The position numbers were made by a program, and so were the translations under genes. DNA of 64,000 nucleotides from Burkholderiales bacterium (GTDB lineage: Bacteria > Pseudomonadota > Gammaproteobacteria > Burkholderiales > Burkholderiaceae_C): the NCBI GenBank assembly GCA_016213325.1, contig JACRAY010000010.1, positions 68,927 to 132,926 on the forward strand, given 5' to 3'. Positions 1 to 64,000 of the stretch are shown piece by piece (within the stretch, counting starts at the first letter, position 1; each line of letters starts with the position of its first letter). The notes under the pieces were generated by a model, which had not been told where the DNA came from, searched no databases, and saw only the letters and a program-made list of their open reading frames with translations.

Positions 1-272
1 CGGGCCAGCCGATCGGCATTGCAGACGTGGCTGAACTGTTGCTGCGCAATACAGCTCACCCGAAGCACAGGCTGCTGGCACTCGACTTCGGATTCGACCA
101 TGTCATGGGCTGCTGCACAGGCGGGCTTCTCGGCCATCGCCAGGTGACTGACGCCTGGCTGCTGGCCCTGGCGATCCGTCATCGAGTGAAACTGGTCACC
201 TTCGACAAGGGCATCGCGCAACTGCTGGCAACAACCCAGGAGAGGCAACGGCACTTGGCGATCCTCGGTTGA
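1..272 (+). CDS. PIN-domain (VapC-like) toxin, C-terminal part; the 5' end lies upstream of the window
   Basis: The frame is open from nt 3 with no stop. The tail ...TDAWLLALAIRHRVKLVTFDKGIAQLL looks like the usual C-terminal D-x-[WY]-L-x-A-L-A...L-V-T-F-D end of VapC/PIN toxins. The listed ORF 27..272 starts at an internal GTG. Confidence 0.55.
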   Translation, partial: GQPIGIADVAELLLRNTAHPKHRLLALDFGFDHVMGCCTGGLLGHRQVTDAWLLALAIRHRVKLVTFDKGIAQLLATTQERQRHLAILG

Positions 273-297
273 CCGGTGGGTAGCGGAACTGCCAACC

Positions 298-1818
298 CTA
301 GGAGGACCTGCGGAGTTTCGAGAGAAGGCCGGCGGTCGACGAGTCGAGCCCGGTGGTGTCGCCGCTGGCCAGGCGCGGCGCGATGTCCTGCGCCAGCACC
401 TTGCCCAGCTCCACCCCCCACTGGTCGAAACTGTTGATGCCCCACACGGCGCCGCTGGTGAACACGCGGTGCTCGTACAGCGCGATGAGGGCACCCAACG
501 AACGCGGCGTCAGCTCGTCGAGCAGCAGGAAGGTGCTGGGCCGGTTGCCGGTGAAGTTGCGGTGCCCGTCCGCGTCCGGCTTGCCCTGCATCAGCGCCTG
601 CGCCTGCGCCAGCGCATTGGCCAGCAGCAGCTCGTGGTGCTGCGCCAGGTCGTGCGCGGGCTTGCGCACCGCAATGAGTTCGACCGGGATGCGCTCCGGC
701 CCCTGGTGCAGCATCTGGAAGTAGGCATGCTGGCCGTTGGTACCCGGCTCGCCCCACACCACCGGCGACGTGTCGAACGCAAGCGGCTTCCCGTCGCTGT
801 CCACGCCCTTGCCGTTGCTCTCCATCTCCAGCTGCTGCAGGTAGGCGGGCAAGCGCTTCAACGCGCTGTGGTAGGGCGCGATGCTGCGGCTCGCAAAGCG
901 GTGGAAGTTGCGGTACCACACGTCCAGCAGGCCCAGCTGCATCGGCAGGTTGGACGCGAGCGGCGCTTCGCGGAAGTGCCGGTCCATGTCGTGCGCACCA
1001 GCGAGCAATTCACGGAAGTTGTGCTCGCCGATGGCAATGGCGACCGGCAGGCCGATGGCTGACCACATCGAATAGCGTCCGCCGACCCAGTCCCAGAACC
1101 CGAAGGTGGTGGTGATGCCCAGCTCCGCTGCGCCCTGCACGTTGGTGGTCAGCGCCGCGAAATGGCGCGCGATGTCGTCGCCGCCGTTCTGCACGAACCA
1201 CCGGTTGGCGGTGCGCGCATTGGTCATCGTCTCCAGCGTCGTGAAGGTCTTGGAAGCGATGAGGAACAGCGTGTTCTGCGGCTGCAGCCCCTGCAACACC
1301 GCATCGATCTCGTGGCCATCGACGTTGGAGACGAAGTGGAAGCGCTTGCCCGGCAGCCGGAACGCTTCGAGCGCCAGCACGGCCATCTGCGGGCCCAGGT
1401 CCGAGCCGCCGATGCCGATGTTGACGATGTCGGTGATGGCCGGGTCGGCGCGCACCTGCTCGGCATAGGCGAGCATGGCGTCGAGGGTGTCGTGGACCGC
1501 CAGCGAGTCGGGGTTGCCGGCGTGCCTGGGCGAGCGCAACAACCAGTGCTTCACCGCGCGGCCTTCGGTGTGGTTGATGGGTTCGCCCGCGAACATGGCG
1601 TCACGCCTCGCCTCGACGCCGCGCTCGGCGCACAGCGCGGCGAGCAGTGCGGTGGTGACGTTGTCCAGGAGGTTCTTCGACAGGTCCGCAAACACGTGCG
1701 GCGCCTGCAAGCTGAAGTTGTCGAAGCGCTGCGGGTCTTGCGCAAACGCCGTTCGCAAGTCGAAGCCGTGCGCAACGCCGTCGTAGTAACCCTGCAGCTC
1801 GTGCCAGGCGCGGCCCAT
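298..1818 (-). CDS. pgi: glucose-6-phosphate isomerase
   Basis: 506 aa with an ATG start. It reads as Pgi along its full length (...NIGIGGSDLGP..., ...GEPGTNGQHAYFQMLHQG..., ...INSFDQWGVELGK...). Confidence 0.95.
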   Translation of the reverse strand: MGRAWHELQGYYDGVAHGFDLRTAFAQDPQRFDNFSLQAPHVFADLSKNLLDNVTTALLAALCAERGVEARRDAMFAGEPINHTEGRAVKHWLLRSPRHAGNPDSLAVHDTLDAMLAYAEQVRADPAITDIVNIGIGGSDLGPQMAVLALEAFRLPGKRFHFVSNVDGHEIDAVLQGLQPQNTLFLIASKTFTTLETMTNARTANRWFVQNGGDDIARHFAALTTNVQGAAELGITTTFGFWDWVGGRYSMWSAIGLPVAIAIGEHNFRELLAGAHDMDRHFREAPLASNLPMQLGLLDVWYRNFHRFASRSIAPYHSALKRLPAYLQQLEMESNGKGVDSDGKPLAFDTSPVVWGEPGTNGQHAYFQMLHQGPERIPVELIAVRKPAHDLAQHHELLLANALAQAQALMQGKPDADGHRNFTGNRPSTFLLLDELTPRSLGALIALYEHRVFTSGAVWGINSFDQWGVELGKVLAQDIAPRLASGDTTGLDSSTAGLLSKLRRSS

Positions 1819-1821
1819 CGC

Positions 1822-2769
1822 TCAGGCCGCCTTCATCAGCTGCTCGAGCTTCACCGCGTCCGCGGCAAATGCGCGGATGCCTTCGGCCAGTTTCTCGGTG
1901 GCCATCGCATCCTCGTTCAGCGCATAGCGGAAGCCCGCTTCGTCGTAGCTCACGCGTTCCAGCTGCGCGCCCTGCGCTTCCTTCGCGTCGAGCGCGCGCT
2001 CCACCTTGCCGTCGCCCTGCGCCAGTTGCGCCAGCAGTTCCGGGCTGATGGTCAGCAGGTCGCAGCCCGCCAGTGCCAGGATCTGGCCGGTGTTGCGGAA
2101 GCTCGCACCCATCACCTCGGTGGCGATGCCGAAATGCTTGTAGTAACGCCAGACCTGCCGCACCGACTGCACGCCCGGATCGTTGGCGCCGGAGCGCGCG
2201 GCCTCGTCCCACGCCTCGCCCGCCTGCTTCTTGTACCAGTCGTAGATGCGGCCGACGAAGGGCGAGATGAGCTGCACCTTCGCGTCGCCGCAGGCCACCG
2301 CCTGGACAAACGAGAACAGCAGGGTCAGGTTGGTGTTGATGCCGCGGTGCTGCAGCCGCTCGGCCGCGCGGATGCCTTCCCACGTGGCGGCGACCTTGAT
2401 GAGGACCCGCTCCACGGGCACGCCTTCGGCCTGGTACATCTCGATGATGCGCTCGGCGCGGGTGAAGCTCGCGCTGGCGTCGAAGCTCAGGCGCGCATCG
2501 ACTTCCGTGGACACGCGGCCCGGGATGATGCCGAGGATTTCGGTGCCGAAGCGCACCAGCAGGCGGTCCATCACTTCGTCCAGCGGCGCGTTGCGATGCC
2601 GCGCCACCGTGTCTTCCAGGATGTGCGCGTAGTCGGGCTTCTGCACCGCCTTCAGGATGAGCGACGGGTTGGTGGTGGCGTCCTGCGGCTTGAATTGCGC
2701 GAGCTGCTTGAAGTCGCCCGTGTCGGCGACCACGGTGGTGAACTGGCGCAGCGCATCGAGTTGGTTCAT
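1822..2769 (-). CDS. tal: transaldolase
   Basis: 315 aa. The N-terminus [23 protein letters not shown]...[11 protein letters not shown] and ...[11 protein letters not shown]... are classic TalB-type motifs. Its stop lies 4 nt upstream of the pgi start. Confidence 0.95.
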
Positions 2770-2802
2770 CGCACCGATTATCGGACGCGATTCGCGGACG
2801 AG

Positions 2803-3855
2803 TTACGTAACCGCGACGACCGACACGCCATGGTCGGCCAGCTTCAGCCCCACGTCGGCGCCGATGTCGAGCAGGCGGCCGAGGTCGGACGACACGACGA
2901 ACACCGGGCCGAGTTCGGTGTCGAAGGTGTACTCGTAGTTGCTGCCGAGGTAGGCGCTCTTGGCCAGCCGGGCATTGAGCCCGTAGCCCGGCGGGCCGAC
3001 GTGCCAGGCCTCGGGCCGCACCGCCACCTTGACCGAGCCGGCCGGCACGCTCTGGCGCGACGCGAAGCGCAGTGGGCCCAGGCTCACGTTGCCGCCGGCA
3101 TCCACCTGGGCCGGGAACAGCATGGCTTCGCCCATGAAGCCGGCGACGAACTCGCTGGCCGGCGTCTCGTACAGCTCGTGCGGCGTGCCACGCTGGGCGA
3201 TGATGCCGTGGTCCATCACGATGATGTGGTCGCTGACCGCCAGCGCTTCGCTCTGGTCGTGCGTGACGTAGGCCACGGTGAGCTGCAGGCGCAGCTGCAG
3301 GGTGCGGATCTCGTCGCGCATCTCGCGGCGCAGGCGCGCGTCCAGGTTGGACAGCGGCTCGTCGAACAGCAGCACCGCCGGCTCCAGCACCAGCGCACGC
3401 GCCAGCGCCACGCGTTGCTGCTGGCCACCCGACAGTTCGCTGGGCAGCCGGTTGTCGAAGCCGACCAGCCCGACGTTGCGCAGCGCCTCGACGGCGCGCG
3501 CGCGCGCCTTGTCCTTCTGCTCGCCGGACATGCGCAGGCCGTACATCACGTTCTCTACCACGTCCATGTGCGGGAACAGTGCGTAGCTCTGGAACATCAT
3601 GCTCACGTTGCGCTGCGCCGGCCCCAGCGTGGTCACGTCGTCGCCGCCGATCAGCACCTGCCCCGAGGTCGGCGTCTCCAGCCCCGCGATCATGCGCAGC
3701 GTGGTGGTCTTGCCGCAGCCCGACGGCCCCAGGATGGTGGTGAGCGTGCCGCCCGGCACTTCGAAGCTGATGCTGTCGACGGCCGGCGCCGCCGACGGGT
3801 CGTCGCCATAGCGCTTGGAGACCTTGCGGAATTCGATGCCAGGCGGGTTCGCCAT
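2803..3855 (-). CDS. ABC transporter ATP-binding protein (FbpC/AfuC/PotA-like)
   Basis: 350 aa. Walker A GPSGCGKTT, signature LSGGQQQRVALARAL, Walker B LLFDEPLS, and a C-terminal TOBE-like tail. Confidence 0.9.
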   Translation of the reverse strand: MANPPGIEFRKVSKRYGDDPSAAPAVDSISFEVPGGTLTTILGPSGCGKTTTLRMIAGLETPTSGQVLIGGDDVTTLGPAQRNVSMMFQSYALFPHMDVVENVMYGLRMSGEQKDKARARAVEALRNVGLVGFDNRLPSELSGGQQQRVALARALVLEPAVLLFDEPLSNLDARLRREMRDEIRTLQLRLQLTVAYVTHDQSEALAVSDHIIVMDHGIIAQRGTPHELYETPASEFVAGFMGEAMLFPAQVDAGGNVSLGPLRFASRQSVPAGSVKVAVRPEAWHVGPPGYGLNARLAKSAYLGSNYEYTFDTELGPVFVVSSDLGRLLDIGADVGLKLADHGVSVVAVT

Positions 3856-3856
3856 C

Positions 3857-6070
3857 TCATGCCCTCGCTTCGTTCAATGCCACCGGCGGCGCGGCGGCCT
3901 TGCGGCGGCCCAGCCGCCGCTCGCCCACCAGCAACTGGATCAGCGCCGTGGCGCCGCTCATCAGGATGATGAGCACAGTGCAGTACGCCAGCGCCACGCC
4001 GTAATCGCCGTTGCCGACACGGCCGATGATGTAGGTGGTGGCCAGCTCGTTCTCGGCGGTCACCAGGAAGATCACCGCGCTGACCGTAGTGATGGCGCGC
4101 ACGAAGCTGTACACCAGCGCCGCCACCAGCGCCGGCTTCAAGAGTGGCAGCACCACGTAGCGCAGCGTCTGCATGCTGGAGGCGCGCAGCATCAGCGAAG
4201 CCTCGTCCAGCGACTTGTCGAGCTGCTTGAAGGCGGCGGTGCCTGCGCGCACGCCCACCGGCAGGTTACGGAACAGGAAGCACAGCACGATGATCAGCGC
4301 CGTGCCCGTCAGCTCGAACGGCGGCACGTTGAACGCCAGGATGTAGCTCACGCCCAGCACCGTGCCGGGAATGGCAAACGCCAGCAGCGCGGCGAACTCG
4401 AACAGGTTCTGCCCGCGGAACTCGGTGCGCGCCAGCAGCCAGGCCACCATCAGCCCGAGCGTGGCGGTGAGCGGTGCGGCGATGGCCGCGAGCTTGATCG
4501 TGGTGAAGAACGAGTTCCAGGCCGTGCCCGCCCACACCAGTCCGTACTCGCCCCAGTCGAGCGAGAAGGCGGTGCGGAAGTGCGCCAGCGTCAGCGTGTA
4601 GTCGCGGCCCCAGGTCTGCACGAAGCCGCCGGCAAAGGCGAACAGGTACACCACCAGCGTGAACGCCATCCACGGCAGCGCGACGCCGTTGACCAGCCGC
4701 CGCACGTTGCGCGGCAGCGGCATCGGCAGGCCCGAGTCGCCCTTGCCCGACACCGTGGTGTAGCTCTGGCGGCCCAGCACCCAGCGCTGCAGCGCGAACA
4801 CCGTAAGCGCGAACAGCGTGAGCAGCCACGCGAGCGAAGCGGCGCGCCCGGCGTCGTACTGCGCGCCGACGATGGCGAAGAAGATCTCGGTGGACAGCAC
4901 CGAGAACTGCCCGCCCACCACGATCGGGTTGCCGAAGTCGGCCATGCTCTCGATGAAGCCCACCAGGAACGCGTTGGCAAGCCCGGGCTTCAGCAGCGGC
5001 AGCGTGACCGTCATGAAGGTCTGCTGGTGCGACGCGCGCAGCGTCTGCGCGGCTTCTTCCAGGCTGGGCGCCACGCCCTGCACCACGCCGCGCATGATCA
5101 TGAAGGCGATCGGCGTGAAGGCGAAGGTCTGTGCCAGCCAGACGCCGAACCAGCCGTAGAACCAGCGCGTGGGCGTGATGCCGAACGCGTATTCGAGGAA
5201 CTGGTTGAACAGCCCCGCACGGCCGAACAGCAGGATCAGGCCCAGGCCCACCACGAACGGCGGCGTGATGATGGGCAGCATCGCGATGACGTTCAGCGCC
5301 CTCGAGTTGCGCCGCGACGAACGCTCGGCCATCAGCGCCATCAGCGTGCCGAGCAGCGTGGTGCTGGCCGCCGTCATGAGTCCGAGGAAGATGGTGTTCC
5401 AGGCCACGCCGCAGCGCGGCGCACCGTACAGGCAGCCCAGCCCGAAATTACGGTCGCTCGCGAGGCGTTCCCACAGCAGCCCGAGCGCCATGCGGCCGTC
5501 TTCGTCGAGGAAAGCGGCCGACAGCGCCTTCAGCACCGGGAACACGATGAAGAGCGCCAGCAGGCTGCCGCTGCCGATCACCGCAGCGGCCACGAACAGG
5601 TCGCCGCGGAAGAAGCCGAGCCGCGCGATGCCGAACGAGGCCAGCATCAGCAACGAAGCCAGCACCACGAAGCCGCCCCAGCCCACGCCGGGTTGCTTGG
5701 TGCCCAGTTCGCCGAAGATGCCGTTGAAGGCCTCGTAGGACCAGCCGCGCATGCCGATGGTGAAACCCGCGGCCATCAAGCCGGCCAGGCCGATGAGCCC
5801 GCCGGCCAGCAACACCCGGGCCTGCCGCCGCCCGGGCTGCATCGCCGCGGCCCCCGCGGCTATCGCGAGGCCCACGACTCCGAACCACAGCCAGGGCCGG
5901 CCGTACAGCAACGCATGCATCAGGCCGTTGCCGGCCGCTTCGTTGCTGAAGACCTGGTGCACGCGCAGCAGGCCGTTGGCATCCTGGATCGCGTACCAGG
6001 GCAGCAGCAGGTAACCCAACGCGCCGGTGGCGGCCCACGCCCACAGGGCGCGGTTGGCGGCTTGCTTCAC
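3857..6070 (-). CDS. ABC transporter permease, fused two-domain FbpB/AfuB type
   Basis: 737 aa, polytopic, with two BPD-type permease halves. The GTG start overlaps the stop of the upstream binding-protein gene (GTGA). Confidence 0.9.
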   Translation of the reverse strand: MKQAANRALWAWAATGALGYLLLPWYAIQDANGLLRVHQVFSNEAAGNGLMHALLYGRPWLWFGVVGLAIAAGAAAMQPGRRQARVLLAGGLIGLAGLMAAGFTIGMRGWSYEAFNGIFGELGTKQPGVGWGGFVVLASLLMLASFGIARLGFFRGDLFVAAAVIGSGSLLALFIVFPVLKALSAAFLDEDGRMALGLLWERLASDRNFGLGCLYGAPRCGVAWNTIFLGLMTAASTTLLGTLMALMAERSSRRNSRALNVIAMLPIITPPFVVGLGLILLFGRAGLFNQFLEYAFGITPTRWFYGWFGVWLAQTFAFTPIAFMIMRGVVQGVAPSLEEAAQTLRASHQQTFMTVTLPLLKPGLANAFLVGFIESMADFGNPIVVGGQFSVLSTEIFFAIVGAQYDAGRAASLAWLLTLFALTVFALQRWVLGRQSYTTVSGKGDSGLPMPLPRNVRRLVNGVALPWMAFTLVVYLFAFAGGFVQTWGRDYTLTLAHFRTAFSLDWGEYGLVWAGTAWNSFFTTIKLAAIAAPLTATLGLMVAWLLARTEFRGQNLFEFAALLAFAIPGTVLGVSYILAFNVPPFELTGTALIIVLCFLFRNLPVGVRAGTAAFKQLDKSLDEASLMLRASSMQTLRYVVLPLLKPALVAALVYSFVRAITTVSAVIFLVTAENELATTYIIGRVGNGDYGVALAYCTVLIILMSGATALIQLLVGERRLGRRKAAAPPVALNEARA

Positions 6071-7086
6071 TTGCCCAGGTTCAGGACTTCCTTTTCCCAG
6101 CGCGCGATGAGCCGCCGGCGTTCAGCGGACGCGCCGTACTTGGCGTAGTCGTAGTTGATCAGCTTGATCTTCGCCGGGTCGGTCATCCGCGGGTCCTTGG
6201 GCACCTTGGTGTTGGAAGGCAGCTGGAACTGCCTGGCCGCCAGCCCGAACTGCTGCCCGCCCGGCGTGAGCGCCCATTCGTAGAACTTCTTCGCCTCGGC
6301 CGGATTGGGGCCGCCCTTCACGATGCTCATGGAGCCGACCTCGGCGCCGGTGCCTTCGGACGGCGTGGCCGAGCCGACGGGGAAGCCAGTGACGGCTTCG
6401 GTGGTCACGTCGTGCACGAAGCTGATCGACACCGCCGTCTCGCCGCGCGCCGCCGCCTTCACCGGCGCGGTGCCCGAGCGCGTGTAGGTGCTGATGTTGG
6501 GATGCAGCTTCTTCATGTAGTCGAAGGCCTTCTCCTCGCCCATCAGCTGCACCAGCGTGGCGATCATGGTGTAGGCGGTGCCGCTGGAGGCGGGGTTGGC
6601 CATCTGCACGTCACCCTTGAACTCCGGCTTCAGCAGGTCGGCCCAGGAAGCGGGCGGCTGCACCTTTTTCTTGGCCAGCAGTTCCTTGTTGAAGCCGAAG
6701 CCCAGCGGGCCCAGGTAAACGCCGACCGTGCGGTACTTCGAGTCAGCGGCCTGCTTCTGCGCCCAGGGGTAGAGCTGGGCCAGCTGGTCCGACTTGTACT
6801 CAAGCGTCAGGCCCTGCTCGGCGGCCTGCAGGTGCGGGTCACCCGTGCCGCCGAACCAGATATCGGTCTTCGGATTGGCCTTCTCGGCGTTGAGCTGCGC
6901 CAGCGCCTCGCCCGAGCCCTTGCCCGTCATGTTGACCTTGGTGCCCGTGGTCTTGGAATAGACCGTTGCCATCAGGTTGCACCATTCGGCCTGCACCGAG
7001 CAGATGATGTTGACCTGGCCCTGGGCCTGGGCCCCTGCGCCTGCCAGCAACAGCAGCGCTGCAGCCCACGTGTTCTTGCTTGCCAT
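6067..7086 (-). CDS. periplasmic substrate-binding protein, FbpA/AfuA (family 1) type
   Basis: I place the start at the internal ATG (MASKNTWAAALLLLAGAGAQAQG, a signal peptide) preceded by GGAGGGG. The track ORF extends to 7119. Confidence 0.85.
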   Translation of the reverse strand: MASKNTWAAALLLLAGAGAQAQGQVNIICSVQAEWCNLMATVYSKTTGTKVNMTGKGSGEALAQLNAEKANPKTDIWFGGTGDPHLQAAEQGLTLEYKSDQLAQLYPWAQKQAADSKYRTVGVYLGPLGFGFNKELLAKKKVQPPASWADLLKPEFKGDVQMANPASSGTAYTMIATLVQLMGEEKAFDYMKKLHPNISTYTRSGTAPVKAAARGETAVSISFVHDVTTEAVTGFPVGSATPSEGTGAEVGSMSIVKGGPNPAEAKKFYEWALTPGGQQFGLAARQFQLPSNTKVPKDPRMTDPAKIKLINYDYAKYGASAERRRLIARWEKEVLNLGK

Positions 7087-7161
7087 TTCCTGCCCCTCCG
7101 GGTTGCTGAACTGGCCCAACGATAGCCTTGGTAACTCGGCAGCTCCATGGGGTAAATACCA

Positions 7162-7176
7162 TGAAACTAAGTTACA
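7162..7176. promoter_or_regulatory. candidate HexR operator (imperfect palindrome TGAAACTAAGTTACA)
   Basis: The palindrome lies in the 98 nt divergent region between the ABC-tal-pgi operon and zwf-hexR, 9 nt before the zwf ATG. It matches 12 of 15 positions of the HexR consensus as I remember it (TGTAATTAAATTACA-like). Confidence 0.35.
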
Positions 7177-7184
7177 TTACCGGC

Positions 7185-8642
7185 ATGAGTTTCGATCTGG
7201 TCCTGTTCGGCGGCACGGGCGACCTCGCATGGCGCAAGCTGATGCCCGCCCTGTTCCAGGCCTTCCGGCACGGCACGCTGCCCAAGGACGGCCGCATCGT
7301 CGGCGTGGCACGCGACGACCTCACCGACGATGCCTACCGCGCGCTGATCCACGAGCGCTTCGACCAGGTCGACCTGGCCAAGCGGCCGACGCCCGGGGAG
7401 TTCGAGCGCTTCGCTCAGCACCTGCACTTCCTGCGCATGGACCTGTCGAAGCCGCAGGACTTCCAGCGCCTGGCGCAGTGGCTCGGGCCGCGCAATGCCG
7501 ACGTGGTGGTGATGTACCTGGCGGTCGGCCCGTCGCTCTTCACCGTGGCTTGCGAACAACTCGCAGCCGCCGGCCTGAACCGCCCCAACACGCGGCTGGT
7601 GCTGGAAAAGCCGTTGGGCCACGACCTCGCGTCCAACCGCTCGATCAACGAAACCGTGCGGCGCGCCTTCAGCGAGCGGCAGATCTTCCGCATCGACCAC
7701 TACCTGGGCAAGCCGTCGGTGCAGAACCTGTTTGCGCTGCGCTTCGGCAATGCCCTCTTCGAGCCGCTGTGGCGGCGCGACACCATCTCGCACATCGAGA
7801 TCACCATCGCCGAGGACTTCGGCGTGGAAAAGCGCGGCACGTTCTATGACACCACCGGGGCGCTGCGCGACATGGTGCAGAACCACGCCCTGCAACTGCT
7901 GTGCGCGCTGGCGATGGAGCCGCCGATCAACGCGCATGCCGACGCGATCCGCGACGAGAAGCTGAAGGTGCTGCGTTCGCTGAAGCGCTGGACCCCGGCG
8001 GACCTGGCGCAGCATGCCGTGCGCGGGCAGTACGGCGCCGGCGTCGCCAACGGCGAGCAGGTGCCGGCCTACCGCGACGAGCCGGGGGTGGACCCGGCCA
8101 GCCGCACCGAGACCTTCGTGGCGCTGCGCGCAGAGATCGCCAACTGGCGCTGGGCCGGCGTGCCGTTCTACATCCGCACCGGCAAGCGGCTGGCGGCGCG
8201 CGATGCGCACATCGTGGTGAACTTCCGGCCCGCGCCCCACGCGATCTTCAATTCACCGCCCGGGACGGTGAACCGCCTCGTCATCGAACTGCAGCCGCGC
8301 GACGGCCTGCAGCTGCACCTGCTGGCGCAGGGCCAGGAGAACCGCCGCGCCACGCAAAACCTGGCGCCGGTGCACCTGGACCTGGACTTCGAGCACCGCT
8401 TCGGCTCGGAACGCGTGGGCGCGTACGAGCGGCTGCTGCTGGACGTGATCGACGGACGCCTGAACCTGTTCGTGCGCAGCGACGAGCAGGAGGAAGCGTG
8501 GCGCTGGGTCGAGCCGGTGCTCGAGCACTGGCAGGCCGAGGAGTCGAACGGGCCGCGGCCCTACGCCGCCGGCACCTGGGGGCCGAGCGCCGCCAGCGCG
8601 ATGATCGCGCGCGACGGCCACTCATGGAGCGAGGAACTGTAG
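7185..8642 (+). CDS. zwf: glucose-6-phosphate 1-dehydrogenase
   Basis: I chose the start MSFDLVLFGGTGDLAWRKLMPALF (NADP-binding GxxGDLA motif) and the protein contains ...RIDHYLGK.... The track ORF begins at an upstream TTG (7128), so the start is uncertain by up to 57 nt. Confidence 0.9.
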   Translation: MSFDLVLFGGTGDLAWRKLMPALFQAFRHGTLPKDGRIVGVARDDLTDDAYRALIHERFDQVDLAKRPTPGEFERFAQHLHFLRMDLSKPQDFQRLAQWLGPRNADVVVMYLAVGPSLFTVACEQLAAAGLNRPNTRLVLEKPLGHDLASNRSINETVRRAFSERQIFRIDHYLGKPSVQNLFALRFGNALFEPLWRRDTISHIEITIAEDFGVEKRGTFYDTTGALRDMVQNHALQLLCALAMEPPINAHADAIRDEKLKVLRSLKRWTPADLAQHAVRGQYGAGVANGEQVPAYRDEPGVDPASRTETFVALRAEIANWRWAGVPFYIRTGKRLAARDAHIVVNFRPAPHAIFNSPPGTVNRLVIELQPRDGLQLHLLAQGQENRRATQNLAPVHLDLDFEHRFGSERVGAYERLLLDVIDGRLNLFVRSDEQEEAWRWVEPVLEHWQAEESNGPRPYAAGTWGPSAASAMIARDGHSWSEEL

Positions 8643-8649
8643 CCCCGCC

Positions 8650-9498
8650 ATGCTCGACCGCATCAAGGCATCGCTGCCCTCGCTGGCACCCGCCGAGCAG
8701 CGGGTGGGCCGGCTCGTGCTGGCCGACCCGCGCGCCTTCGCCAACCTGCCGGTGAGCGAACTGTCCGACCGCGCGCACGTGAGCAAGCCGACGGTGGTGC
8801 GCTTCTGCCGCAGCATGGGCTACGACGGCCTGTCGGACTTCAAGCTCAAGCTCGCGGGCAGCGTGAGCGAGGGCGTGCCCTTCATCCACCGCAGCGTCGA
8901 CGCCGACGACAAGACCGGCGACGTGATGGTGAAGGTGATCGACAACGCGGTGGCGGCCTTCCTCAAGTACCGCAACGACGCCAGCACGTTCGCCATCGAG
9001 CGCGCCACCGAGGCGCTGGCCGCGAGCTGCCGCAGCGGGCGGCGCATCGACTTCTATGGCGCCGGCAACTCCGGCATCGTGGCGCTGGACGGCCAGCACA
9101 AGTTCTTCCGGCTCGGCGTGAACACCATCGCGCACAACGACGGCCACATGCAGGTGATGAGCGCCACGCTGCTGGGTCCCGGCGACTGCGCCGTGGTGAT
9201 CTCCAATTCGGGCCGCACGCGCGACCTGATGGATGCGTGCGACATCGCGCGCAAGAACGGCGCGACCTGCATCGTCATCACCGCCTCCGGCTCGCCGCTG
9301 GCGTCGGCCGGCCACATCCACCTGGCCGCCGACCACCCGGAAGGCTACGACCGCTACAGCCCGATGGTGTCGCGGCTGCTGCACCTGGTGATCATCGACG
9401 TGCTGGCGACAGCGGTGGCGCTGCGCATTGGCGGGGCGAAGCTGCAGCCGCTGTTGCGGGAGATGAAGAACAACCTTCGCAACAAGAGGTACGCGTGA
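8650..9498 (+). CDS. hexR: RpiR/HexR-family transcriptional regulator (HTH + SIS domain)
   Basis: 282 aa. MLDRIKASLPSL..AEQRVGRLVLADP.....VSELSDRAHVSKPTVVRFCRSMGYDGLSDFKLKLA is the RpiR HTH. A SIS domain follows (GAGNSGIVA). It lies immediately downstream of zwf. Confidence 0.85.
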   Translation: MLDRIKASLPSLAPAEQRVGRLVLADPRAFANLPVSELSDRAHVSKPTVVRFCRSMGYDGLSDFKLKLAGSVSEGVPFIHRSVDADDKTGDVMVKVIDNAVAAFLKYRNDASTFAIERATEALAASCRSGRRIDFYGAGNSGIVALDGQHKFFRLGVNTIAHNDGHMQVMSATLLGPGDCAVVISNSGRTRDLMDACDIARKNGATCIVITASGSPLASAGHIHLAADHPEGYDRYSPMVSRLLHLVIIDVLATAVALRIGGAKLQPLLREMKNNLRNKRYA

Positions 9499-9499
9499 T

Positions 9500-9574
9500 G
9501 GTGGGCAGCAAAGCTGCCCACCCTACGAGGATGGCCAGGACTCGCCCGTAGGGTGGGCAGCTCCGCTGCCCACC
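9500..9574. repeat. pair of inverted REP-like hairpins (GGTGGGCAGC-N3-GCTGCCCACC, each flanked by CGTAG/CTACG)
   Basis: Copy 1 is at 9500-9522 with CTACG following it. Copy 2 is at 9552-9574 with CGTAG preceding it. Together they form a BIME-like inverted pair between convergent hexR and the GNAT gene, and a related hairpin occurs at 61778-61816. Confidence 0.6.
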
Positions 9575-10137
9575 AGCCTCGAGTAGATGCACGTGTCGCG
9601 CAACGATCCATCGGGCGCGCGCCTTTCATGACGCAACACGCCTTCCAACGTGAACCCGCACCTCTCCGCCACCCGCCTCGACGCCACGTTCGCTTCGTCC
9701 GTCACGATCTCCAGCCGCTGCGCCCGCAGGTGCTCGAAGCCGTACTCGCAGATCGCCCGCACCGCCTCCGTCACGATCCCGCGCCCGGCCATCGAACTGC
9801 GGCACCAATAGCCGACTTCGGCCTTCGGCACGCCCCAGTCCATGCGATGCAAGCCGGTGGAGCCCAGGTACTCGCCGCTTGCGGTGTCGAACATCAGGAA
9901 CGGCAAGTCCTTGCGCGCCAGGAAGTTGGCCGCCGAGTTGCGGCACCAGCTTTCGGAATTCTCGATGCTCTGCTCGCCGCCCACCCACGGCAGCGAAGCC
10001 AGGAACCGGCGCAACTCGGGCAGCGACTCGAGCACCGCTTCGAACACCACCGCACCGTCGCCCGCGCGCGGCGGCCGCAACGTGAGCCTCGCGGTGCGGA
10101 TCTCCTGCGGCAATTCCAGCAGGAGCGTGTTCACCAT
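9523..10137 (-). CDS. GNAT-family N-acetyltransferase (RimJ/RimL-like)
   Basis: 204 aa from the internal ATG MVNTLLLELPQEIRTARLTLRPP.... The ATG overlaps the stop of the upstream ATPase gene (ATGA). The acetyl-CoA motif region reads ...GRGIVTEAVRAICEYGF.... The 351 aa track ORF is an N-terminal over-extension. Confidence 0.8.
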   Translation of the reverse strand: MVNTLLLELPQEIRTARLTLRPPRAGDGAVVFEAVLESLPELRRFLASLPWVGGEQSIENSESWCRNSAANFLARKDLPFLMFDTASGEYLGSTGLHRMDWGVPKAEVGYWCRSSMAGRGIVTEAVRAICEYGFEHLRAQRLEIVTDEANVASRRVAERCGFTLEGVLRHERRAPDGSLRDTCIYSRLVGSGAAHPTGESWPSS

Positions 10138-11183
10138 CAGATGCGCCCTTCCTCCACGGCGTGGCAGGCCACCTGGATGCCCTGGATAGCAAGCAGCGCG
10201 GGCCGCTCCTGCTTGCAGCGCTCGTTGGCGTGCGGGCAGCGCGGATGGAAGGCGCAGCCGGTGGGCGGGTTCAGCGGGTTGGGCACCTCGCCCTGCACCG
10301 GCGTGCGCGCGCGCCCGGTGTCGTGCATCTTCGGGATGGCATCCAGCAGCATGCGCGTGTACGGGTGGCGCGGCTGGCCGAACAGCTGGTGCTTGCCCGC
10401 AATCTCCACCAGCCGGCCCAGGTACATCACGCCCACCTGGTCGCTCACGTGCCGCACCACCGCGAGGTTGTGCGAGATGAACAGGTAGGTCAGGCCCATC
10501 TGCCGCTGCAGGTCCTTCATGATGTTGAGCACCTGCGCCTGCACGCTCACGTCGAGCGCGGAGGTCGGCTCGTCGCACACCAGGAAGTCCGGGTGGGTGG
10601 CCAGTGCCCGCGCGATCGAGATGCGCTGGCGCTGCCCGCCCGAGAACTGGTGCGGGAACTTCACCATGTCCAGCGGCGACAGGCCCACCGACTTCAGCAG
10701 CTCGCCCACACGGTCCTTCAGCTCGTCGCGGCCGGTCACGATGCCGTGCTCGCGCAGCGGCTCGCCCACGATGTCCTCCACCATCCAGCGCGGGTTGAGG
10801 CTGGCGTACGGGTCCTGGAAGATCATCTGGACGCGCCGGCGCAGGTGGCGGCCCTCGGCGGTCTTGAAGATCTTGTGCGCTTCCTTGCCGTCGAAGATCA
10901 GGTCGCCGCGCGTCGGCTCGTACAGCCCCACCAGCAGGCGCGCCACGGTGCTCTTGCCGCAGCCCGACTCGCCCACCAGCGCCAGCGTCTGGCCCTTCTG
11001 GATGTCGAAGCTCACGCCGTCCACCGCGTGCAGCAGCTGGCGGGGCTTGCGTTCGATCAGGCGGTTGAGCAGCGGCGCGGAGACGTCGAAAGTCTTGGCG
11101 AGGTCGCGGGCCCGGACCAGGGGGGCCTGGATGGGGGCGCTCACGGCGCCCAGCGCGCCGTCTGCCGTCAGGACCGCGCTCAT
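10137..11183 (-). CDS. oligopeptide/dipeptide ABC transporter ATP-binding protein (DppF/OppF type)
   Basis: 348 aa. Walker A GESGCGKST, signature FSGGQRQRISIARAL, and a C-terminal oligopeptide-ATPase Cys-rich tail (...GCAFHPRCPHANERC...). Confidence 0.9.
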   Translation of the reverse strand: MSAVLTADGALGAVSAPIQAPLVRARDLAKTFDVSAPLLNRLIERKPRQLLHAVDGVSFDIQKGQTLALVGESGCGKSTVARLLVGLYEPTRGDLIFDGKEAHKIFKTAEGRHLRRRVQMIFQDPYASLNPRWMVEDIVGEPLREHGIVTGRDELKDRVGELLKSVGLSPLDMVKFPHQFSGGQRQRISIARALATHPDFLVCDEPTSALDVSVQAQVLNIMKDLQRQMGLTYLFISHNLAVVRHVSDQVGVMYLGRLVEIAGKHQLFGQPRHPYTRMLLDAIPKMHDTGRARTPVQGEVPNPLNPPTGCAFHPRCPHANERCKQERPALLAIQGIQVACHAVEEGRI

Positions 11184-12157
11184 GCCGTCACCCCCGCATG
11201 CGCGTCATGCAGCCAGCACGCCGCGCGCGTGGCGCCGGCTTCCAGCAGGTCCGGGCGCTGCTGCGTGCAGCGTTCGAAGGCGCGCGGGCAGCGCGGGTTG
11301 TAGGCGCAGCCGGCAGGAATGGCGTTCAGCCGCGGCATCGCACCGTCGATCTGGTTCAGGCGTTCGCGTTCCACCGTGATGTCGGGGATGGCCGCCATCA
11401 GGCCCGCGCTGTACGGGTGGGCCGGCTGGTTGATCACTTCGTGCACCGGCCCGATCTCGGCGATGCGGCCCGCGTACATCACGGCCACGCGGTCGCAGGT
11501 CTCGGCGATCACGCCCATGTCGTGCGTGATCAGCATCACCGCCGCGCCGTGCTCGCGGCACACGCGCTTGAGCAGCTGGATGATCTGCGCCTGGATCGAC
11601 ACGTCGAGCGCCGTGGTGGGTTCATCGGCCACGATCAGCTTCGGCTCGGCGGCCAGTGCCAGCGCGATCACCACGCGTTGCCGCATGCCGCCTGAGAACT
11701 GGTGCGGGTAGTGGTCGATGCGCTCGGCGGCCGCCGGGATGCCGGTGTCTTCGAGCAGCGCGATGGCGCGCCGCCGCGCTTCGTCGGGCGTCACCGGCAG
11801 GTGCGTCAGGATGGTTTCGGTGAGTTGCCGCCCGATGGTGTACAGCGGGTTCAGCGAGGTCAGCGGGTCCTGGAAGATGGCACCGATGCGCCGCCCGCGG
11901 ATGCGCCGCATCTGCTCGTAGGGCAGGTTGTCGATGCGCTGGCCTTCCAGCAGCACCTGGCCGGAGGCGATGCGCCCCGGCGGCTCGAGCAGCCCGATGA
12001 TGGCCGCGCCGGTCAGCGACTTGCCGGCGCCCGACTCGCCCACCACGCCGAGGATCTCGCCGGGTGCGATGTCGAAGGAGATGTCGTCGAGCGCGCGCAG
12101 CGTGCCGCGGCGCGTGGGGAACTCGACCATGAGGTTCTGGACTTGGAGAAGGCTCAC
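11180..12157 (-). CDS. oligopeptide/dipeptide ABC transporter ATP-binding protein (DppD/OppD type)
   Basis: 325 aa. GESGAGKS, FSGGMRQRVVIALAL, ...GCAYNPRCPRAFERC.... The GTG start overlaps the permease stop. Confidence 0.9.
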   Translation of the reverse strand: MSLLQVQNLMVEFPTRRGTLRALDDISFDIAPGEILGVVGESGAGKSLTGAAIIGLLEPPGRIASGQVLLEGQRIDNLPYEQMRRIRGRRIGAIFQDPLTSLNPLYTIGRQLTETILTHLPVTPDEARRRAIALLEDTGIPAAAERIDHYPHQFSGGMRQRVVIALALAAEPKLIVADEPTTALDVSIQAQIIQLLKRVCREHGAAVMLITHDMGVIAETCDRVAVMYAGRIAEIGPVHEVINQPAHPYSAGLMAAIPDITVERERLNQIDGAMPRLNAIPAGCAYNPRCPRAFERCTQQRPDLLEAGATRAACWLHDAHAGVTA

Positions 12158-13065
12158 CGCAGTCTCGGGTTCAGGGCATCACGCAGCCAGTCGCCCAGCA
12201 GGTTCACCGACAGTGCGATCAGGATCAGCATGGCGCCGGGAAAGATAGTGATCCACCATTCGCCGGAAAACAGGTAGTCGTTGCCGACACGGATCAGCGT
12301 GCCCAGCGACGGCTGCGTGGGCGGCACGCCCACGCCCAGGAAGGACAGCGTGGCTTCGGTGATGATGGCGGTGGCGACGTGGATGGTCGCGAGCACCAGC
12401 ACCGGGCCCAGCACGTTGGGCAGCACGTGCCGCACCATGATGTGCATCGGCGCCACGCCGGTGACGCGCGCGGCCTGCACGTATTCCTTGTTGCGCTCCA
12501 CCATGGTCGAGCCGCGCACGGTGCGCGCGTACTGCACCCAGCCGGTGAGCGTGATGGCGACGATCAGCACGCCGAAGGCCACCGAGTCCTGCGCATTGGG
12601 GAACATGGCGCGCCCGACGCCCGCGATGAGCAGCGCCACCAGGATCGCCGGGAAGCTCAGCATGATGTCGCACAGTCGCATCAGCAGCGCATCGATCCAG
12701 CCACCCTTGAAGCCGGCCAGCAGGCCGAGCGACACGCCGATCAGCATCGACAACAGCACCGAGATCAGCCCCACCAGCAGCGAGATGCGCGCACCGAACA
12801 TCAGCGCCGACAGGATGTCGCGCCCCTGGTCGTCGGTGCCCAGCACGTACCTGGCCGACCCGCCGGTCTCCCAGAAGGGAGGCAGGCGGGCGTCGGACAG
12901 CACCAGCGTGGTCAGGTCGAACGGGTTGTGCGGCGCCACCCAGTTGGCGAACGCCGCGCAGAATACGCAGATGAAGGCGATGGCGGCTGCCACCATCGCC
13001 ACCGGCGACGTGCGGAAGCTGTAGCCGACGTCGCTGTCGAGCCAGTTGGCAAGCGCGGTCTTCAC
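12154..13065 (-). CDS. peptide ABC transporter permease (DppC/OppC type)
   Basis: I place the start at GTG (VKTALANWLDSD...), which overlaps the stop of the upstream binding-protein gene (GTGA). That gives 303 aa with a BPD permease core. The track ORF runs 78 nt further upstream. Confidence 0.85.
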   Translation of the reverse strand: MKTALANWLDSDVGYSFRTSPVAMVAAAIAFICVFCAAFANWVAPHNPFDLTTLVLSDARLPPFWETGGSARYVLGTDDQGRDILSALMFGARISLLVGLISVLLSMLIGVSLGLLAGFKGGWIDALLMRLCDIMLSFPAILVALLIAGVGRAMFPNAQDSVAFGVLIVAITLTGWVQYARTVRGSTMVERNKEYVQAARVTGVAPMHIMVRHVLPNVLGPVLVLATIHVATAIITEATLSFLGVGVPPTQPSLGTLIRVGNDYLFSGEWWITIFPGAMLILIALSVNLLGDWLRDALNPRLR

Positions 13066-14633
13066 TTGGCCACGCTGATCCACTTGAACGGCATGGAGTT
13101 GTCCGCCAGCTGCACAAGGCTGATCTTCTTGCTCGTCGCCCACGCGAGCGACTGCTGGTGCAGCGGGATATGGCCCACGTCGTCATGGTGGATCCTGAAG
13201 GCCTGGCGGATCAGCTCATTGCGCTTCGCCTTGTCGGTCTCACCCTGCATCGCCACGGTGAGCTTGTCGAGCTCGGGGTTGCAGTACGACCCCAGGTTGA
13301 AACGGCCGTGGCCCTGCTTGTCGTCGACGCACCGCGTCAGCGCGTCCAGCGCGTTGTGTGCGTCATAAGTGGTCGGCGTCCACCCCAGCATGTAGAAACT
13401 GGTGTCGCGGCGCAGCACCTTGGGGAAGTACGAACCCTTCGTCTCGGCGGCGAGGTTGATCTTCACGCCGATGCGCGACAGGTTGGCCGCCACCGCCTGG
13501 CAGATGCGCGCGTCGTTCACGTAGCGGTCGTTGGGGCAGTTCATCGTCACCTCGAAGCCTTGCGGGTAGCCGGCGTCGGCCAGCAGCTTCTTCGCCGCTT
13601 CGGCGTCGTAGGGGTAGCGCTTGTCCATGTCCGCCTGGAAGCCGTTGACGCCGGGGCCGACCAGCAGGGCCGTGGGGCGCGACGCGCCGCGCATCACGGT
13701 GCGCTTGATGCCCTCGATGTCGATCGCCTGGTAGAACGCCTGGCGCACGCGCTTGTCCTTGAACGGGTTCTTGCCCTTCACGTTCGAGTACTGCAGCTCG
13801 CTGCGCGACTGGTCCATGCCCAGGAAGATGGTGCGCAGCTCGGGACCGAGCAGCACCTTGCCGTTGGGCGACGAATTGATGCGCTCGACGTCCTGCAGCG
13901 GCACCGGCTCCATCACATCGACCTGTCCCGACAGGAGTGCCGCCACCCGGGTCGCGTCATTGCCGATGGGCGTGAAGATCACCTCCTGGACATTTCCGTC
14001 GATGGTGCCCCAGTAGTTGCCGTTGCGCACGAACGTGGTCCGCACATCGGGCTGGCGCTCCCGCAGCCGGAAGGGACCCGTGCCGTTGGCGCGGAACGAA
14101 GCTGCGTTCTCGACGCCCTTGCGGCGGTCGACGGGCTTGGTCGCCTGGTTCTCCTCGCACCATGCCTTGCTCATGATGTAGGTGGTGGAGAGCTGGTCCG
14201 GCAGGATCGGGAACGGCGCCTTGGTTTCGATGTCCACTGCGAAGTCGTTCACCTTGCGGACTTCCTTGATGGACGAGACGACGCCGCTGAAATCGCAGCA
14301 GTCGTTGTCCGCACGGCGCAGCGAGAACACGACATCGTCCGCGGTGAAAGGCTTGCCGTCGTGGAACTTCACGCCCTTGCGCAGCTCGAAGCGCCAGACC
14401 GTCGGCGACGTCTGCTTCCACGAAGTGGCCAGCGCCGGCGCCAGCGACAGGTCCTTGGCGCGGCCTACCAGCGGCTCGTACACGTTGCCGGTCACCGACA
14501 GCTGCAGCGACTCGTTCAGCGAGTGCGGGTCCATGGACAGGGCGTCGCCCTGGTTGGCGATGCGCACGGTCTGCGCGTGCGCGCCGAGGGCGGCGCAGGC
14601 GGCAAGGGCGATGAGGTGGTTGCGGAACTTCAT
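13062..14633 (-). CDS. ABC transporter substrate-binding protein, family 5 (DppA/OppA-like), copy 2
   Basis: 523 aa with signal peptide MKFRNHLIALAACAALGAHAQ and family-5 SBP architecture. Confidence 0.9.
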   Translation of the reverse strand: MKFRNHLIALAACAALGAHAQTVRIANQGDALSMDPHSLNESLQLSVTGNVYEPLVGRAKDLSLAPALATSWKQTSPTVWRFELRKGVKFHDGKPFTADDVVFSLRRADNDCCDFSGVVSSIKEVRKVNDFAVDIETKAPFPILPDQLSTTYIMSKAWCEENQATKPVDRRKGVENAASFRANGTGPFRLRERQPDVRTTFVRNGNYWGTIDGNVQEVIFTPIGNDATRVAALLSGQVDVMEPVPLQDVERINSSPNGKVLLGPELRTIFLGMDQSRSELQYSNVKGKNPFKDKRVRQAFYQAIDIEGIKRTVMRGASRPTALLVGPGVNGFQADMDKRYPYDAEAAKKLLADAGYPQGFEVTMNCPNDRYVNDARICQAVAANLSRIGVKINLAAETKGSYFPKVLRRDTSFYMLGWTPTTYDAHNALDALTRCVDDKQGHGRFNLGSYCNPELDKLTVAMQGETDKAKRNELIRQAFRIHHDDVGHIPLHQQSLAWATSKKISLVQLADNSMPFKWISVAK

Positions 14634-14660
14634 TCGGTTTTCTCCGTTGTCTTCGGGGGG

Positions 14661-15890
14661 TCAGGCCGCTGCAGGCAGCGGCAGTGAACGCTCGACCAGG
14701 CTTGCATGCAATGCGGAGCCCAGCGGCAATATGTCGTCGTTGAAATCGTAGCGGGCGTTGTGCAGCATGCAGCTGCCCTCGCCGCCCTGGCCGATGCGCA
14801 GGTAGGCGCCCGGCTTGGCCTGCAGCATGAACGAGAAGTCTTCGGCGCCCATGCTGGGCTCCATGTCGCGCACCACGTGCTCGGGGCCTACCAGCGACTC
14901 GGCGACGTCGGCCGCGAACATCGCTTCGCGCGCCGAGTTGATGGTTGCGGGGTAGATGCGCTCGTAGGTGACGGCAGCCGTGGCGCCGAAGCCCAGTGCC
15001 ACGGCGCTGCACAGCTCGCCCAGGCGGCGCTCGACCATCGCCTGCACTTCGGCGCCGAAGGTGCGAACGGTGCCCACCAGCGTCGCCTTGCCGGGGATCA
15101 CGCTCATCGCGTGCAGGTCGCCGGCCTGCATCGCGCACAGGCTGATGACCGCGCCGTCGACCGGCCGCACATTGCGCGACACGATGCTCTGCACCGCAGT
15201 GATGATGTGCGCGGCCACAAGCACCGGGTCCACCGCCAGGTAGGCGTGCGCGCCGTGGCCGCCCTTGCCCGTGATCTCGATCGTCACCCGGTCGGCCGAT
15301 GCCATCATGGCGCCTTCGGTGGTGCCGAACGAGCCGGGCTTCATGCCGGGCCAGTTGTGCATGGCGTAGACCGATTCCACCGGGAAGCGGTCGAACAGGC
15401 CGTCCTCGATCATCGCCTTGGCGCCGGCAAAGCCTTCTTCGCCCGGCTGGAACACCAGCACGGCGGTGCCGTCGAAGTTGCGCGTCTCGGCCAGGTAGCG
15501 CGCGGCGCCCACCAGCATGGCGACGTGCCCGTCGTGGCCGCAGCCGTGCATCATGCCGCCCTTGGCCGACTTCCAGGGGAAGTCGTTCTGCTCGGTCATC
15601 GTCAGCGCGTCCATGTCGGCCCTGAGGCCGATCATGCGGCCGCTGGCCGCCTGCTTGCCGCGGATCACGCCCACCACACCGGTCTTGCCGATGCCGGTGT
15701 GGATTTCGTCCACGCCGCACAGCTTCAGGGCCTCCTGCACGCGGTGCGCGGTGTACACCTCCTCGAAGCCGAGCTCGGGGTGCGCATGCAGGTCGCGGCG
15801 CAGCGCCGTGAGGTCGTGGTGGAACTGGGCGATGTGCGAGAAAGCGCGGCCATGTGCTTTCAGGCGCGATGCGGGAACGGGCGCAAGCAT
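14661..15890 (-). CDS. M20-family amidohydrolase (hippurate hydrolase / N-acyl-L-amino-acid amidohydrolase-like)
   Basis: 409 aa. ...LRRDLHAHPELGFEE..., ...MHGCGHDGH..., ...FQPGEEG... are M20D metal-ligand motifs. The ATG overlaps the stop of the upstream permease gene. Confidence 0.9.
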   Translation of the reverse strand: MLAPVPASRLKAHGRAFSHIAQFHHDLTALRRDLHAHPELGFEEVYTAHRVQEALKLCGVDEIHTGIGKTGVVGVIRGKQAASGRMIGLRADMDALTMTEQNDFPWKSAKGGMMHGCGHDGHVAMLVGAARYLAETRNFDGTAVLVFQPGEEGFAGAKAMIEDGLFDRFPVESVYAMHNWPGMKPGSFGTTEGAMMASADRVTIEITGKGGHGAHAYLAVDPVLVAAHIITAVQSIVSRNVRPVDGAVISLCAMQAGDLHAMSVIPGKATLVGTVRTFGAEVQAMVERRLGELCSAVALGFGATAAVTYERIYPATINSAREAMFAADVAESLVGPEHVVRDMEPSMGAEDFSFMLQAKPGAYLRIGQGGEGSCMLHNARYDFNDDILPLGSALHASLVERSLPLPAAA

Positions 15891-16870
15891 CAGTGGCCTC
15901 CTGCGCGGCCGATGCGCAGGCGCGGGTCGACGGCCACGTACAGCATGTCAACGATGAGGTTGATCACGACGAAGATCAGCGCGATCAGGCACAGGTAGGC
16001 GGCCATCACCGGGATGTCGGCGAAGGTGACCGCCTGGATGAACAGCAGCCCCATGCCGGGCCACTGGAACACGGTCTCGGTGATGATCGCAAAGGCGATC
16101 AGGCCGCCGAGCTGCAGGCCCGTGATGGTCATCACCGGCACCAGCGTGTTCTTCAGTGCATGGCCGAAGTGGATGGCGCGGTTGGTCAGGCCCCGCGCCC
16201 GCGCGAACTTGATGTAGTCGGTGCGCAGCACCTCCAGCATCTCGGCGCGCACCAGCCGCATGATCAGCGTGAGCTGGAAGATCGCCAGCGTCACGGCGGG
16301 CAGCACGATGTGGTGCCAGCCCTTGGGCGTGAGCAGGCCGCTGGTCCACCAGCCGACCTTGACCGTTTCGCCGCGGCCGAAGCTCGGGAACCAGCCGAGC
16401 ATGACGGCGAAGATGAGGATCAGCAGGATGCCGATCAGGAAGGTGGGCAGTGACACACCCAGCAGCGAGATCGTCATGAATACCTGCGACAGGAAAGTGC
16501 CGCGCTTGAGCGCTGCGTACACGCCCATCGGGATGCCGATCACCAGCGCGAGCATCGCTGCGACGAAAGCGAGTTCCAGCGTGGCCGGCAATCGTTCGGC
16601 GATCAGGCGCGACACCTTGGCGCCCTGGCGCAGCGACAGGCCGAACTCGCCCTGCGCGGCGTTGGCGAGGAAGTGCCAGAACTGGATGAAGAACGGCTGG
16701 TCGAGCCCGAGGTCGCGCCGCAGTTCGGCGACTTGCGCAGGCGTGGCGTCCTGCCCGAGCAGGAAGACGACGGGGTCGCCGACGTACTGGAACAGCAGGA
16801 AGGCGATGAACGCCACCGAGACCATCACGATGACGGCCTGGATCAGGCGGCGGAGGATGAAGGCCAGCAT
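15890..16870 (-). CDS. peptide ABC transporter permease (DppB/OppB type)
   Basis: I chose the ATG giving MLAFILRRLIQAVIVMV...FQYVGDPV, the canonical DppB N-terminus. The track ORF starts 15 nt upstream at a TTG. Confidence 0.85.
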   Translation of the reverse strand: MLAFILRRLIQAVIVMVSVAFIAFLLFQYVGDPVVFLLGQDATPAQVAELRRDLGLDQPFFIQFWHFLANAAQGEFGLSLRQGAKVSRLIAERLPATLELAFVAAMLALVIGIPMGVYAALKRGTFLSQVFMTISLLGVSLPTFLIGILLILIFAVMLGWFPSFGRGETVKVGWWTSGLLTPKGWHHIVLPAVTLAIFQLTLIMRLVRAEMLEVLRTDYIKFARARGLTNRAIHFGHALKNTLVPVMTITGLQLGGLIAFAIITETVFQWPGMGLLFIQAVTFADIPVMAAYLCLIALIFVVINLIVDMLYVAVDPRLRIGRAGGH

Positions 16871-16887
16871 GAGAGGACTATACAAAG

Positions 16888-16948
16888 AACAAGGCCACCG
16901 AGCCGGGGTCTAACCGGCGACCGGCGGCCCCGTCGAGGTGGCCTTGTT
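16888..16948 (-). other. long intercistronic stem-loop between the first binding-protein gene and the permease gene
   Basis: A 12 bp outer stem (AACAAGGCCACC / GGTGGCCTTGTT) encloses a further GC-rich inner helix. It sits 10 nt after the SBP stop. No U-run follows on the sense strand, so it more likely acts as an mRNA stabiliser or partial attenuator than as a full terminator. Confidence 0.5.
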
Positions 16949-16957
16949 TTCGCCAGT

Positions 16958-18541
16958 TTAATTAACTTTGATCAGGCGCCAGTCCAGCCGGTTGTCCGCG
17001 CGGTGGGTGACCTCGACGTTCTTCTTCATCGCCCAGGGGATGATCTGGTTGTGCAGCGGGATGTGCGACACCGTGTCGTTGCTGATCTTCAGGCCTTCCT
17101 CGAGGAAACGGCCGCGCACCGGCAGGTCGGTCTCGACCTTGATGCGGTCGACCACCACGTCCATGCGGTCGTTCTTGTAACGGCCCACGTTGTAGTTGCC
17201 GTCGCCCGTGCCCGGCACCATGCTGCGGGTGAGCGACTGCAGGCTGTACAGCGCGTCGAACGTCGGCACACCCCAGCCCAGCATGTAGATGCTGGCCTCG
17301 TGGCGCTGGATCATCGGGAAGTAGGTCACCAGCGGCAGCGTGCGCAGCTTGGCCTTCACGCCGACCTTGGCCCACATGGCAGTGACGGCCTGGCAGATCT
17401 CTTCGTCGTTGATGTAGCGGTTGTTCGGGCAGGCGAAGTCGACTTCGAAGCCCTGCGGGTAGCCGGCTTCAGCCAGCAGCTTCTTCGCGCCTTCGGGGTC
17501 GAAGGGCATGCGGCGGTGCAGCGACTCGTTCCAGCCGGCCACCTGCGGCGCCACCAGCGTGCCGGTGGGCTGCGACAGGCCGCGCATCGTCACCTTGTGC
17601 AGGCTGTCGCTGTCGATGGCCTGGTACAGGGCGCGGCGCACGCGCACGTCCTTCAGCGGGTTCTTGCCCTTGATGTTGGAGCCGGGCAGTTCGTCGCGGA
17701 ACTGGTCCATGCCGAAGAAGATGGTGCGGTTCTCGACGCCGTCGATCACTTTCAGGTTGGCGCTGGAGCGCAGGCGCGCCAGGTCCTGCGGGCTCGGGTC
17801 GAGGATGAAGTCGACCTCACCCGACAGGAGCGCCGCCACACGGGTGGCTTCGGACTTGATCGGGGTGTAGATGATCTCGGTGACGTTGCTGTCGCTCTTG
17901 CCCCAGTAGTTGGGGTTCTTCACCAGCACCAGCTTCTGGTCGGGCTGCCATTCCTTCACCATGTACTGGCCGGTGCCCATCGCGTTGCGGTGCGCGAAGG
18001 TCTCGTCCTTGGTGCGGATGTCCTTGGGGTCGACCGACTTGTTCTTCTCGGCCCAGGCCTTGCTCATGATGCGCAGCTCGGTCAGCTGGTTCAGCAGCAC
18101 CGGGTTCGGGCCCTTCATGATGAAGTCGACGGTGTTGTCGTTGACCTTCACCACGCGGTCGATGCCCTGCGTGTAGACCTGGTAGTTCGAGCTCTTGGCC
18201 ATGGCCCGCGTGATGGAGAACACCACGTCGTCGGCCGTGAACGGCGTGCCGTCACTGAACTTCACGCCGGTGCGCAGCGTAAAGCGCACCTGGGTGGGCG
18301 ACACGTCACGCCAGGCGGTGGCCAGCTGCGGCTCGGGCTTGAAGGTCTTGCTGTCGTAGTACACCAGCGAGTCGTAGATCGCTGCGTGCACGCCGTTGCC
18401 CAGGGCGTTGTTCTGCGAATGGATGTCCAGCGTCGGGATGTCGGAAGCGCTGGACCACTTGAAGGGCTTTGCGATCGCTGCCGGGGTGGCGAGCAGGGCC
18501 GCAGCCGCCGCTGCGGTTAGCAGTGCAAGCTTGATCTTCAT
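16958..18541 (-). CDS. ABC transporter substrate-binding protein, family 5 (DppA/OppA-like), copy 1
   Basis: 527 aa with signal peptide MKIKLALLTAAAAAALLATPAAIA. It is the first gene of the minus-strand peptide operon. Confidence 0.9.
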   Translation of the reverse strand: MKIKLALLTAAAAAALLATPAAIAKPFKWSSASDIPTLDIHSQNNALGNGVHAAIYDSLVYYDSKTFKPEPQLATAWRDVSPTQVRFTLRTGVKFSDGTPFTADDVVFSITRAMAKSSNYQVYTQGIDRVVKVNDNTVDFIMKGPNPVLLNQLTELRIMSKAWAEKNKSVDPKDIRTKDETFAHRNAMGTGQYMVKEWQPDQKLVLVKNPNYWGKSDSNVTEIIYTPIKSEATRVAALLSGEVDFILDPSPQDLARLRSSANLKVIDGVENRTIFFGMDQFRDELPGSNIKGKNPLKDVRVRRALYQAIDSDSLHKVTMRGLSQPTGTLVAPQVAGWNESLHRRMPFDPEGAKKLLAEAGYPQGFEVDFACPNNRYINDEEICQAVTAMWAKVGVKAKLRTLPLVTYFPMIQRHEASIYMLGWGVPTFDALYSLQSLTRSMVPGTGDGNYNVGRYKNDRMDVVVDRIKVETDLPVRGRFLEEGLKISNDTVSHIPLHNQIIPWAMKKNVEVTHRADNRLDWRLIKVN

Positions 18542-18634
18542 GGTGGGGAAAACCTCGGATGTGAAAGGGAACGCAGACTATGCAGCAGCGCCGGCGCCAG
18601 CGTCAAAAGGGGTTTCCCGCAAGTGGGCCTGTCT

Positions 18635-18705
18635 TCCCCGCGCAGGCGGGGGACCCAGAGCGTTCAGAACGCCTGGAAGCCTTGGATCCCCGCCTTCGCG
18701 GGGAT
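18635..18705. repeat. two adjacent REP hairpins of the 'PAKAGIQ' type (CCCCGC-GCAG-GCGGGG and ATCCCCGC-CTTC-GCGGGGAT)
   Basis: The hairpins are at 18636-18651 and 18686-18705. The second, with about 10 nt flanks, recurs in the opposite orientation at 61736-61770. Confidence 0.6.
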
Positions 18706-19410
18706 GACGGAGATGGGCCCGTACAAGGCGCGAGTGCGGGATCGCGTGTTGTCGCTGTCCGTCATGATGGCAATGCCCACCAGCGCCCCGGGCGCTTCAC
18801 CGAAGGCGCGTTCGTAGTCGGCGCGGATGTCGCGCTCGTAGTCCAGCCAGCGATCCAGCCGGGCCGGGCCGGACTCGAGCACCACCTTGCGAATGCGGTC
18901 GGTGCGCGGGCTGCGGATCACCGTGCCCGGCTCGCGCTTGTTGCACCACACGTACATCAGCGTGGCATAAGGCATCTCTTCGCCGGTGAGGGCGCGCACC
19001 AGCTCGGCCGTAAGGGCGTCGCGGGCCGAGAACCGGTTGCGGTCGCCCTCGAAAGCCAGGATCACGCGCACCGGCGAGTCCGCGGCTTCGCGCAGGGCCA
19101 GGTCGGCCTGCGCCATGAGCTCGGGCACTTTCCACGAGAAGCGCACGGCACCCATGTCCTGCGGCTCGATGCGTACCGTCCGGCGCAGCATGCTGGCGGC
19201 GGAGTCGGCCGTGACGGAGACGGCTTCACGGCCATCACTGCGCACCGGCCGCCAGGCCGCGGCGCGCTTGCCGGGTAGCGTGTAGTGCGCCCAACGCGCC
19301 TTGTCCCATTCGGCGCCTGCTGCGTGCGGGCTCGATGCCTGCGGCAGCTGCGCGCAACCGGCAGCCAACAGGCCCGCAAGAACCGCCAGCAGGCGGCCGA
19401 ATGCATTCAT
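18664..19410 (-). CDS. lipoprotein, DUF3047-like
   Basis: I place the start at the internal ATG MNAFGRLLAVLAGLLAAGC (lipobox LAAGC). The body resembles my recollection of DUF3047 proteins. The last ~14 codons (..VIPAKAGIQGFQAF) are encoded by the REP element. Confidence 0.65.
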   Translation of the reverse strand: MNAFGRLLAVLAGLLAAGCAQLPQASSPHAAGAEWDKARWAHYTLPGKRAAAWRPVRSDGREAVSVTADSAASMLRRTVRIEPQDMGAVRFSWKVPELMAQADLALREAADSPVRVILAFEGDRNRFSARDALTAELVRALTGEEMPYATLMYVWCNKREPGTVIRSPRTDRIRKVVLESGPARLDRWLDYERDIRADYERAFGEAPGALVGIAIMTDSDNTRSRTRALYGPISVIPAKAGIQGFQAF

Positions 19411-19433
19411 CTCGACAGTTTCCCAACCTCTCA

Positions 19434-19461
19434 CAAAAAAAGGCCGCCCGAAGGCGGCCTT
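19434..19461 (-). terminator. intrinsic terminator of the porin gene
   Basis: On the minus strand, AAGGCCGCC-TTCG-GGCGGCCTT is followed by TTTTTTT, 21 nt after the porin stop. A short T-run also follows on the plus strand. Confidence 0.8.
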
Positions 19462-19481
19462 TTCAAGTTTCTTCTTTTTGC

Positions 19482-20618
19482 TTAGAAGCTGTGGCGGATG
19501 CCCAGGTCGAAGCCGCTGGACGAGGTGTTCACGCCAGTGGTCGAGCCGTTGAGGGCGGCGGCAGCGCCGTCGCTGTTGCGCACGCGAGCGTACGTGGCGT
19601 ACAGGGCGGTGCGCTTCGACAGGTTGTGCACATAGCCCAGGGCCAGCTTGCGGCTCTTCGGGTCGGCGCCGACGCCCGGGTCGGTGCGGTACTGCGAGTA
19701 GGCGAGGCGGATTTCGCCGGGGCCCACGGGCACCAGGCCGCCGATCAGCCAGCCGCGGCCATCGGTCGCGCCGGCTTCATCACGGCTGATGTGACCCATC
19801 AGCTTGGCGACGCCGAAGTCCCACTGGCCGCCGATGTTGTTCTGGCGGACGTCGCCGGCAGCGTATTCGGTGCGGCTCAACGCCAGGGCGACGTTGAACG
19901 GGCCCGAAGCGAAGCCGACGCGAACGCCATAGCCGGCGCCGTCGTCTTCGGTGGCAGCGCCGGTCTTCAGGTTCTCGCCCAGATACATCATGGCCTGGCC
20001 GTAGAAGCCGCCCAGGTTACGCGGCAGCGAGTACTGGATCGCGTTGGAGGCGCGAACCGCGGTCACACCGGTGATGATGCTGTTCAGCGTCTGGGTGGTG
20101 CCCACGCCGTTCGTGCCGAACGGGTCGAACACAGTCAGGTTCCAGAACTGCGGGGTGTACTCGCGGCCCATCAGCACTTCACCCCAGTTGCCGCCGAGGC
20201 TCACGTACGAGCGGCGGTTGAAGGTGAGGCCTTGCGTGCCGTTCAGCGCGACGGTCGACGTGCAGGTGACCGGGACGCCCACGACGGCCGGGGTTGCGCC
20301 CGTGACCGTGCAGGTGCCGGTGGCGCCGCCGCCGGTGGCCTGGTTGTTCAGGCCGGTTGCACCGCCGGTGCCGTTGTCGTTGTTGACGGTGGCTTCGAGC
20401 CAGAAGGTGGCGAACATGCCGCCGCCGAGGTCTTCACGGCCGCGGAAGCCCAGGCGCGAGCTGTTGTAGCCCGAGTTGGTGAGCTGGAAGCGGTCGGCGA
20501 CCGAGCCGCGGCCCCAGGCCAGCGTAGCGTCAACGATACCGAACAGCGTGACCGACGATTGGGCAGAGGCCGAGCCGGCGGCAGCCAGGACGGCCAAAGC
20601 AATCAGGGACTTTTTCAT
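19482..20618 (-). CDS. outer-membrane general porin (OmpC/Omp32-like)
   Basis: The internal ATG is preceded by GGAGA. MKKSLIALAVLAAAGSASAQSSVTLFGIVD... and the C-terminal ...GFDLGIRHSF are the typical Burkholderiales porin N-terminus and C-terminal Phe. The track ORF is 40 codons too long. Confidence 0.9.
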   Translation of the reverse strand: MKKSLIALAVLAAAGSASAQSSVTLFGIVDATLAWGRGSVADRFQLTNSGYNSSRLGFRGREDLGGGMFATFWLEATVNNDNGTGGATGLNNQATGGGATGTCTVTGATPAVVGVPVTCTSTVALNGTQGLTFNRRSYVSLGGNWGEVLMGREYTPQFWNLTVFDPFGTNGVGTTQTLNSIITGVTAVRASNAIQYSLPRNLGGFYGQAMMYLGENLKTGAATEDDGAGYGVRVGFASGPFNVALALSRTEYAAGDVRQNNIGGQWDFGVAKLMGHISRDEAGATDGRGWLIGGLVPVGPGEIRLAYSQYRTDPGVGADPKSRKLALGYVHNLSKRTALYATYARVRNSDGAAAALNGSTTGVNTSSSGFDLGIRHSF

Positions 20619-20963
20619 GCAAGTTTCTCCAAGGTTAAACATGGGGCTCCGGTGCGATGTGGGGGTGAGGCCATCCAGCAAGTTGCGGCAGCAACGAGGC
20701 CGGGGACGCTTGCGCTCCCACCCGGATCCCCGGGCCAACCTCCTTTTGGGAAGTTGTCGCTATTGCACCAGACGGGCATTTCCGGCGCAAAGTATTTAGT
20801 CCCCGGGGCGCCCTTTCGTTGCACCCGGACAACAGACCGGCGACCGTCCAGTGGATGCGAAACAACAGAGACGAAATCGGTTTCGGATTGCAAAAAGCCC
20901 CCGTGGCGACGAAGGGACTTGACACGTGGCAGGCCAACCCGTGCGCGGCATTAGACTCGCTCG

Positions 20964-21584
20964 ATGATCGACACGCTGATCGGCGCCTTCGACGGTGCGC
21001 TGCGCACCCTCTTCGCGACCCCGCGCGCCACGCGGGCCTGCCCGACGGTGCCGGCGGACGACACGCACCTGGGGCACGACGAGCGCCGGCATGCGGCCGC
21101 GCTGATGCGGGTGAACCACGTGGGCGAAGTCTGTGCACAGGCGCTCTATGCGGCGCAGGCGCTGGCCACTCCCAACGCCGCGCTCAAGCGCCAGTTCGAG
21201 GAAGCGGCGCGCGAGGAGACCGACCACCTGGCATGGACGCAGGCCCGGCTGGAAGAACTGGGCGCGCGGCCGTCGCTGCTCAATCCGCTGTGGTACGCGG
21301 GCGCTTTCGGCATGGGGTTGCTCGCGGGGCGGCTCGGCGACCCGGTCAGCCTGGGCTTCCTGGTCGAGACCGAAAGGCAGGTGGAAGCGCACCTGCAGGG
21401 CCACCTGGACCGGCTGCCGGTAGAAGACCACGCCTCACGCGCGATCGTGGCGCAGATGAAGGACGACGAGGCCAAGCACGCGCAGCTGGCGCTTACGGCG
21501 GGCGGTATCGACCTGCCGTTGCCGGCGAAGCTGGCGATGAAGGCGGCGGCGAAGGTGATGACCACCACCGCCCACTACTTTTAG
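20964..21584 (+). CDS. coq7: 2-polyprenyl-3-methyl-6-methoxy-1,4-benzoquinone hydroxylase (demethoxyubiquinone hydroxylase)
   Basis: 206 aa. The di-iron carboxylate motifs ...[14 protein letters not shown]... and ...EETDHLAW... are characteristic of Coq7. Confidence 0.9.
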
Positions 21585-22030
21585 CCCTCTACCACTTCGA
21601 AACTCGTCGTCACCTCGGCGGTCTTCGCGAGCATGGCCGTCGCCGAGCAGTACTTGTGGTGGCTCATGTCCACGGCGCGCTCGACGGCCTGCACCGGGAT
21701 GCCCTTGCCGGTGATGGTGAAGTGCATGTGGATCTTCGTGAAGACCTTCGGGTCCTCGTTCGCTCGCGCCGCTTCCAGCTTGACCGTGCAGCCGCGCACG
21801 TCGTGGCGGCCGCGCTTGAGGATCAGCACCACGTCATAGGCCGTGCAGCCGCCGGTGCCGGCCAGCACGGTTTCCATCGGCCGCGGCGCCAGGTTCTGCC
21901 CGCCGTTCTCCGGCCGCGCCGCATCGGGCGCGCCGTCCATCACGATCACGTGGCCGCTGCCGGTCTCCGCCACGAACCCCATGCCGGAGCGCGCGCCCGT
22001 AGCGCCGGTCCAACTTACTGTGCATTCCAT
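21581..22030 (-). CDS. OsmC/Ohr-family peroxiredoxin-like protein
   Basis: 149 aa from the internal [12 protein letters not shown].... ...[18 protein letters not shown]... and ...[10 protein letters not shown]... carry the two conserved Cys. It is convergent with coq7, overlapping by 4 nt. Confidence 0.85.
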
Positions 22031-22075
22031 TCCACACCCTTCCCGACTCATTGTGCATTGCAGCAAAAGCGGCGC

Positions 22076-22172
22076 TATACTGCCTTTCAAGCATACCGCC
22101 GCAAACGGTTGTCTCCTCCACCTCTCCTTTGGTGGATTCAGCCCCCGGTTCGCAAGGTCCGGGGGCTTTTTT
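22076..22172 (+). promoter_or_regulatory. ilvA leader: TATACT -10-like box, small hairpin, then a strong intrinsic terminator 25 nt before the ilvA ATG
   Basis: TATACT is at 22076-22081, with TTGTGC 19 nt upstream. A hairpin TCCACC/GGTGGA spans 22117-22136. The terminator GCCCCCGG-N10-CCGGGGGC is at 22141-22166, followed by TTTTTT at 22167-22172. Confidence 0.55.
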
Positions 22173-22196
22173 ATCCCCATCCATAATTCCCGGGTC

Positions 22197-23741
22197 ATGA
22201 CCAAGCACCTGCAGCCGGCCGATTACCTCAAGAAGATCCTCACAGCCAAGGTGTACGACGTTGCGGTCGAGTCCGCCCTGGAGCCCGCCAAAAACCTCAG
22301 CCGCAGGTTGCACAACAAGGTGCTGCTCAAGCGCGAGGACCAGCAGGCGGTGTTCAGCTTCAAGCTGCGCGGCGCCTACAACAAGATGGCGCACCTGCCG
22401 CCCGAGCAACTGAAGCGCGGCGTCATCTGCGCGTCGGCCGGCAACCACGCGCAAGGCGTTGCGATGTCCGCGCACAGGATGGGCACGCGCGCGGTCATCG
22501 TGATGCCGGTGACGACGCCCCAGCTGAAGGTGGAAGCCGTCAAGGCGCTCGGCGGCGAGGTGGTGCTGCACGGCGACAGCTACTCCGACGCCTACGGCCA
22601 CGCGGTCGAGCTGGAGAAGCAGCAGGGCCTGACCTTCGTGCACCCGTTCGACGACCCCGACGTCATCGCCGGCCAGGGCACCGTGGCCATGGAGATCCTG
22701 CGCCAGCACCAGGGGCCGCTCGATGCGGTGTTCGTCGCCATCGGCGGCGGCGGGCTGGTGTCGGGCGTGGCCAGCTACATCAAGGCCGTGCGGCCCGAGG
22801 TGAAGGTGATCGGCGTGCAGATGGAGGACTCCGACGCGATGATGCAGTCGGTCGCCTCGAAAAAGCGCGTCACGCTGGCCGATGTCGGCCTGTTCTCCGA
22901 CGGCACCGCGGTGAAGCTGGTCGGCGAGGAAACCTTCCGGCTGGCCCGCGAACTGGTGGACGAGTTCATCACGGTGGACACCGACGCGGTGTGCGCGGGC
23001 ATCAAGGACGTGTTCGTCGACACGCGCAGCATCGTCGAGCCGGCCGGCGCGCTGGCGGTGGCGGCCATCAAGCAGTATGTGGCGCAGAAGAAGACGCGCG
23101 GCGAGACCTACGTGGCCATCCTGTGCGGCGCCAACATGAACTTCGACCGGCTGCGCTTCGTGGCCGAGCGCGCCGAGGTGGGCGAGGAGCGCGAGGCGCT
23201 GCTGGCAGTGACCATCCCCGAAGAGCGCGGCAGCTTCCGGCGCTTCTGCGAGGTCATCGGCACGCTGCCGGGCGGCCCGCGCAACGTCACCGAGTTCAAC
23301 TACCGCATCAGCGACGCGAGCGTGGCGCACGTGTTCGTCGGCCTCACCACGCACGGCAAGGGCGAGTCGGCGCGCATCGCGGCCAACTTCTCGCGCCACG
23401 GCTTCGAGGCGCTCGACCTCACGCACGACGAGCTGGCCAAGGAACACATCCGCCACATGGTGGGCGGGCACTCGCCGCTGGCGCAGGACGAGCGGCTGCT
23501 GCGCTTCATCTTCCCCGAGCGGCCGGGCGCGCTCATGAAGTTCCTGTCGCACATGCAGCCCAACTGGAACATCTCGCTGTTCCACTACCGCAACCAGGGC
23601 GCCGACTACGGCCGCATCCTGGTGGGCATGCAGGTGCCCAAGGCCGACCGCAAGGCCTTCAAGGATTTCCTCGACACCCTGGGCTACCCGTTTGTGGAAG
23701 AAACCGACAACCCGGTCTATCGCCTCTTCCTGAAAAGCTGA
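22197..23741 (+). CDS. ilvA: threonine ammonia-lyase, biosynthetic (threonine dehydratase)
   Basis: 514 aa from MTKHLQPADYLKKILTAKVYDVA.... ...FSFKLRGAYNKM... is the PLP-Lys motif, and two C-terminal ACT-like regulatory repeats follow. The track ORF has a 118-codon spurious N-extension. Confidence 0.95.
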   Translation: MTKHLQPADYLKKILTAKVYDVAVESALEPAKNLSRRLHNKVLLKREDQQAVFSFKLRGAYNKMAHLPPEQLKRGVICASAGNHAQGVAMSAHRMGTRAVIVMPVTTPQLKVEAVKALGGEVVLHGDSYSDAYGHAVELEKQQGLTFVHPFDDPDVIAGQGTVAMEILRQHQGPLDAVFVAIGGGGLVSGVASYIKAVRPEVKVIGVQMEDSDAMMQSVASKKRVTLADVGLFSDGTAVKLVGEETFRLARELVDEFITVDTDAVCAGIKDVFVDTRSIVEPAGALAVAAIKQYVAQKKTRGETYVAILCGANMNFDRLRFVAERAEVGEEREALLAVTIPEERGSFRRFCEVIGTLPGGPRNVTEFNYRISDASVAHVFVGLTTHGKGESARIAANFSRHGFEALDLTHDELAKEHIRHMVGGHSPLAQDERLLRFIFPERPGALMKFLSHMQPNWNISLFHYRNQGADYGRILVGMQVPKADRKAFKDFLDTLGYPFVEETDNPVYRLFLKS

Positions 23742-23762
23742 TCGCCAGTACCATCGCGGGCA

Positions 23763-24452
23763 GTGGACGCCCCGCGCAATGCCATCGACGGTTTCCTCAG
23801 GCACTTCCTGGCGGCGGTGCAGGTTTCCACACGCCTGCCGGTGCAAGGGGCGCTGCCTGGCCCCGAGCTCCAGCTGGCTGCGGCGCGGCATTTCCCCGGC
23901 GTCGGCTGGCTGGCCGGCATCGCCGCCTCAGGCATATTCGCCGCGTTTTCGATCGGCCTGCCCGACGGGCCGCTGACGCCCTTTGCGGCGGCGGTGGCCA
24001 GCACCATCGCCACCTTGCTGGTGACGGGAGCGTTCTACGAAAAGAGCCTGGCGGCCGTGGCTGGCGGGCAGCTGGCGGTGACGCTCGCCCTGCTGGCCAA
24101 GGTATCGGTGCTGGGCGTGCTCGCCTACCGGTCGCCGGGCGCCCTGGCCACGGCGTTGCTCGCCGCGCACACGGTGTCGCGCTTCTGGCCGATCGTGCTC
24201 ACGCCCGTCTCGCACCGGGAGATGGCCGTCGCCGCCGTATGGTGCGTCGTGCCACTGGCGCTGATGGTGGTGGCGCACGGCCTGCTGTTCGCCTTCATGG
24301 CCATGCTGGTGAGCGGGCTGGCGCTGGCCGCCATGCGCTGGTGGCTGCAGCGCGAGGCGCTGGGCTTCACGCCGGACACGCTGGGGGCGGCCCAGCAGGC
24401 GTGCGAGATCGCCTTTTACGTCGGCGCCGGTTTCGGTTTAAGTAGCCGCTAG
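23763..24452 (+). CDS. CobS-family (adenosylcobinamide-GDP ribazoletransferase-like) membrane protein, apparently degenerate
   Basis: 229 aa with a GTG start. The N-terminal ...LAAVQVSTRLPV... and C-terminal ...PDTLGAAQQACEIAF... parallel CobS. The central CobS motif TGG(F/L)HLDGLADTxDG is replaced by TGAFYEKSLAAVAGG. Confidence 0.5.
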   Translation: MDAPRNAIDGFLRHFLAAVQVSTRLPVQGALPGPELQLAAARHFPGVGWLAGIAASGIFAAFSIGLPDGPLTPFAAAVASTIATLLVTGAFYEKSLAAVAGGQLAVTLALLAKVSVLGVLAYRSPGALATALLAAHTVSRFWPIVLTPVSHREMAVAAVWCVVPLALMVVAHGLLFAFMAMLVSGLALAAMRWWLQREALGFTPDTLGAAQQACEIAFYVGAGFGLSSR

Positions 24453-24901
24453 CCTTTTCGAACCGGCGGCAGCTCGAGCGTCAACACCGGCGGCGCCTTG
24501 CCCGGAGGCCCGATCAGGGCGCGCCGACCTTCGACCGATTGCAGCACCAGGCCTTCGTCGATGTTCGCGCCCACGCGGTACGGCCGGGCCGGCTTGCCAT
24601 CCACCGAGATCAGGGCCACGCCGGTATGCGACGCGCGCGCGGCCACGCCGACCAGCTGGAAGCGGCTGGCCAGGCTGGGCGCCGCGGGCGTGCCCAGGGC
24701 CGACGGCATGGAGCCGAGCAGCCGCGCCAGTGCCGCCGGGTCGGCGGCCACCGCTGCGCGTGCCGGTGTCACCGGGACCGGCGTGGCCGAAGGGCGTGCC
24801 GCCAGCTTCAACCCCCAGGCCACGGCGCTGGCAGCAGCCAGCGCAGCCAGCACGAAGGTCAGCGCGTGCACGGCCCAGCGGCTCGGCGGTGTGGTCAACA
24901 T
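24449..24901 (-). CDS. gspC: GspC-like T2SS inner-membrane protein (TM + HR-like domain, no PDZ)
   Basis: 150 aa with an N-terminal TM (WAVHALTFVLAALAAASAVAW). ...FQLVGVAA....GVALISVDGKPARPYRVGANIDEGLVLQSVEGRRALI resembles the GspC HR / PulC-type domain. It is divergent from gspG. Confidence 0.5.
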   Translation of the reverse strand: MLTTPPSRWAVHALTFVLAALAAASAVAWGLKLAARPSATPVPVTPARAAVAADPAALARLLGSMPSALGTPAAPSLASRFQLVGVAARASHTGVALISVDGKPARPYRVGANIDEGLVLQSVEGRRALIGPPGKAPPVLTLELPPVRKG

Positions 24902-24940
24902 GCGGGGATTATCATTGAACGAATGGCTCCCCCCTATGCA

Positions 24941-25360
24941 ATGAAATCAAGTCTGCAACGCGGCTTCACCCTGATCGAGCTGATGGTGGTGCTGGTCATC
25001 ATCGCCGTGCTCGGCGCGCTGATCGTGCCCAACGTGCTGGACCGCGCCGACGACGCGCGCGTGACGGCGGCGCGCACCGACGTCAACAACCTGGTGCAGG
25101 CACTCAAGCTCTACAAGCTCGACAACCACCGCTATCCCACGGGCGAACAAGGCCTGCAGGCGCTGGTGGCCAAGCCGGCCACGGGCCCCGCGCCGGCCAA
25201 CTGGAAGCCGTACCTCGAGAAGCTGCCCAACGATCCCTGGGGCCGGCCCTACCAGTACCTCAACCCGGGCCTGAAGGGCGAGATCGACGTCATGTCGTTC
25301 GGTGCCGACGGCCAGTCCGGCGGCGAGGGACGCGATGCGGACATCGGTTCCTGGCAGTAG
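24941..25360 (+). CDS. gspG: T2SS major pseudopilin
   Basis: 139 aa with the prepilin motif MKSSLQRG|FTLIELMVV and the conserved GspG core ...DPWGRPYQYLNPG..GEIDVMSFGADGQ.GG. Confidence 0.95.
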   Translation: MKSSLQRGFTLIELMVVLVIIAVLGALIVPNVLDRADDARVTAARTDVNNLVQALKLYKLDNHRYPTGEQGLQALVAKPATGPAPANWKPYLEKLPNDPWGRPYQYLNPGLKGEIDVMSFGADGQSGGEGRDADIGSWQ

Positions 25361-25772
25361 CGGCTTCACCCTCATCGAGCTGCTGGTCGTCGTCGCGATC
25401 ATCGCGTTGGCGGCCGCGGGTGTCAGCTTCGCATTGCGCGACACCGCCGACGCGCAACTCGACCGCGAAGCGCTGCGCCTCGCAGCGCTGTTGGAGACGG
25501 CCCGCACGCAATCGCGCACCAGCGGCGTGCCGGTGACCTGGGCGCCGGCCGACGGCGGTTTCCACTTCGAAGGCGTGACCGACAAGTCATTGCCCGACCA
25601 GTGGCTGCACGCCGAAACCCAGGTGCAGGGCACGCCCACGCTGGTGCTCGGCCCCGAGCCGATCATCCGGCCCCAGGGCGTCACCTTGCTCTCCACGTCG
25701 CTGCCCAATCGCAGCGTGCGCATCGCCACCGACGGCCTGCGGCCCTTCGCCATCGCGCCTGCCGGCCCATGA
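25335..25772 (+). CDS. gspH: T2SS minor pseudopilin GspH
   Basis: MRTSVPGSSG|FTLIELLVVVAII is a prepilin leader. The gene sits in the expected position after gspG and overlaps the gspG 3' end by 26 nt. Confidence 0.8.
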   Translation: MRTSVPGSSGFTLIELLVVVAIIALAAAGVSFALRDTADAQLDREALRLAALLETARTQSRTSGVPVTWAPADGGFHFEGVTDKSLPDQWLHAETQVQGTPTLVLGPEPIIRPQGVTLLSTSLPNRSVRIATDGLRPFAIAPAGP

Positions 25773-26128
25773 AGCAACTGAGCCGCGGGTTCACCTTGAT
25801 CGAGGTGCTGGTCGCCCTCGGCATCGTCGCCATCGCGCTCACCGCCGGCGTCCAGGCGACGGCGGCACTCACCAACAACGCGCGCCGCCAGTCCGACCTG
25901 CTGCTGGCGCACCTGTGCGCCGAGAACGAGCTGGTGAAGATACGGCTGGCCAAGGAGATGCCCGACGTGGGCGAGGGCGACCGCTCCTGCGAACAGGCCG
26001 GGCAGCAGTTTGCGGTCAGGGTGTCGGTGTCGCCCACCCCCAACCCCAACTTTCGCCGCGTCGACGCGCAAGTCACCGACGGCAGCTCGCCCATCGTGCG
26101 GCTGTCGACCGTGGTCGGGAAGATCTGA
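25769..26128 (+). CDS. gspI: T2SS minor pseudopilin GspI
   Basis: 119 aa, MKQLSRG|FTLIEVLVAL. The ATG overlaps the gspH stop (ATGA). Confidence 0.85.
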   Translation: MKQLSRGFTLIEVLVALGIVAIALTAGVQATAALTNNARRQSDLLLAHLCAENELVKIRLAKEMPDVGEGDRSCEQAGQQFAVRVSVSPTPNPNFRRVDAQVTDGSSPIVRLSTVVGKI

Positions 26129-26805
26129 TGCGCAGCGGCCGCGGCTTCACCCTGGTCGAACTGCTGGTGGCGCTAGGCGTCATGGGGCTGCTGGCGATCA
26201 TGAGCTGGCGCGGGCTCGACGGCATGACGCGCGCACACGAGCTGACCGGCGCGCGCAACGACGAAGTGCTGGCGCTGCAGACCGGCCTCGCGCAGTGGGG
26301 CGCCGACCTCGACGCGGTGGTGCCGCTGGCGCAGATGCCCGCGCTCGAATGGAACGGCCGCGTGCTGCGCATCACGCGCCGCGGCACCGCGTCGGTCATC
26401 GACGGCATCCACGTGGTGGCCTGGGCGCGCCGCGACGGCCACTGGCTGCGCTGGGAAACACCCTCGCTCGCCACCCGCGGCGAGGTCGAATCGGCCTGGC
26501 AGCAGGCCGACCTGTGGGCCGCCAACCCCAGCGACGAACAGCGCCGCTGGGAAGTGAAAGTCACGCCGCTCGCCGACTGGCAGCTCTTCTACTACCGCAA
26601 CGATGCCTGGACCAACCCGCAGTCGAGCGCGGGGCAGGCGGGCCCTCCCGCCGCGCTGCCCGGGGGCACGCCATCGGCGGCGGCGGGCCGCGGCGCCAAT
26701 ATCCCCGACGGCGTGCGCCTCGTGCTGGAGCTGCCGCCCGGGCTGGCACTGGCCGGGCGCATCACGCGCGACTGGGTCAACCCCACCGCCGGAGGCAGCA
26801 AGTGA
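26128..26805 (+). CDS. gspJ: T2SS minor pseudopilin GspJ
   Basis: 225 aa, MRSGRG|FTLVELLVAL. The start overlaps the gspI stop (TGATG). Confidence 0.85.
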   Translation: MRSGRGFTLVELLVALGVMGLLAIMSWRGLDGMTRAHELTGARNDEVLALQTGLAQWGADLDAVVPLAQMPALEWNGRVLRITRRGTASVIDGIHVVAWARRDGHWLRWETPSLATRGEVESAWQQADLWAANPSDEQRRWEVKVTPLADWQLFYYRNDAWTNPQSSAGQAGPPAALPGGTPSAAAGRGANIPDGVRLVLELPPGLALAGRITRDWVNPTAGGSK

Positions 26806-27767
26806 GGCACAGGCAACGCGGCGCCGCCTTGCTGCTGGCGATGCTCACGGTGACGCTGGTCGCCACTTTCGCGGCCGCGGCGCTGTGGCAGCAGTGGCGC
26901 GGCGTCGAGGTGGAGCGCGCCGAACGCACCCGCGTGCAGTCGGCCTGGATCCTCACCGGCGCGCTCGACTGGGCGCGCCTCATCCTGCGCGAAGACCGCG
27001 GCGGCTCGGACCACCTGGGCGAGCCGTGGGCGATACCGCTGCAGGACGCGCGGCTGGCCACCTTCCTCGCGGCCGACAAGGGCAACACCGTGGACACGCA
27101 GGCCGAGAACGCCTTCCTGTCGGGGCAGATCATCGACCTGCATTCGCTGCTGAACGTGGGCAACCTGGTCACCAGTGGCTCGCCCAGCGAGAAGGCGATG
27201 CGCCAGTTCGAACTGCTGTTCGAGCAACTCGGCCTGCCCCAAACCGAGCTGCGCCGCATGGCGGAGAACCTGCGCTTTGCGCAGGACATCCACATCGACA
27301 ACCGCAATTCGTCGCAGGCGGGCCTGCCGCCGCAGAAGGTGGAGCAACTCGTGTGGCTGGGCCTGTCGCTGCAGACCGTGGCCGCGCTGCAGCCCTACGT
27401 GACGATCCTGCCCGGGGCCAGCACCAAGGTGAACCTCAACACCGCGAGCGCCGAGGTCATCTACGCCGCGGCGCCGGGCCTGGCACTGGCCGACGCGCAG
27501 CGGCTGGTGGCCGAGCGCGACCGCTCGCCCTTCGCGAAACTGGGCGACGCCGCCGCACTGGTGGGCAACCCGCAAGCCCTGGCCGCCGACCTGGTGGACG
27601 TGAAGTCGGACACCTTCGAAGTGCGCGGGCGCCTGCGGCTGGACGATCTCGTCGTGGAGGAGCGTTCGGTGGTCAAGCGCGAAGGCGGCACCATCCGCGT
27701 GGTGGCGCGCGAGCGCGGCGTGGTGGATCCGGCTGCGCTGGCCAAGCTGGCGTCGGGGCGGCGCTAG
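26802..27767 (+). CDS. gspK: T2SS minor pseudopilin GspK
   Basis: 321 aa with a GTG start overlapping the gspJ stop. ...RGAALLLAMLTVTLVA... and ...NLNTASAEVI... (a helix-hairpin-helix-like GspK motif). Confidence 0.85.
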   Translation: MRHRQRGAALLLAMLTVTLVATFAAAALWQQWRGVEVERAERTRVQSAWILTGALDWARLILREDRGGSDHLGEPWAIPLQDARLATFLAADKGNTVDTQAENAFLSGQIIDLHSLLNVGNLVTSGSPSEKAMRQFELLFEQLGLPQTELRRMAENLRFAQDIHIDNRNSSQAGLPPQKVEQLVWLGLSLQTVAALQPYVTILPGASTKVNLNTASAEVIYAAAPGLALADAQRLVAERDRSPFAKLGDAAALVGNPQALAADLVDVKSDTFEVRGRLRLDDLVVEERSVVKREGGTIRVVARERGVVDPAALAKLASGRR

Positions 27768-27807
27768 GAAGCTGGGGTTGCACCCCAGCCTACAATCGAT
27801 TTCGTCT

Positions 27808-29013
27808 ATGAGTTCCCTCATTGTCCTGTTGCCGGCGGAACCGGCCGGCCCGGCCGGCGAGTTCGCTTTTGCGCTCAGCCCCGACCGCCGCACGGTGCAG
27901 GACCACGGCGCCGCGCCGCTGGCCCTGCTGCCGCAACCGCGCGGCGCGGGCGCCGAAGTGGTGGCGGTGGTGCCCGCGCAAGCCGTCTCGTGGCACCAGG
28001 TCGAACTGCCCAAGGGCGTGAACGCCGCCACGCCGCGCCTGCGCGGCGTGCTGGAAGGCCTGCTGGAAGAACGCCTGCTGGACGAACCCGACAACCTGCA
28101 CTTCGCACTGCAGCCCAACGCGGGCACCGGCATGGTGTGGGTAGCGGCCTGCGACCGGCAATGGCTGCGCGGCATGCTGGACGCGCTGGAAGGCGCGGGC
28201 CGGCCGGCCACGCGCATCGTCCCCGAGTTCGCGCCCGAGGGCGAAGGCACGCTGCATGCGCTGGGCGACCCCGACCATGCGCAGCTGGTGTGGTCGTCGA
28301 GCGACGGTGTGCTGGTCCTGCCGCTCACCGCCATGGCGGCGGCGCTGTTGCCGCCGGCCGCTGCCGAGGCGCGCTGCTGCGCCGAGCCGGCCGTGGCCGC
28401 GCTCGCCGAGCAGGCCCTGCATCGCAAGGTCGAGTTGCAGCAGGCGCCGCAGCGCTGGCTGCAGGCGGCGCAGTCCTCGTGGGACCTGGCCCAGCTGGAG
28501 TTCGCCAGCTCGAGCCGCACCCGCGCATGGAAGAAGTTCGCTTCCGGCTGGACCGAGCTGCTGGCTGCACCGCAGTGGCGCGCCGCGCGCTGGGCCGCGG
28601 CGGCGCTGGTGATCCTCAACATCGCCGGGCTCAACGCGTGGGCGCTGAAGGAGCGCCAGTCGCTCGAGGCAAAGCGCGTCGCCGTGCGCCAAGCACTGAC
28701 CCAGACCTTTCCCAACGTGAAGGTGGTGGTCGATGCGCCGGTGCAGATGGAGCGCGAGGTCGCGTTGCTGCGCCAGCAGGCCGGCGTGGCGTCGGGCCGC
28801 GACATGGAGTCGATGCTGGCCGCGCTCAGCATGGCCGCGCCGCCCGGGCGCACCGCTGCCGCAGTGGAATTCAACGGCAACGAACTGCGCGTGCGCGGCC
28901 TGCGCCTGACGGCCGACGAAGTGCGCCCGGTCGCCTCGAACCTCAAGAGCCTGGGCTATGGCGCCACCTTGCAGGGCGACGTGCTGGTGGTCGTTCAGGA
29001 GGCTGCCCCATGA
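27808..29013 (+). CDS. gspL: T2SS assembly-platform protein GspL
   Basis: 401 aa from the ATG MSSLIVLLP... (the track ORF starts at an upstream TTG). It has a cytoplasmic actin-like N-domain, a central TM (RWAAAALVILNIAGLNAW) and the expected position before gspM. Confidence 0.8.
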   Translation: MSSLIVLLPAEPAGPAGEFAFALSPDRRTVQDHGAAPLALLPQPRGAGAEVVAVVPAQAVSWHQVELPKGVNAATPRLRGVLEGLLEERLLDEPDNLHFALQPNAGTGMVWVAACDRQWLRGMLDALEGAGRPATRIVPEFAPEGEGTLHALGDPDHAQLVWSSSDGVLVLPLTAMAAALLPPAAAEARCCAEPAVAALAEQALHRKVELQQAPQRWLQAAQSSWDLAQLEFASSSRTRAWKKFASGWTELLAAPQWRAARWAAAALVILNIAGLNAWALKERQSLEAKRVAVRQALTQTFPNVKVVVDAPVQMEREVALLRQQAGVASGRDMESMLAALSMAAPPGRTAAAVEFNGNELRVRGLRLTADEVRPVASNLKSLGYGATLQGDVLVVVQEAAP

Positions 29014-29492
29014 CCTGGCAGCAGGCCGCCACGCAGCGCTGGGAGTCCCTCGTCCCGCGTGAAAAGCTGATGGTTGCATCGGCCGCTGCCGTGGTGGGCA
29101 TTGCGCTCGCCTGGTGGGTGCTGTTCGCGCCGGCGCTCGGCGTGCTGCGCGGCGCCGAAGCGCAGCATCGCACGCTCGATGCGCAGCGCCAGCAGATGGC
29201 ACGCCTGCAGGCACAGGCGCAGGCCCTGCAGGCGCAGCCGAAGCAGCCGCACGACGAGGCCATGCGCCTGCTGGAACAGGCCATCCGGCAGCAGCTGGGC
29301 GTGAGCGCGCGCTACACCATCCAGAACGACCGCGTGACCGTCACGCTCACCGGCACGCCGGCCGAAGTGCTGGCCCAGTGGCTGGTGCAGGCACGCGCGA
29401 CGGCCCGCGCCCTGCCCTCCGAGGCGCGGCTGCAGCGCAACGCCGCGGGCCTGTGGGAAGGCACGCTGGTGCTGAACCTGCCGCCGCGCTAG
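29010..29492 (+). CDS. gspM: T2SS assembly-platform protein GspM
   Basis: 160 aa. The ATG overlaps the gspL stop. It has a single N-terminal TM (LMVASAAAVVGIALAWWVLF) and the usual GspM size and position. Confidence 0.8.
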   Translation: MTWQQAATQRWESLVPREKLMVASAAAVVGIALAWWVLFAPALGVLRGAEAQHRTLDAQRQQMARLQAQAQALQAQPKQPHDEAMRLLEQAIRQQLGVSARYTIQNDRVTVTLTGTPAEVLAQWLVQARATARALPSEARLQRNAAGLWEGTLVLNLPPR

Positions 29493-29494
29493 CC

Positions 29495-30286
29495 GTGGCC
29501 CGCAAGCCGCCCGCCGCCGAGCCCGCCCCGTGGCCATGGGCCATTGCGGGCGCCGTGGCCGGAACACTCGCCGCCGTGGTCCTGTTCGCGCCTGCCCACT
29601 GGCTGGCGCAGGCGCTGGCGCGCGCCAGCAACGGGCAGGTGCTGCTGGCCGAAACGCGAGGCACGGTCTGGAACGGCTCGGGCCGGCTGCTGCTGGCGGG
29701 CGGGCCCGGCAGCACCGACCTGGCGGCCCTGCCCGGCCGCGTCGACTGGCGGCTGCGACCGCGCCTCACCGGCGCCATCCTGCAGGTGCGCGCGGCCTGC
29801 TGCTCGCCCCATCCCGTGCGCCTCGACGCGCGCTGGCGCCTGGCCGGGCCGGCACTGAAGGTCGGCGCTGCCTCCCTGCAGGTGCCGGCGGCCGTGCTCA
29901 CCGGCCTGGGCACGCCGTGGAACACGCTGCAGGTGGACGGCGACCTTGCACTGGCCACGCAGGGCCTTTCAGTAGAATGGGCCGAAGGCCGCCTGGCGAT
30001 GACGGGGCAGGCCGAACTGGTGGCGCGCAACGTGTCGTCGCGCCTGTCGACCTTGAGGCCCATGGGCAGCTACCGCATCACCGTGCTGGGCGGCGCCGCA
30101 CCTTCCCTGCGGCTGGACACGCTGGATGGCCCGCTCAGGCTGGCCGGCAGCGGCCAGTGGGTCGGGCAGCGGCTGCACTTCCGCGGCGAAGCCATGGCCG
30201 CGCCGGACCGCGAGGCGGCGCTCGCGAACCTGCTGAACATCATCGGGCGCCGCAGCGGCGGACGCTCCATCATTACGATCGGTTGA
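29495..30286 (+). CDS. gspN: T2SS protein GspN
   Basis: 263 aa from a GTG 3 nt after the gspM stop. It has an N-terminal TM and ...ETRGTVWNGSGRL..., a GspN-like motif. The start codon is uncertain. Confidence 0.7.
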   Translation: MARKPPAAEPAPWPWAIAGAVAGTLAAVVLFAPAHWLAQALARASNGQVLLAETRGTVWNGSGRLLLAGGPGSTDLAALPGRVDWRLRPRLTGAILQVRAACCSPHPVRLDARWRLAGPALKVGAASLQVPAAVLTGLGTPWNTLQVDGDLALATQGLSVEWAEGRLAMTGQAELVARNVSSRLSTLRPMGSYRITVLGGAAPSLRLDTLDGPLRLAGSGQWVGQRLHFRGEAMAAPDREAALANLLNIIGRRSGGRSIITIG

Positions 30287-30287
30287 C

Positions 30288-32372
30288 ATGCATTTCCGTC
30301 TTGCCCTCGCCACCTTCGCCGCCGTGCTGGCGTGTGTCGCCACGGTGCCCGCATTCGCGCAGCGCGCGGGCGAGCCCGTCACGCTGAACTTCGTCAACGC
30401 CGACATCGAAGCGGTGGCGCGCACCATGGGGGCCATCAGCGGCCGCAACATCGTGGTCGACCCGCGCGTGAAGGGCACCATCACCCTGTCGACCGAGCGG
30501 CCGGTCACGCCCGCGGCGGCCTTCAACCAGTTCCTGGCCACGCTGCGCCTGTCGGGCTTTGCGGTGGTGGAGTCGGGCGGCCTGCTGAAGGTGGTGCCGG
30601 AAGCCGACGCCAAGCTGCAAAGCGGCTCGGTCAACGTCGGCCCCACGCCTGCCGGCGGCGCGCAGATCGTCACGCAGATCTTCCGCCTGAACCACGAGAA
30701 CGCGGGCAACCTGGTGCCCATCCTCAGGCCGCTGATCAGCCCCAACAACACCATCAACGTCAACCCGGGCAACAACTCGCTGGTCATCACCGACTACGCC
30801 GACAACCTGCAGCGGCTGGCGCGCATCATCGCGGCGCTCGACATCCCCACCGGGACCGACGTCGAGGTGATCAACCTGCGGCATGCGCTTGCCTCCGACC
30901 TGGCGCCGGTGGTGCAGCGGCTGGCCGAAGCCAGCTCCGCCGGCACGACGGTGTCCGCGCCCGGGCAGGCGATCCAGGTCGGCGACAGTTCGCAGCGCAC
31001 CACCGTGATCGCCGAGCCGCGCAGCAATTCGCTGATCGTGCGCGCCTCCAACCCGGCACGCCTGGCCCTGGTGCGCAGCCTGGTGGAGCGGCTCGACCGT
31101 CCCAGCTCCGACAGCGCCACGGGCAACATCTACGTGGTCTACCTGAAGAACGCGGACGCCACGCGCCTCGCCACCGTGCTGCGCGCTGCCCTGGCGGGCG
31201 GCGGCAGCACCTCGGGCGGTACCGTGACCAGCACCGGCTCGAGCGCGGCTCCGACCCTGGGTGGCGCCACCACGGCCGGCGCTACGGCGGCCACGGCGCC
31301 CGTCACCACGCTCGCGCAGCCTTCCACGGGCGGCCAGATCCAGGCCGACCCGGCGACCAACTCGCTCATCATCACGGCGCCCGAGCCGCAGTACCGGCAG
31401 CTGCGTGCCGTGATCGACCGGCTCGACTCGCGCCGCGCGCAGGTGCTGGTGGAAAGCCTGATCGTCGAAGTGAGCGCCGACAAGGTCAACGAGTTCGGCA
31501 TCCAGTGGCAGAACGTGCTGGGTACCAGCAGCAGCAGCCTGGTAGGCTTCCTCGGCAGCAACTTCAGCGGCGCCGGCGTCGGCTCGGGGTCGGGCGTTGC
31601 GGGCAACATCATCGACCTCGCCGTGGGCGCAGCCAACGCATCGGCCAAGCCCGCCACCGGCTTCAACTTCGGTGTCGCGCGCAACATCGAAGGCAAGTTC
31701 CTGCTGGGCTTCCTGGCGCGCTTCCTCGAGACCAACGGCGATGCCAACGTCCTGTCCACGCCCAACCTGCTGACGCTGGACAACGAGGAAGCCAAGATCG
31801 TCATCGGCCAGAACGTGCCCTTCGTGACCGGCCAGTACACCAATTCGAACACCGGCACGGGCGGCAGCGTGAACCCGTTCCAGACGATAGAGCGCAAGGA
31901 CGTGGGCCTCACGCTGCGCGTGAAGCCGCAGATCAACGAGAACGGCACCGTCAAGCTGCAGATCTTCCAGGAGGTGTCGAGCGTGGTCGAGTCGTCGATC
32001 ACCTCCACCAGCGGCCTGATCACCAACAAGCGCTCGATCGAATCCAACGTGCTGGTGGAAGACGGCGCCATCGTCGTGCTGGGCGGCCTGCTGGAAGACC
32101 GCTTCTCGGGTGCGCAGGAGAAGATCCCCGGCCTGGGCGACGTGCCCGGGCTCGGCAACCTCTTCAAGACCGAGCGCAAGTCGCGCGCCAAGACCAACCT
32201 GATGGTGTTCCTGCGGCCCGTGGTGGTGCGCGACGCGGCCGAGACCGATGCCCTGTCGCTGGACCGCTACGAGCTGATGCGCACCAAGCAGGAAACGGCC
32301 GCGCCGCGCCGCCCGGACGCGCCGCCGGTGAACGAGGGCCCGGTGCTGCCGCCCGTGACCCGGCCGCGTTGA
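30288..32372 (+). CDS. gspD: T2SS outer-membrane secretin
   Basis: 694 aa with a signal peptide, N0-N3 domains (...VTLNFVNADIEAVARTM...) and a C-terminal secretin domain (...IVVLGGLLED...PGLGDVPGLGNLFK...NLMVFLRP...). Confidence 0.95.
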   Translation: MHFRLALATFAAVLACVATVPAFAQRAGEPVTLNFVNADIEAVARTMGAISGRNIVVDPRVKGTITLSTERPVTPAAAFNQFLATLRLSGFAVVESGGLLKVVPEADAKLQSGSVNVGPTPAGGAQIVTQIFRLNHENAGNLVPILRPLISPNNTINVNPGNNSLVITDYADNLQRLARIIAALDIPTGTDVEVINLRHALASDLAPVVQRLAEASSAGTTVSAPGQAIQVGDSSQRTTVIAEPRSNSLIVRASNPARLALVRSLVERLDRPSSDSATGNIYVVYLKNADATRLATVLRAALAGGGSTSGGTVTSTGSSAAPTLGGATTAGATAATAPVTTLAQPSTGGQIQADPATNSLIITAPEPQYRQLRAVIDRLDSRRAQVLVESLIVEVSADKVNEFGIQWQNVLGTSSSSLVGFLGSNFSGAGVGSGSGVAGNIIDLAVGAANASAKPATGFNFGVARNIEGKFLLGFLARFLETNGDANVLSTPNLLTLDNEEAKIVIGQNVPFVTGQYTNSNTGTGGSVNPFQTIERKDVGLTLRVKPQINENGTVKLQIFQEVSSVVESSITSTSGLITNKRSIESNVLVEDGAIVVLGGLLEDRFSGAQEKIPGLGDVPGLGNLFKTERKSRAKTNLMVFLRPVVVRDAAETDALSLDRYELMRTKQETAAPRRPDAPPVNEGPVLPPVTRPR

Positions 32373-32390
32373 CGTGATGCGGCGCTTTCG

Positions 32391-33794
<1,404 letters not shown>

Positions 33795-33822
33795 GGTGCC
33801 GCGCGAACGGCAGGATGCGCGC

Positions 33823-33838
33823 GCTAAGCGCGCTTAGC
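33823..33838. other. perfect 16 nt palindrome GCTAAGCGCGCTTAGC between convergent gspE and the lipoprotein gene
   Basis: Read directly from the sequence. There is no flanking T-run, so its function is unclear (weak bidirectional terminator or protein-binding site). Confidence 0.4.
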
Positions 33839-33845
33839 CCCTGCC

Positions 33846-34397
33846 CTACTGTTCCTGCACGATGTTGTTGGCCCCGGTGTTGACGATGGTCGTCTTCTGG
33901 GTATAGCCGCCCGGGATCTTCAGCACGTTGTTGCTGCCGGCCAGGGTGATGTCCGGCACGTTGGCGCTGAAGGCTTCGATAGTGATCACGGCGTTGCTGC
34001 CGCCCACCGACAGCCGGTCGACCGTGTCGGCCGGGCCGATGTTGATGACGGCATTGGTGCCGTTGACGACGAAGTCGGCCACGGTGACCGTGGAGCCCAG
34101 CGACACGGAGTTGTTGGCCCCGCCGATCTGGATGTTGCTGACGATCGACGAGAACTCCACCACGATGGTGTTGTTGGAGCCGGTCACGTCGAGCTCGGTC
34201 ACCGTGTTGCAGCAAGCGATGGTGAGCCGGTTGCCGGTGGTCGGGATTTCCACCGCATACGGCTGCGTGCGATCGAGCCGCACCGTTTCGTTGCCGTTGC
34301 CGAGGATGACGGGCGAATCCGGGAAGTCGCTGCCACCGCCGCCGCCGCCGCAGGCGGTGAGCAGTGCCGTCAAGAAGATTGCGAGCAGATACTTCAT
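33846..34397 (-). CDS. lipoprotein built of short beta-solenoid-type repeats (DUF3060-like)
   Basis: 183 aa from the internal ATG MKYLLAIFLTALLTAC (lipobox) followed by GGGGGG. At least 7 repeats of about 20 aa carry the core G-[STA]-N-N-x-[IV]-x-[IVL] (GSNNTIVV, GANNSVSL, GTNAVINI, GSNAVITI, GSNNVLKI, GANNIVQ). Confidence 0.7.
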   Translation of the reverse strand: MKYLLAIFLTALLTACGGGGGGSDFPDSPVILGNGNETVRLDRTQPYAVEIPTTGNRLTIACCNTVTELDVTGSNNTIVVEFSSIVSNIQIGGANNSVSLGSTVTVADFVVNGTNAVINIGPADTVDRLSVGGSNAVITIEAFSANVPDITLAGSNNVLKIPGGYTQKTTIVNTGANNIVQEQ

Positions 34398-34561
34398 GGT
34401 TCCCCTCTTCCGGAAATTTTGGTTTGTCGCGTCAAGGCCGCCTCGAAAAGGAGCTCGCAACAGGAGGGAACATCATATCTGGCGGCGTTGCCGTCCGTAA
34501 CCCCCGTCGCGCCCAAGCGACAAAGTGTAAGTGCATCGTTCCCATTGCGGGAAAACGCGCA

Positions 34562-34720
34562 TCACACCCGCTCGGGCGGGCCGGGGCGACCGGGCAGCTC
34601 CACGGGTGCCTCGGGCGGACGGTCGTCTTCGGTGGGCGGCACCGCAGGGCGCGGGGGCGCGGTCGGTGGCGGCGCCTCGCTGGGCTCGGGCGCTTCGGGC
34701 AGGGCTTGGGCAGCTGGCAT
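34562..34720 (-). CDS. candidate 52 aa proline-rich acidic small protein, translationally coupled to the RTX/Ig gene
   Basis: The ATG overlaps the upstream TGA (TGATG). The product is MPAAQALPEAPEPSEAPPPTAPPRPAVPPTEDDRPPEAPVELPGRPGPPERV. About 80% of third codon positions are G/C, as in real genes here. However, Pro-rich frames also arise by chance in GC-rich DNA. Confidence 0.3.
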   Translation of the reverse strand: MPAAQALPEAPEPSEAPPPTAPPRPAVPPTEDDRPPEAPVELPGRPGPPERV

Positions 34721-36687
34721 CAGAAGAACGATACGTCCAATTGCTGGATGCTGCCGGCAAAAGCGCCGAAGCGGGCGGTGTTGAGCTCGTGCGCCGCCGC
34801 GAAAGCGAGGAACTCGGCGTTGGTCTCCCAGGTGAGGCCGGGGCCGATTTCCGAAGTGAACTGCTCGACCTGCTCCTGCGTGGGCGTGATGTGCGCCAGC
34901 GTCATGAAGAGGTGCGTGACCAGCGTGGCGCTGTCCACGCCGGGCGCATAGTGGTCGATCATGGCCTGCGCCAGCGCTTCCATGCTGCCGGCGATGTCGC
35001 CCTCGGCCACCCACTCGCTCAGCAGCGCCTGGCCGGGTGCGGCGCCGAACGCGGCCCACAGCAGCGCCTCGGCGTTCCAGACCGGCTCACCCACCTCGGT
35101 GTCGAACGCGAAGTAGGCGTTGGTGAACTGCACGCGCTCGATGCCGGTGAGCACCAGGTCGTCGCCGCTGGCCAGGCTCACTTCGATCTGCGACTCGGTG
35201 ATGGTGTAACTTTGCACCGCAGCCAGAGCCACGCCGAGGTCCGCCGTGTCGGTGCCGCTGCCGCCCGACAGCGAGTCGTCGCCCCCGCCGCCTTCCAGCG
35301 TGTCGCGGCCGCCCAGGCCGTTGATGATCTCGGTGGCAGGGGTGCCCACCAGGTGGTCGTTGCCTTCGGTGCCGTTGATGGTGGTGATGTTGCCCACCAC
35401 CGTGTTCGTTTCGGCCGAGGTGACACTCTCTGCCGTGCCTTCGTCGTCGGTGTAGCTCACCCGCACGCTGATCCGGGCGCCGACGTCGGCCTGCACCAGG
35501 GCGTACTCGGTGGAAGTCGCGCCGCCGATCACGTCGCCGTCGCGCAGCCACTGGTAGCTGAAGGTGCCCAGGCCGTCTTCGTCGGCGATGCCGTCGGCGT
35601 TGGCCGTGAGCAGCTGGCCGATGGCGGCAGCGCCCTCGATGGTGACGGTGCCGGTCGGGGCGTCGTTCACGTTGGCGACCACCGCAGTCGACGAAGAAGT
35701 GACCTGCTCGGCCGTGCCGTGGTCGTCGGTGTAGCTCACGCGCACGCTGATGGTGGCGTCGACGTCGGCCTGCGTGAGCTGGTAGGTACTGCCGGTGGCG
35801 CTGCCGATCGTCGCGCCGCCGCGCAGCCATTGGTAGCTGAAGTCGCCCAGGCCGTCGCCATCGGCCAGGCCCGCAGTGTTGGCCGTCAGGGTCTGGCCCT
35901 CGTCCGCGGTGCCGGTGATGGTGACGGTCCCGGTGGGCGAGTCGTTCACGTTGGCAATGTTGGCCGTCTGTGCCGAAGTCACCTGCTCGGCATAGCCGTC
36001 GTCGTCGGTGTAGCTGACGCGCACGCTGATTTTCGCGCCGACGTCGGCGTCGACCAGCGTGTAGGTATCGGACGTCGCCCCGCCGATGCTGCTGCCGTTG
36101 CGCAGCCACTGGTAGCTGAAGGTGCCGAGGCCATTGCCGTCCTGCACCGCGCTGGCGTCGGCGGTGAGGGTCTGGTTCTCGGTGGGGGTGCCGGTGATGA
36201 CGACGCTGCCGGTGGGGTCCTGGTCGGGGTCGCCGAGGGCGACGGTGTCGCCGGCGAAGTTCTTGGGCTGGGCGATGGCGGTGGCCGTGAGTGTCGAGCC
36301 CGATGTGCGCACCAGCGAGTGGACCCCGTCCGTCGGCAATGCACTGACCGTGTACGTGACGGTATCCGCCCCCAACCCAAAGTTGATCGTGACCGTCGTG
36401 CTTCCGGTGAAGAAGAGAAAGCCCGGATCTATTGTGTAGTCCGCAGTGATCCCGTAAGTCGTCTGGAATGCCTGCGTTGCGAGCAACACAGATGTGTTGC
36501 TCGTGGCATTGCTTGGAAGGTCAGCCTGGAACTGCAGCGTGTGCGGCACCCCGTTTTGCGTGACGGTTATCGACTCGCCTCCCCATTCGTCCTCGCCGTC
36601 GAAACCGCCCACCGACAATTCGATGAACTGCAAGGAGCCATCGTCATTGGAAAAGACTTCCTTGATGTCGTACCGGTGAAATGTCAT
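34720..36687 (-). CDS. large leaderless Ca-binding repeat protein: N-terminal LTD-like domain, 3 tandem Ig/cadherin-like modules, RTX nonapeptides, C-terminal ~128 aa module
   Basis: 655 aa from an ATG preceded by GGAGA (MTFHRYDIKEVFSNDDGSLQFIELS...). There is no signal peptide. There are three modules of ~93 aa (GTVTITGT..GQTLTA...DGLG.FSYQWLR.G..IGGAT...Y.L...DVGA.ISVRVSYTDD.G.AE.VTS). RTX repeats read GTEGNDHLVGT..INGLGGRDTLEGGGGDDSLSGGSGTD. The track ORF has 72 spurious N-terminal codons. Confidence 0.85.
   Translation of the reverse strand: MTFHRYDIKEVFSNDDGSLQFIELSVGGFDGEDEWGGESITVTQNGVPHTLQFQADLPSNATSNTSVLLATQAFQTTYGITADYTIDPGFLFFTGSTTVTINFGLGADTVTYTVSALPTDGVHSLVRTSGSTLTATAIAQPKNFAGDTVALGDPDQDPTGSVVITGTPTENQTLTADASAVQDGNGLGTFSYQWLRNGSSIGGATSDTYTLVDADVGAKISVRVSYTDDDGYAEQVTSAQTANIANVNDSPTGTVTITGTADEGQTLTANTAGLADGDGLGDFSYQWLRGGATIGSATGSTYQLTQADVDATISVRVSYTDDHGTAEQVTSSSTAVVANVNDAPTGTVTIEGAAAIGQLLTANADGIADEDGLGTFSYQWLRDGDVIGGATSTEYALVQADVGARISVRVSYTDDEGTAESVTSAETNTVVGNITTINGTEGNDHLVGTPATEIINGLGGRDTLEGGGGDDSLSGGSGTDTADLGVALAAVQSYTITESQIEVSLASGDDLVLTGIERVQFTNAYFAFDTEVGEPVWNAEALLWAAFGAAPGQALLSEWVAEGDIAGSMEALAQAMIDHYAPGVDSATLVTHLFMTLAHITPTQEQVEQFTSEIGPGLTWETNAEFLAFAAAHELNTARFGAFAGSIQQLDVSFF
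35389..36219 (-). repeat. intragenic tandem repeat, 3 units of about 276-279 bp (92-93 aa)
   Basis: The units start at aa 157 (DPTGSVVITGT), 249 (DSPTGTVTITGT) and 342 (DAPTGTVTIEGA) of the 655 aa protein. Many blocks are identical (FSYQWLR, ISVRVSYTDD). Confidence 0.85.
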
Positions 36688-36927
36688 CACAGTCTCCACA
36701 CCCCTGAAGGGTACGAAACGGCTTGGATTCACCCGCCCGGCTTTGGTTCCATTCGCACAAAGGAATGGCCCGCCGGCAGCTTCACAGCAGGGCGGGCCGA
36801 GGCGGGGAGAAAGGTTCCGGGTCGAGCCCGGGACGGCTTGAGTAGATCCCCGCCGTTGCAGCCGGAGAGAGCGACCGGCCACACAATTGCAGTGTAGGCG
36901 CACCGCCGCGGCACATGCTGACCTGCG

Positions 36928-37728
36928 TCAAAGTTCGGCGCGGGCCAGGCTGGCGATGAGCCGCTCGATCACGGTGTCGATGCGCTTCCAGTACGAAGGC
37001 TGGCGCCCGGCCAGCGCCCCGGCGGCAAGGCCGAGGTCCAGCGAGCCCAGCGGTGGCGGCGGCGCGAACCAGCGGCCGATGGCGGTGGCGTAGTCGTAGA
37101 ACTTGAAGCGCTGCGTGGGGTGCATGCGCCCGGCGTCGACCCATTCGTTGGGGATGCCGAGCGCATCCGCGGCGACCAGCCCGTGCAGGCTGGACGACAG
37201 GATGACCTCGCACTCGGCGATGCGCCGGATCACCGACTCGTAGTCGTCCGACCCGGCGTTGATGTACGTCCAGCCCTGCTCGCCGAGCCTGCGCTCGGCC
37301 TCGGGCGGCATGCGCTGCAGGTGGTGCAGCACGACCCCGCCGCGGTACTTCCGGGTGGCGTTGGCCAAGCCGGGGTACATCCGCCGCACCAGCAGCGCGG
37401 GGTCGCCCATGGGGACGTTGTCGACCTCCAGGCTGGCCGCCGTGATGGGCCCGCGCAGCGCCAGGATGCGCATCCCTTCGCGCTGCGGCGCCGGCAGGTA
37501 GCGCGGTGTCATCAGACCGGAGCCCCACACCAGCACCGGCCGGTCGATGCCGTTGGCGCGCCGCCGCGCGGCCTCGTCGGCAGCAAGGCCCACGATGCTG
37601 CCGACGCCGAACAGGTCCGCCTCTTCCGGCGGGCCCCACGCGATCTTGCGGCCGCAGGCGAATTCGACCAGCGCGGGACAGATCGCGTCGCCGAAGTTCG
37701 GCCGCTTGTTGTACCAGTGCCCCTTCAT
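36928..37728 (-). CDS. polysaccharide pyruvyl transferase family protein (ExoV-like)
   Basis: 266 aa from the internal ATG MKGHWYNKRPNFGDAICPAL.... The ATG overlaps the manC stop (ATGA). The motifs NFGD, ...VWGSG..., ...ALRGPITA..., ...GDPALL... and ...SSSLHGLVAADALGIP... parallel ExoV/PF04230 as I remember it. Confidence 0.75.
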   Translation of the reverse strand: MKGHWYNKRPNFGDAICPALVEFACGRKIAWGPPEEADLFGVGSIVGLAADEAARRRANGIDRPVLVWGSGLMTPRYLPAPQREGMRILALRGPITAASLEVDNVPMGDPALLVRRMYPGLANATRKYRGGVVLHHLQRMPPEAERRLGEQGWTYINAGSDDYESVIRRIAECEVILSSSLHGLVAADALGIPNEWVDAGRMHPTQRFKFYDYATAIGRWFAPPPPLGSLDLGLAAGALAGRQPSYWKRIDTVIERLIASLARAEL

Positions 37729-39140
37729 GGCGAGCGCCCGTAGCGGTCTTCCAGCCGCACGATGTCGTCCTCGCCGAGGTAGCTGCCCGACTGCACCTCG
37801 ATGATCTCCAGCGGCGCGGCGCCCGGGTTGGCGAGCCGGTGCGCATGGCCGGCGGCAATGTAGGTCGACTGGTTCTCGGCGACGAGCTGCACGCGGCCCT
37901 CGCAGGTCACTTCCGCCGTGCCGCGCACCACCACCCAGTGCTCGGCCCGCTGCGTGTGGACCTGCAGGCTGAGGCTGGCGCCCGGCTTCACGCAGATGCG
38001 CTTGACCTTGAAGCGCTCGCCCTGGTCGATGACCTCGTACCAGCCCCAGGGGCGATGCGACCTGCGATGCGCCTGCTGCTCCGGCCGCTGCTGCCGTGCG
38101 AGCGACTCGACCAGGTCGCGCACGTCCTGGCTGCAATCGCGCCGCGCCACCAGCACGGCGTCGGCGGTCTCGACCACCACCAGGTCGTCGACGCCGACCA
38201 CGGCGACCAGCCGCGACGAAGCGTGGGCCAGCGTGTTGCGGCTGCCGGCGACGAGCACGTCACCGGCACCGGCGTTGCCCGCATCGTCCTTCGGCAGCGC
38301 CTGCCACACGGCGTCCCACGCGCCCAGGTCGCTCCAGCCGGCCTGCAACTTCACCATGCCGATGGGGAACGGCGAACCGGGGCAGCGCTCCAGCACCGCA
38401 TAGTCGAACGAGTCGCTGCGCACGGCCAGGAAGGCCTCGCGGCCCGGCCGGGTGAACACGCCGTCGGTGCTGCGCTGCCGCCATGCGGCCGCCGTGCCCT
38501 CGGCGATGTCGGCGCAGAAGTGCGCGGCGGCAGCCAGCCACACCGACGCGCGCACGGCGACGATGCCTGCGTTCCAGCAGCAGTTGCCTGCTTCGAGATA
38601 GCGGCGTGCCGCCGGCGCGTCGGGCTTCTCGACGAAACGCAGCACGTCGTCGCCGTCGTGGAAGATGTAGCCGTATCCCGTCTCGGGCCGGTCGGGCACG
38701 ACCCCCAAAACGACGATGGCGCCGCCGGTCGCGCGTCGCACTGCCGAGCGCACGGCATCGGCAAAGGCTCGCGGGTCCGCGACGACGTGGTCGGCCGGCG
38801 TCGCAACGAGGATCGCGTCATCGCCTGCGGCCAGCGCAGCCAGCGTCAACGCCGCCGCCGTGCCGCGGCCCGCCGGCTCCAGCAGCACCTGCGCGGGCTC
38901 GATGCCCGCGTCATGCAGCTGGTCCACCACCAGGAAGCGATAGGCCTCGGCGGTCACCACGATGGGCGCGGTGACCGGCATGCCGTCCCCGGCGCAACGC
39001 GCCAGGCGCGCCGCAGCCGCCTGCAGCAGGGTGTCGCCGCCCACGACGGCATGGAACTGCTTGGGAAACTCGCCGCGCGACAGCGGCCACAGGCGTTGGC
39101 CCGAGCCTCCGCACAGGAGGACGGGGGTGATGGGCGTCAT
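37725..39140 (-). CDS. manC: mannose-1-phosphate guanylyltransferase / mannose-6-phosphate isomerase (type II PMI-GMP)
   Basis: 471 aa from the ATG MTPITPVLLCGGSGQRLWPLSR..FPKQF. The C-terminal cupin reads ...RPWGWYEVID.GERFKVKRI.VKPGASLSLQ.H..RAEHWVVV.GTA.... The track ORF starts at an upstream TTG. Confidence 0.9.
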   Translation of the reverse strand: MTPITPVLLCGGSGQRLWPLSRGEFPKQFHAVVGGDTLLQAAAARLARCAGDGMPVTAPIVVTAEAYRFLVVDQLHDAGIEPAQVLLEPAGRGTAAALTLAALAAGDDAILVATPADHVVADPRAFADAVRSAVRRATGGAIVVLGVVPDRPETGYGYIFHDGDDVLRFVEKPDAPAARRYLEAGNCCWNAGIVAVRASVWLAAAAHFCADIAEGTAAAWRQRSTDGVFTRPGREAFLAVRSDSFDYAVLERCPGSPFPIGMVKLQAGWSDLGAWDAVWQALPKDDAGNAGAGDVLVAGSRNTLAHASSRLVAVVGVDDLVVVETADAVLVARRDCSQDVRDLVESLARQQRPEQQAHRRSHRPWGWYEVIDQGERFKVKRICVKPGASLSLQVHTQRAEHWVVVRGTAEVTCEGRVQLVAENQSTYIAAGHAHRLANPGAAPLEIIEVQSGSYLGEDDIVRLEDRYGRSP

Positions 39141-39207
39141 GAGGGACGGGTCGTCAGCGGCGGTCAACTGCTGCCATCATGGCGCGAGGCGCGGCGGCTG
39201 GCAACGC

Positions 39208-41445
39208 TCAGGCCGGCAGGTACTCCAGCCCGTTCTGCTGCAGGCCCACGAAGCCGATGTGGTCCAGGTTGAGCGGGTGCCCGGCCGCCAGCCAGCCCAG
39301 CGACACCTGCGTGAAGGAACCCGACTCGATCAGCGACACGAAACTGTCGCGCACTGCGTCGGAGGGGGCGGAGCCCACCACGTTGGTGTACAGCAGGGTG
39401 ACGACCGACTGGTTGCTGCGGCCGGCGCCCAGCGCGACGTCCAGCGCCAGCCCGAACAGGGCGTCGCGGCTCATGCCGTCGTCGATGTAGGAAAGGCCGA
39501 TGCCTGCATACGTCGCATTGGAAACCGACGCCGCGCCGAACACCGCACCGAGGATCTTCGCCACGTCACCTGCGTTGCCCTGCAGGTCGTAGGCGATCGC
39601 GTGCGCGCTGTTGGGCTGCTGCATCTCGTACACCGAGAAGGTGTTGGTGGAGCTGGTGCCCTGCGCGTCGTTCCAGGTGCTGTAGAACGTGACGAGCTCG
39701 ATGTTGCCATCGCCGTCGTAGTCGCCCCATGTCACCGGGCTGCCGGCCTGCCCCGGCAGGTCGACGCGGTCGAAGTGGCCGGTGCCGTCGTTCATGTAGA
39801 TGAAGGGCGTGCGGTCCGAACCGCTGACCGTGTGGCCGGCGATGTCGAGGGCGCCGTCGCCGTTGGCGTCGAGCACCTGCCAGAAGTCGGTCCAGTGCAG
39901 GCGCTCGGTGAAGGTGTCGTCCAGTGCCGCGGGGTCGCCGAAGCGCGCCACCGTGGCGTCGGTGAAGCCGCCCGAGCCGTCGTTGCGCAGGAACTGCAGG
40001 TAGTTGCCGCCGTAGTACGGCTCGTAGCGGCTTTGCAGGACGACGAGGTCGAGGTCGCCGTCGCCGTCGAAGTCCTCCGAGAAGGTCTTCATGTGCAGGT
40101 TGTTGCTGGCGCCGTACAGCGACACCGGCAGCGTCGCCGAATCGGCGACGGAGAAAGTGCCGTGCCCATCGTTGAAGAACACGCGGCTGAGCGAGGTGTT
40201 GTGGCCCCAGCCGACCACCAGGTCGTCGAAGCCGTCGCCGTCGAGGTCGGCCATGTGCAGGTCGATCAGCACGCCGCTGGTGGCATCGGGCAGCGTGGGC
40301 TCTTTCCAGCCCGCCAGGGACTGCAGGAAATTGCTGGTCTGGTAGGTGAAGGTGCCGGCCAGTGTCTGCTGCAGGTAGAACACACCGCCGAACTCGCCCA
40401 CTACGATGTCGTCCATGCCGTCTCCGTTGACGTCGCCCACCGCCATCGAGTGCGCGTCGACCGCGGTGTCGCGCCCGGTCAGCTGGGCCTTGGGCAGGGT
40501 GTTGTCCGGCACCAGGTCGCTGGCGACGTCTTCGAACGGATCGGCCAGCGTGATGGTGATGTCGCCGAAGCGCCAGGGAATGTCGTAGCGCGTCTCGGTC
40601 TCGATCGCGGTGTCGTGCGCCACCGTAACCAGCGCTGAGCTGCCGTAGCGCTCGAGCCAGATGGTCTCGGTGCGGCGCGAGCCCGCGATGAACGCCGTGG
40701 ACTCGGTCAGGACCTCGCTGTACGTGATGGTGCCGCCCACGTTCTCCAGCACCTGGAAGTGGTAGCGCGTGTCGACCCCGGTGCGGTAGCCGCGGTTGAG
40801 CGGAATCACGAGGTCCATGTCGCCGTCGGCATCGATGTCGAACGGGTTGACGGCCTGCGGGAAGTAGCTGACGAGCGTGGGCGGGTTGTAGACGCCGGCA
40901 TACCACCAGCCTTCGGACCACTCGGTCTCGACGAACGAGTGCACGTCGTACGCGAAGGCGAAGTAGGGGTCGTCGCCGCGGTCTGCCACGTTGAAGCTGC
41001 GGTCGGCAAACGCCAGCGTCTCCACGTTGCGCAACTCGATCGACTGGTTGGTGCCCGTCAGGTAGACGGTGGAGCCGAACTGGCGGATGGCGTAGTCCGA
41101 CGACTGGAGTTCGTGCATGCGCACGGTGTCGCTGCCACCCGCCAGGTCGATCAGCGCATGGCCGCCGAAACAGAACACCACTTCGTTGGCGCCGGTGCCG
41201 GTTACGGTGGCACCGTGCCCCGGCAGGTGGAGTTCGGTGATGCCGGACAGCTGGTCGGTGCCGCCGTAGCCGTCCTGCGCCCAGCCCTGCGCCAGGTTGA
41301 TGACCACCGTCCCCTGCGCACCCCACAGCGCATAGCCGCTGGCACCCGCGCCGGTGATGTTGTCGTTGCCGGGGCCCGAGACGTAAGTGTCACCGGCACC
41401 GAGCGTGATGGTGTCGTTGCCGTTGCTGCCGTTGATGATCGCCAT
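39208..41445 (-). CDS. large leaderless FG-GAP/VCBS (integrin-alpha-like beta-propeller) repeat protein with N-terminal RTX-like repeats and a C-terminal ~127 aa module
   Basis: 745 aa. The N-terminus is MAIINGSNGNDTITLGAGDTYVSGPGNDNITG, with no signal peptide. Six to seven Ca-binding FG-GAP cores are present (DIDADGDMDLV, GDVNGDGMDDIVVG, ADLDGDGFDDLVVG, EDFDGDGDLDLVV, LDANGDGALDI, GDYDGDGNIELV). Confidence 0.85.
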   Translation of the reverse strand: MAIINGSNGNDTITLGAGDTYVSGPGNDNITGAGASGYALWGAQGTVVINLAQGWAQDGYGGTDQLSGITELHLPGHGATVTGTGANEVVFCFGGHALIDLAGGSDTVRMHELQSSDYAIRQFGSTVYLTGTNQSIELRNVETLAFADRSFNVADRGDDPYFAFAYDVHSFVETEWSEGWWYAGVYNPPTLVSYFPQAVNPFDIDADGDMDLVIPLNRGYRTGVDTRYHFQVLENVGGTITYSEVLTESTAFIAGSRRTETIWLERYGSSALVTVAHDTAIETETRYDIPWRFGDITITLADPFEDVASDLVPDNTLPKAQLTGRDTAVDAHSMAVGDVNGDGMDDIVVGEFGGVFYLQQTLAGTFTYQTSNFLQSLAGWKEPTLPDATSGVLIDLHMADLDGDGFDDLVVGWGHNTSLSRVFFNDGHGTFSVADSATLPVSLYGASNNLHMKTFSEDFDGDGDLDLVVLQSRYEPYYGGNYLQFLRNDGSGGFTDATVARFGDPAALDDTFTERLHWTDFWQVLDANGDGALDIAGHTVSGSDRTPFIYMNDGTGHFDRVDLPGQAGSPVTWGDYDGDGNIELVTFYSTWNDAQGTSSTNTFSVYEMQQPNSAHAIAYDLQGNAGDVAKILGAVFGAASVSNATYAGIGLSYIDDGMSRDALFGLALDVALGAGRSNQSVVTLLYTNVVGSAPSDAVRDSFVSLIESGSFTQVSLGWLAAGHPLNLDHIGFVGLQQNGLEYLPA

Positions 41446-41569
41446 GCCTGGCGAATTTACCGCAAGCCGGTTTAGTGAATTCCTTCACGGCATCGCCCGG
41501 CTTCCGCGCACAGACCCGCACGCGGGTGCGGTGGCCCACTGTGGGTACTTTCCACCGGGAGCCGCCACC

Positions 41570-42163
41570 ATGAAACTCGCATCGAAATTCGCGCTTGCGC
41601 TCACCGCAGGCCTCCTCGCCACCACCTGCCTGGCGCAGGCCAGGCTGTCGGGCGTGCATTACCTCGCCAGCTCCGAAATCCGGCCCGGGGTCAAGGTGCA
41701 ACTGAACGGCGCGGGCATCCGCTACCGCGGCCCGTTCAAGGTGTACACCGCCGGCCTGTACCTGTCGCGCGCGGCCAGCACCGCCGAAGAAGTGCTGGCT
41801 GCCGCGGGCGCCAAGCGGCTGGCCGTGACCATGCTGCGCGAGATCGACGCTTCCGAGCTCGGCAAGCTGTTCATCCGCAGCGTCGAAGACAACCTGGACC
41901 GCAGCACGTTCTCACGCGTGGTGCCGGGGCTGATGCGCATGAGCCAGATCTTCTCCGACCAGCGCAAGCTCTCGGCCGGCGACAGCTTCACGATCGACTG
42001 GGTGCCCGGTGTGGGCACGGTCATCAGCGTGCGCGGCGTGCCGCAGGGCGAGCCGTTCAAGGAAGCGGAGTTCTACCAGGCGCTGATGCGCATCTGGCTG
42101 GGGCCGGCACCGGCCGACTGGCAGTTGAAGGAACAGTTGCTCGGCCGGGACCCGCGGGCCTGA
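41570..42163 (+). CDS. periplasmic chalcone-isomerase-like family protein
   Basis: 197 aa from the internal ATG with signal peptide MKLASKFALALTAGLLATTCLAQA. ...LNGAGIRYRGPFKVYTAGLYL... is the usual bacterial chalcone-isomerase-like pattern, as I recall it. Confidence 0.65.
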   Translation: MKLASKFALALTAGLLATTCLAQARLSGVHYLASSEIRPGVKVQLNGAGIRYRGPFKVYTAGLYLSRAASTAEEVLAAAGAKRLAVTMLREIDASELGKLFIRSVEDNLDRSTFSRVVPGLMRMSQIFSDQRKLSAGDSFTIDWVPGVGTVISVRGVPQGEPFKEAEFYQALMRIWLGPAPADWQLKEQLLGRDPRA

Positions 42164-42172
42164 AAGGCCGCG

Positions 42173-42403
42173 TCAGCAGGCTGCCGGCGCCAGCCCCGCG
42201 CGAACCCATTGCAGGCCTTCGGCGGTGGCGTAGCTGGCGGCGGTGGCGCGGTCCTGGAACAGGCGGGTCAGCCTGAGGACGCGCGCGGTCGTGGCGCTGC
42301 CGATGCCCGAGCTGATGGAAACGGAGCAGGCGAACCAGCCGTTTCCCATCGCTTTGGTCAGGGGGGAAATCAGGTACTTGCCTGATTGGGTGTTGTCGTG
42401 CAT
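42173..42403 (-). CDS. small hypothetical protein (76 aa), third gene of the csp operon
   Basis: High GC3 and an AAGAG motif 4 nt upstream of the ATG. It starts 6 nt after the stop of the preceding small ORF. I recognise no family with confidence. Confidence 0.5.
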   Translation of the reverse strand: MHDNTQSGKYLISPLTKAMGNGWFACSVSISSGIGSATTARVLRLTRLFQDRATAASYATAEGLQWVRAGLAPAAC

Positions 42404-42409
42404 GTGCTC

Positions 42410-42622
42410 TTAGTGGCCTTGTGCCGCTTCCATGGCGAGCGCCCAGCGCCCCCAGGCTTCGTCGGTGGTTTCGCGCGCCTTCATCCAGCGGCGGAACTCG
42501 GGTGTTTCGGTCACCTCGTTCTCGCTGCCGCGGGAGCGCAGCGCTGCCCGCGCCGAGCAGAAACGCTCGTAAGCGTCCTGCTCGTCGGCTTCGGCCTTCA
42601 GTGCGCCGGCTTCAGCTTCCAT
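42410..42622 (-). CDS. small hypothetical acidic helical protein (70 aa), second gene of the csp operon
   Basis: The ATG is 5 nt after the csp stop. Composition is coding-like (MEAEAGALKAEADEQDAYERF...EFRRWMKARETTDEAWGRWA...). No strong SD is present. Confidence 0.45.
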   Translation of the reverse strand: MEAEAGALKAEADEQDAYERFCSARAALRSRGSENEVTETPEFRRWMKARETTDEAWGRWALAMEAAQGH

Positions 42623-42627
42623 GGCGC

Positions 42628-42849
42628 TCAGGCAATGCGCCTGATGTTGGAGGCCTGGGGACCCTTGGCGCCTTGCGTCACCTGGAACTGCACGCGTGCG
42701 TTCTCGGGCAGGGTCTTGTAGCCCTCGGTGCTCTGGATCTCGCGGAAGTGGGCGAAGAGGTCCTTGCCGCCGTCATCGGGCGTGATGAAGCCGTAGCCCT
42801 TGCTCTCGTTGAACCACTTGACGATACCGGTCTGGTCTTGCTGTTGCAT
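42628..42849 (-). CDS. cspA: cold-shock protein (CspA family)
   Basis: 73 aa from the internal [38 protein letters not shown]... carries the RNP1 (KGYGFI) and RNP2 (LFAHF) motifs. About 158 nt of untranslated leader lies upstream, as is usual for csp genes. Confidence 0.95.
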
Positions 42850-43007
42850 ATGAATGCTCCTGAAATTGAAAAATTGCCGCGCAGCAAAAGGCCGCGCGGT
42901 GCACAACGCCAGAGAGCATCAAAAGGAAAAATTCGACAGCGACTCGCCGGGACGGCGGGAGGGATAGAAAAAACCGTGGATGGACGTCTGTTGAACGTGC
43001 AGGGGCA

Positions 43008-43799
43008 TCATAACAGATGCTGGGGTTTCCTGCCCGCGTCGCCTTGCCGCGGCCCCATGGCCGCCGTGTTGGGTGGCGCCGTGCTGGCCGTCAGCGTCAT
43101 CAGCATGTCGGCATACCAGGCACAGTTGAGCCCGAGCGACTCGTCCTGGGCCATGTCGCGCGTCTTCACGTCCATGCGCGACGAATGCACGCCCAGCAGC
43201 ACCCAGGGCATGTCGGTGGCGTCACCTGGCCGCCGCATGATGACCGGCGAGCCGCTGGAGCCGCGGTGCATGCGCCCGTCGGTGAGGAAGTAGCCCTCGC
43301 CCTGGAAGCGCACGCCGAACCACGAAGCGACGATGGCGTGGCGCACCACCGGCAGGTGGTGCACCGTGTCGAAGAAGCCCAGCGGGAAGCCGAGGACCAG
43401 CAGCGGCTCGCCCGGCGGCACGCCTTCGTGCGGCACTTGCAGGTGCTGCGGGGTGAAGGAACGGATGATGACGCCGCCCAGCGCCGCACGGTCCAGCTCG
43501 ACCACGGCCACGTCGACTTCCCCCTGCGAGTCGGTGCCCTGCCGCCACACGGCATGGCCGTCGGCGTAGAGCGGCACCGACAGCACGGTGGAGCGCGTGA
43601 GGTTGGTTTCGTCCACGTGCAGCACCAGTTCGATGCGGTCCGGGAAGTGGCCGCTGGTGGCGTCGTGCAGCACGTGCCGGCTGGTGACGAGGTACAGCCG
43701 GCTGTCGCGTTCGAAGAAGAAACCGGTGGCACCGGTCAGCATCTGCCGGCCCCGGAAGGTGGACAGCCGCGTCGTGCTCAGGAAAACCGCATCCGGCAT
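43008..43799 (-). CDS. trypsin-like (S1/chymotrypsin-fold) serine protease, no signal peptide
   Basis: 263 aa from the ATG MPDAVFLSTTRL.... The putative triad contexts are LVTSRHVL (His), VDVAVVEL (Asp) and HRGSSGSPV (Ser). The start lies 10 nt after the stop of the upstream small membrane-protein gene. Confidence 0.8.
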   Translation of the reverse strand: MPDAVFLSTTRLSTFRGRQMLTGATGFFFERDSRLYLVTSRHVLHDATSGHFPDRIELVLHVDETNLTRSTVLSVPLYADGHAVWRQGTDSQGEVDVAVVELDRAALGGVIIRSFTPQHLQVPHEGVPPGEPLLVLGFPLGFFDTVHHLPVVRHAIVASWFGVRFQGEGYFLTDGRMHRGSSGSPVIMRRPGDATDMPWVLLGVHSSRMDVKTRDMAQDESLGLNCAWYADMLMTLTASTAPPNTAAMGPRQGDAGRKPQHLL

Positions 43800-43809
43800 G
43801 GCCCCCACG

Positions 43810-44160
43810 CTATCGATGCCGCTTCGGTTTGCCTGAGCGCAACGGGCCAACGACGCGCCGCATCATGCCCAGCATGAAGACGGCCAGCATCGAGAAGACC
43901 ACGGCCAGCGCGATGGCGAGCAGGGTGATGTCGGGCTGCCGGACGCCCGAGCGCAGCATGGCCGTGACGAACTCGCCGCCGGCGAACGAGCCGAAGGCGG
44001 CGACGGCCATGTTCTCCATGAAAACGATGCGATCTCCTTTGTGGGTGAGCTGGGTGGCGGCCCAGCCGATGGCCGCGCCGATGGCGGCCCAGACGGCGAC
44101 ATTGAGGGGTTCGATAGGGGACTCCAGCGCGCCGCGACGTGCGACCGCTGCTTGCATCAT
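43810..44160 (-). CDS. small membrane protein, GlsB/YeaQ/YmgE-like (transglycosylase-associated family)
   Basis: 116 aa if it starts at MMQAAV... It has three hydrophobic segments with Gly-rich spacing (VAVWAAIGAAIGWAA / MAVAAFGSFAGGEFV / LLAIALAVVFSMLAVFML). The start codon is uncertain. Confidence 0.5.
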   Translation of the reverse strand: MMQAAVARRGALESPIEPLNVAVWAAIGAAIGWAATQLTHKGDRIVFMENMAVAAFGSFAGGEFVTAMLRSGVRQPDITLLAIALAVVFSMLAVFMLGMMRRVVGPLRSGKPKRHR

Positions 44161-44328
44161 GCGCCGTGCCGGCAGCGCCCGGGGAATATCTTTTGATTGG
44201 CCCTGCTGCGAGCATTTCGCTGCGCGTTCCCGGCGTTTGGCGGCTCCATGGCTGGGTCTGGTCGCAAGGCGGCTGACTCGACGGTAAGGCCCTCGCACAC
44301 TCGCTTCCATCGATTGGAGAGCGAAAAA

Positions 44329-44820
44329 ATGATGGTGCAGATCTTGCGGGGAACGCCGGTGTGGGTGTGGGGGCTGCTGGCTGGGCTGGTGATGCTGGGG
44401 TTGAGCCAGGCCCGGGCGCGCACGGTGCCGGCGGCCGTCGCGACGATCATGCCCGTGGCGATGCTCGCCCTGTCGCTGTGGGGCGTGGGCAGCGCTTTCG
44501 GCTGGTCGGTGGTGAACCTGGCCACGTGGTTCGCCGGCGTGGCCACCACCGTGCTGCTGGCTTCGCAGCTGGCCGCCCGCTCGGCAGCCCGCTACGACGC
44601 GCCGACGCGGCGCTTTCACCTGCCCGGCAGCTGGGTGCCGATGGTCCTGATCCTCGCGATCTTCACGGCGCGCTATGCGGTGAACGTGCTGCTGGTGGTC
44701 CAGCCGGCGCTGCGCGAGCAAAGCCTGGTGGCTGCCGGGGTAGCTGCGGGTTACGGGCTGGTGAGCGGCGTGTTTGCGGCGAGGGGGCTGGCGCTCTGGC
44801 GGCTGGCCCGGGCGAACTGA
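44329..44820 (+). CDS. conserved hypothetical inner-membrane protein (about 4 TM)
   Basis: 163 aa from the internal ATG preceded by GGAGAG. MMVQILRGTPVWVWGLLAGLVMLGLSQARAR... resembles a Burkholderiales-wide DUF membrane family, from memory. Confidence 0.6.
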   Translation: MMVQILRGTPVWVWGLLAGLVMLGLSQARARTVPAAVATIMPVAMLALSLWGVGSAFGWSVVNLATWFAGVATTVLLASQLAARSAARYDAPTRRFHLPGSWVPMVLILAIFTARYAVNVLLVVQPALREQSLVAAGVAAGYGLVSGVFAARGLALWRLARAN

Positions 44821-44836
44821 CCCCGGGCGCGGCCGT

Positions 44837-46501
44837 TCAAGTGGAATAGGTGGCGAACTTGGTGGTGGAAGCCACCGCCTTGCTGTCGGTGCGCACGTTG
44901 ATGAGCGCCGGCAGCCCGGAGTCGAAGGCGCGCTTCAGCGCCGGCTTGATCTGCGCCGGGTCCTCCACGTATTCGCCGTAGCAGCCCAGCGCTTCGGCCA
45001 TCTTCTCGTAGCGCGTGTAGCCCAGGTGCTGGCCCGGCTTGCGGTGCCCGTCGTCGCCGGTCCAGCCGCCGTTGAGGCTGACCACCGTCACCACCGGGAT
45101 CTTGTGGCGCACGGCCGTGTCAAGCTCCATCGCGTTCAGGCCGAACGAGCCGTCGCCGTGCAGCACCAGCACCTGCTTGTCCGGGCGCGCCACCTTGGCG
45201 CCGATGCCGAACGGCAGGCCCACGCCCATGGTGCCGAAGGCGCCCGAGTTGAGGCGGTGGCCCGGTACAAAGGTGCGCAGCGACTGCCGGCCGAAGTTGA
45301 GGATCTCCTGGCCGTCCACCACCAGCACGGCATCGCGGTCGAGGAACTCGCCCACTTCCTTGCACAGGCGCAGCGGATGGATGGGGCGCGAGTCACTCGA
45401 CATCTTCTCCAGCATCTTCGCGCTCTTGTCGCGATTGACGGCGCCCAAATGGCTCACCCACGCGCTGAAGCTATCCGGGCGCAGCTTGCCCTTGGCCTCG
45501 TCGATCAGCTGCTGCAGCACCGTCTTGGCGTCGCCCACGATGCCGACGTCGCAGGCGCGCGTGAGGCCGATCTCCTGCGCATCGATGTTCACCTGGATCA
45601 TCTTGGCGTCGGCGCTGAAGCGCGGCGCCGTGAAGTGGCCGTTGATGTAGTTGGAGCGCGTGCCGATCACCAGCAGCAGGTCGGCTTCGGCGAAAGCGGT
45701 GGCACGTGCATTCAGCAGCGACATCTCGTGGTCGTCGGGCACCACGCCGCGGCCCTGCGGTGTCGTGTAGAACGGGATGCCGGCGGACTCGATGAATTGC
45801 TGCAGTTCCGTCGACGCGCCGGACCACAGGATGCCGCTGCCGCTGACGACGATCGGCTTGCGCGCCTGCGCCAGCAGCGCGATGGCGTCGCGCACCGCCT
45901 GCGGGTTGCCGGCGGGGCGCTCGCGCGCCAGCGCCCTGGCGGGGTCGGGATAGACGATGTCGCTTTCGTCACTGGCGCGCTCGTAGAGCATGGCGCCGCA
46001 CACGTCCAGGTAGACCGGCCCGGGCCGCCCGCTCATGGCGTGCCGCATCGCGGTGGCCACCATCTCGGGGATGCGGCGGATGTCGGTAACGCGGTCGGCC
46101 CATTTGGTGATCGGCTTGAACAGCGCCACCTGGTCCATCTCCTGGAAGATGCCCGTGCCCGAAACGCTGATGGGCGCGGCGCCGCCGATCGCGACCATGG
46201 GCACCGCATCGGCCCAGGCAGTCGCGACGCCCGTGACCAGGTTGCACACACCGGGGCCGGACGCGGCCATGCACACGCCGGGCTTGCCGGTCACGCGCGC
46301 ATAGGCGTGCGCCATCATCGCGGCAGCCTGCTCGTGCCGCACGTCGATGCCGCGCATGCCTTCGTCCATGCTGTACAGCTCGGCATGGATCATGGGCCCG
46401 CCCATGAGGTAGAAGAAGTCTTCGACGCCGTGCTGGCGCAGCGCCTTCGCCAGGATCTTCGAGCCGATGGGGGGCTTTTTCGCGCCGGTGGGGGTCGTCA
46501 T
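44837..46501 (-). CDS. thiamine-diphosphate-dependent enzyme (acetolactate synthase / oxalyl-CoA decarboxylase family)
   Basis: 554 aa. The N-terminal PYR domain reads ...VRHEQAAAMMAHAYARVTGKPGVCMAASGPGVCN.... The TPP-binding motif is ...GDGSFGLNAMELDTAVRHKIPV.... Confidence 0.9.
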   Translation of the reverse strand: MTTPTGAKKPPIGSKILAKALRQHGVEDFFYLMGGPMIHAELYSMDEGMRGIDVRHEQAAAMMAHAYARVTGKPGVCMAASGPGVCNLVTGVATAWADAVPMVAIGGAAPISVSGTGIFQEMDQVALFKPITKWADRVTDIRRIPEMVATAMRHAMSGRPGPVYLDVCGAMLYERASDESDIVYPDPARALARERPAGNPQAVRDAIALLAQARKPIVVSGSGILWSGASTELQQFIESAGIPFYTTPQGRGVVPDDHEMSLLNARATAFAEADLLLVIGTRSNYINGHFTAPRFSADAKMIQVNIDAQEIGLTRACDVGIVGDAKTVLQQLIDEAKGKLRPDSFSAWVSHLGAVNRDKSAKMLEKMSSDSRPIHPLRLCKEVGEFLDRDAVLVVDGQEILNFGRQSLRTFVPGHRLNSGAFGTMGVGLPFGIGAKVARPDKQVLVLHGDGSFGLNAMELDTAVRHKIPVVTVVSLNGGWTGDDGHRKPGQHLGYTRYEKMAEALGCYGEYVEDPAQIKPALKRAFDSGLPALINVRTDSKAVASTTKFATYST

Positions 46502-46525
46502 GTCATTGCCTTGCTGTTGGGGAGT

Positions 46526-47752
46526 TCAGATCGCCTTGCGCTCGCGCATGGCGGCCAGCTGGTCGGGCGTGTAGCCGAGCAGCTCTGCATAGACCTGCTC
46601 GTTGTGCTGCCCGAGCAGCGGGGCGGCCGTCACCGGGACCTGCGTGTCCGACATGCGTACCGGGAAGCCGGGCATGGTGAAAGGCCCGCGCGCCGCGTGG
46701 TCGACCGTGACGAACATGCCGCGCTTGCGCAGGTGCTCGTCGTTCTGCAGTTCCTCGGTGTCGAACACCGCGCCCGCAGGCACGCCGGCCTCGCCCAGCA
46801 GCTGCATCACCGTGCGCTTGTCGTGCTGCGCGACCCACCCGGCCACCAGCGCGTCGACTTCGGCGCAGTTCTCCCAGCGCGAGCGGGGCGTCATGAAGCG
46901 CGGGTCTTCGCGCAAGTCCTCGCGGCCGATCACCTTCAGCAGGCTGTTCCATTGCTCGCTGGGCGCGCGCGAGATGTAGATGAAGCAGTAGTCGTTGGGC
47001 CCGTCGCCCTTGCACTTGTAGGATTCGCTCGGCGCGCTGGTCGCCAGCACGCTCTGGTTGCCCGTGCGCGGGGCCGGCTTGCCGGTGCTGGCCTGCGTGG
47101 CGAAGGCGATGCGCGAGAAGTTGATCACGGCGTCCTGCATCGCCACCTGCACCCGCTGGCCGCGGCCGGTCACGGTGCGCTGCAGCAGCGCGCCCAGGAT
47201 GCCGATGGCGCAATGCAGGCCGGTGCCGGTGTCGCCGATCGTCACGCCGGGCCGCAGGGGCCGGCCGTCCGCGTCGCCGGTGAGGCTCATCGCGCCACCC
47301 ACCGCCTGCGCGATCATGTCGAACGACAGGAAGTTGCTGTACGGGCTGTCCGGGCCGTAGCCCTTGATCTGCGCGAAGATCGTGCGCGGGTTGATCGCGT
47401 GGATGTCGTCCCAGCCGAAGCCCAGGCGCTCGATCACGCCCGGTGCGAAGTTCTCGATCACCACATCGGCAGTCTTCACCAGCTCGCGGAACAGCGCGCG
47501 GCCCTCCTCGCTCTTGAGGTTGCAGGTGATGCTGCGCTTGTTGGCGTTCAGCAGGATGAAGTAGGCGGAGTCCACCCCGTTGCGGTCCTGCACGCGGCCC
47601 TGGTCGCCGCGTTTGGGCTCTTCGACCTTGATCACGTCGGCCCCCATCCAGGCCAGCGTCTCGGTGCAGGACGTGCCGGCCTCGAACTGGGTCAGGTCCA
47701 GCACCCGCACGCCTTGCAGCGCGGTCGAGCCGGGTTTCGTGGTCGAATCCAT
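46526..47752 (-). CDS. family III CoA-transferase (CaiB/BaiF/Frc family)
   Basis: 408 aa. The N-terminus ...LQGVRVLDLTQFEAGTSCTETLAWMGADVIKVE.P..GD.GR closely parallels formyl-CoA transferase-type N-termini. Confidence 0.9.
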   Translation of the reverse strand: MDSTTKPGSTALQGVRVLDLTQFEAGTSCTETLAWMGADVIKVEEPKRGDQGRVQDRNGVDSAYFILLNANKRSITCNLKSEEGRALFRELVKTADVVIENFAPGVIERLGFGWDDIHAINPRTIFAQIKGYGPDSPYSNFLSFDMIAQAVGGAMSLTGDADGRPLRPGVTIGDTGTGLHCAIGILGALLQRTVTGRGQRVQVAMQDAVINFSRIAFATQASTGKPAPRTGNQSVLATSAPSESYKCKGDGPNDYCFIYISRAPSEQWNSLLKVIGREDLREDPRFMTPRSRWENCAEVDALVAGWVAQHDKRTVMQLLGEAGVPAGAVFDTEELQNDEHLRKRGMFVTVDHAARGPFTMPGFPVRMSDTQVPVTAAPLLGQHNEQVYAELLGYTPDQLAAMRERKAI

Positions 47753-47923
47753 TCAGGTCTCCTCTTGGTGGCATGGCGACTCTGCGCGCGGCCCGCTCGC
47801 CGGGCATCGTCCGATGCGACGAAATTGCGTCCGGGGCGCAAGCGGATCGTCCAAACGGACGATGGCGGTATGCGGCCGGGCGAGGAACATCGGCCGTCAT
47901 CCCCCCGGACAGGAGAAGCGCCC

Positions 47924-49198
47924 ATGGATTTCGACATCCCCCGCGAGCTGCAGGACACGATCGCCACGATGGACGCCTTCATCGCGGCCGAGATCAAGCC
48001 CCTGCAGGACGCCAACCCGCAGTTCTTCGACCACCGGCGCGAGCACGCGCGCACCAACTGGGCCGCGGGCGGCATCCCCAGCGCCGACTGGGAAGCGCTG
48101 CTGCATGAAATGCGACAGCGCGCCGACCGTGCCGGGTTCTACCGCATCGGCCTGCCCCAGCGGCTGGGCGGGCGCGACGCGAGCAACCTGGCGCAGGCCG
48201 TGCTGCGCGAGCACCTGGCGGGCAGGGGCCTGGGCCTGCATGCCGACTTCCAGAGCGAGATCTCGGTCGTGGGCAGCATCTCCATGGCCGAGGTGTTCGA
48301 CCGCTATGCCGACGAGGCGCAGAAGGCCGAGTACCTCGAAGGCATCATCACAGGCGACAAGCGGGTGGCGTTCGGCCTGACCGAGCCCGACCACGGCAGC
48401 GACGCCACCTGGATGGAAACCACGGCCGTGCGCGAGGGCGACACCTGGCTCATCAACGGCGCCAAGCGCTTCAACAGCGGCGTGCACACGGCGAACGCAG
48501 ACCTGGTGATCGCGCGCACCTCGGGCAAGGCCGGCGACGCCACCGGCCTCACCGGCTTCATCGTGCCCATGGACACGCCGGGCGTGAAGATCGAGTACTA
48601 CCACTGGACGTTCAACATGCCGAGCGACCACGCGGAAGTCACGTTCAAGGACGTGCGGGTGCCGCACACGGCCATCCTGCACCAGGAGGGCAACGGCCTC
48701 ATGCTGGCTCAGCACGTGGTGCACAAGAACCGCATCCGGCAGGCCGCGCAGAGCGTGGGCGCTGCGCGCTACTGTGTTCAGGAGTCTGTGAAGTACGCCC
48801 GCGAGCGCAAGACCTTCGGCAAGGCACTGGCGACGCACCAGGCCATCCAGTTTCCCATTGCCGAGATGCACGCCGAAGTCGAGATCGTGCGCAACTACGT
48901 CTTCAGGACCGCCTGGGAGATGGACCGCACACCGCACGAGAAGATGAGCGACCAGGTGGGTATCGCCAACTTCCGCGCCAACCGCCTGGCCTGCAAGGCC
49001 GCCGACCTGGCGATCCAGGTGCACGGCGGCATCGGCTACACGCGCGGCATGCCGTTCGAGCACATGTACCGGCACCACCGCCGCTACCGCATCACTGAAG
49101 GCTCCGACGAAGTGCAGATCCGCAAGGTCGCGGGTTTCCTGTTCGGCTTTGCCGGGCCCAACAAGATCAAGTCAACGAAGTCCAAGGAACCCGCATGA
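47924..49198 (+). CDS. acyl-CoA dehydrogenase family protein
   Basis: 424 aa from the ATG preceded by AGGAGAA (MDFDIPRELQDTIATMDAFI...). ...FGLTEPDHGSDA... and ...VHGGIGYT... are present. On the track it is buried at the end of a 1474 aa ORF whose first ~1050 codons are antisense shadow. Confidence 0.9.
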   Translation: MDFDIPRELQDTIATMDAFIAAEIKPLQDANPQFFDHRREHARTNWAAGGIPSADWEALLHEMRQRADRAGFYRIGLPQRLGGRDASNLAQAVLREHLAGRGLGLHADFQSEISVVGSISMAEVFDRYADEAQKAEYLEGIITGDKRVAFGLTEPDHGSDATWMETTAVREGDTWLINGAKRFNSGVHTANADLVIARTSGKAGDATGLTGFIVPMDTPGVKIEYYHWTFNMPSDHAEVTFKDVRVPHTAILHQEGNGLMLAQHVVHKNRIRQAAQSVGAARYCVQESVKYARERKTFGKALATHQAIQFPIAEMHAEVEIVRNYVFRTAWEMDRTPHEKMSDQVGIANFRANRLACKAADLAIQVHGGIGYTRGMPFEHMYRHHRRYRITEGSDEVQIRKVAGFLFGFAGPNKIKSTKSKEPA

Positions 49199-50160
49199 TC
49201 ACTCGCCGCCTCTTCTCTGCCGCCGTACTGGGGGTTGCCGCCTGCGGCGCCCACGCCGCCGACCCCTTCCCGATTCCCGGCAAGACCATCACCATGGTGC
49301 TGCCGTCCACCAGCGGCTCGGCCGGCGACCAGGTGCTGCGCATGCTGGCCGACAAGCTGAAGGATGAGTGGAAGGTGCCGGTCATCGTGGACTCCAAGCC
49401 GGGCGCCGGCGGCGCCATCGGCACGCAGTTCGTGGCGCGCTCCGCGCCCGACGGCCACACCATGTTGCTGGGCTTCAGCGCGCTGGTGCAGTCGCAGGCC
49501 TTCGGCATCAAGACACCCTACGACACGCTCACCGACCTGATCCCCGTGGCGCGCCTGAACGACGTGCCGCTGGTGCTGCTGACCGGCGACATGGGCATCA
49601 CCAGCCTGGCGGACTTCGCGGCGAAGGCCAAGGCGGACCCGGCGCAGTTCAACTTCGGCAGCTATGGCGCGGCGACCACGGGTCATGTCTACTCGAGCCT
49701 GATCAACCTGAAGCACGGCATGAACCTGGTGCACGTGCCGTTCCGCGGCACGCCGCCGCTCACGGCTGCCCTGCTGGGCGGCCACGTGAAGAGCGGCGTG
49801 AGCAACCTGGACAGCCTGTCGCACATCAAGGCGGGCAAGCTGCGCGCGCTGGCCATCACCGGCACCAAGCGTTCGCCACTGCTGCCGGACGTGCCGACCT
49901 TCAGCGAATTGGGCTACGACATCACGTCGGGTGGCCGCTACTGGCTGCTGTTGCCCGCCGGGACTGCGCCGCAGACCGTGGACAAGGTCCGCGACGCGGT
50001 GCTGCGCCTGCTGAAGACGCCCGAGGTGCGCGAGAAGATGCTGGCGATCGGCCTGGAGCCCGCGTCGGGTGAGCGCGAGGACGTGGCCGGCGACATGCGC
50101 AAGGAGATGGACTACTGGAAGCGCGTGGTGCAGGCGACGGGCATCAAGGCCGGCGACTGA
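49195..50160 (+). CDS. Bug-family (TctC-like) tripartite tricarboxylate transporter substrate-binding protein
   Basis: 321 aa with a signal peptide and ...VDSKPGAGGAIG..FVARS.PDGHT..., the Bug signature. The ATG overlaps the ACAD stop. Confidence 0.9.
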   Translation: MITRRLFSAAVLGVAACGAHAADPFPIPGKTITMVLPSTSGSAGDQVLRMLADKLKDEWKVPVIVDSKPGAGGAIGTQFVARSAPDGHTMLLGFSALVQSQAFGIKTPYDTLTDLIPVARLNDVPLVLLTGDMGITSLADFAAKAKADPAQFNFGSYGAATTGHVYSSLINLKHGMNLVHVPFRGTPPLTAALLGGHVKSGVSNLDSLSHIKAGKLRALAITGTKRSPLLPDVPTFSELGYDITSGGRYWLLLPAGTAPQTVDKVRDAVLRLLKTPEVREKMLAIGLEPASGEREDVAGDMRKEMDYWKRVVQATGIKAGD

Positions 50161-51178
50161 ACCAGTCGAGGCCGTCGCGCCGCTCGCGCACGGCCCCGCC
50201 CCGCGCCACCAGGTAGTTCAGGCACGCCACGGCCTCGCCCGTGGCCATGCCCATCAGGCTGGCGTTGTCCGGGCTGATGGGCCGGCGGAACAGCGAGCCG
50301 AAGACGTCCACGACCCGCTGCGGCTGCGCCAACGCGCCGCGCAACTTGTCGAGCGCCTCGTGCTGGCCCACCTCCAGCTGCTCGAGCCGCGCATGCAGCC
50401 CCCGGAAGCATTCGTTGTGCGAAGGCAGCACCAGCACGTCGTCCGCAATGGCGGCGCGCAGCTTGGCCAGCGAGGCGAGCCAGTCCGCCATCGGGTTGGC
50501 CAGCGGCTCCATGGGCTGCACCGACACGTTGGACGAGATGCGCGGCAGCACCTGGTCGCCGGAGATCATCAGTTGTCGCTTGGCACAGTACAAGCACGCA
50601 TGCTCGGGCGAATGCCCGGTGCCCACAATCACCTGCCAGTCATCCTCGCCGATGCGGATGCATTCGCCATCCACGATGCGGCGGAAGCTGTCGGGCATGG
50701 GCTGGATGTTGCGGCCGAATTTGCCGAAGCGTCCGCGGTAGCCGCCCAGCGCCGCTTCATCCCAGCCGGCCGCGCGATAGAACCGCAGCGCATCCTCCGG
50801 CGGCTCGCGCCCGGTATCCGACGCCGCCACGCGGCATTGCAAGTATTCCAGCCGCGTCATCCACAGCGGCACGCCGAAGCGGCGCGTGAACCACCCGGCC
50901 ATGCCCACGTGGTCCGGGTGCATGTGCGTGACGATCACGCGCTTCAACGGCTGGGTGAAGGGCGGCTCGTGCAGCAATTGCTCCCAGGCGGCGATGGTCG
51001 CTGCGGAGCCCACGCCGGTGTCGACCAGGGTCCAGCCGTCGCCGTCCTCCAATGCCCACACGTTGATGTGCGCAAGCGGCCCGGGCAACTCCAGGCGCAC
51101 CCACCACACGCCCGGCGCCACCGGCGTGAAACCACCGAAGGCCGGCGCTGCGATCGGATAGACGAGCGCGTCAGCCAT
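50144..51178 (-). CDS. MBL-fold metallo-hydrolase
   Basis: 344 aa from the internal ATG MADALVYPI.... ...VIVTHMHPDHVGMAGW... is the HxHxDH motif. It overlaps the stop of the upstream phosphotransferase gene by 8 nt. The 578 aa track ORF is an over-extension. Confidence 0.85.
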   Translation of the reverse strand: MADALVYPIAAPAFGGFTPVAPGVWWVRLELPGPLAHINVWALEDGDGWTLVDTGVGSAATIAAWEQLLHEPPFTQPLKRVIVTHMHPDHVGMAGWFTRRFGVPLWMTRLEYLQCRVAASDTGREPPEDALRFYRAAGWDEAALGGYRGRFGKFGRNIQPMPDSFRRIVDGECIRIGEDDWQVIVGTGHSPEHACLYCAKRQLMISGDQVLPRISSNVSVQPMEPLANPMADWLASLAKLRAAIADDVLVLPSHNECFRGLHARLEQLEVGQHEALDKLRGALAQPQRVVDVFGSLFRRPISPDNASLMGMATGEAVACLNYLVARGGAVRERRDGLDWFSRRP

Positions 51179-52232
51179 TGCACGCCGCGCGGTTGACGAG
51201 GGACCAGGCCAGCCGCGCGCGCGTCGCCACGTTCTTCTTGCGGTCCAGGCTGGCGGCCGGCGCCACGCCGTCCAGCGCGCGCTTGTAGGCGCCCTGGGCG
51301 ATGGCAGCCAGCTTGAAGATGTTGACGGCGATGTAGAAGTCCCAGTGCGGGATACCGTCCAGGCCCCGCAGCGCGCAGTAGCGGCGCACCTGCTCCGACT
51401 CTTCGGGGATGCCCAGCGCGCGCCAGTCGGCGTCCTCCCAGCCGATCGGGCCCTCGAACAGGTGATAGGCCAGGCAGCTGTAGGCGACGTCGCAGAACGG
51501 GTCGCCCAGCGTCGACAGTTCCCAGTCGAGCACCGCCACCACGCGCGGTTCCAGCGGGTGGATGATGAGGTTGCCCAGGCGGAAATCGCCATGCATGACC
51601 CGCGCGGGCTGCGCGGCCGGCTGGTGGGCCAGCAGCCACTGGGCCAGCAGGTCCATCTCCGGAATGTCGTCGGTCTGCGCCGCGCGGTATTGCTTGATCC
51701 AGCGGTCCACCAGCCGGCCCAGGAAGTTGTCCGGCTTGCCGTAGCTTTCGAGTCCCACCGCCGCAGGCTCGACCGCATGCAACCGCGCCAGCGTGTCCAT
51801 CGTCGCGCCGTAGACCGCGTCGCGCTCGGCCGGCGTCGAGCCCGGCATGGACGGGTTGCCGAAGATGCGGCCGGGCACATGGTCCATCACGAAGAAGGCC
51901 TGGCCGAGCACGCCCGTGTCTTCGCACAGGAAGTGGGTGCGCGGCACCGGCACGCCGGTGCCGGCGAGCGCGCGGATCACGCGAAACTCGCGGTCGACCT
52001 GGTGGGCCGACAGCAGCAGCTGGCCCGCCGGGCGCTTGCGCAGCACGAAGTCGCGCCGTGTCCCGTCACGCATCAGCGCGTCCAGCGCATAGGTGGGGTT
52101 GGAATAGCCGCCCGGGAACTGGCGCACGCGCAAGTCGCCCGCGTAGCCTTCCAGGTGCGTGGCGAGGTACGCGTGCAGCGCCGCATCCTCCAGCCGGTTT
52201 TGCGCGAGCACTTCGATCGTGTCGTTCAACAT
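51171..52232 (-). CDS. phosphotransferase-family protein (APH/ChoK kinase fold; ACAD10/11 N-domain / LvaA-like)
   Basis: 353 aa. ...FPGGYSNPTY.L......FVLRKRP.G..L.SAH.V.REFRV..AL... and the catalytic ...VMHGDFRLGNLI... and ...VLDWEL... are typical APH-fold motifs. Confidence 0.85.
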   Translation of the reverse strand: MLNDTIEVLAQNRLEDAALHAYLATHLEGYAGDLRVRQFPGGYSNPTYALDALMRDGTRRDFVLRKRPAGQLLLSAHQVDREFRVIRALAGTGVPVPRTHFLCEDTGVLGQAFFVMDHVPGRIFGNPSMPGSTPAERDAVYGATMDTLARLHAVEPAAVGLESYGKPDNFLGRLVDRWIKQYRAAQTDDIPEMDLLAQWLLAHQPAAQPARVMHGDFRLGNLIIHPLEPRVVAVLDWELSTLGDPFCDVAYSCLAYHLFEGPIGWEDADWRALGIPEESEQVRRYCALRGLDGIPHWDFYIAVNIFKLAAIAQGAYKRALDGVAPAASLDRKKNVATRARLAWSLVNRAACNG

Positions 52233-52242
52233 CCCTTGTTCC

Positions 52243-53001
52243 TCACGTGCGCTGCCAGAAAACCGTGAGCCGCTGCGCCAACCGCACCAGCAGCCCGGCG
52301 CCCACGCCCATGGCGCAAAGCACCAGGATCGCCGCGAACATCATCGACACGTCCATTTCCAGCGAGCGAGCCTTGATCACGTAACCCAGCCCCACGGTCG
52401 CCGCGATGAATTCGGACACCACGACACCGATCAGGCTGAACATCACCGCCACCTGCAGCGCGGCAAACAGGAACGGTGCGGCGGCCGGGATGCGCACATG
52501 CCACAGGGCGTGCAGCCGCGACGCCGAGCAGGCGCGCATCAGGTCCAGGTGCGCACGGTCGGCCGAGCGCAGGCCCGCCACGGCCGCGAGGAAGGCGGGA
52601 AAGAAGGCGAGCAGCGCCGCGGTGAACACCTTCGAAGCCATCCCGAAGCCAAGATACGCCACGATGAGCGGCGCCAGCGCCACCTTCGGGATCGATTGCA
52701 TGCCCGTCACCACCGGCAGCAGGAACGGCTCAGCCAGTGGCAGCAGCACGACCAGCGCGCCGGCCATCACACCCAGCGTCACGCCGATGGCCAGCCCCGC
52801 GAGCGCCGCACGCGCCGTGGCCCAGATGTGGGCGTGGAGCGAGCCGTCGATGAGGCCGCCCTTGAGCGCGCCGGCGACATCCAGCGGGGACGGCAGCACC
52901 GACTTGTCGAGGCCGCCCGAGCGCGTGAGCCACGCCCACAGCACAAGCAGCACGAGCAGGCTGGCCGTCGAGGCGAGCGCCGTCTTCCAGGCGTCCTTCA
53001 T
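52243..53001 (-). CDS. ABC transporter permease (NitT/TauT/SsuC family)
   Basis: 252 aa from the internal ATG MKDAWKTAL.... It carries a BPD permease motif (...SIPKVALAPLIVAYLGFG...). The ATG overlaps the stop of the upstream permease gene. Confidence 0.85.
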   Translation of the reverse strand: MKDAWKTALASTASLLVLLVLWAWLTRSGGLDKSVLPSPLDVAGALKGGLIDGSLHAHIWATARAALAGLAIGVTLGVMAGALVVLLPLAEPFLLPVVTGMQSIPKVALAPLIVAYLGFGMASKVFTAALLAFFPAFLAAVAGLRSADRAHLDLMRACSASRLHALWHVRIPAAAPFLFAALQVAVMFSLIGVVVSEFIAATVGLGYVIKARSLEMDVSMMFAAILVLCAMGVGAGLLVRLAQRLTVFWQRT

Positions 53002-53777
53002 GCGGTCGCCTCCACCACGCCGGGGTCGCCCTGCCAGAACACGAGCTTGCGGCGCAGCGCGCGCAGCAGCGCGCTCGCCGTGATGCCGATGGCCGCGAGC
53101 ATGGCCACGGCGCCGAACACCGTGGCCATGTCGAGCGTGGCCGAAGCCGACTGGATGCGCACGCCGAGCCCTCGGTCGCCCGCCACCAGCTCCATCACCA
53201 CCGCCGCCAGCAATGCGAACACCACGGACACTTCGAGCCCCACGAAGAGCTGCGGCAACGCCGAGGGCAGGCGTACCGACCAGAAGATGCGAAGCGGCCC
53301 GGCCCCACTGACGCGGTACAGGTCGACCAGGTTCGGGTCCACCGCACGGAACCCCGTGAAACTGTTGACGAACACGGGATAGATGCAGGCCAGGGAAACC
53401 AGCGCCACCGTGCTGGGCGCGCCGAAGCCGAGCCACAGGTAGATGAGCGGCGCCAGCGCCACCTTGGGAATCGACTGGAAGGCCATGACCGGCACCATCA
53501 GCGCGCGTTCGGTGCCCCGCGACAGCGCCATCGAGGCGGCCAGCAGGAAGGCGACCGTGGTGCCGATCGCATAGCCAATGGCGGCCGCGGAAACCGTGGC
53601 GAGCGCATCGCCCGGCAGTTCGCCGGAGCGCATAGCCGCGACGAAGCCCTGCAGCGTCACCCACGGATCGGGCAGCAGCATCGCCGGCGCGCCAAAGACC
53701 CGCGTCGCGAGCAGCCACGCCACGAGCACGGCGCCGAGCGTGATGAAGGGTGCGGCCCGGCGCAGCCAGGGATTCAC
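52998..53777 (-). CDS. ABC transporter permease (NitT/TauT/SsuC family), second copy
   Basis: 259 aa from a GTG (VNPWLRRAAPF...) that overlaps the ATPase stop (GTGA). ...SIPKVALAPLIYLWLGFG.... Confidence 0.8.
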   Translation of the reverse strand: MNPWLRRAAPFITLGAVLVAWLLATRVFGAPAMLLPDPWVTLQGFVAAMRSGELPGDALATVSAAAIGYAIGTTVAFLLAASMALSRGTERALMVPVMAFQSIPKVALAPLIYLWLGFGAPSTVALVSLACIYPVFVNSFTGFRAVDPNLVDLYRVSGAGPLRIFWSVRLPSALPQLFVGLEVSVVFALLAAVVMELVAGDRGLGVRIQSASATLDMATVFGAVAMLAAIGITASALLRALRRKLVFWQGDPGVVEATA

Positions 53778-54559
53778 GCCGGCTCCATGCCCGCGAACAC
53801 GTGGCGCAGCTCGTTGGTGAGTTCGGCAAAGCGCGGGCTCACCATCGTCTCGATCGTGCGCGGGCGCGGCAGGTCGATTGCCATCGTGCGCAGCACGCGC
53901 CCCGGCCGCGGCGACATGACGACCACACGGTCCGACAGGAACACCGCCTCGGGGATCGAGTGCGTGATGAACAGCACCGACTTGCCGGTGCCCGCCCAGA
54001 TGCGCTGCAGCTCGACCATCATGTTCTCGCGCGTCATGGCGTCGAGCGCGGCGAAGGGCTCGTCCATCAGCAGCAGTGCGGGGTCGTGCACCAGCGCGCG
54101 CGCGATGCCCACGCGCTGCTGCATGCCGCCGGACAGCTCTTGCGGATAGTGGCTGCTGAAGGCTTCGAGCTTGACCATGCGCAGCAATTCGCGCGCACGT
54201 TCGCGCGCAGCGGCGACGTCGCCGCGCATCGCGCGCACCGGCACCAGCACGTTCTCCAGCACGTTCTTCCACGGCAACAGCGTCGCCTGCTGGAACACGA
54301 TGCCCACTTCGCGGCGCGGCCCTTCGACGAGGCGGCCCGCCAGCTCGATACGGCCTGCGCTCGGCTTCAGCAGCCCCGCAGCCAGCTTGAGCAGCGTGGA
54401 CTTGCCGCAGCCCGAAGGCCCCAGCACCGACACGAATTCGCCCTCCGCCACATCGAACGAGAGTTGCTGCAGCGCAGGGACCGGCCCACGGCTGGACGCG
54501 TACACCAGGTCGAGGTCGCGCACGGCCAGCGACGCGGCGTGCCGGGTTACGGCCAGCAC
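53774..54559 (-). CDS. ABC transporter ATP-binding protein (NitT/TauT family)
   Basis: 261 aa from a GTG 8 nt after the SBP stop. GPSGCGKST, LSGGMQQRVGIARAL, LLMDEPF. Confidence 0.85.
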   Translation of the reverse strand: MLAVTRHAASLAVRDLDLVYASSRGPVPALQQLSFDVAEGEFVSVLGPSGCGKSTLLKLAAGLLKPSAGRIELAGRLVEGPRREVGIVFQQATLLPWKNVLENVLVPVRAMRGDVAAARERARELLRMVKLEAFSSHYPQELSGGMQQRVGIARALVHDPALLLMDEPFAALDAMTRENMMVELQRIWAGTGKSVLFITHSIPEAVFLSDRVVVMSPRPGRVLRTMAIDLPRPRTIETMVSPRFAELTNELRHVFAGMEPA

Positions 54560-54567
54560 CGCGGGCC

Positions 54568-55620
54568 TCAGCCGGCCTTGCGCCGCACCACCAGCGGATC
54601 GAACTTGTTGAAGTCCGGCACGAACTGGTTGGTGAGCACGTCGTTGGCCGTGACGCCGGCCCCGGGCGGGATCGTGCCGCCGTGCTCCAGCACCTTCACA
54701 TAGGTGTCGATCACCGCGGGGTCGAACGCGCCCCAGTTGGGGTTGCGCTTCAACGCATAGGTAATGGCGGCGTAGTTCGCATCCAGCACGGCCACCGTGC
54801 CCTTCACCCACTCGGCTTCCTTGTCCGCAGTGGGCTTGGCCGTCGGGTCGAACCGCCAGAACGCGCGCGCGCACTTGTCGGGCGCGGCCGCGCAGGCCAC
54901 CGACGACTTGGCCATCGCGCGGCCCATGCCGGCCACGAGCTGCGGCTTGTCGCGGATGGTGTCCACGTGCGCCAGCATGGCCGACGAGAAAATCGGGCGC
55001 AGCTGGTCCGAATGCGCGATGCGGCGGATCTGCATGCCCGAGAGCACCATCTTGGCGTCTTCGCTGGCCCACAGGTTCAGCGCGTCCACTTTGCCATCCT
55101 GCAGCTGCTTCCAGGCCGCGGGGCCGCTGCCCACGGGCACGAGCGTCACGTCGGCCGGCACCGACAGGCCCTGCTCCTTGAGCTGCGCGCGCGTCATCAT
55201 GATGTTGCCTGCACCCATGCTCACCACGCCGACCTTCTTGCCCTTCAGGTCCGCGATGGACTTGATCGGGCTGTCGGTGCGCACCGCGTAGTCGTACACG
55301 GTGGAAGCCAGGTAGTTGTAGACGAAGCGCACCGGCATCGGCGTCTTGCGCGCCACGTTGGCGATCAGCAGCGAGGACTCGCCCAGGCCGAACAGCACCG
55401 ACTTGTTGGCCAGCTGCGGCACGACCACCGCGGTGCCGCCGGTGAAGCCGGCCAGCTGCAGGTCGATGCCCTCCTCGGCAAAGAAGCCCAGCTCCTTGCC
55501 GAACAGCAGGTCCGAGTATTGCGAGCCGACGGTGGTGGGGATGGCGAGGGTCACCTTCTCCAGCGCCGCCGCGTTCAGTGCGATGAGCGCCAGCGCGGCG
55601 GCGGCGAGGATTCGTTTCAT
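54568..55620 (-). CDS. ABC transporter substrate-binding protein (NMT1/THI5-like, NitT/TauT family)
   Basis: 350 aa from the internal ATG with signal peptide MKRILAAAALALIALNAAA. The track ORF (729 aa) reads through from an antisense region. Confidence 0.85.
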   Translation of the reverse strand: MKRILAAAALALIALNAAALEKVTLAIPTTVGSQYSDLLFGKELGFFAEEGIDLQLAGFTGGTAVVVPQLANKSVLFGLGESSLLIANVARKTPMPVRFVYNYLASTVYDYAVRTDSPIKSIADLKGKKVGVVSMGAGNIMMTRAQLKEQGLSVPADVTLVPVGSGPAAWKQLQDGKVDALNLWASEDAKMVLSGMQIRRIAHSDQLRPIFSSAMLAHVDTIRDKPQLVAGMGRAMAKSSVACAAAPDKCARAFWRFDPTAKPTADKEAEWVKGTVAVLDANYAAITYALKRNPNWGAFDPAVIDTYVKVLEHGGTIPPGAGVTANDVLTNQFVPDFNKFDPLVVRRKAG

Positions 55621-55643
55621 GGGTTTGTCTCCTGGAAGGGAGA

Positions 55644-56888
55644 TTACTTCTTGGCGGGGAGGTACGGCGCCAGCTCGTTCTTGGCGACGGCGTTGCGGTG
55701 CACCTCGTCCGGCCCGTCCGCGATGCGCAGCGTGCGCGCGCTCGCGAGGAACTTGGCGAAGGGGAAGTCCTGCGACACCCCGGCGCCGCCGTGCGCCTGG
55801 ATCGCCCAGTCGATCACCTGCTGGGCCATGTTGGGCGCCACCACCTTGATCAGGGCGATGTCGTTCTTCGCGACCTTGTTGCCGTGCAGGTCCATCGTCC
55901 AGGCGGCGCGCAGCGTGAGCAGGCGCGCCATCTCGATGCGGCTGCGCGCCTCGGCGATACGCTCGTGCCACACGCCCTGCGACGCGATCGGCTTGCCGAA
56001 AGCCACGCGGCTCGTGAGCCGGCGGCACATCAGCTCCAGGCAGCGCTCGGCAATGCCGATGAGGCGCATGCAATGGTGGATGCGCCCGGGGCCGAGCCGG
56101 CCCTGCGCAATTTCGAAACCGCGCCCCTCGCCCAGCAGGATGTTGGCGGCGGGAACGCGCACGTCCTTGAACTCGATCTCCATGTGGCCGTGCGGCGCAT
56201 CGGAGAAGCCGAGCACGTCGAGATGGCGCACCACCTGGATGCCGGGCGTGCTGGCGGGCACCAGGATCATGCTCTGCTGCGCATGCCGGGGTGCGTCGGG
56301 GTTGGACTTGCCCATGGTGATGTACACCCTGCAATGCGGATTGCCCGCGCCCGACGTCCACCACTTGCGGCCGTTGATCACGTAGTCGTCGCCGTCGCGC
56401 ACGATGCTCGTACAGATGTTGGTGGCGTCGCTGGAGGCCACCTCCGGCTCGGTCATCGCGAAGGCCGAGCGGATGCGGCCTTCCATCAGCGGCATGAGCC
56501 ACTGCGCTTTCTGCTCGGGCGTGCCGTACAGGGCGAGCGTCTCCATGTTGCCGGTGTCCGGCGCCGAGCAATTGAACACCTCGCTGCACCATGACACCTT
56601 GCCCATCTCTTCGGCCAGCGGCGCGTACTCCTGGTTGGTCAGCCCCGCGCCCATCACGCCCGACTTCTCGCTGGTGTGCAGCGGCAGGAACAGGTTCCAC
56701 AGCCCCGCTTCGCGCGCCTTCGGCTTCAGGTTCTCGATGATCACGGAGGGCGTCCACGCCTTGCCGGCCTCGGCATTGGTGCGCACCTCCTGGTAGAAGT
56801 CCTTTTCAGCCGGGTAGATGTGGCTGTCCATGAACTGGCGCAGGCGCGTTCTGAGCTCGAGGGTCCGGGGGGAGTGGTTGAAGTCCAT
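55644..56888 (-). CDS. acyl-CoA dehydrogenase, ACAD10/ACAD11 (FadE2-like) subfamily
   Basis: 414 aa from [13 protein letters not shown].... Long blocks match my recollection of the ACAD10/11 dehydrogenase domain: ...GLWNLFLP..., ...[39 protein letters not shown]..., ...[22 protein letters not shown]..., ...ADGPDEVH.... Confidence 0.9.
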
Positions 56889-56973
56889 GCGGCCCAGTCT
56901 AGGCAGCATGGGCGCGGCGCGAATCGTCGCAACCGACGATGGCACCTGTGGCGCAGCCGCCGACCATGCATGC

Positions 56974-58836
56974 ATGAAGATCAGCGCACCCCCGCACCGC
57001 GAGCCCCTGGTGGTGGCCGCCTTCTCCGGCTACTTCGGCGACCGTGCCACCGCGCTGGACGAAGCGATGGCCGGCGACGCCATCCACGTACTCATCGGTG
57101 ACTACCTGGCCGAGATCACCCTGGCGGGCATTTCCGCGCGCTTTCGCAAGGACCCCACGCAAGGCTACGCGGAATACTTCGTCAAGCAGGTGCAGCCGCA
57201 CCTGGCCGGCATCGCTGCGCGCGGCATCAAGCTGGTGACCAATGCCGGCGGCCTGAACCCGCACGGGCTGGCGCAGGTGCTGCGCGGCCTGGTCGCCGAA
57301 GCGGGACTGTCCCTGAAGATCGCATGTGTCGAAGGCGACAACGTGCTCGACCGTGTCGCTCTGCTGCAGGCGGCGGGCCATCCCTTCACGCACCTGGACA
57401 CCGGCGAGACGCTGGCGGACTGGGGCCGCACGCCGATCGCGGCCAATGCCTACCTGGGCGCCTGGGGCATCGCAGCGGCCTTGCGCGAAGGCGCGGACAT
57501 CGTGCTGTGCGGTCGCGTCACCGACTCGTCGCTGACGCTCGGCCCGGCGGCGTGGTGGCACGGCTGGCAACTGGACGACTGGGATCGCCTGGCCGGTGGC
57601 GTGGTGGCGGGCCACATCCTGGAATGCGGGCCGCACGTCACCGGCGGCAACTTCAGCGGCTTCGCCTCGTTGCCCGGTATCACCTTCCCCGGCTTCCCGG
57701 TGGGCGAGATCGCGGCGGACGGCAGCACCGTCATCACCAAGCACGCGCGCGACGGCGGTGCGGTGACCACCCACACCGTGACGGCGCAACTGGTCTACGA
57801 GATCCAGGGGCCCAAGTACCTGAACCCCGACGTGACCGTGGACCTGTCGGACATCCGCTGCGAGCAGATCGCGCCCGACCGGGTGCGCGTGAGCGGTGCG
57901 CGGGGCGCGCCGCCGCCCGACACCACCAAGGTGGCGATGTTCGCCACCGAAGGCTGGCAGATCGTGTCGTGGGCGTTCGTCACCGGCATCGACATCGAGC
58001 GCAAGCTGGCGCTGCTGCGCGCCCAACTGCACGCCCTGCTGGGCGGCCATGTGGATCACCTGGAGATCACGGCATTCGGCACGCCTGCCGCGCAGCCGGA
58101 GTCGCAGGCCGAAGCCACGGTGGCCGTGCGCATCGCGGCGCGGGCGAGCGAGCGCGATGCACTCACCGAAGAGCACTTCTTCAGCAAGCTCAACAGCCTT
58201 TACCTGTGGAGCGTGCCCGGCTTCTACACCGACTCGGGCGCGGAGCGCTCGCTCAAGCCCACGCGGCGCATCGAATACTGGCCGGCGGTGCTGGACGTCT
58301 CGCAACTCACGCACACCGTGACGCTGGACGACGGCCGCACTCTGGAGATTCCGCCGCATCCGCGCGCCGTGAAGGCCGCGCAGCAACCCGTTCATGCCGA
58401 GCCGCAGCCCCAGCCGGTGGACGCAAGGCGCGCCACGCAGCGTGCGCCGCTCGGCCGCGTCGCGTACGCGCGTTCAGGCGACAAAGGCGGCAACAGCAAC
58501 GTGGGTATCTGGGCCGCCGACGAGAAGGCCTGGCCCTGGCTCAGGCAGGCGCTCACGACCGACACGCTGCGCCGGCTGCTGCCCCGCGCCGATGGGCTGG
58601 AGATCGTGCGCCACGAATTTCCCCACCTGCGCGCCGTGCATTTCATCGTGCGCGGCCTGCTGGGCCGTGGCGGCAGCACCAACCTGCAGGCCGACCAGGT
58701 TGGCAAGGCGGTGGGCGAGTTCGTGCTGGCGCGCCAGATGGACATCCCGGTGGAATTGCTGGTGGACGACTACACCGGCCCTCGCCCGAAAGTACCCATT
58801 TCAAGCACCACGGAGGTGGTTTTGCACCGAGGGTGA
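56974..58836 (+). CDS. AtuA-like (acyclic terpene utilisation, DUF1446) family protein
   Basis: 620 aa from the [27 protein letters not shown].... ...LIGDYLAE.T... and ...GRVTDS... are present. The C-terminal region reads ...[16 protein letters not shown].... Confidence 0.8.
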
Positions 58837-58884
58837 CAGGGCTCCCTAGAATGGCCTGCGGGGCGCTGGTCCCCGCCGCCCTTC

Positions 58885-61608
58885 ATGACCCAGGTCTCTT
58901 CATCCCCCGCCGCCTCGCCGCTGCTGCGCAGCCGCGTGATGGCGCAGTCCAGCAAGTTCAACCCGCCGGGCACCAGCGCCGCCTTCGTGCGCCGCGCTGC
59001 GATCACCGAACGCGTGGAACGAGCCGCGGCGGCCCGGCTGGTGCTGGTGCGCGCGCCGGCCGGCTTCGGCAAGACCACGGCGCTGCGCCAGATCCACGAA
59101 CAGCTCAGCGCCGAGGGCATCGCCACCGCCTGGATCACGGTCGACAGCGCCGACAACGATGTGCCCCGCTTCCTCAACTGCCTGGCCGAGGCGGTGGCAC
59201 GCCTGCAGATCGAAGACGATGCCGGCTCCACGGCCGACGCCGAGACGCTGGCGCTGCTGGAACGCGACGGCCCGCCCTTTGCGCTGTTCCTCGACGAATT
59301 CGAAACCGTGCAATCGCCTGCCGTGATCGGCCTGGTGCGCGAGGTGATCGAGCGGCTGCCGCGCAACGGCCGGCTGGTGATCGGCTCGCGCAGCCTGCCC
59401 GACGTGGGCGTGGGGCGCCTCAGGGTGCGCGGCCAGCTGGTGGAGATCGGCGTCGACGTGCTGCGTTTCAGCGTGGAAGAGACGGCCGAGTTCCTGCGCC
59501 TGCGCTCGGTACCGCCGCTGGCGCCCGACGTGCTGGAACTGCTGCACGCGCGCACCGAAGGCTGGATTGCGGCGCTGCTGCTCGCCGCCATGGCGCTGGA
59601 CAGCCACGCGGCCGCCGGTGAGTTCATCCAGCGGCTGTCCGGCTCGGGCGGCGCCATTGCCGAATACCTGGCCGAGGACGTGCTGGGCCGCCAGCCGAGC
59701 GAAGTGCGCGAGTTCCTGCTGCGCACCAGCATCCTGCGCCAGCTCAATGGCACGCTGTGCCAGGCGCTGGTGCCGCGCACCGACTGCGCGCGCATGCTGG
59801 AGCAGCTGAACGCGTCGAGCCTGTTCCTGTTGCCCGTGGAAAGCGAAGGGCCGGAGCACAACTACCGCTACCACGCGCTGTTCGCCACCTTCCTGCGCAC
59901 CCAGTTGCAGCGCGAGCACCCGGACGAGTTGCTGCGCCTGCACTTGACCGCCAGCGCCTGGTACGAATCCGTCGGCCGCCCCGTGCCCGCCATCGACCAC
60001 GCGATCGAAGGCGGCGACCACCCGCATGCGCTGGGCCTGCTGGAACAGCACGCGCAGCGCTTCGTCGAGCAGGGACGCATGCGCCTGCTGGCGCGCTGGT
60101 TCGCCGCCATTCCGCGCGAGCAGATGAGCCTGCACCCGCACATGCAGGCGATCGAGGTGTGGGCCGTGCTGTTCACGCAAGGCGCATCGGACGGCATGCC
60201 GCTGCTGGCCGCCAGCGGCATCGAGGCGAGCGAGGACCCCACCATCCGCGCGCACGTGAACGCGCTGCGGCCGCTGCTGCTGGCCATGCTGGACCGCTAC
60301 GACGAGGCCAACGAGATCGGCCGCGCCGGCCTTGCCCGGCTGCCCACCGCCGTGCCGTTCGCCGACACGGTGCTGACCAACTGCATGGCGCACGTCACCT
60401 CGGTGCTGGGGGAAAAGCGCGAAGCGCAGCGCCTGCTGGACGTGGCGCGCCAGACGCAGGGCAGCAGCGTGTTCAACCGCATGTACACCGAGTCGACCGA
60501 GGGCCTGCTGGACATCGAGCGCGGGCGCTTCCGCCAGGCCACGGCGCGCTTCCGCCTCGCAGTCGACTCGACCACGCGCGAGAGCGACTACAGCCACACG
60601 GGCGGCAACGCGTGGGCCGGCGTGCTGTATGCAAGCGCGATGTACGAGGCCGATGAACTCGACGCCGTGGACCGCCTGCTGAACGTCTACCTGCCGCTCG
60701 CGCGCGAGGTGGGCCTGCCGGACCACATGATCAGCAGCTACGCGATGCGCAGCCGCCTGTTGTTCTGGCGCGGCGACGTCGACGGCGCCCTGCGTGTGCT
60801 GACCGAGCTGGAGACGCTGGGCCACCTGCGCAAGCTGCCGCGCGTGGTGGCCACCGCCAAGCTGGAACGCGCCCGCATGCTGATGCGCCAGGGAAACTCA
60901 TACGGTGCGAAGGAAGAACTGGACCGCGCCGACGACAAGGCGGTGTGGGAGCGGGTGGCGCGCCAGCGCCTGCCGGCGCACGACGTGCTGGACATCGGCA
61001 TCGCGCGCCTGCGCTGGGACATCCTGTTCGGCGACGCCTCTGCAGCGCTGCACCGCATCGAGCAAGACCTGCCCGCGGTGGACGCCGAGGCGCGCGTGCG
61101 CCGCAGCCGCAAGCTGCGCGTGCTGAAGGCGATGGCTCTGTGGAAGACCAGGCAGTTCGACGCGGCGGCGGACGTGATGCGCGACATCCTGCTGGAAGGC
61201 AGCCGCGAAGGCTTTGTGCGGCTGGTCGTCGACGAAGGCCCGGCCGTCGCCGGCGCCATCCAGGCGGTGTTGGCGCCGCTGAAGGCCGCGCCGGAGAAAT
61301 CGGACCCGATCCTGATCGACTATGCGCAGCGGCTGCTGGACGTGCTGGGCCCCGACGCCCTGGCCGTGGAGACGGCGCAGGCGGCGGCCACCGGCGAGGT
61401 GCCGTGGCAGGTGGAGCCGCTCACGCAGAAGGAGCTGCAGGTGCTGAAGCTGCTGGCCGAGGGCTACTCGAACAGCGCGATGTCGGAGAAGCTGTTTGTC
61501 TCCGACAGCACCGTGCGCACGCACCTGCGGAACATCAACATGAAGCTGGGGGCGCAGAATCGCACGCAGGCGGTGTCGCTGGCGCGGAGGTATGGGTTGA
61601 TACGGTAG
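58885..61608 (+). CDS. MalT-like large LuxR-family transcriptional regulator (NTPase + TPR-like sensor + LuxR HTH)
   Basis: 907 aa. The P-loop is VRAPAGFGKTT with Walker B ALFLDEFE. A long helical repeat region follows. The C-terminal HTH reads ...LTQKELQVLKLLAEGYSNSAMSEKLFVSDSTVRTHLRNINMKLG. Confidence 0.9.
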   Translation: MTQVSSSPAASPLLRSRVMAQSSKFNPPGTSAAFVRRAAITERVERAAAARLVLVRAPAGFGKTTALRQIHEQLSAEGIATAWITVDSADNDVPRFLNCLAEAVARLQIEDDAGSTADAETLALLERDGPPFALFLDEFETVQSPAVIGLVREVIERLPRNGRLVIGSRSLPDVGVGRLRVRGQLVEIGVDVLRFSVEETAEFLRLRSVPPLAPDVLELLHARTEGWIAALLLAAMALDSHAAAGEFIQRLSGSGGAIAEYLAEDVLGRQPSEVREFLLRTSILRQLNGTLCQALVPRTDCARMLEQLNASSLFLLPVESEGPEHNYRYHALFATFLRTQLQREHPDELLRLHLTASAWYESVGRPVPAIDHAIEGGDHPHALGLLEQHAQRFVEQGRMRLLARWFAAIPREQMSLHPHMQAIEVWAVLFTQGASDGMPLLAASGIEASEDPTIRAHVNALRPLLLAMLDRYDEANEIGRAGLARLPTAVPFADTVLTNCMAHVTSVLGEKREAQRLLDVARQTQGSSVFNRMYTESTEGLLDIERGRFRQATARFRLAVDSTTRESDYSHTGGNAWAGVLYASAMYEADELDAVDRLLNVYLPLAREVGLPDHMISSYAMRSRLLFWRGDVDGALRVLTELETLGHLRKLPRVVATAKLERARMLMRQGNSYGAKEELDRADDKAVWERVARQRLPAHDVLDIGIARLRWDILFGDASAALHRIEQDLPAVDAEARVRRSRKLRVLKAMALWKTRQFDAAADVMRDILLEGSREGFVRLVVDEGPAVAGAIQAVLAPLKAAPEKSDPILIDYAQRLLDVLGPDALAVETAQAAATGEVPWQVEPLTQKELQVLKLLAEGYSNSAMSEKLFVSDSTVRTHLRNINMKLGAQNRTQAVSLARRYGLIR

Positions 61609-61735
61609 CTGGGGGTCGGCGGGCCGGTTTCATCACCACCGGGTGGTTGTTCGGCGGCAGGGGCGCTGCTGGGAATGTTGCTGGTGGTGGAGGTGCTTCA
61701 CCCAGCTGCGTCCGGCAGGGGCGGCTCGCTGAACG

Positions 61736-61816
61736 TCATTCCCGCGAAGGCGGGAATCCAGGGCTTTCCTGCCATGGGGTGGGTAAAGCGAGCACTGCGG
61801 GCGCAGCGTACCCACC
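61736..61816. repeat. REP cluster: one 'PAKAGIQ'-type hairpin (ATTCCCGC-GAAG-GCGGGAAT) plus one GGTGGGTA...TACCCACC hairpin
   Basis: The hairpins are at 61738-61757 and 61778-61816. The first element, with its flanks, is the inverted counterpart of 18674-18710. It marks the boundary between the high-GC core and the lower-GC edge region. Confidence 0.55.
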
Positions 61817-61960
61817 GTTCTTCCTTCTACACATCGGCTTCTGGCCCGAGATCGGACGTCCTATTGCGCTCCGGAGCACCTCGGCGGCGAGGAGGTAGGC
61901 GTTCCGCGAGGGACCGCGTCCGAGGTTGACCCCCCACTTGCCAAAGCAGAAGAGACTCAT
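61736..61960 (-). pseudogene. possible gene remnant with a near-ideal SD whose reading frame runs into the REP cluster
   Basis: AAGGAG lies 7 nt upstream of the ATG at 61960. The product is MSLFCFGKWGVNLGRGPSRNAYLLAAEVLRSAIGRPISGQKP..., and the rest is REP-encoded. I recognise no family. Confidence 0.2.
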
Positions 61961-62030
61961 GGCCTTGCTCCTTCAGCAGCGGGTCGGCTGCAGTCTATCG
62001 TAGGCATGAGCTTCTCGGTACCATTTCGCC

Positions 62031-62681
62031 ATGGAGCACTTCAAGGGATGGATGCTGGTCGTCGCTTTGCTGGACGCGGCACTCGCCGTATGGTTCTTTC
62101 AGACGATCTGGCCGGGCGTGGATCTGTGGCTGAAGGACAACCAGCATCTCTCTGGTTGGATGCAGTTCCTTGGCGCGGTAATCGCGCTCATTGCGGCGTA
62201 TCACCTTGGGACCCGGCAAGCCGCTGCCGCGAGAGCGTTGGCTCGCGAACAGCAGGTTGTCGCCGCGCTCAACACGTTCGACACGATCCGGGTCATGCTC
62301 GAACATGCCCATTTTGTCCTCAAGGCCTACAAACAGGACTGGGAGAACTTCAGTCACCCACCATACCTCGACGACCATGGGGAGTGGGTGCGCATCCGCG
62401 ACGGAATCGCGGCAATCGACGCATTCAAGAGCAACGCACCAGAACTACTCGGAATGTTGCTGCAAGTCCCAAGAGCTCTTGATGCGGCAATCGACGCCCG
62501 AGACAGCCTGATGGACGTCTACATAGGACGCAACGCAGGAGCAATTCTTCCGAAGCCTCCGTTGAAGCCACTTCTCGACACCATGTTCAACAAGGTCGAG
62601 CAGGCGAAGGGCATGCTGGCGATCACGCTGGAAGCGAACCACAAGGCGGCAGCGGAGGTTCACAAGAAGCTGTCGCGCTAG
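62031..62681 (+). CDS. hypothetical membrane-anchored helical protein (2 N-terminal TM segments)
   Basis: 216 aa with an ATG start. TM1 is WMLVVALLDAALAVWFF and TM2 is WMQFLGAVIALIAAYHL, followed by a soluble helical domain. GC is visibly lower than in the core. I recognise no family. Confidence 0.6.
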   Translation: MEHFKGWMLVVALLDAALAVWFFQTIWPGVDLWLKDNQHLSGWMQFLGAVIALIAAYHLGTRQAAAARALAREQQVVAALNTFDTIRVMLEHAHFVLKAYKQDWENFSHPPYLDDHGEWVRIRDGIAAIDAFKSNAPELLGMLLQVPRALDAAIDARDSLMDVYIGRNAGAILPKPPLKPLLDTMFNKVEQAKGMLAITLEANHKAAAEVHKKLSR

Positions 62682-63198
62682 CTGTCGTGGGGTGTAGAAC
62701 TCACCAGCATGGCCAAACTACCCCGGAATGAGAGACCCAGTGCGGAACCATGCGAGGAGTCCGATCGCGATCAGCCGCTCCTAACGGCTGCATTGCAGTA
62801 CGCCGAGCAATTGGCGCGCTGCCCATCGACTCCGTGCAGACAAGGAGGCGGAGGACGTCCTGGACGAACCAGAGGAGGCTGCCCCACCGGCCCCAGCCCC
62901 AGCAACTGCAGAACACGCTGAACGCCTCATGGCGGGGCTGGAAAAGCCGCGCGGTACGCTGCGCTGGGTCGCCGGGGCCGTGTTCTGGTCGCCGTTGTGT
63001 TGGGGAGCCGCTAGGCCGAAGGCACAGGGGCCGAGATAGCGGGCAGCCAAACCGGATACGAAACCGGATATCTGTAGAGGCTCCTGCGACTGCTCTAAGA
63101 CGGTGAGAATGCGAGAATGTGTCGATGCAATTGCACTGTCTCGTGATGTTGTCTACGCAGGTCCTCGTTGCGCGGGCAACGGGCGAGCAGATGCTGCC

Positions 63199-64000
63199 AT
63201 GACTGTCGTCGGGTGGCTTGTCATCGGAGTACTCCTTGTCGGAGGCATCCTCGCCGCGGTCGTGGCGGTCCTTGCGGCAGCCATTAAGGCGGCGAAGACG
63301 ACTTCGGAGGCAGGTGCCGGCATTGTTTCCTCGTGGCTAGGCCGCCGGCGCCTAGCTGTGAACGCCATCATCCCTGATGCACTCAGGCCGGGCTCTAAGC
63401 CCATCCCCCAGAAGGACATTGACCGGCTTGAACTAGCTTCTTATCGGCCCGAGACGCTGCCCATTCCGGTTCCAGAGCCCAAGGTGTTCAAGAGCCCTCT
63501 AGCGTCTGTGTTCCCTGAAAGAACGCAGCCCACCACCAGGGTCGTCATCGATCAAGTGGCCACAATACTTTCGATGCCTCCAACGAGGACCTATGAACCC
63601 GCGTTCGATGCGTTCGGAGATTTCAAAGATCTGCTGATAGCTTGTTATCCGATCAGCAGACCCGCGCCCCCCCACATCGAACCACCTCCCTCATGGACAC
63701 CGTGGCACCCCGAGCTTCCCGACGCGACGTTCTCGCCGCCTCTCTGGCAGGGATGGCCGTCCTTTTTGAACGTGTTTGTCCACGCGGTTCACAGGGAAGA
63801 AATGGAAAAGGTTGCCCGTGCGACCGCCAGGAAGACCGCCCTGCTTGAGGAATGTCAGCGGCGCAATGACGCCTTGGCCGCGCTCTCGAAAGAGGCGGAG
63901 AACTCATACGATCGTGCAAGCGCGCAGCAACAGATGGAGTTTTCCAGAGTGCTGGGAGCTTGGAAAGCATCTTCCGAGGCATGGGCGGATTCGGTTGAAG
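63199..64000 (+). CDS. hypothetical membrane-anchored protein, 5' part (open at the window end; not on the ORF track)
   Basis: My own translation: MTVVGWLVIGVLLVGGILAAVVAVLAAAIKAAK... (TM), then a Pro-rich linker (...PIPVPEPKVF...RPAPPHIEPPPSWTPWHPELP...), then a helical region (...REEMEKVARATARKTALLEECQRRNDALAALSKEAENSYDRASAQQQMEF...). No stop occurs before nt 64000. An alternative in-frame ATG is at 63109. Confidence 0.5.
   Translation, partial: MTVVGWLVIGVLLVGGILAAVVAVLAAAIKAAKTTSEAGAGIVSSWLGRRRLAVNAIIPDALRPGSKPIPQKDIDRLELASYRPETLPIPVPEPKVFKSPLASVFPERTQPTTRVVIDQVATILSMPPTRTYEPAFDAFGDFKDLLIACYPISRPAPPHIEPPPSWTPWHPELPDATFSPPLWQGWPSFLNVFVHAVHREEMEKVARATARKTALLEECQRRNDALAALSKEAENSYDRASAQQQMEFSRVLGAWKASSEAWADSVE

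Follow-up and report, generated by a model that had tools for sequence, protein, structure and literature searches.

A lineage-specific gene neighbourhood joining two DUF4214-type, signal-peptide-free proteins with manC and an ExoV-like transferase

Six minus-strand genes beside a type II secretion cluster

We examined a 64-kb stretch of DNA from a Burkholderiales bacterium (the window; all coordinates below are positions in it). Six minus-strand genes lie at 33846-41445 (Table 1), each confirmed with the limits given in an initial annotation that had been made from the sequence alone. That annotation described a co-oriented block immediately after gspE. The co-orientation holds, whereas gspE itself is on the plus strand, so that the block is convergent with it across a 52-bp gap. 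Housekeeping genes bound the block on both sides. The block had also been labelled an island, a term that we do not retain: we ruled out a mobile island on the grounds that tRNA genes and flanking repeats are absent, that the GC content is like that of the flanks, and that the block occupies the same site in a sister genome.

Pfam scans of approximately 45 ORFs, which cover the window apart from a few stretches, found no T1SS, glycosyltransferase, flippase or polymerase gene, as the initial annotation had claimed for both the secretion and the glycan genes. The ABC systems present are importers, and the cognate ABC exporter, membrane fusion protein and TolC-like channel of an RTX/T1SS system were not found within the 64 kb. 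Because these functions are absent from the window, the accompanying proposal that the six genes are self-contained fails. A 95-aa ORF at 34473-34760 was judged spurious (GC3 0.64).

Table 1. Genes and features of the block and its boundaries, with window positions
Feature	Position	Strand	Evidence and remarks
gspE	32391..33794	+	Last gene of gspG..N-D-E cluster; T2SS Pfam matches in neighbouring ORFs; context only
Lipoprotein, 183 aa	33846..34397	-	Lipobox LLTAC, then Gly-rich linker; six ~20-residue repeats (G-x-N-N-x-V)
Pro-rich micro-ORF, 52 aa (~47-52 aa across loci)	34562..34720	-	TGATG overlap with preceding stop; peptide and stop conserved
Ig-repeat protein, 655 aa, no signal peptide	34720..36687	-	IG_AIR9 35 bits; HemolysinCabind 28 bits
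C-terminal domain of Ig-repeat protein (aa 524-655), divergent CTD-A/DUF4214-type	34720..35118	-	hhalign, BLASTP
Three tandem 279-nt (93-aa) Ig-like repeats	35401..36237	-	Direct repeat family D1, 71-73% identical, spacing 279
Short PF04230-family transferase, 266 aa, ExoV-like	36928..37728	-	PF04230 29.4 bits vs 25.3; ATGA overlap with manC
manC, bifunctional mannose-1-phosphate guanylyltransferase / mannose-6-phosphate isomerase	37725..39140	-	TIGR01479 549.7 bits vs cutoff 373
FG-GAP protein, 745 aa, no signal peptide	39208..41445	-	PF13517 82.5 bits; PF01839 51 bits
CTD-A, helical, ~132 aa (aa 614-745 of FG-GAP protein), DUF4214 type	39208..39606	-	CTD-A profile 184.5 bits
Chalcone-isomerase-like protein with signal peptide	41570..42163	+	PF16036 127 bits; other boundary; context only

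Two large proteins and their C-terminal domains

The 745-aa protein consists of an RTX-like module (approximately aa 1-150), an FG-GAP/VCBS repeat region that is predicted to form a propeller, and a C-terminal domain that we call CTD-A. Six DxDxDG calcium sites lie at aa 203, 338, 400, 458, 526 and 575, and full-length homologues are 47-72% identical. In the 655-aa protein, an N-terminal domain precedes three Ig-like repeats of 93 aa each; an RTX block, the strand 'IERVQF' and, at the C-terminus, a homologue of CTD-A follow. The full-length homologues of this protein are 58-68% identical, and it scores 58.7 bits against a ZirU-like model, under the cutoff of 100. To call these proteins RTX giants, as was done at first, overstates the case. 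The RTX blocks are short, and in the 745-aa protein we counted three nonapeptides, one strict and two loose, with no Pfam RTX match and an NCBIfam RTX_toxin match (E 0.0085) that is far below cutoff; the 655-aa protein does match PF00353 (28.2 bits against a cutoff of 23).

Neither protein has a Sec or Tat signal peptide, with a maximum KD19 hydrophobicity of at most 1.3, and on this point the initial reading stands. No in-frame alternative start lies upstream of the 745-aa gene, the annotated ATG being the first start codon past the upstream stop. For the 655-aa gene, the start is fixed by its homologues, which begin at the same Met, and by the non-coding GC3 (0.62) of a 72-codon extension upstream of the ATG; GGAG lies 9 nt ahead. 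Because a signal peptide is absent, we ruled out both large proteins as T2SS cargo; such a role is possible for lipoproteins. The earlier impression that both proteins look extracellular is retained, and to it we add their shared DUF4214-type C-terminal domain.

By sequence, this domain marks a very large class to which both window proteins belong. The CTD-A profile matches 3862 protein clusters at E<=1e-3, and in approximately 144 of the 150 best hits the domain runs to the C-terminus, in proteins of 160-2512 aa. Among representatives that start with Met, a signal-peptide-like segment was seen in 2 of 128 and at least one RTX nonapeptide in 88 of 128. A Pfam census of 78 carriers recorded RTX repeats (38), FG-GAP (20) and DUF4214 (16), as well as Ig/cadherin domains, M10/M12 peptidases and GH113. 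A small number of RTX nonapeptides and a strand 'IERxxF' usually come before CTD-A. Its genes also occur in consecutive arrays of up to six, RTX proteases among them. The C-terminus of FG-GAP orthologues varies: it may be CTD-A, canonical DUF4214, a dockerin-like tail or a tail of RTX repeats, in our reading a C-terminus of T1SS type.

Profile matches place CTD-A as a branch of Pfam DUF4214 (PF13946), which is matched by seven of ten CTD-A-only segments, three of these above cutoff. The FG-GAP copy in the window reaches 13 bits (cutoff 23.2), and the Ig-repeat copy gives no match to this model. The two window domains align with each other (hhalign A2 vs A3, probability 88.6%, E 2.7e-6), a profile of the Ig-repeat domain matches CTD-A ORFs, and aa 449-639 of the Ig-repeat protein align with both RTX+CTD-A cassettes of protein P0377 (BLASTP, E 7e-13 and 9e-10). 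The AF2 model of CTD-A (pLDDT 96.9) shows helices for the most part, with one short strand at either terminus. Its best Foldseek matches are weak ones to phycobilisome-linker domains (E at least 0.2, TM 0.41), and a PDB sequence search with CTD-A gave no useful match.

The Ig-repeat gene, the Pro-rich micro-ORF and the lipoprotein gene form a travelling unit that we also found at two other loci, the sister locus L089 and a second locus, L090, where the lipoprotein accompanies the Ig-repeat gene at 72% and 53%, respectively. The lipoprotein, whose beta-solenoid fold is a prediction of the initial annotation, scores 22.6 bits against DUF3060 (cutoff 23.1). The gene caller of the source also predicted the micro-ORF, whose consensus is PEAPxPxEAPP...PVxLPGxPGPPERV. 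L089 and L090 keep both the peptide and the position of the stop, and the frame relative to the upstream gene differs; between the window and L090, 16 codons are identical, 16 differ by synonymous changes only and 15 are non-synonymous. A chance ORF in GC-rich DNA was ruled out by this conservation of peptide and stop in three loci with many synonymous changes, and an extension of the upstream gene by read-through or frameshifting was rejected because the frames differ between loci. Since the trio travels as one sub-unit, the micro-ORF protein and the lipoprotein are probably accessory factors of the Ig-repeat protein.

manC, the transferase and their neighbourhood

The manC product scores above its equivalog cutoff with both the nucleotidyl transferase and the cupin isomerase domains present (Pfam NTP_transferase, ManC beta-helix and MannoseP_isomer). 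The ATG of the transferase gene overlaps the manC stop, as initially read, in the sequence ATGA, and the translational coupling of the two genes is real. The transferase passes the PF04230 gathering score, yet aligns with profile positions 89-272 of 280 only; NCBIfam models gave no match, nor did a PDB sequence search with its family give a useful one. The description "ExoV-like" holds in the sense of a remote homologue, with 27.3% identity to Sinorhizobium meliloti ExoV over 81% of the query. Its AF2 model (pLDDT 95.9) has a GT-B-like fold, matching Pvg1p (5ax7) among GT-B enzymes in Foldseek at E 2.4e-4 and a modest TM of 0.52. R92, H182 and K209, invariant in 48 homologues, occur in the same order as R148, H308 and K328, the PEP-binding Arg, His and Lys of CsaB (PMC10435577), a match by order along the sequence; the position matching CsaB R306 holds Ser. 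A pyruvylation activity of the enzyme, and with it a glycan acceptor, is putative.

The transferase is soluble, without a hydrophobic segment. This property, and the location of a variable enzyme slot between two exported-protein genes, would suit a cytoplasmic enzyme (and, in L089, the unrelated gene in the same slot) that modifies the two proteins before export with GDP-mannose-derived sugars. We hold such protein glycosylation to be very improbable, given that characterised PF04230 enzymes act on glycans and not on proteins (PMC10435577, PMC6801904), that no oligosaccharyl- or mannosyl-transferase is present, and that RTX/DUF4214 proteins offer no precedent.

Comparison with L089, the only syntenic relative, shows which adjacencies are kept. 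Five of the six genes are present, gspE is 92% identical, the chalcone-isomerase-like protein (87%) has the same position, and manC (74%) follows 15 bp past the FG-GAP gene. The pairing of manC with the FG-GAP gene is thus maintained, whereas that with the transferase is not: the transferase was not found in L089, where its slot holds an unrelated gene on the opposite strand. Searches of Pfam, NCBIfam and PDB gave no match for this replacement gene, and a GT-A-like identity is suggested only tentatively, by a motif of DXD type and a weak GT2 similarity (E 0.07). On this comparison the transferase appears as a replaceable cassette and not an obligatory partner, and its homologues elsewhere lie in unrelated contexts (TPR proteins, the suf operon, GT2 fusions).

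Beyond L089, neither manC nor the transferase was found near FG-GAP genes in approximately 80 loci fetched with the FG-GAP profile or in the further contexts examined, and the pair never accompanies FG-GAP or CTD-A genes in the examined loci, L089 aside (manC only). The Ig-repeat trio in L090 is present without manC. The co-occurrence of all six genes in relatives, which the initial hypothesis presupposed, was therefore not borne out, and the locus is a lineage-specific neighbourhood and not a conserved self-contained module.

That hypothesis held that manC and the transferase make a pyruvylated mannose epitope bound by both repeat proteins, as an analogue of the SLH/CsaB system, within a closed set of six genes. 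It draws on the tight spacing of manC behind the FG-GAP gene here and in L089, on the manC-transferase coupling, on the different gene in the L089 slot, for which motifs and the weak GT2 alignment only suggest a glycosyltransferase, and on the proposal that the DUF4214 protein Psh binds O-antigen. We consider it quite unlikely as stated: the transferase on which a pyruvate-dependent module turns is missing from the sole syntenic relative, other FG-GAP and CTD-A loci have neither gene nearby, the L090 trio stands without manC, the window supplies no glycosyltransferase, flippase, polymerase or T1SS, and an SLH domain, which SLH/CsaB-like anchoring would call for, was found in neither large protein.

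It is also conceivable that manC and the transferase belong functionally to an LPS or EPS pathway whose genes lie elsewhere, and are untied to the surface-protein genes around them, the arrangement in L089 being inherited synteny. The closeness of that relative (the 92% and 87% identities above) is consistent with this, as are the orthologues of each gene found apart elsewhere and the three transcription blocks, between which a terminator and promoter scan gave no informative link. The FG-GAP-manC spacing of 15-67 bp in two genomes suggests co-transcription instead, and DUF4214 genes are reported to be often beside O-antigen genes (bioRxiv 10.64898/2026.09.02.748959); simple adjacency is a serious competitor that we nonetheless judge somewhat unlikely.

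Proposed explanation and known systems

We favour, at a probability of about 0.55, an explanation in which the locus encodes Ca2+-binding, DUF4214-tagged surface proteins that are exported by a T1SS and held by a glycan, with glycan genes co-expressed beside them. A motif scan of approximately 860 kb found no ABC exporter near homologues, and with none in the window either, the secretion route rests on architecture and analogy: we infer that both large proteins would leave the cell via a T1SS encoded elsewhere in the genome. The DUF4214-type domain would then attach them to LPS or exopolysaccharide on the cell surface, in line with the proposal for Psh, and the FG-GAP propeller and Ig-like repeats would be the exposed, adhesin-like parts. 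The manC product would provide GDP-mannose; for the ExoV-like enzyme, ketal pyruvylation of a lipid-linked sugar is the most likely role, the polysaccharide to which this sugar belongs presumably being assembled by genes outside the window. The placement of manC and the transferase between two surface-protein genes may reflect co-expression of the surface proteins with a glycan building block or decoration. Within this explanation, the two large proteins are probably T1SS-type DUF4214 surface proteins, and a tie to a mannose-containing glycan is plausible. Weighing against it are the missing T1SS genes, the failure of the window domains to reach the Pfam DUF4214 cutoff, the weak CTD-A fold match to phycobilisome-linker domains, the fact that for Psh, too, O-antigen binding comes from modelling only, the lack of manC and the transferase beside FG-GAP or CTD-A genes outside L089, and the transferase, which is missing from L089 and has homologues away from glycan genes, for example in the suf operon.

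A bolder extension, which we think unlikely, would make CTD-A a general surface-polysaccharide tag for thousands of exported proteins without signal peptides. The ligand here would be a mannose-containing glycan whose decoration, pyruvate in this genome and another group in that of L089, is set by the swappable gene beside manC, and the Ig-repeat protein would have the micro-protein and lipoprotein as its dedicated partners at the outer membrane.

At present, the main yield is two further members of the class, together with one small conserved gene trio. If the coupling is real, the locus would be a small and testable system for learning how exported proteins with a DUF4214 tag stay on Gram-negative cells, one in which variation in glycan decoration could retune attachment. 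Such a system would be relevant to adhesion, to the masking of phage receptors, which has been claimed for Psh, and to what this domain, present on thousands of proteins of aquatic bacteria, does.

The transferase shares the PF04230 family with ExoV (succinoglycan), of which it is a remote homologue, and with GumL (xanthan), which it resembles in its small size. Those enzymes sit in full EPS clusters with glycosyltransferases and Wzx/Wzy, whereas here manC alone adjoins. In the Gram-positive SLH/CsaB system, a PF04230-family enzyme makes a pyruvate ketal on a secondary cell wall polymer, and this epitope anchors proteins (PMC6030368, PMC10435577); our locus differs in its Gram-negative envelope, in having no SLH domains and in a transferase that is not conserved with the proteins.

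The arrangement had been thought undescribed, yet there are precedents in kind. RsaA of Caulobacter crescentus is an S-layer protein bound to the LPS O-antigen (PMC6978808). Like the proteins proposed here, it is an RTX-type, T1SS-exported, calcium-dependent surface protein held by a surface polysaccharide; unlike them, it binds by an N-terminal domain, forms a lattice and has no DUF4214. The T1SS and O-antigen genes of RsaA lie nearby. The other precedent, from Pseudomonas putida KT2440, is the RTX-DUF4214 protein Psh (PP_1794), for which T1SS export was shown experimentally. By proposal, it remains attached to surface polysaccharide of the cell that makes it (its O-antigen binding being modelled only), and genes of its type are reported to lie usually beside O-antigen or T1SS genes (bioRxiv 10.64898/2026.09.02.748959). 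Compared by architecture, Psh is essentially RTX plus DUF4214, whereas here an FG-GAP propeller (predicted) or Ig-like repeats form large additional passengers, the C-terminal domains diverge and stay below the Pfam cutoff, a T1SS does not adjoin, and the neighbours are manC and an ExoV-like enzyme in place of an O-antigen operon. What the two share is the absence of a signal peptide, RTX repeats (few and mostly loose in the 745-aa protein), a helix-rich C-terminal domain of DUF4214 type, and surface-glycan genes as neighbours.

Layout of the six-gene block

Gene placement was based on the GC3 of reading frames together with ORF lists (window GC is 65-73%, and GC3 is approximately 0.9 in true frames). 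As the initial annotation had described, six minus-strand genes adjoin gspE; on their other side is a chalcone-isomerase-like gene, and the block is convergent with gspE, which is on the opposite strand. An ATGA overlap joins the manC stop with the transferase start, and a TGATG overlap joins the stop of the 655-aa gene with the start of the Pro-rich micro-ORF. The two large proteins are mid-sized rather than the giants they had been called, and neither leaves room upstream for a signal peptide, in agreement with their description as leaderless. Their RTX content is small: the 655-aa protein has a single block that Pfam recognises as RTX, and the 745-aa protein a single strict nonapeptide. The beta-solenoid fold given for the lipoprotein is a putative one. 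No tRNA, flanking repeat or compositional break was found at the block to mark it as a mobile island.

Features of the block, its surroundings and the compared loci
Feature	Locus	Coordinates	Strand	Remarks
T2SS cluster	window	~24900-33794	+	ends at gspE
gspE	window	32391-33794	+	flanks block on one side
Lipoprotein, 183 aa	window	33846-34397	-	lipobox; DUF3060 slightly under cutoff
Pro-rich micro-ORF, 52 aa	window	34562-34720	-	peptide conserved at three loci (~47-52 aa)
Micro-ORF	L089	~12310-12451
Micro-ORF	L090	~4508-4651
Ig-repeat/RTX protein, 655 aa	window	34720-36687	-	IG_AIR9 and HemolysinCabind
PF04230 transferase, 266 aa	window	36928-37728	-	29.4 bits vs cutoff 25.3
manC	window	37725-39140	-	TIGR01479, 550 bits
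FG-GAP protein, 745 aa	window	39208-41445	-	PF13517 and PF01839
Chalcone-isomerase-like gene	window	41570-42163	+	flanks block on other side
Decarboxylase and CoA-transferase	window	44837-47752	-
Low-GC segment	window	61600-64000
ORFs in low-GC segment	window	62010-62681; 63040-63999		no Pfam or NCBIfam match
250-aa gene	L089	9144-9896	-	in transferase slot
762-aa lipoprotein	L089	13151-15439	-	between small lipoprotein and gspE
Six-gene CTD-A array	L027/L091 (JGI Ga0209962_1000162)	~0.5-14.8 kb
Transferase homologue	L094 (CP003740.1)	10001-10816		between sufB and sufC
849-aa fusion	L096 (plasmid p202)	4219-6768

In agreement with the initial annotation, Pfam scans of other ORFs in the window gave no T1SS, glycosyltransferase, flippase or polymerase gene; what they did identify was the gspG..N-D-E cluster, genes of central metabolism, importers of the ABC type, an oxc/frc-like pair and regulators. 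The T2SS genes run in the order gspG-H-(I,J)-K-L-(M)-N-D-E, with the same break at gspE in the sister locus L089, and gspF, gspC and a prepilin peptidase were not seen among the scanned window ORFs. Elsewhere in the window, a TPP-dependent decarboxylase adjoins a family III CoA-transferase, an arrangement that suggests an oxalyl-CoA decarboxylase paired with a formyl-CoA transferase. At the window's end GC falls to approximately 0.60, against 0.65-0.73 elsewhere, and this segment may be foreign DNA.

Conservation of the block at other loci

We examined FG-GAP homologues at 77 loci from genomes and metagenomes, plus contexts looked up by exact protein, and found neither manC nor the transferase near them, whether by tblastn with the window proteins or with a transferase-family HMM. 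A 67%-identical FG-GAP orthologue is solitary, with an MFS transporter next to it, and a 58%-identical one has on its flanks RTX proteases that bear CTD-A, the C-terminal helical domain described below. Three further FG-GAP contexts held no glycan or T1SS genes, and a motif scan of approximately 860 kb of FG-GAP homologue loci gave no ABC exporter.

The one syntenic locus, L089 (gspE 92% and chalcone-isomerase-like protein 87% identical), retains the FG-GAP gene (72%), the Ig-repeat gene (68%), the lipoprotein (72%), the Pro-rich peptide and, 15 bp downstream of the FG-GAP gene, a 74%-identical manC. The transferase is absent; its slot is taken by an unrelated gene of 250 aa, read from the other strand, whose coding statistics are good (GC3 0.87) and which has a DXD-type motif and the motifs FIDTDM and GEDYSFCWRW. 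It has no match in Pfam, NCBIfam or PDB; its product may be an undescribed GT-A-like enzyme. At another locus, L090, the Ig-repeat gene (58%), the micro-ORF and the lipoprotein (53%) are the sole members of the block present, and their neighbour is an M3 peptidase. Outside close relatives the six genes do not stay together, and L089 keeps five; the transferase is a replaceable cassette, and the stable sub-unit is the Ig-repeat protein, micro-ORF and lipoprotein. L089 also carries an extra 762-aa lipoprotein that the window lacks (lipobox LILSAC, weak BACON/TIG matches, beta-propeller repeats).

Our preferred reading, at a probability of roughly 0.55, is that the GDP-mannose gene and a swappable glycan-modifying enzyme would feed a pathway encoded outside the window, and that the proteins on either side of them are DUF4214 surface proteins of T1SS type. 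A functional link between the surface proteins and manC/transferase is plausible; the main rival of the preferred reading, plain adjacency through synteny inherited without function, is possible but doubtful. The initial annotation had instead proposed a self-contained module built on a pyruvylated, mannose-containing glycan. This we consider improbable, because the gene content is not that of a self-contained module and because L089, which lacks the transferase, contradicts a dependence on pyruvate.

In the window, L089 and L090 alike, the micro-ORF has the Ig-repeat gene on one side and the lipoprotein gene on the other. Its peptide (PEAPxPxEAPP...PVxLPGxPGPPERV) and stop position are conserved, it is not in the same frame with respect to the upstream gene at each locus, and its window and L090 codons comprise 16 identical, 16 synonymous-only and 15 non-synonymous. 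The conserved peptide and stop, shifting frame and synonymous changes indicate that a small protein is most likely made from it; this protein lacks a signal peptide and has no family match.

The shared C-terminal domain

The last ~130 residues of the FG-GAP protein, CTD-A, are kept across its full-length homologues. With hhalign, a CTD-A profile matched the C-terminal end of the 655-aa family (probability 88.6%, E 2.7e-6). In the 655-aa protein, residues 449-639 (RTX, 'IERVQF', CTD) align by BLASTP to both RTX+CTD-A cassettes of the protein P0377, which also has the N-terminal domain of the 655-aa protein (41% identity). Judged from these alignments, the C-termini of the two large proteins are homologous.

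A search of 1.84 billion representative proteins gave CTD-A matches in 3862 clusters (E<=1e-3), of which 926 reach E<=1e-30. In the best 150 of the 3862, carriers are 160-2512 aa long, and CTD-A stops a few residues from the C-terminus in approximately 144. Only 2 of 128 Met-starting representatives have a signal-peptide-like start, and one or more RTX nonapeptides occur in 88. The Pfam domains counted in 78 carriers were RTX (38), FG-GAP (20) and DUF4214 (16), as well as Ig/cadherin domains, M10/M12 peptidases and GH113. CTD-A defines a very large class of proteins, to which both large proteins belong.

PF13946 (DUF4214) was matched at the same place by 7 of 10 CTD-A-only segments, 3 of them above the gathering score; the FG-GAP protein's own CTD-A reached only 13 bits. 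The AF2 model of CTD-A (pLDDT 96.9) consists mainly of helices, bounded at both ends by a short strand, and its best PDB matches are consistently, though weakly (E at least 0.2, TM ~0.41), phycobilisome-linker domains, with which DUF4214 has been placed in the same structural superfamily (bioRxiv 10.64898/2026.09.02.748959). The FG-GAP family C-terminus swaps among four forms, including CTD-A and canonical DUF4214; of the other two, we read one, a tail of RTX repeats, as a T1SS-type C-terminus and the other as dockerin-like. CTD-A ends up to six genes in a row in metagenomic loci, in arrays whose members include RTX metalloproteases and subtilases. In one array of six consecutive genes each ends in CTD-A, with varied passengers (RTX, FG-GAP, C-type-lectin-like, GH113 plus RTX).

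The transferase and known systems

The transferase's nearest homologue is 48% identical. Homologues adjoin large TPR proteins (L002, L003), lie in a p450 / carrier protein / GT2 cluster (L004, L005), or form the C-terminal part (34% identity) of an 849-aa Pseudooceanicola algae protein annotated as glycosyltransferase family 2, beside a very large hypothetical protein; in none of these contexts, nor in the suf one, is manC adjacent. The suf case, in the Fe-S cluster operon of Octadecabacter antarcticus 307, is an odd setting for a polysaccharide enzyme. Foldseek placed the AF2 model (pLDDT 95.9) among GT-B-type enzymes, with yeast Pvg1p in the top matches (E 2.4e-4, TM 0.52). The tblastn alignment to S. 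meliloti ExoV (27.3% identity over 81% of the transferase) upholds the label "ExoV-like" as remote homology. N11, G13, D14, R92, H182, K209 and D212 are kept in 48 homologues, and the R/H/K order, as sequence order only, is that of the PEP-binding R148, H308 and K328 of CsaB (PMC10435577). We call it a putative glycan-modifying enzyme, with caution given its subfamily's varied contexts.

The proposed analogy to SLH domains and CsaB fails on domain content. The general idea of the initial annotation, that repeat proteins leave the cell and are held on a surface glycan, has direct precedents in Psh and RsaA. Psh, an RTX-DUF4214 protein of P. putida, was shown in a September 2026 preprint to block phage and to leave the cell through a T1SS encoded next to it; modelling led to the proposal that it binds O-antigen, and most Psh-like genes are reported to adjoin O-antigen or T1SS genes (bioRxiv 10.64898/2026.09.02.748959). 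In Caulobacter, O-antigen retention of a surface protein of RTX type is established for RsaA (PMC6978808). The window proteins fit this kind, and differ from it in a divergent DUF4214 branch of CTD, in extra passenger domains and in a manC/ExoV-like neighbourhood.
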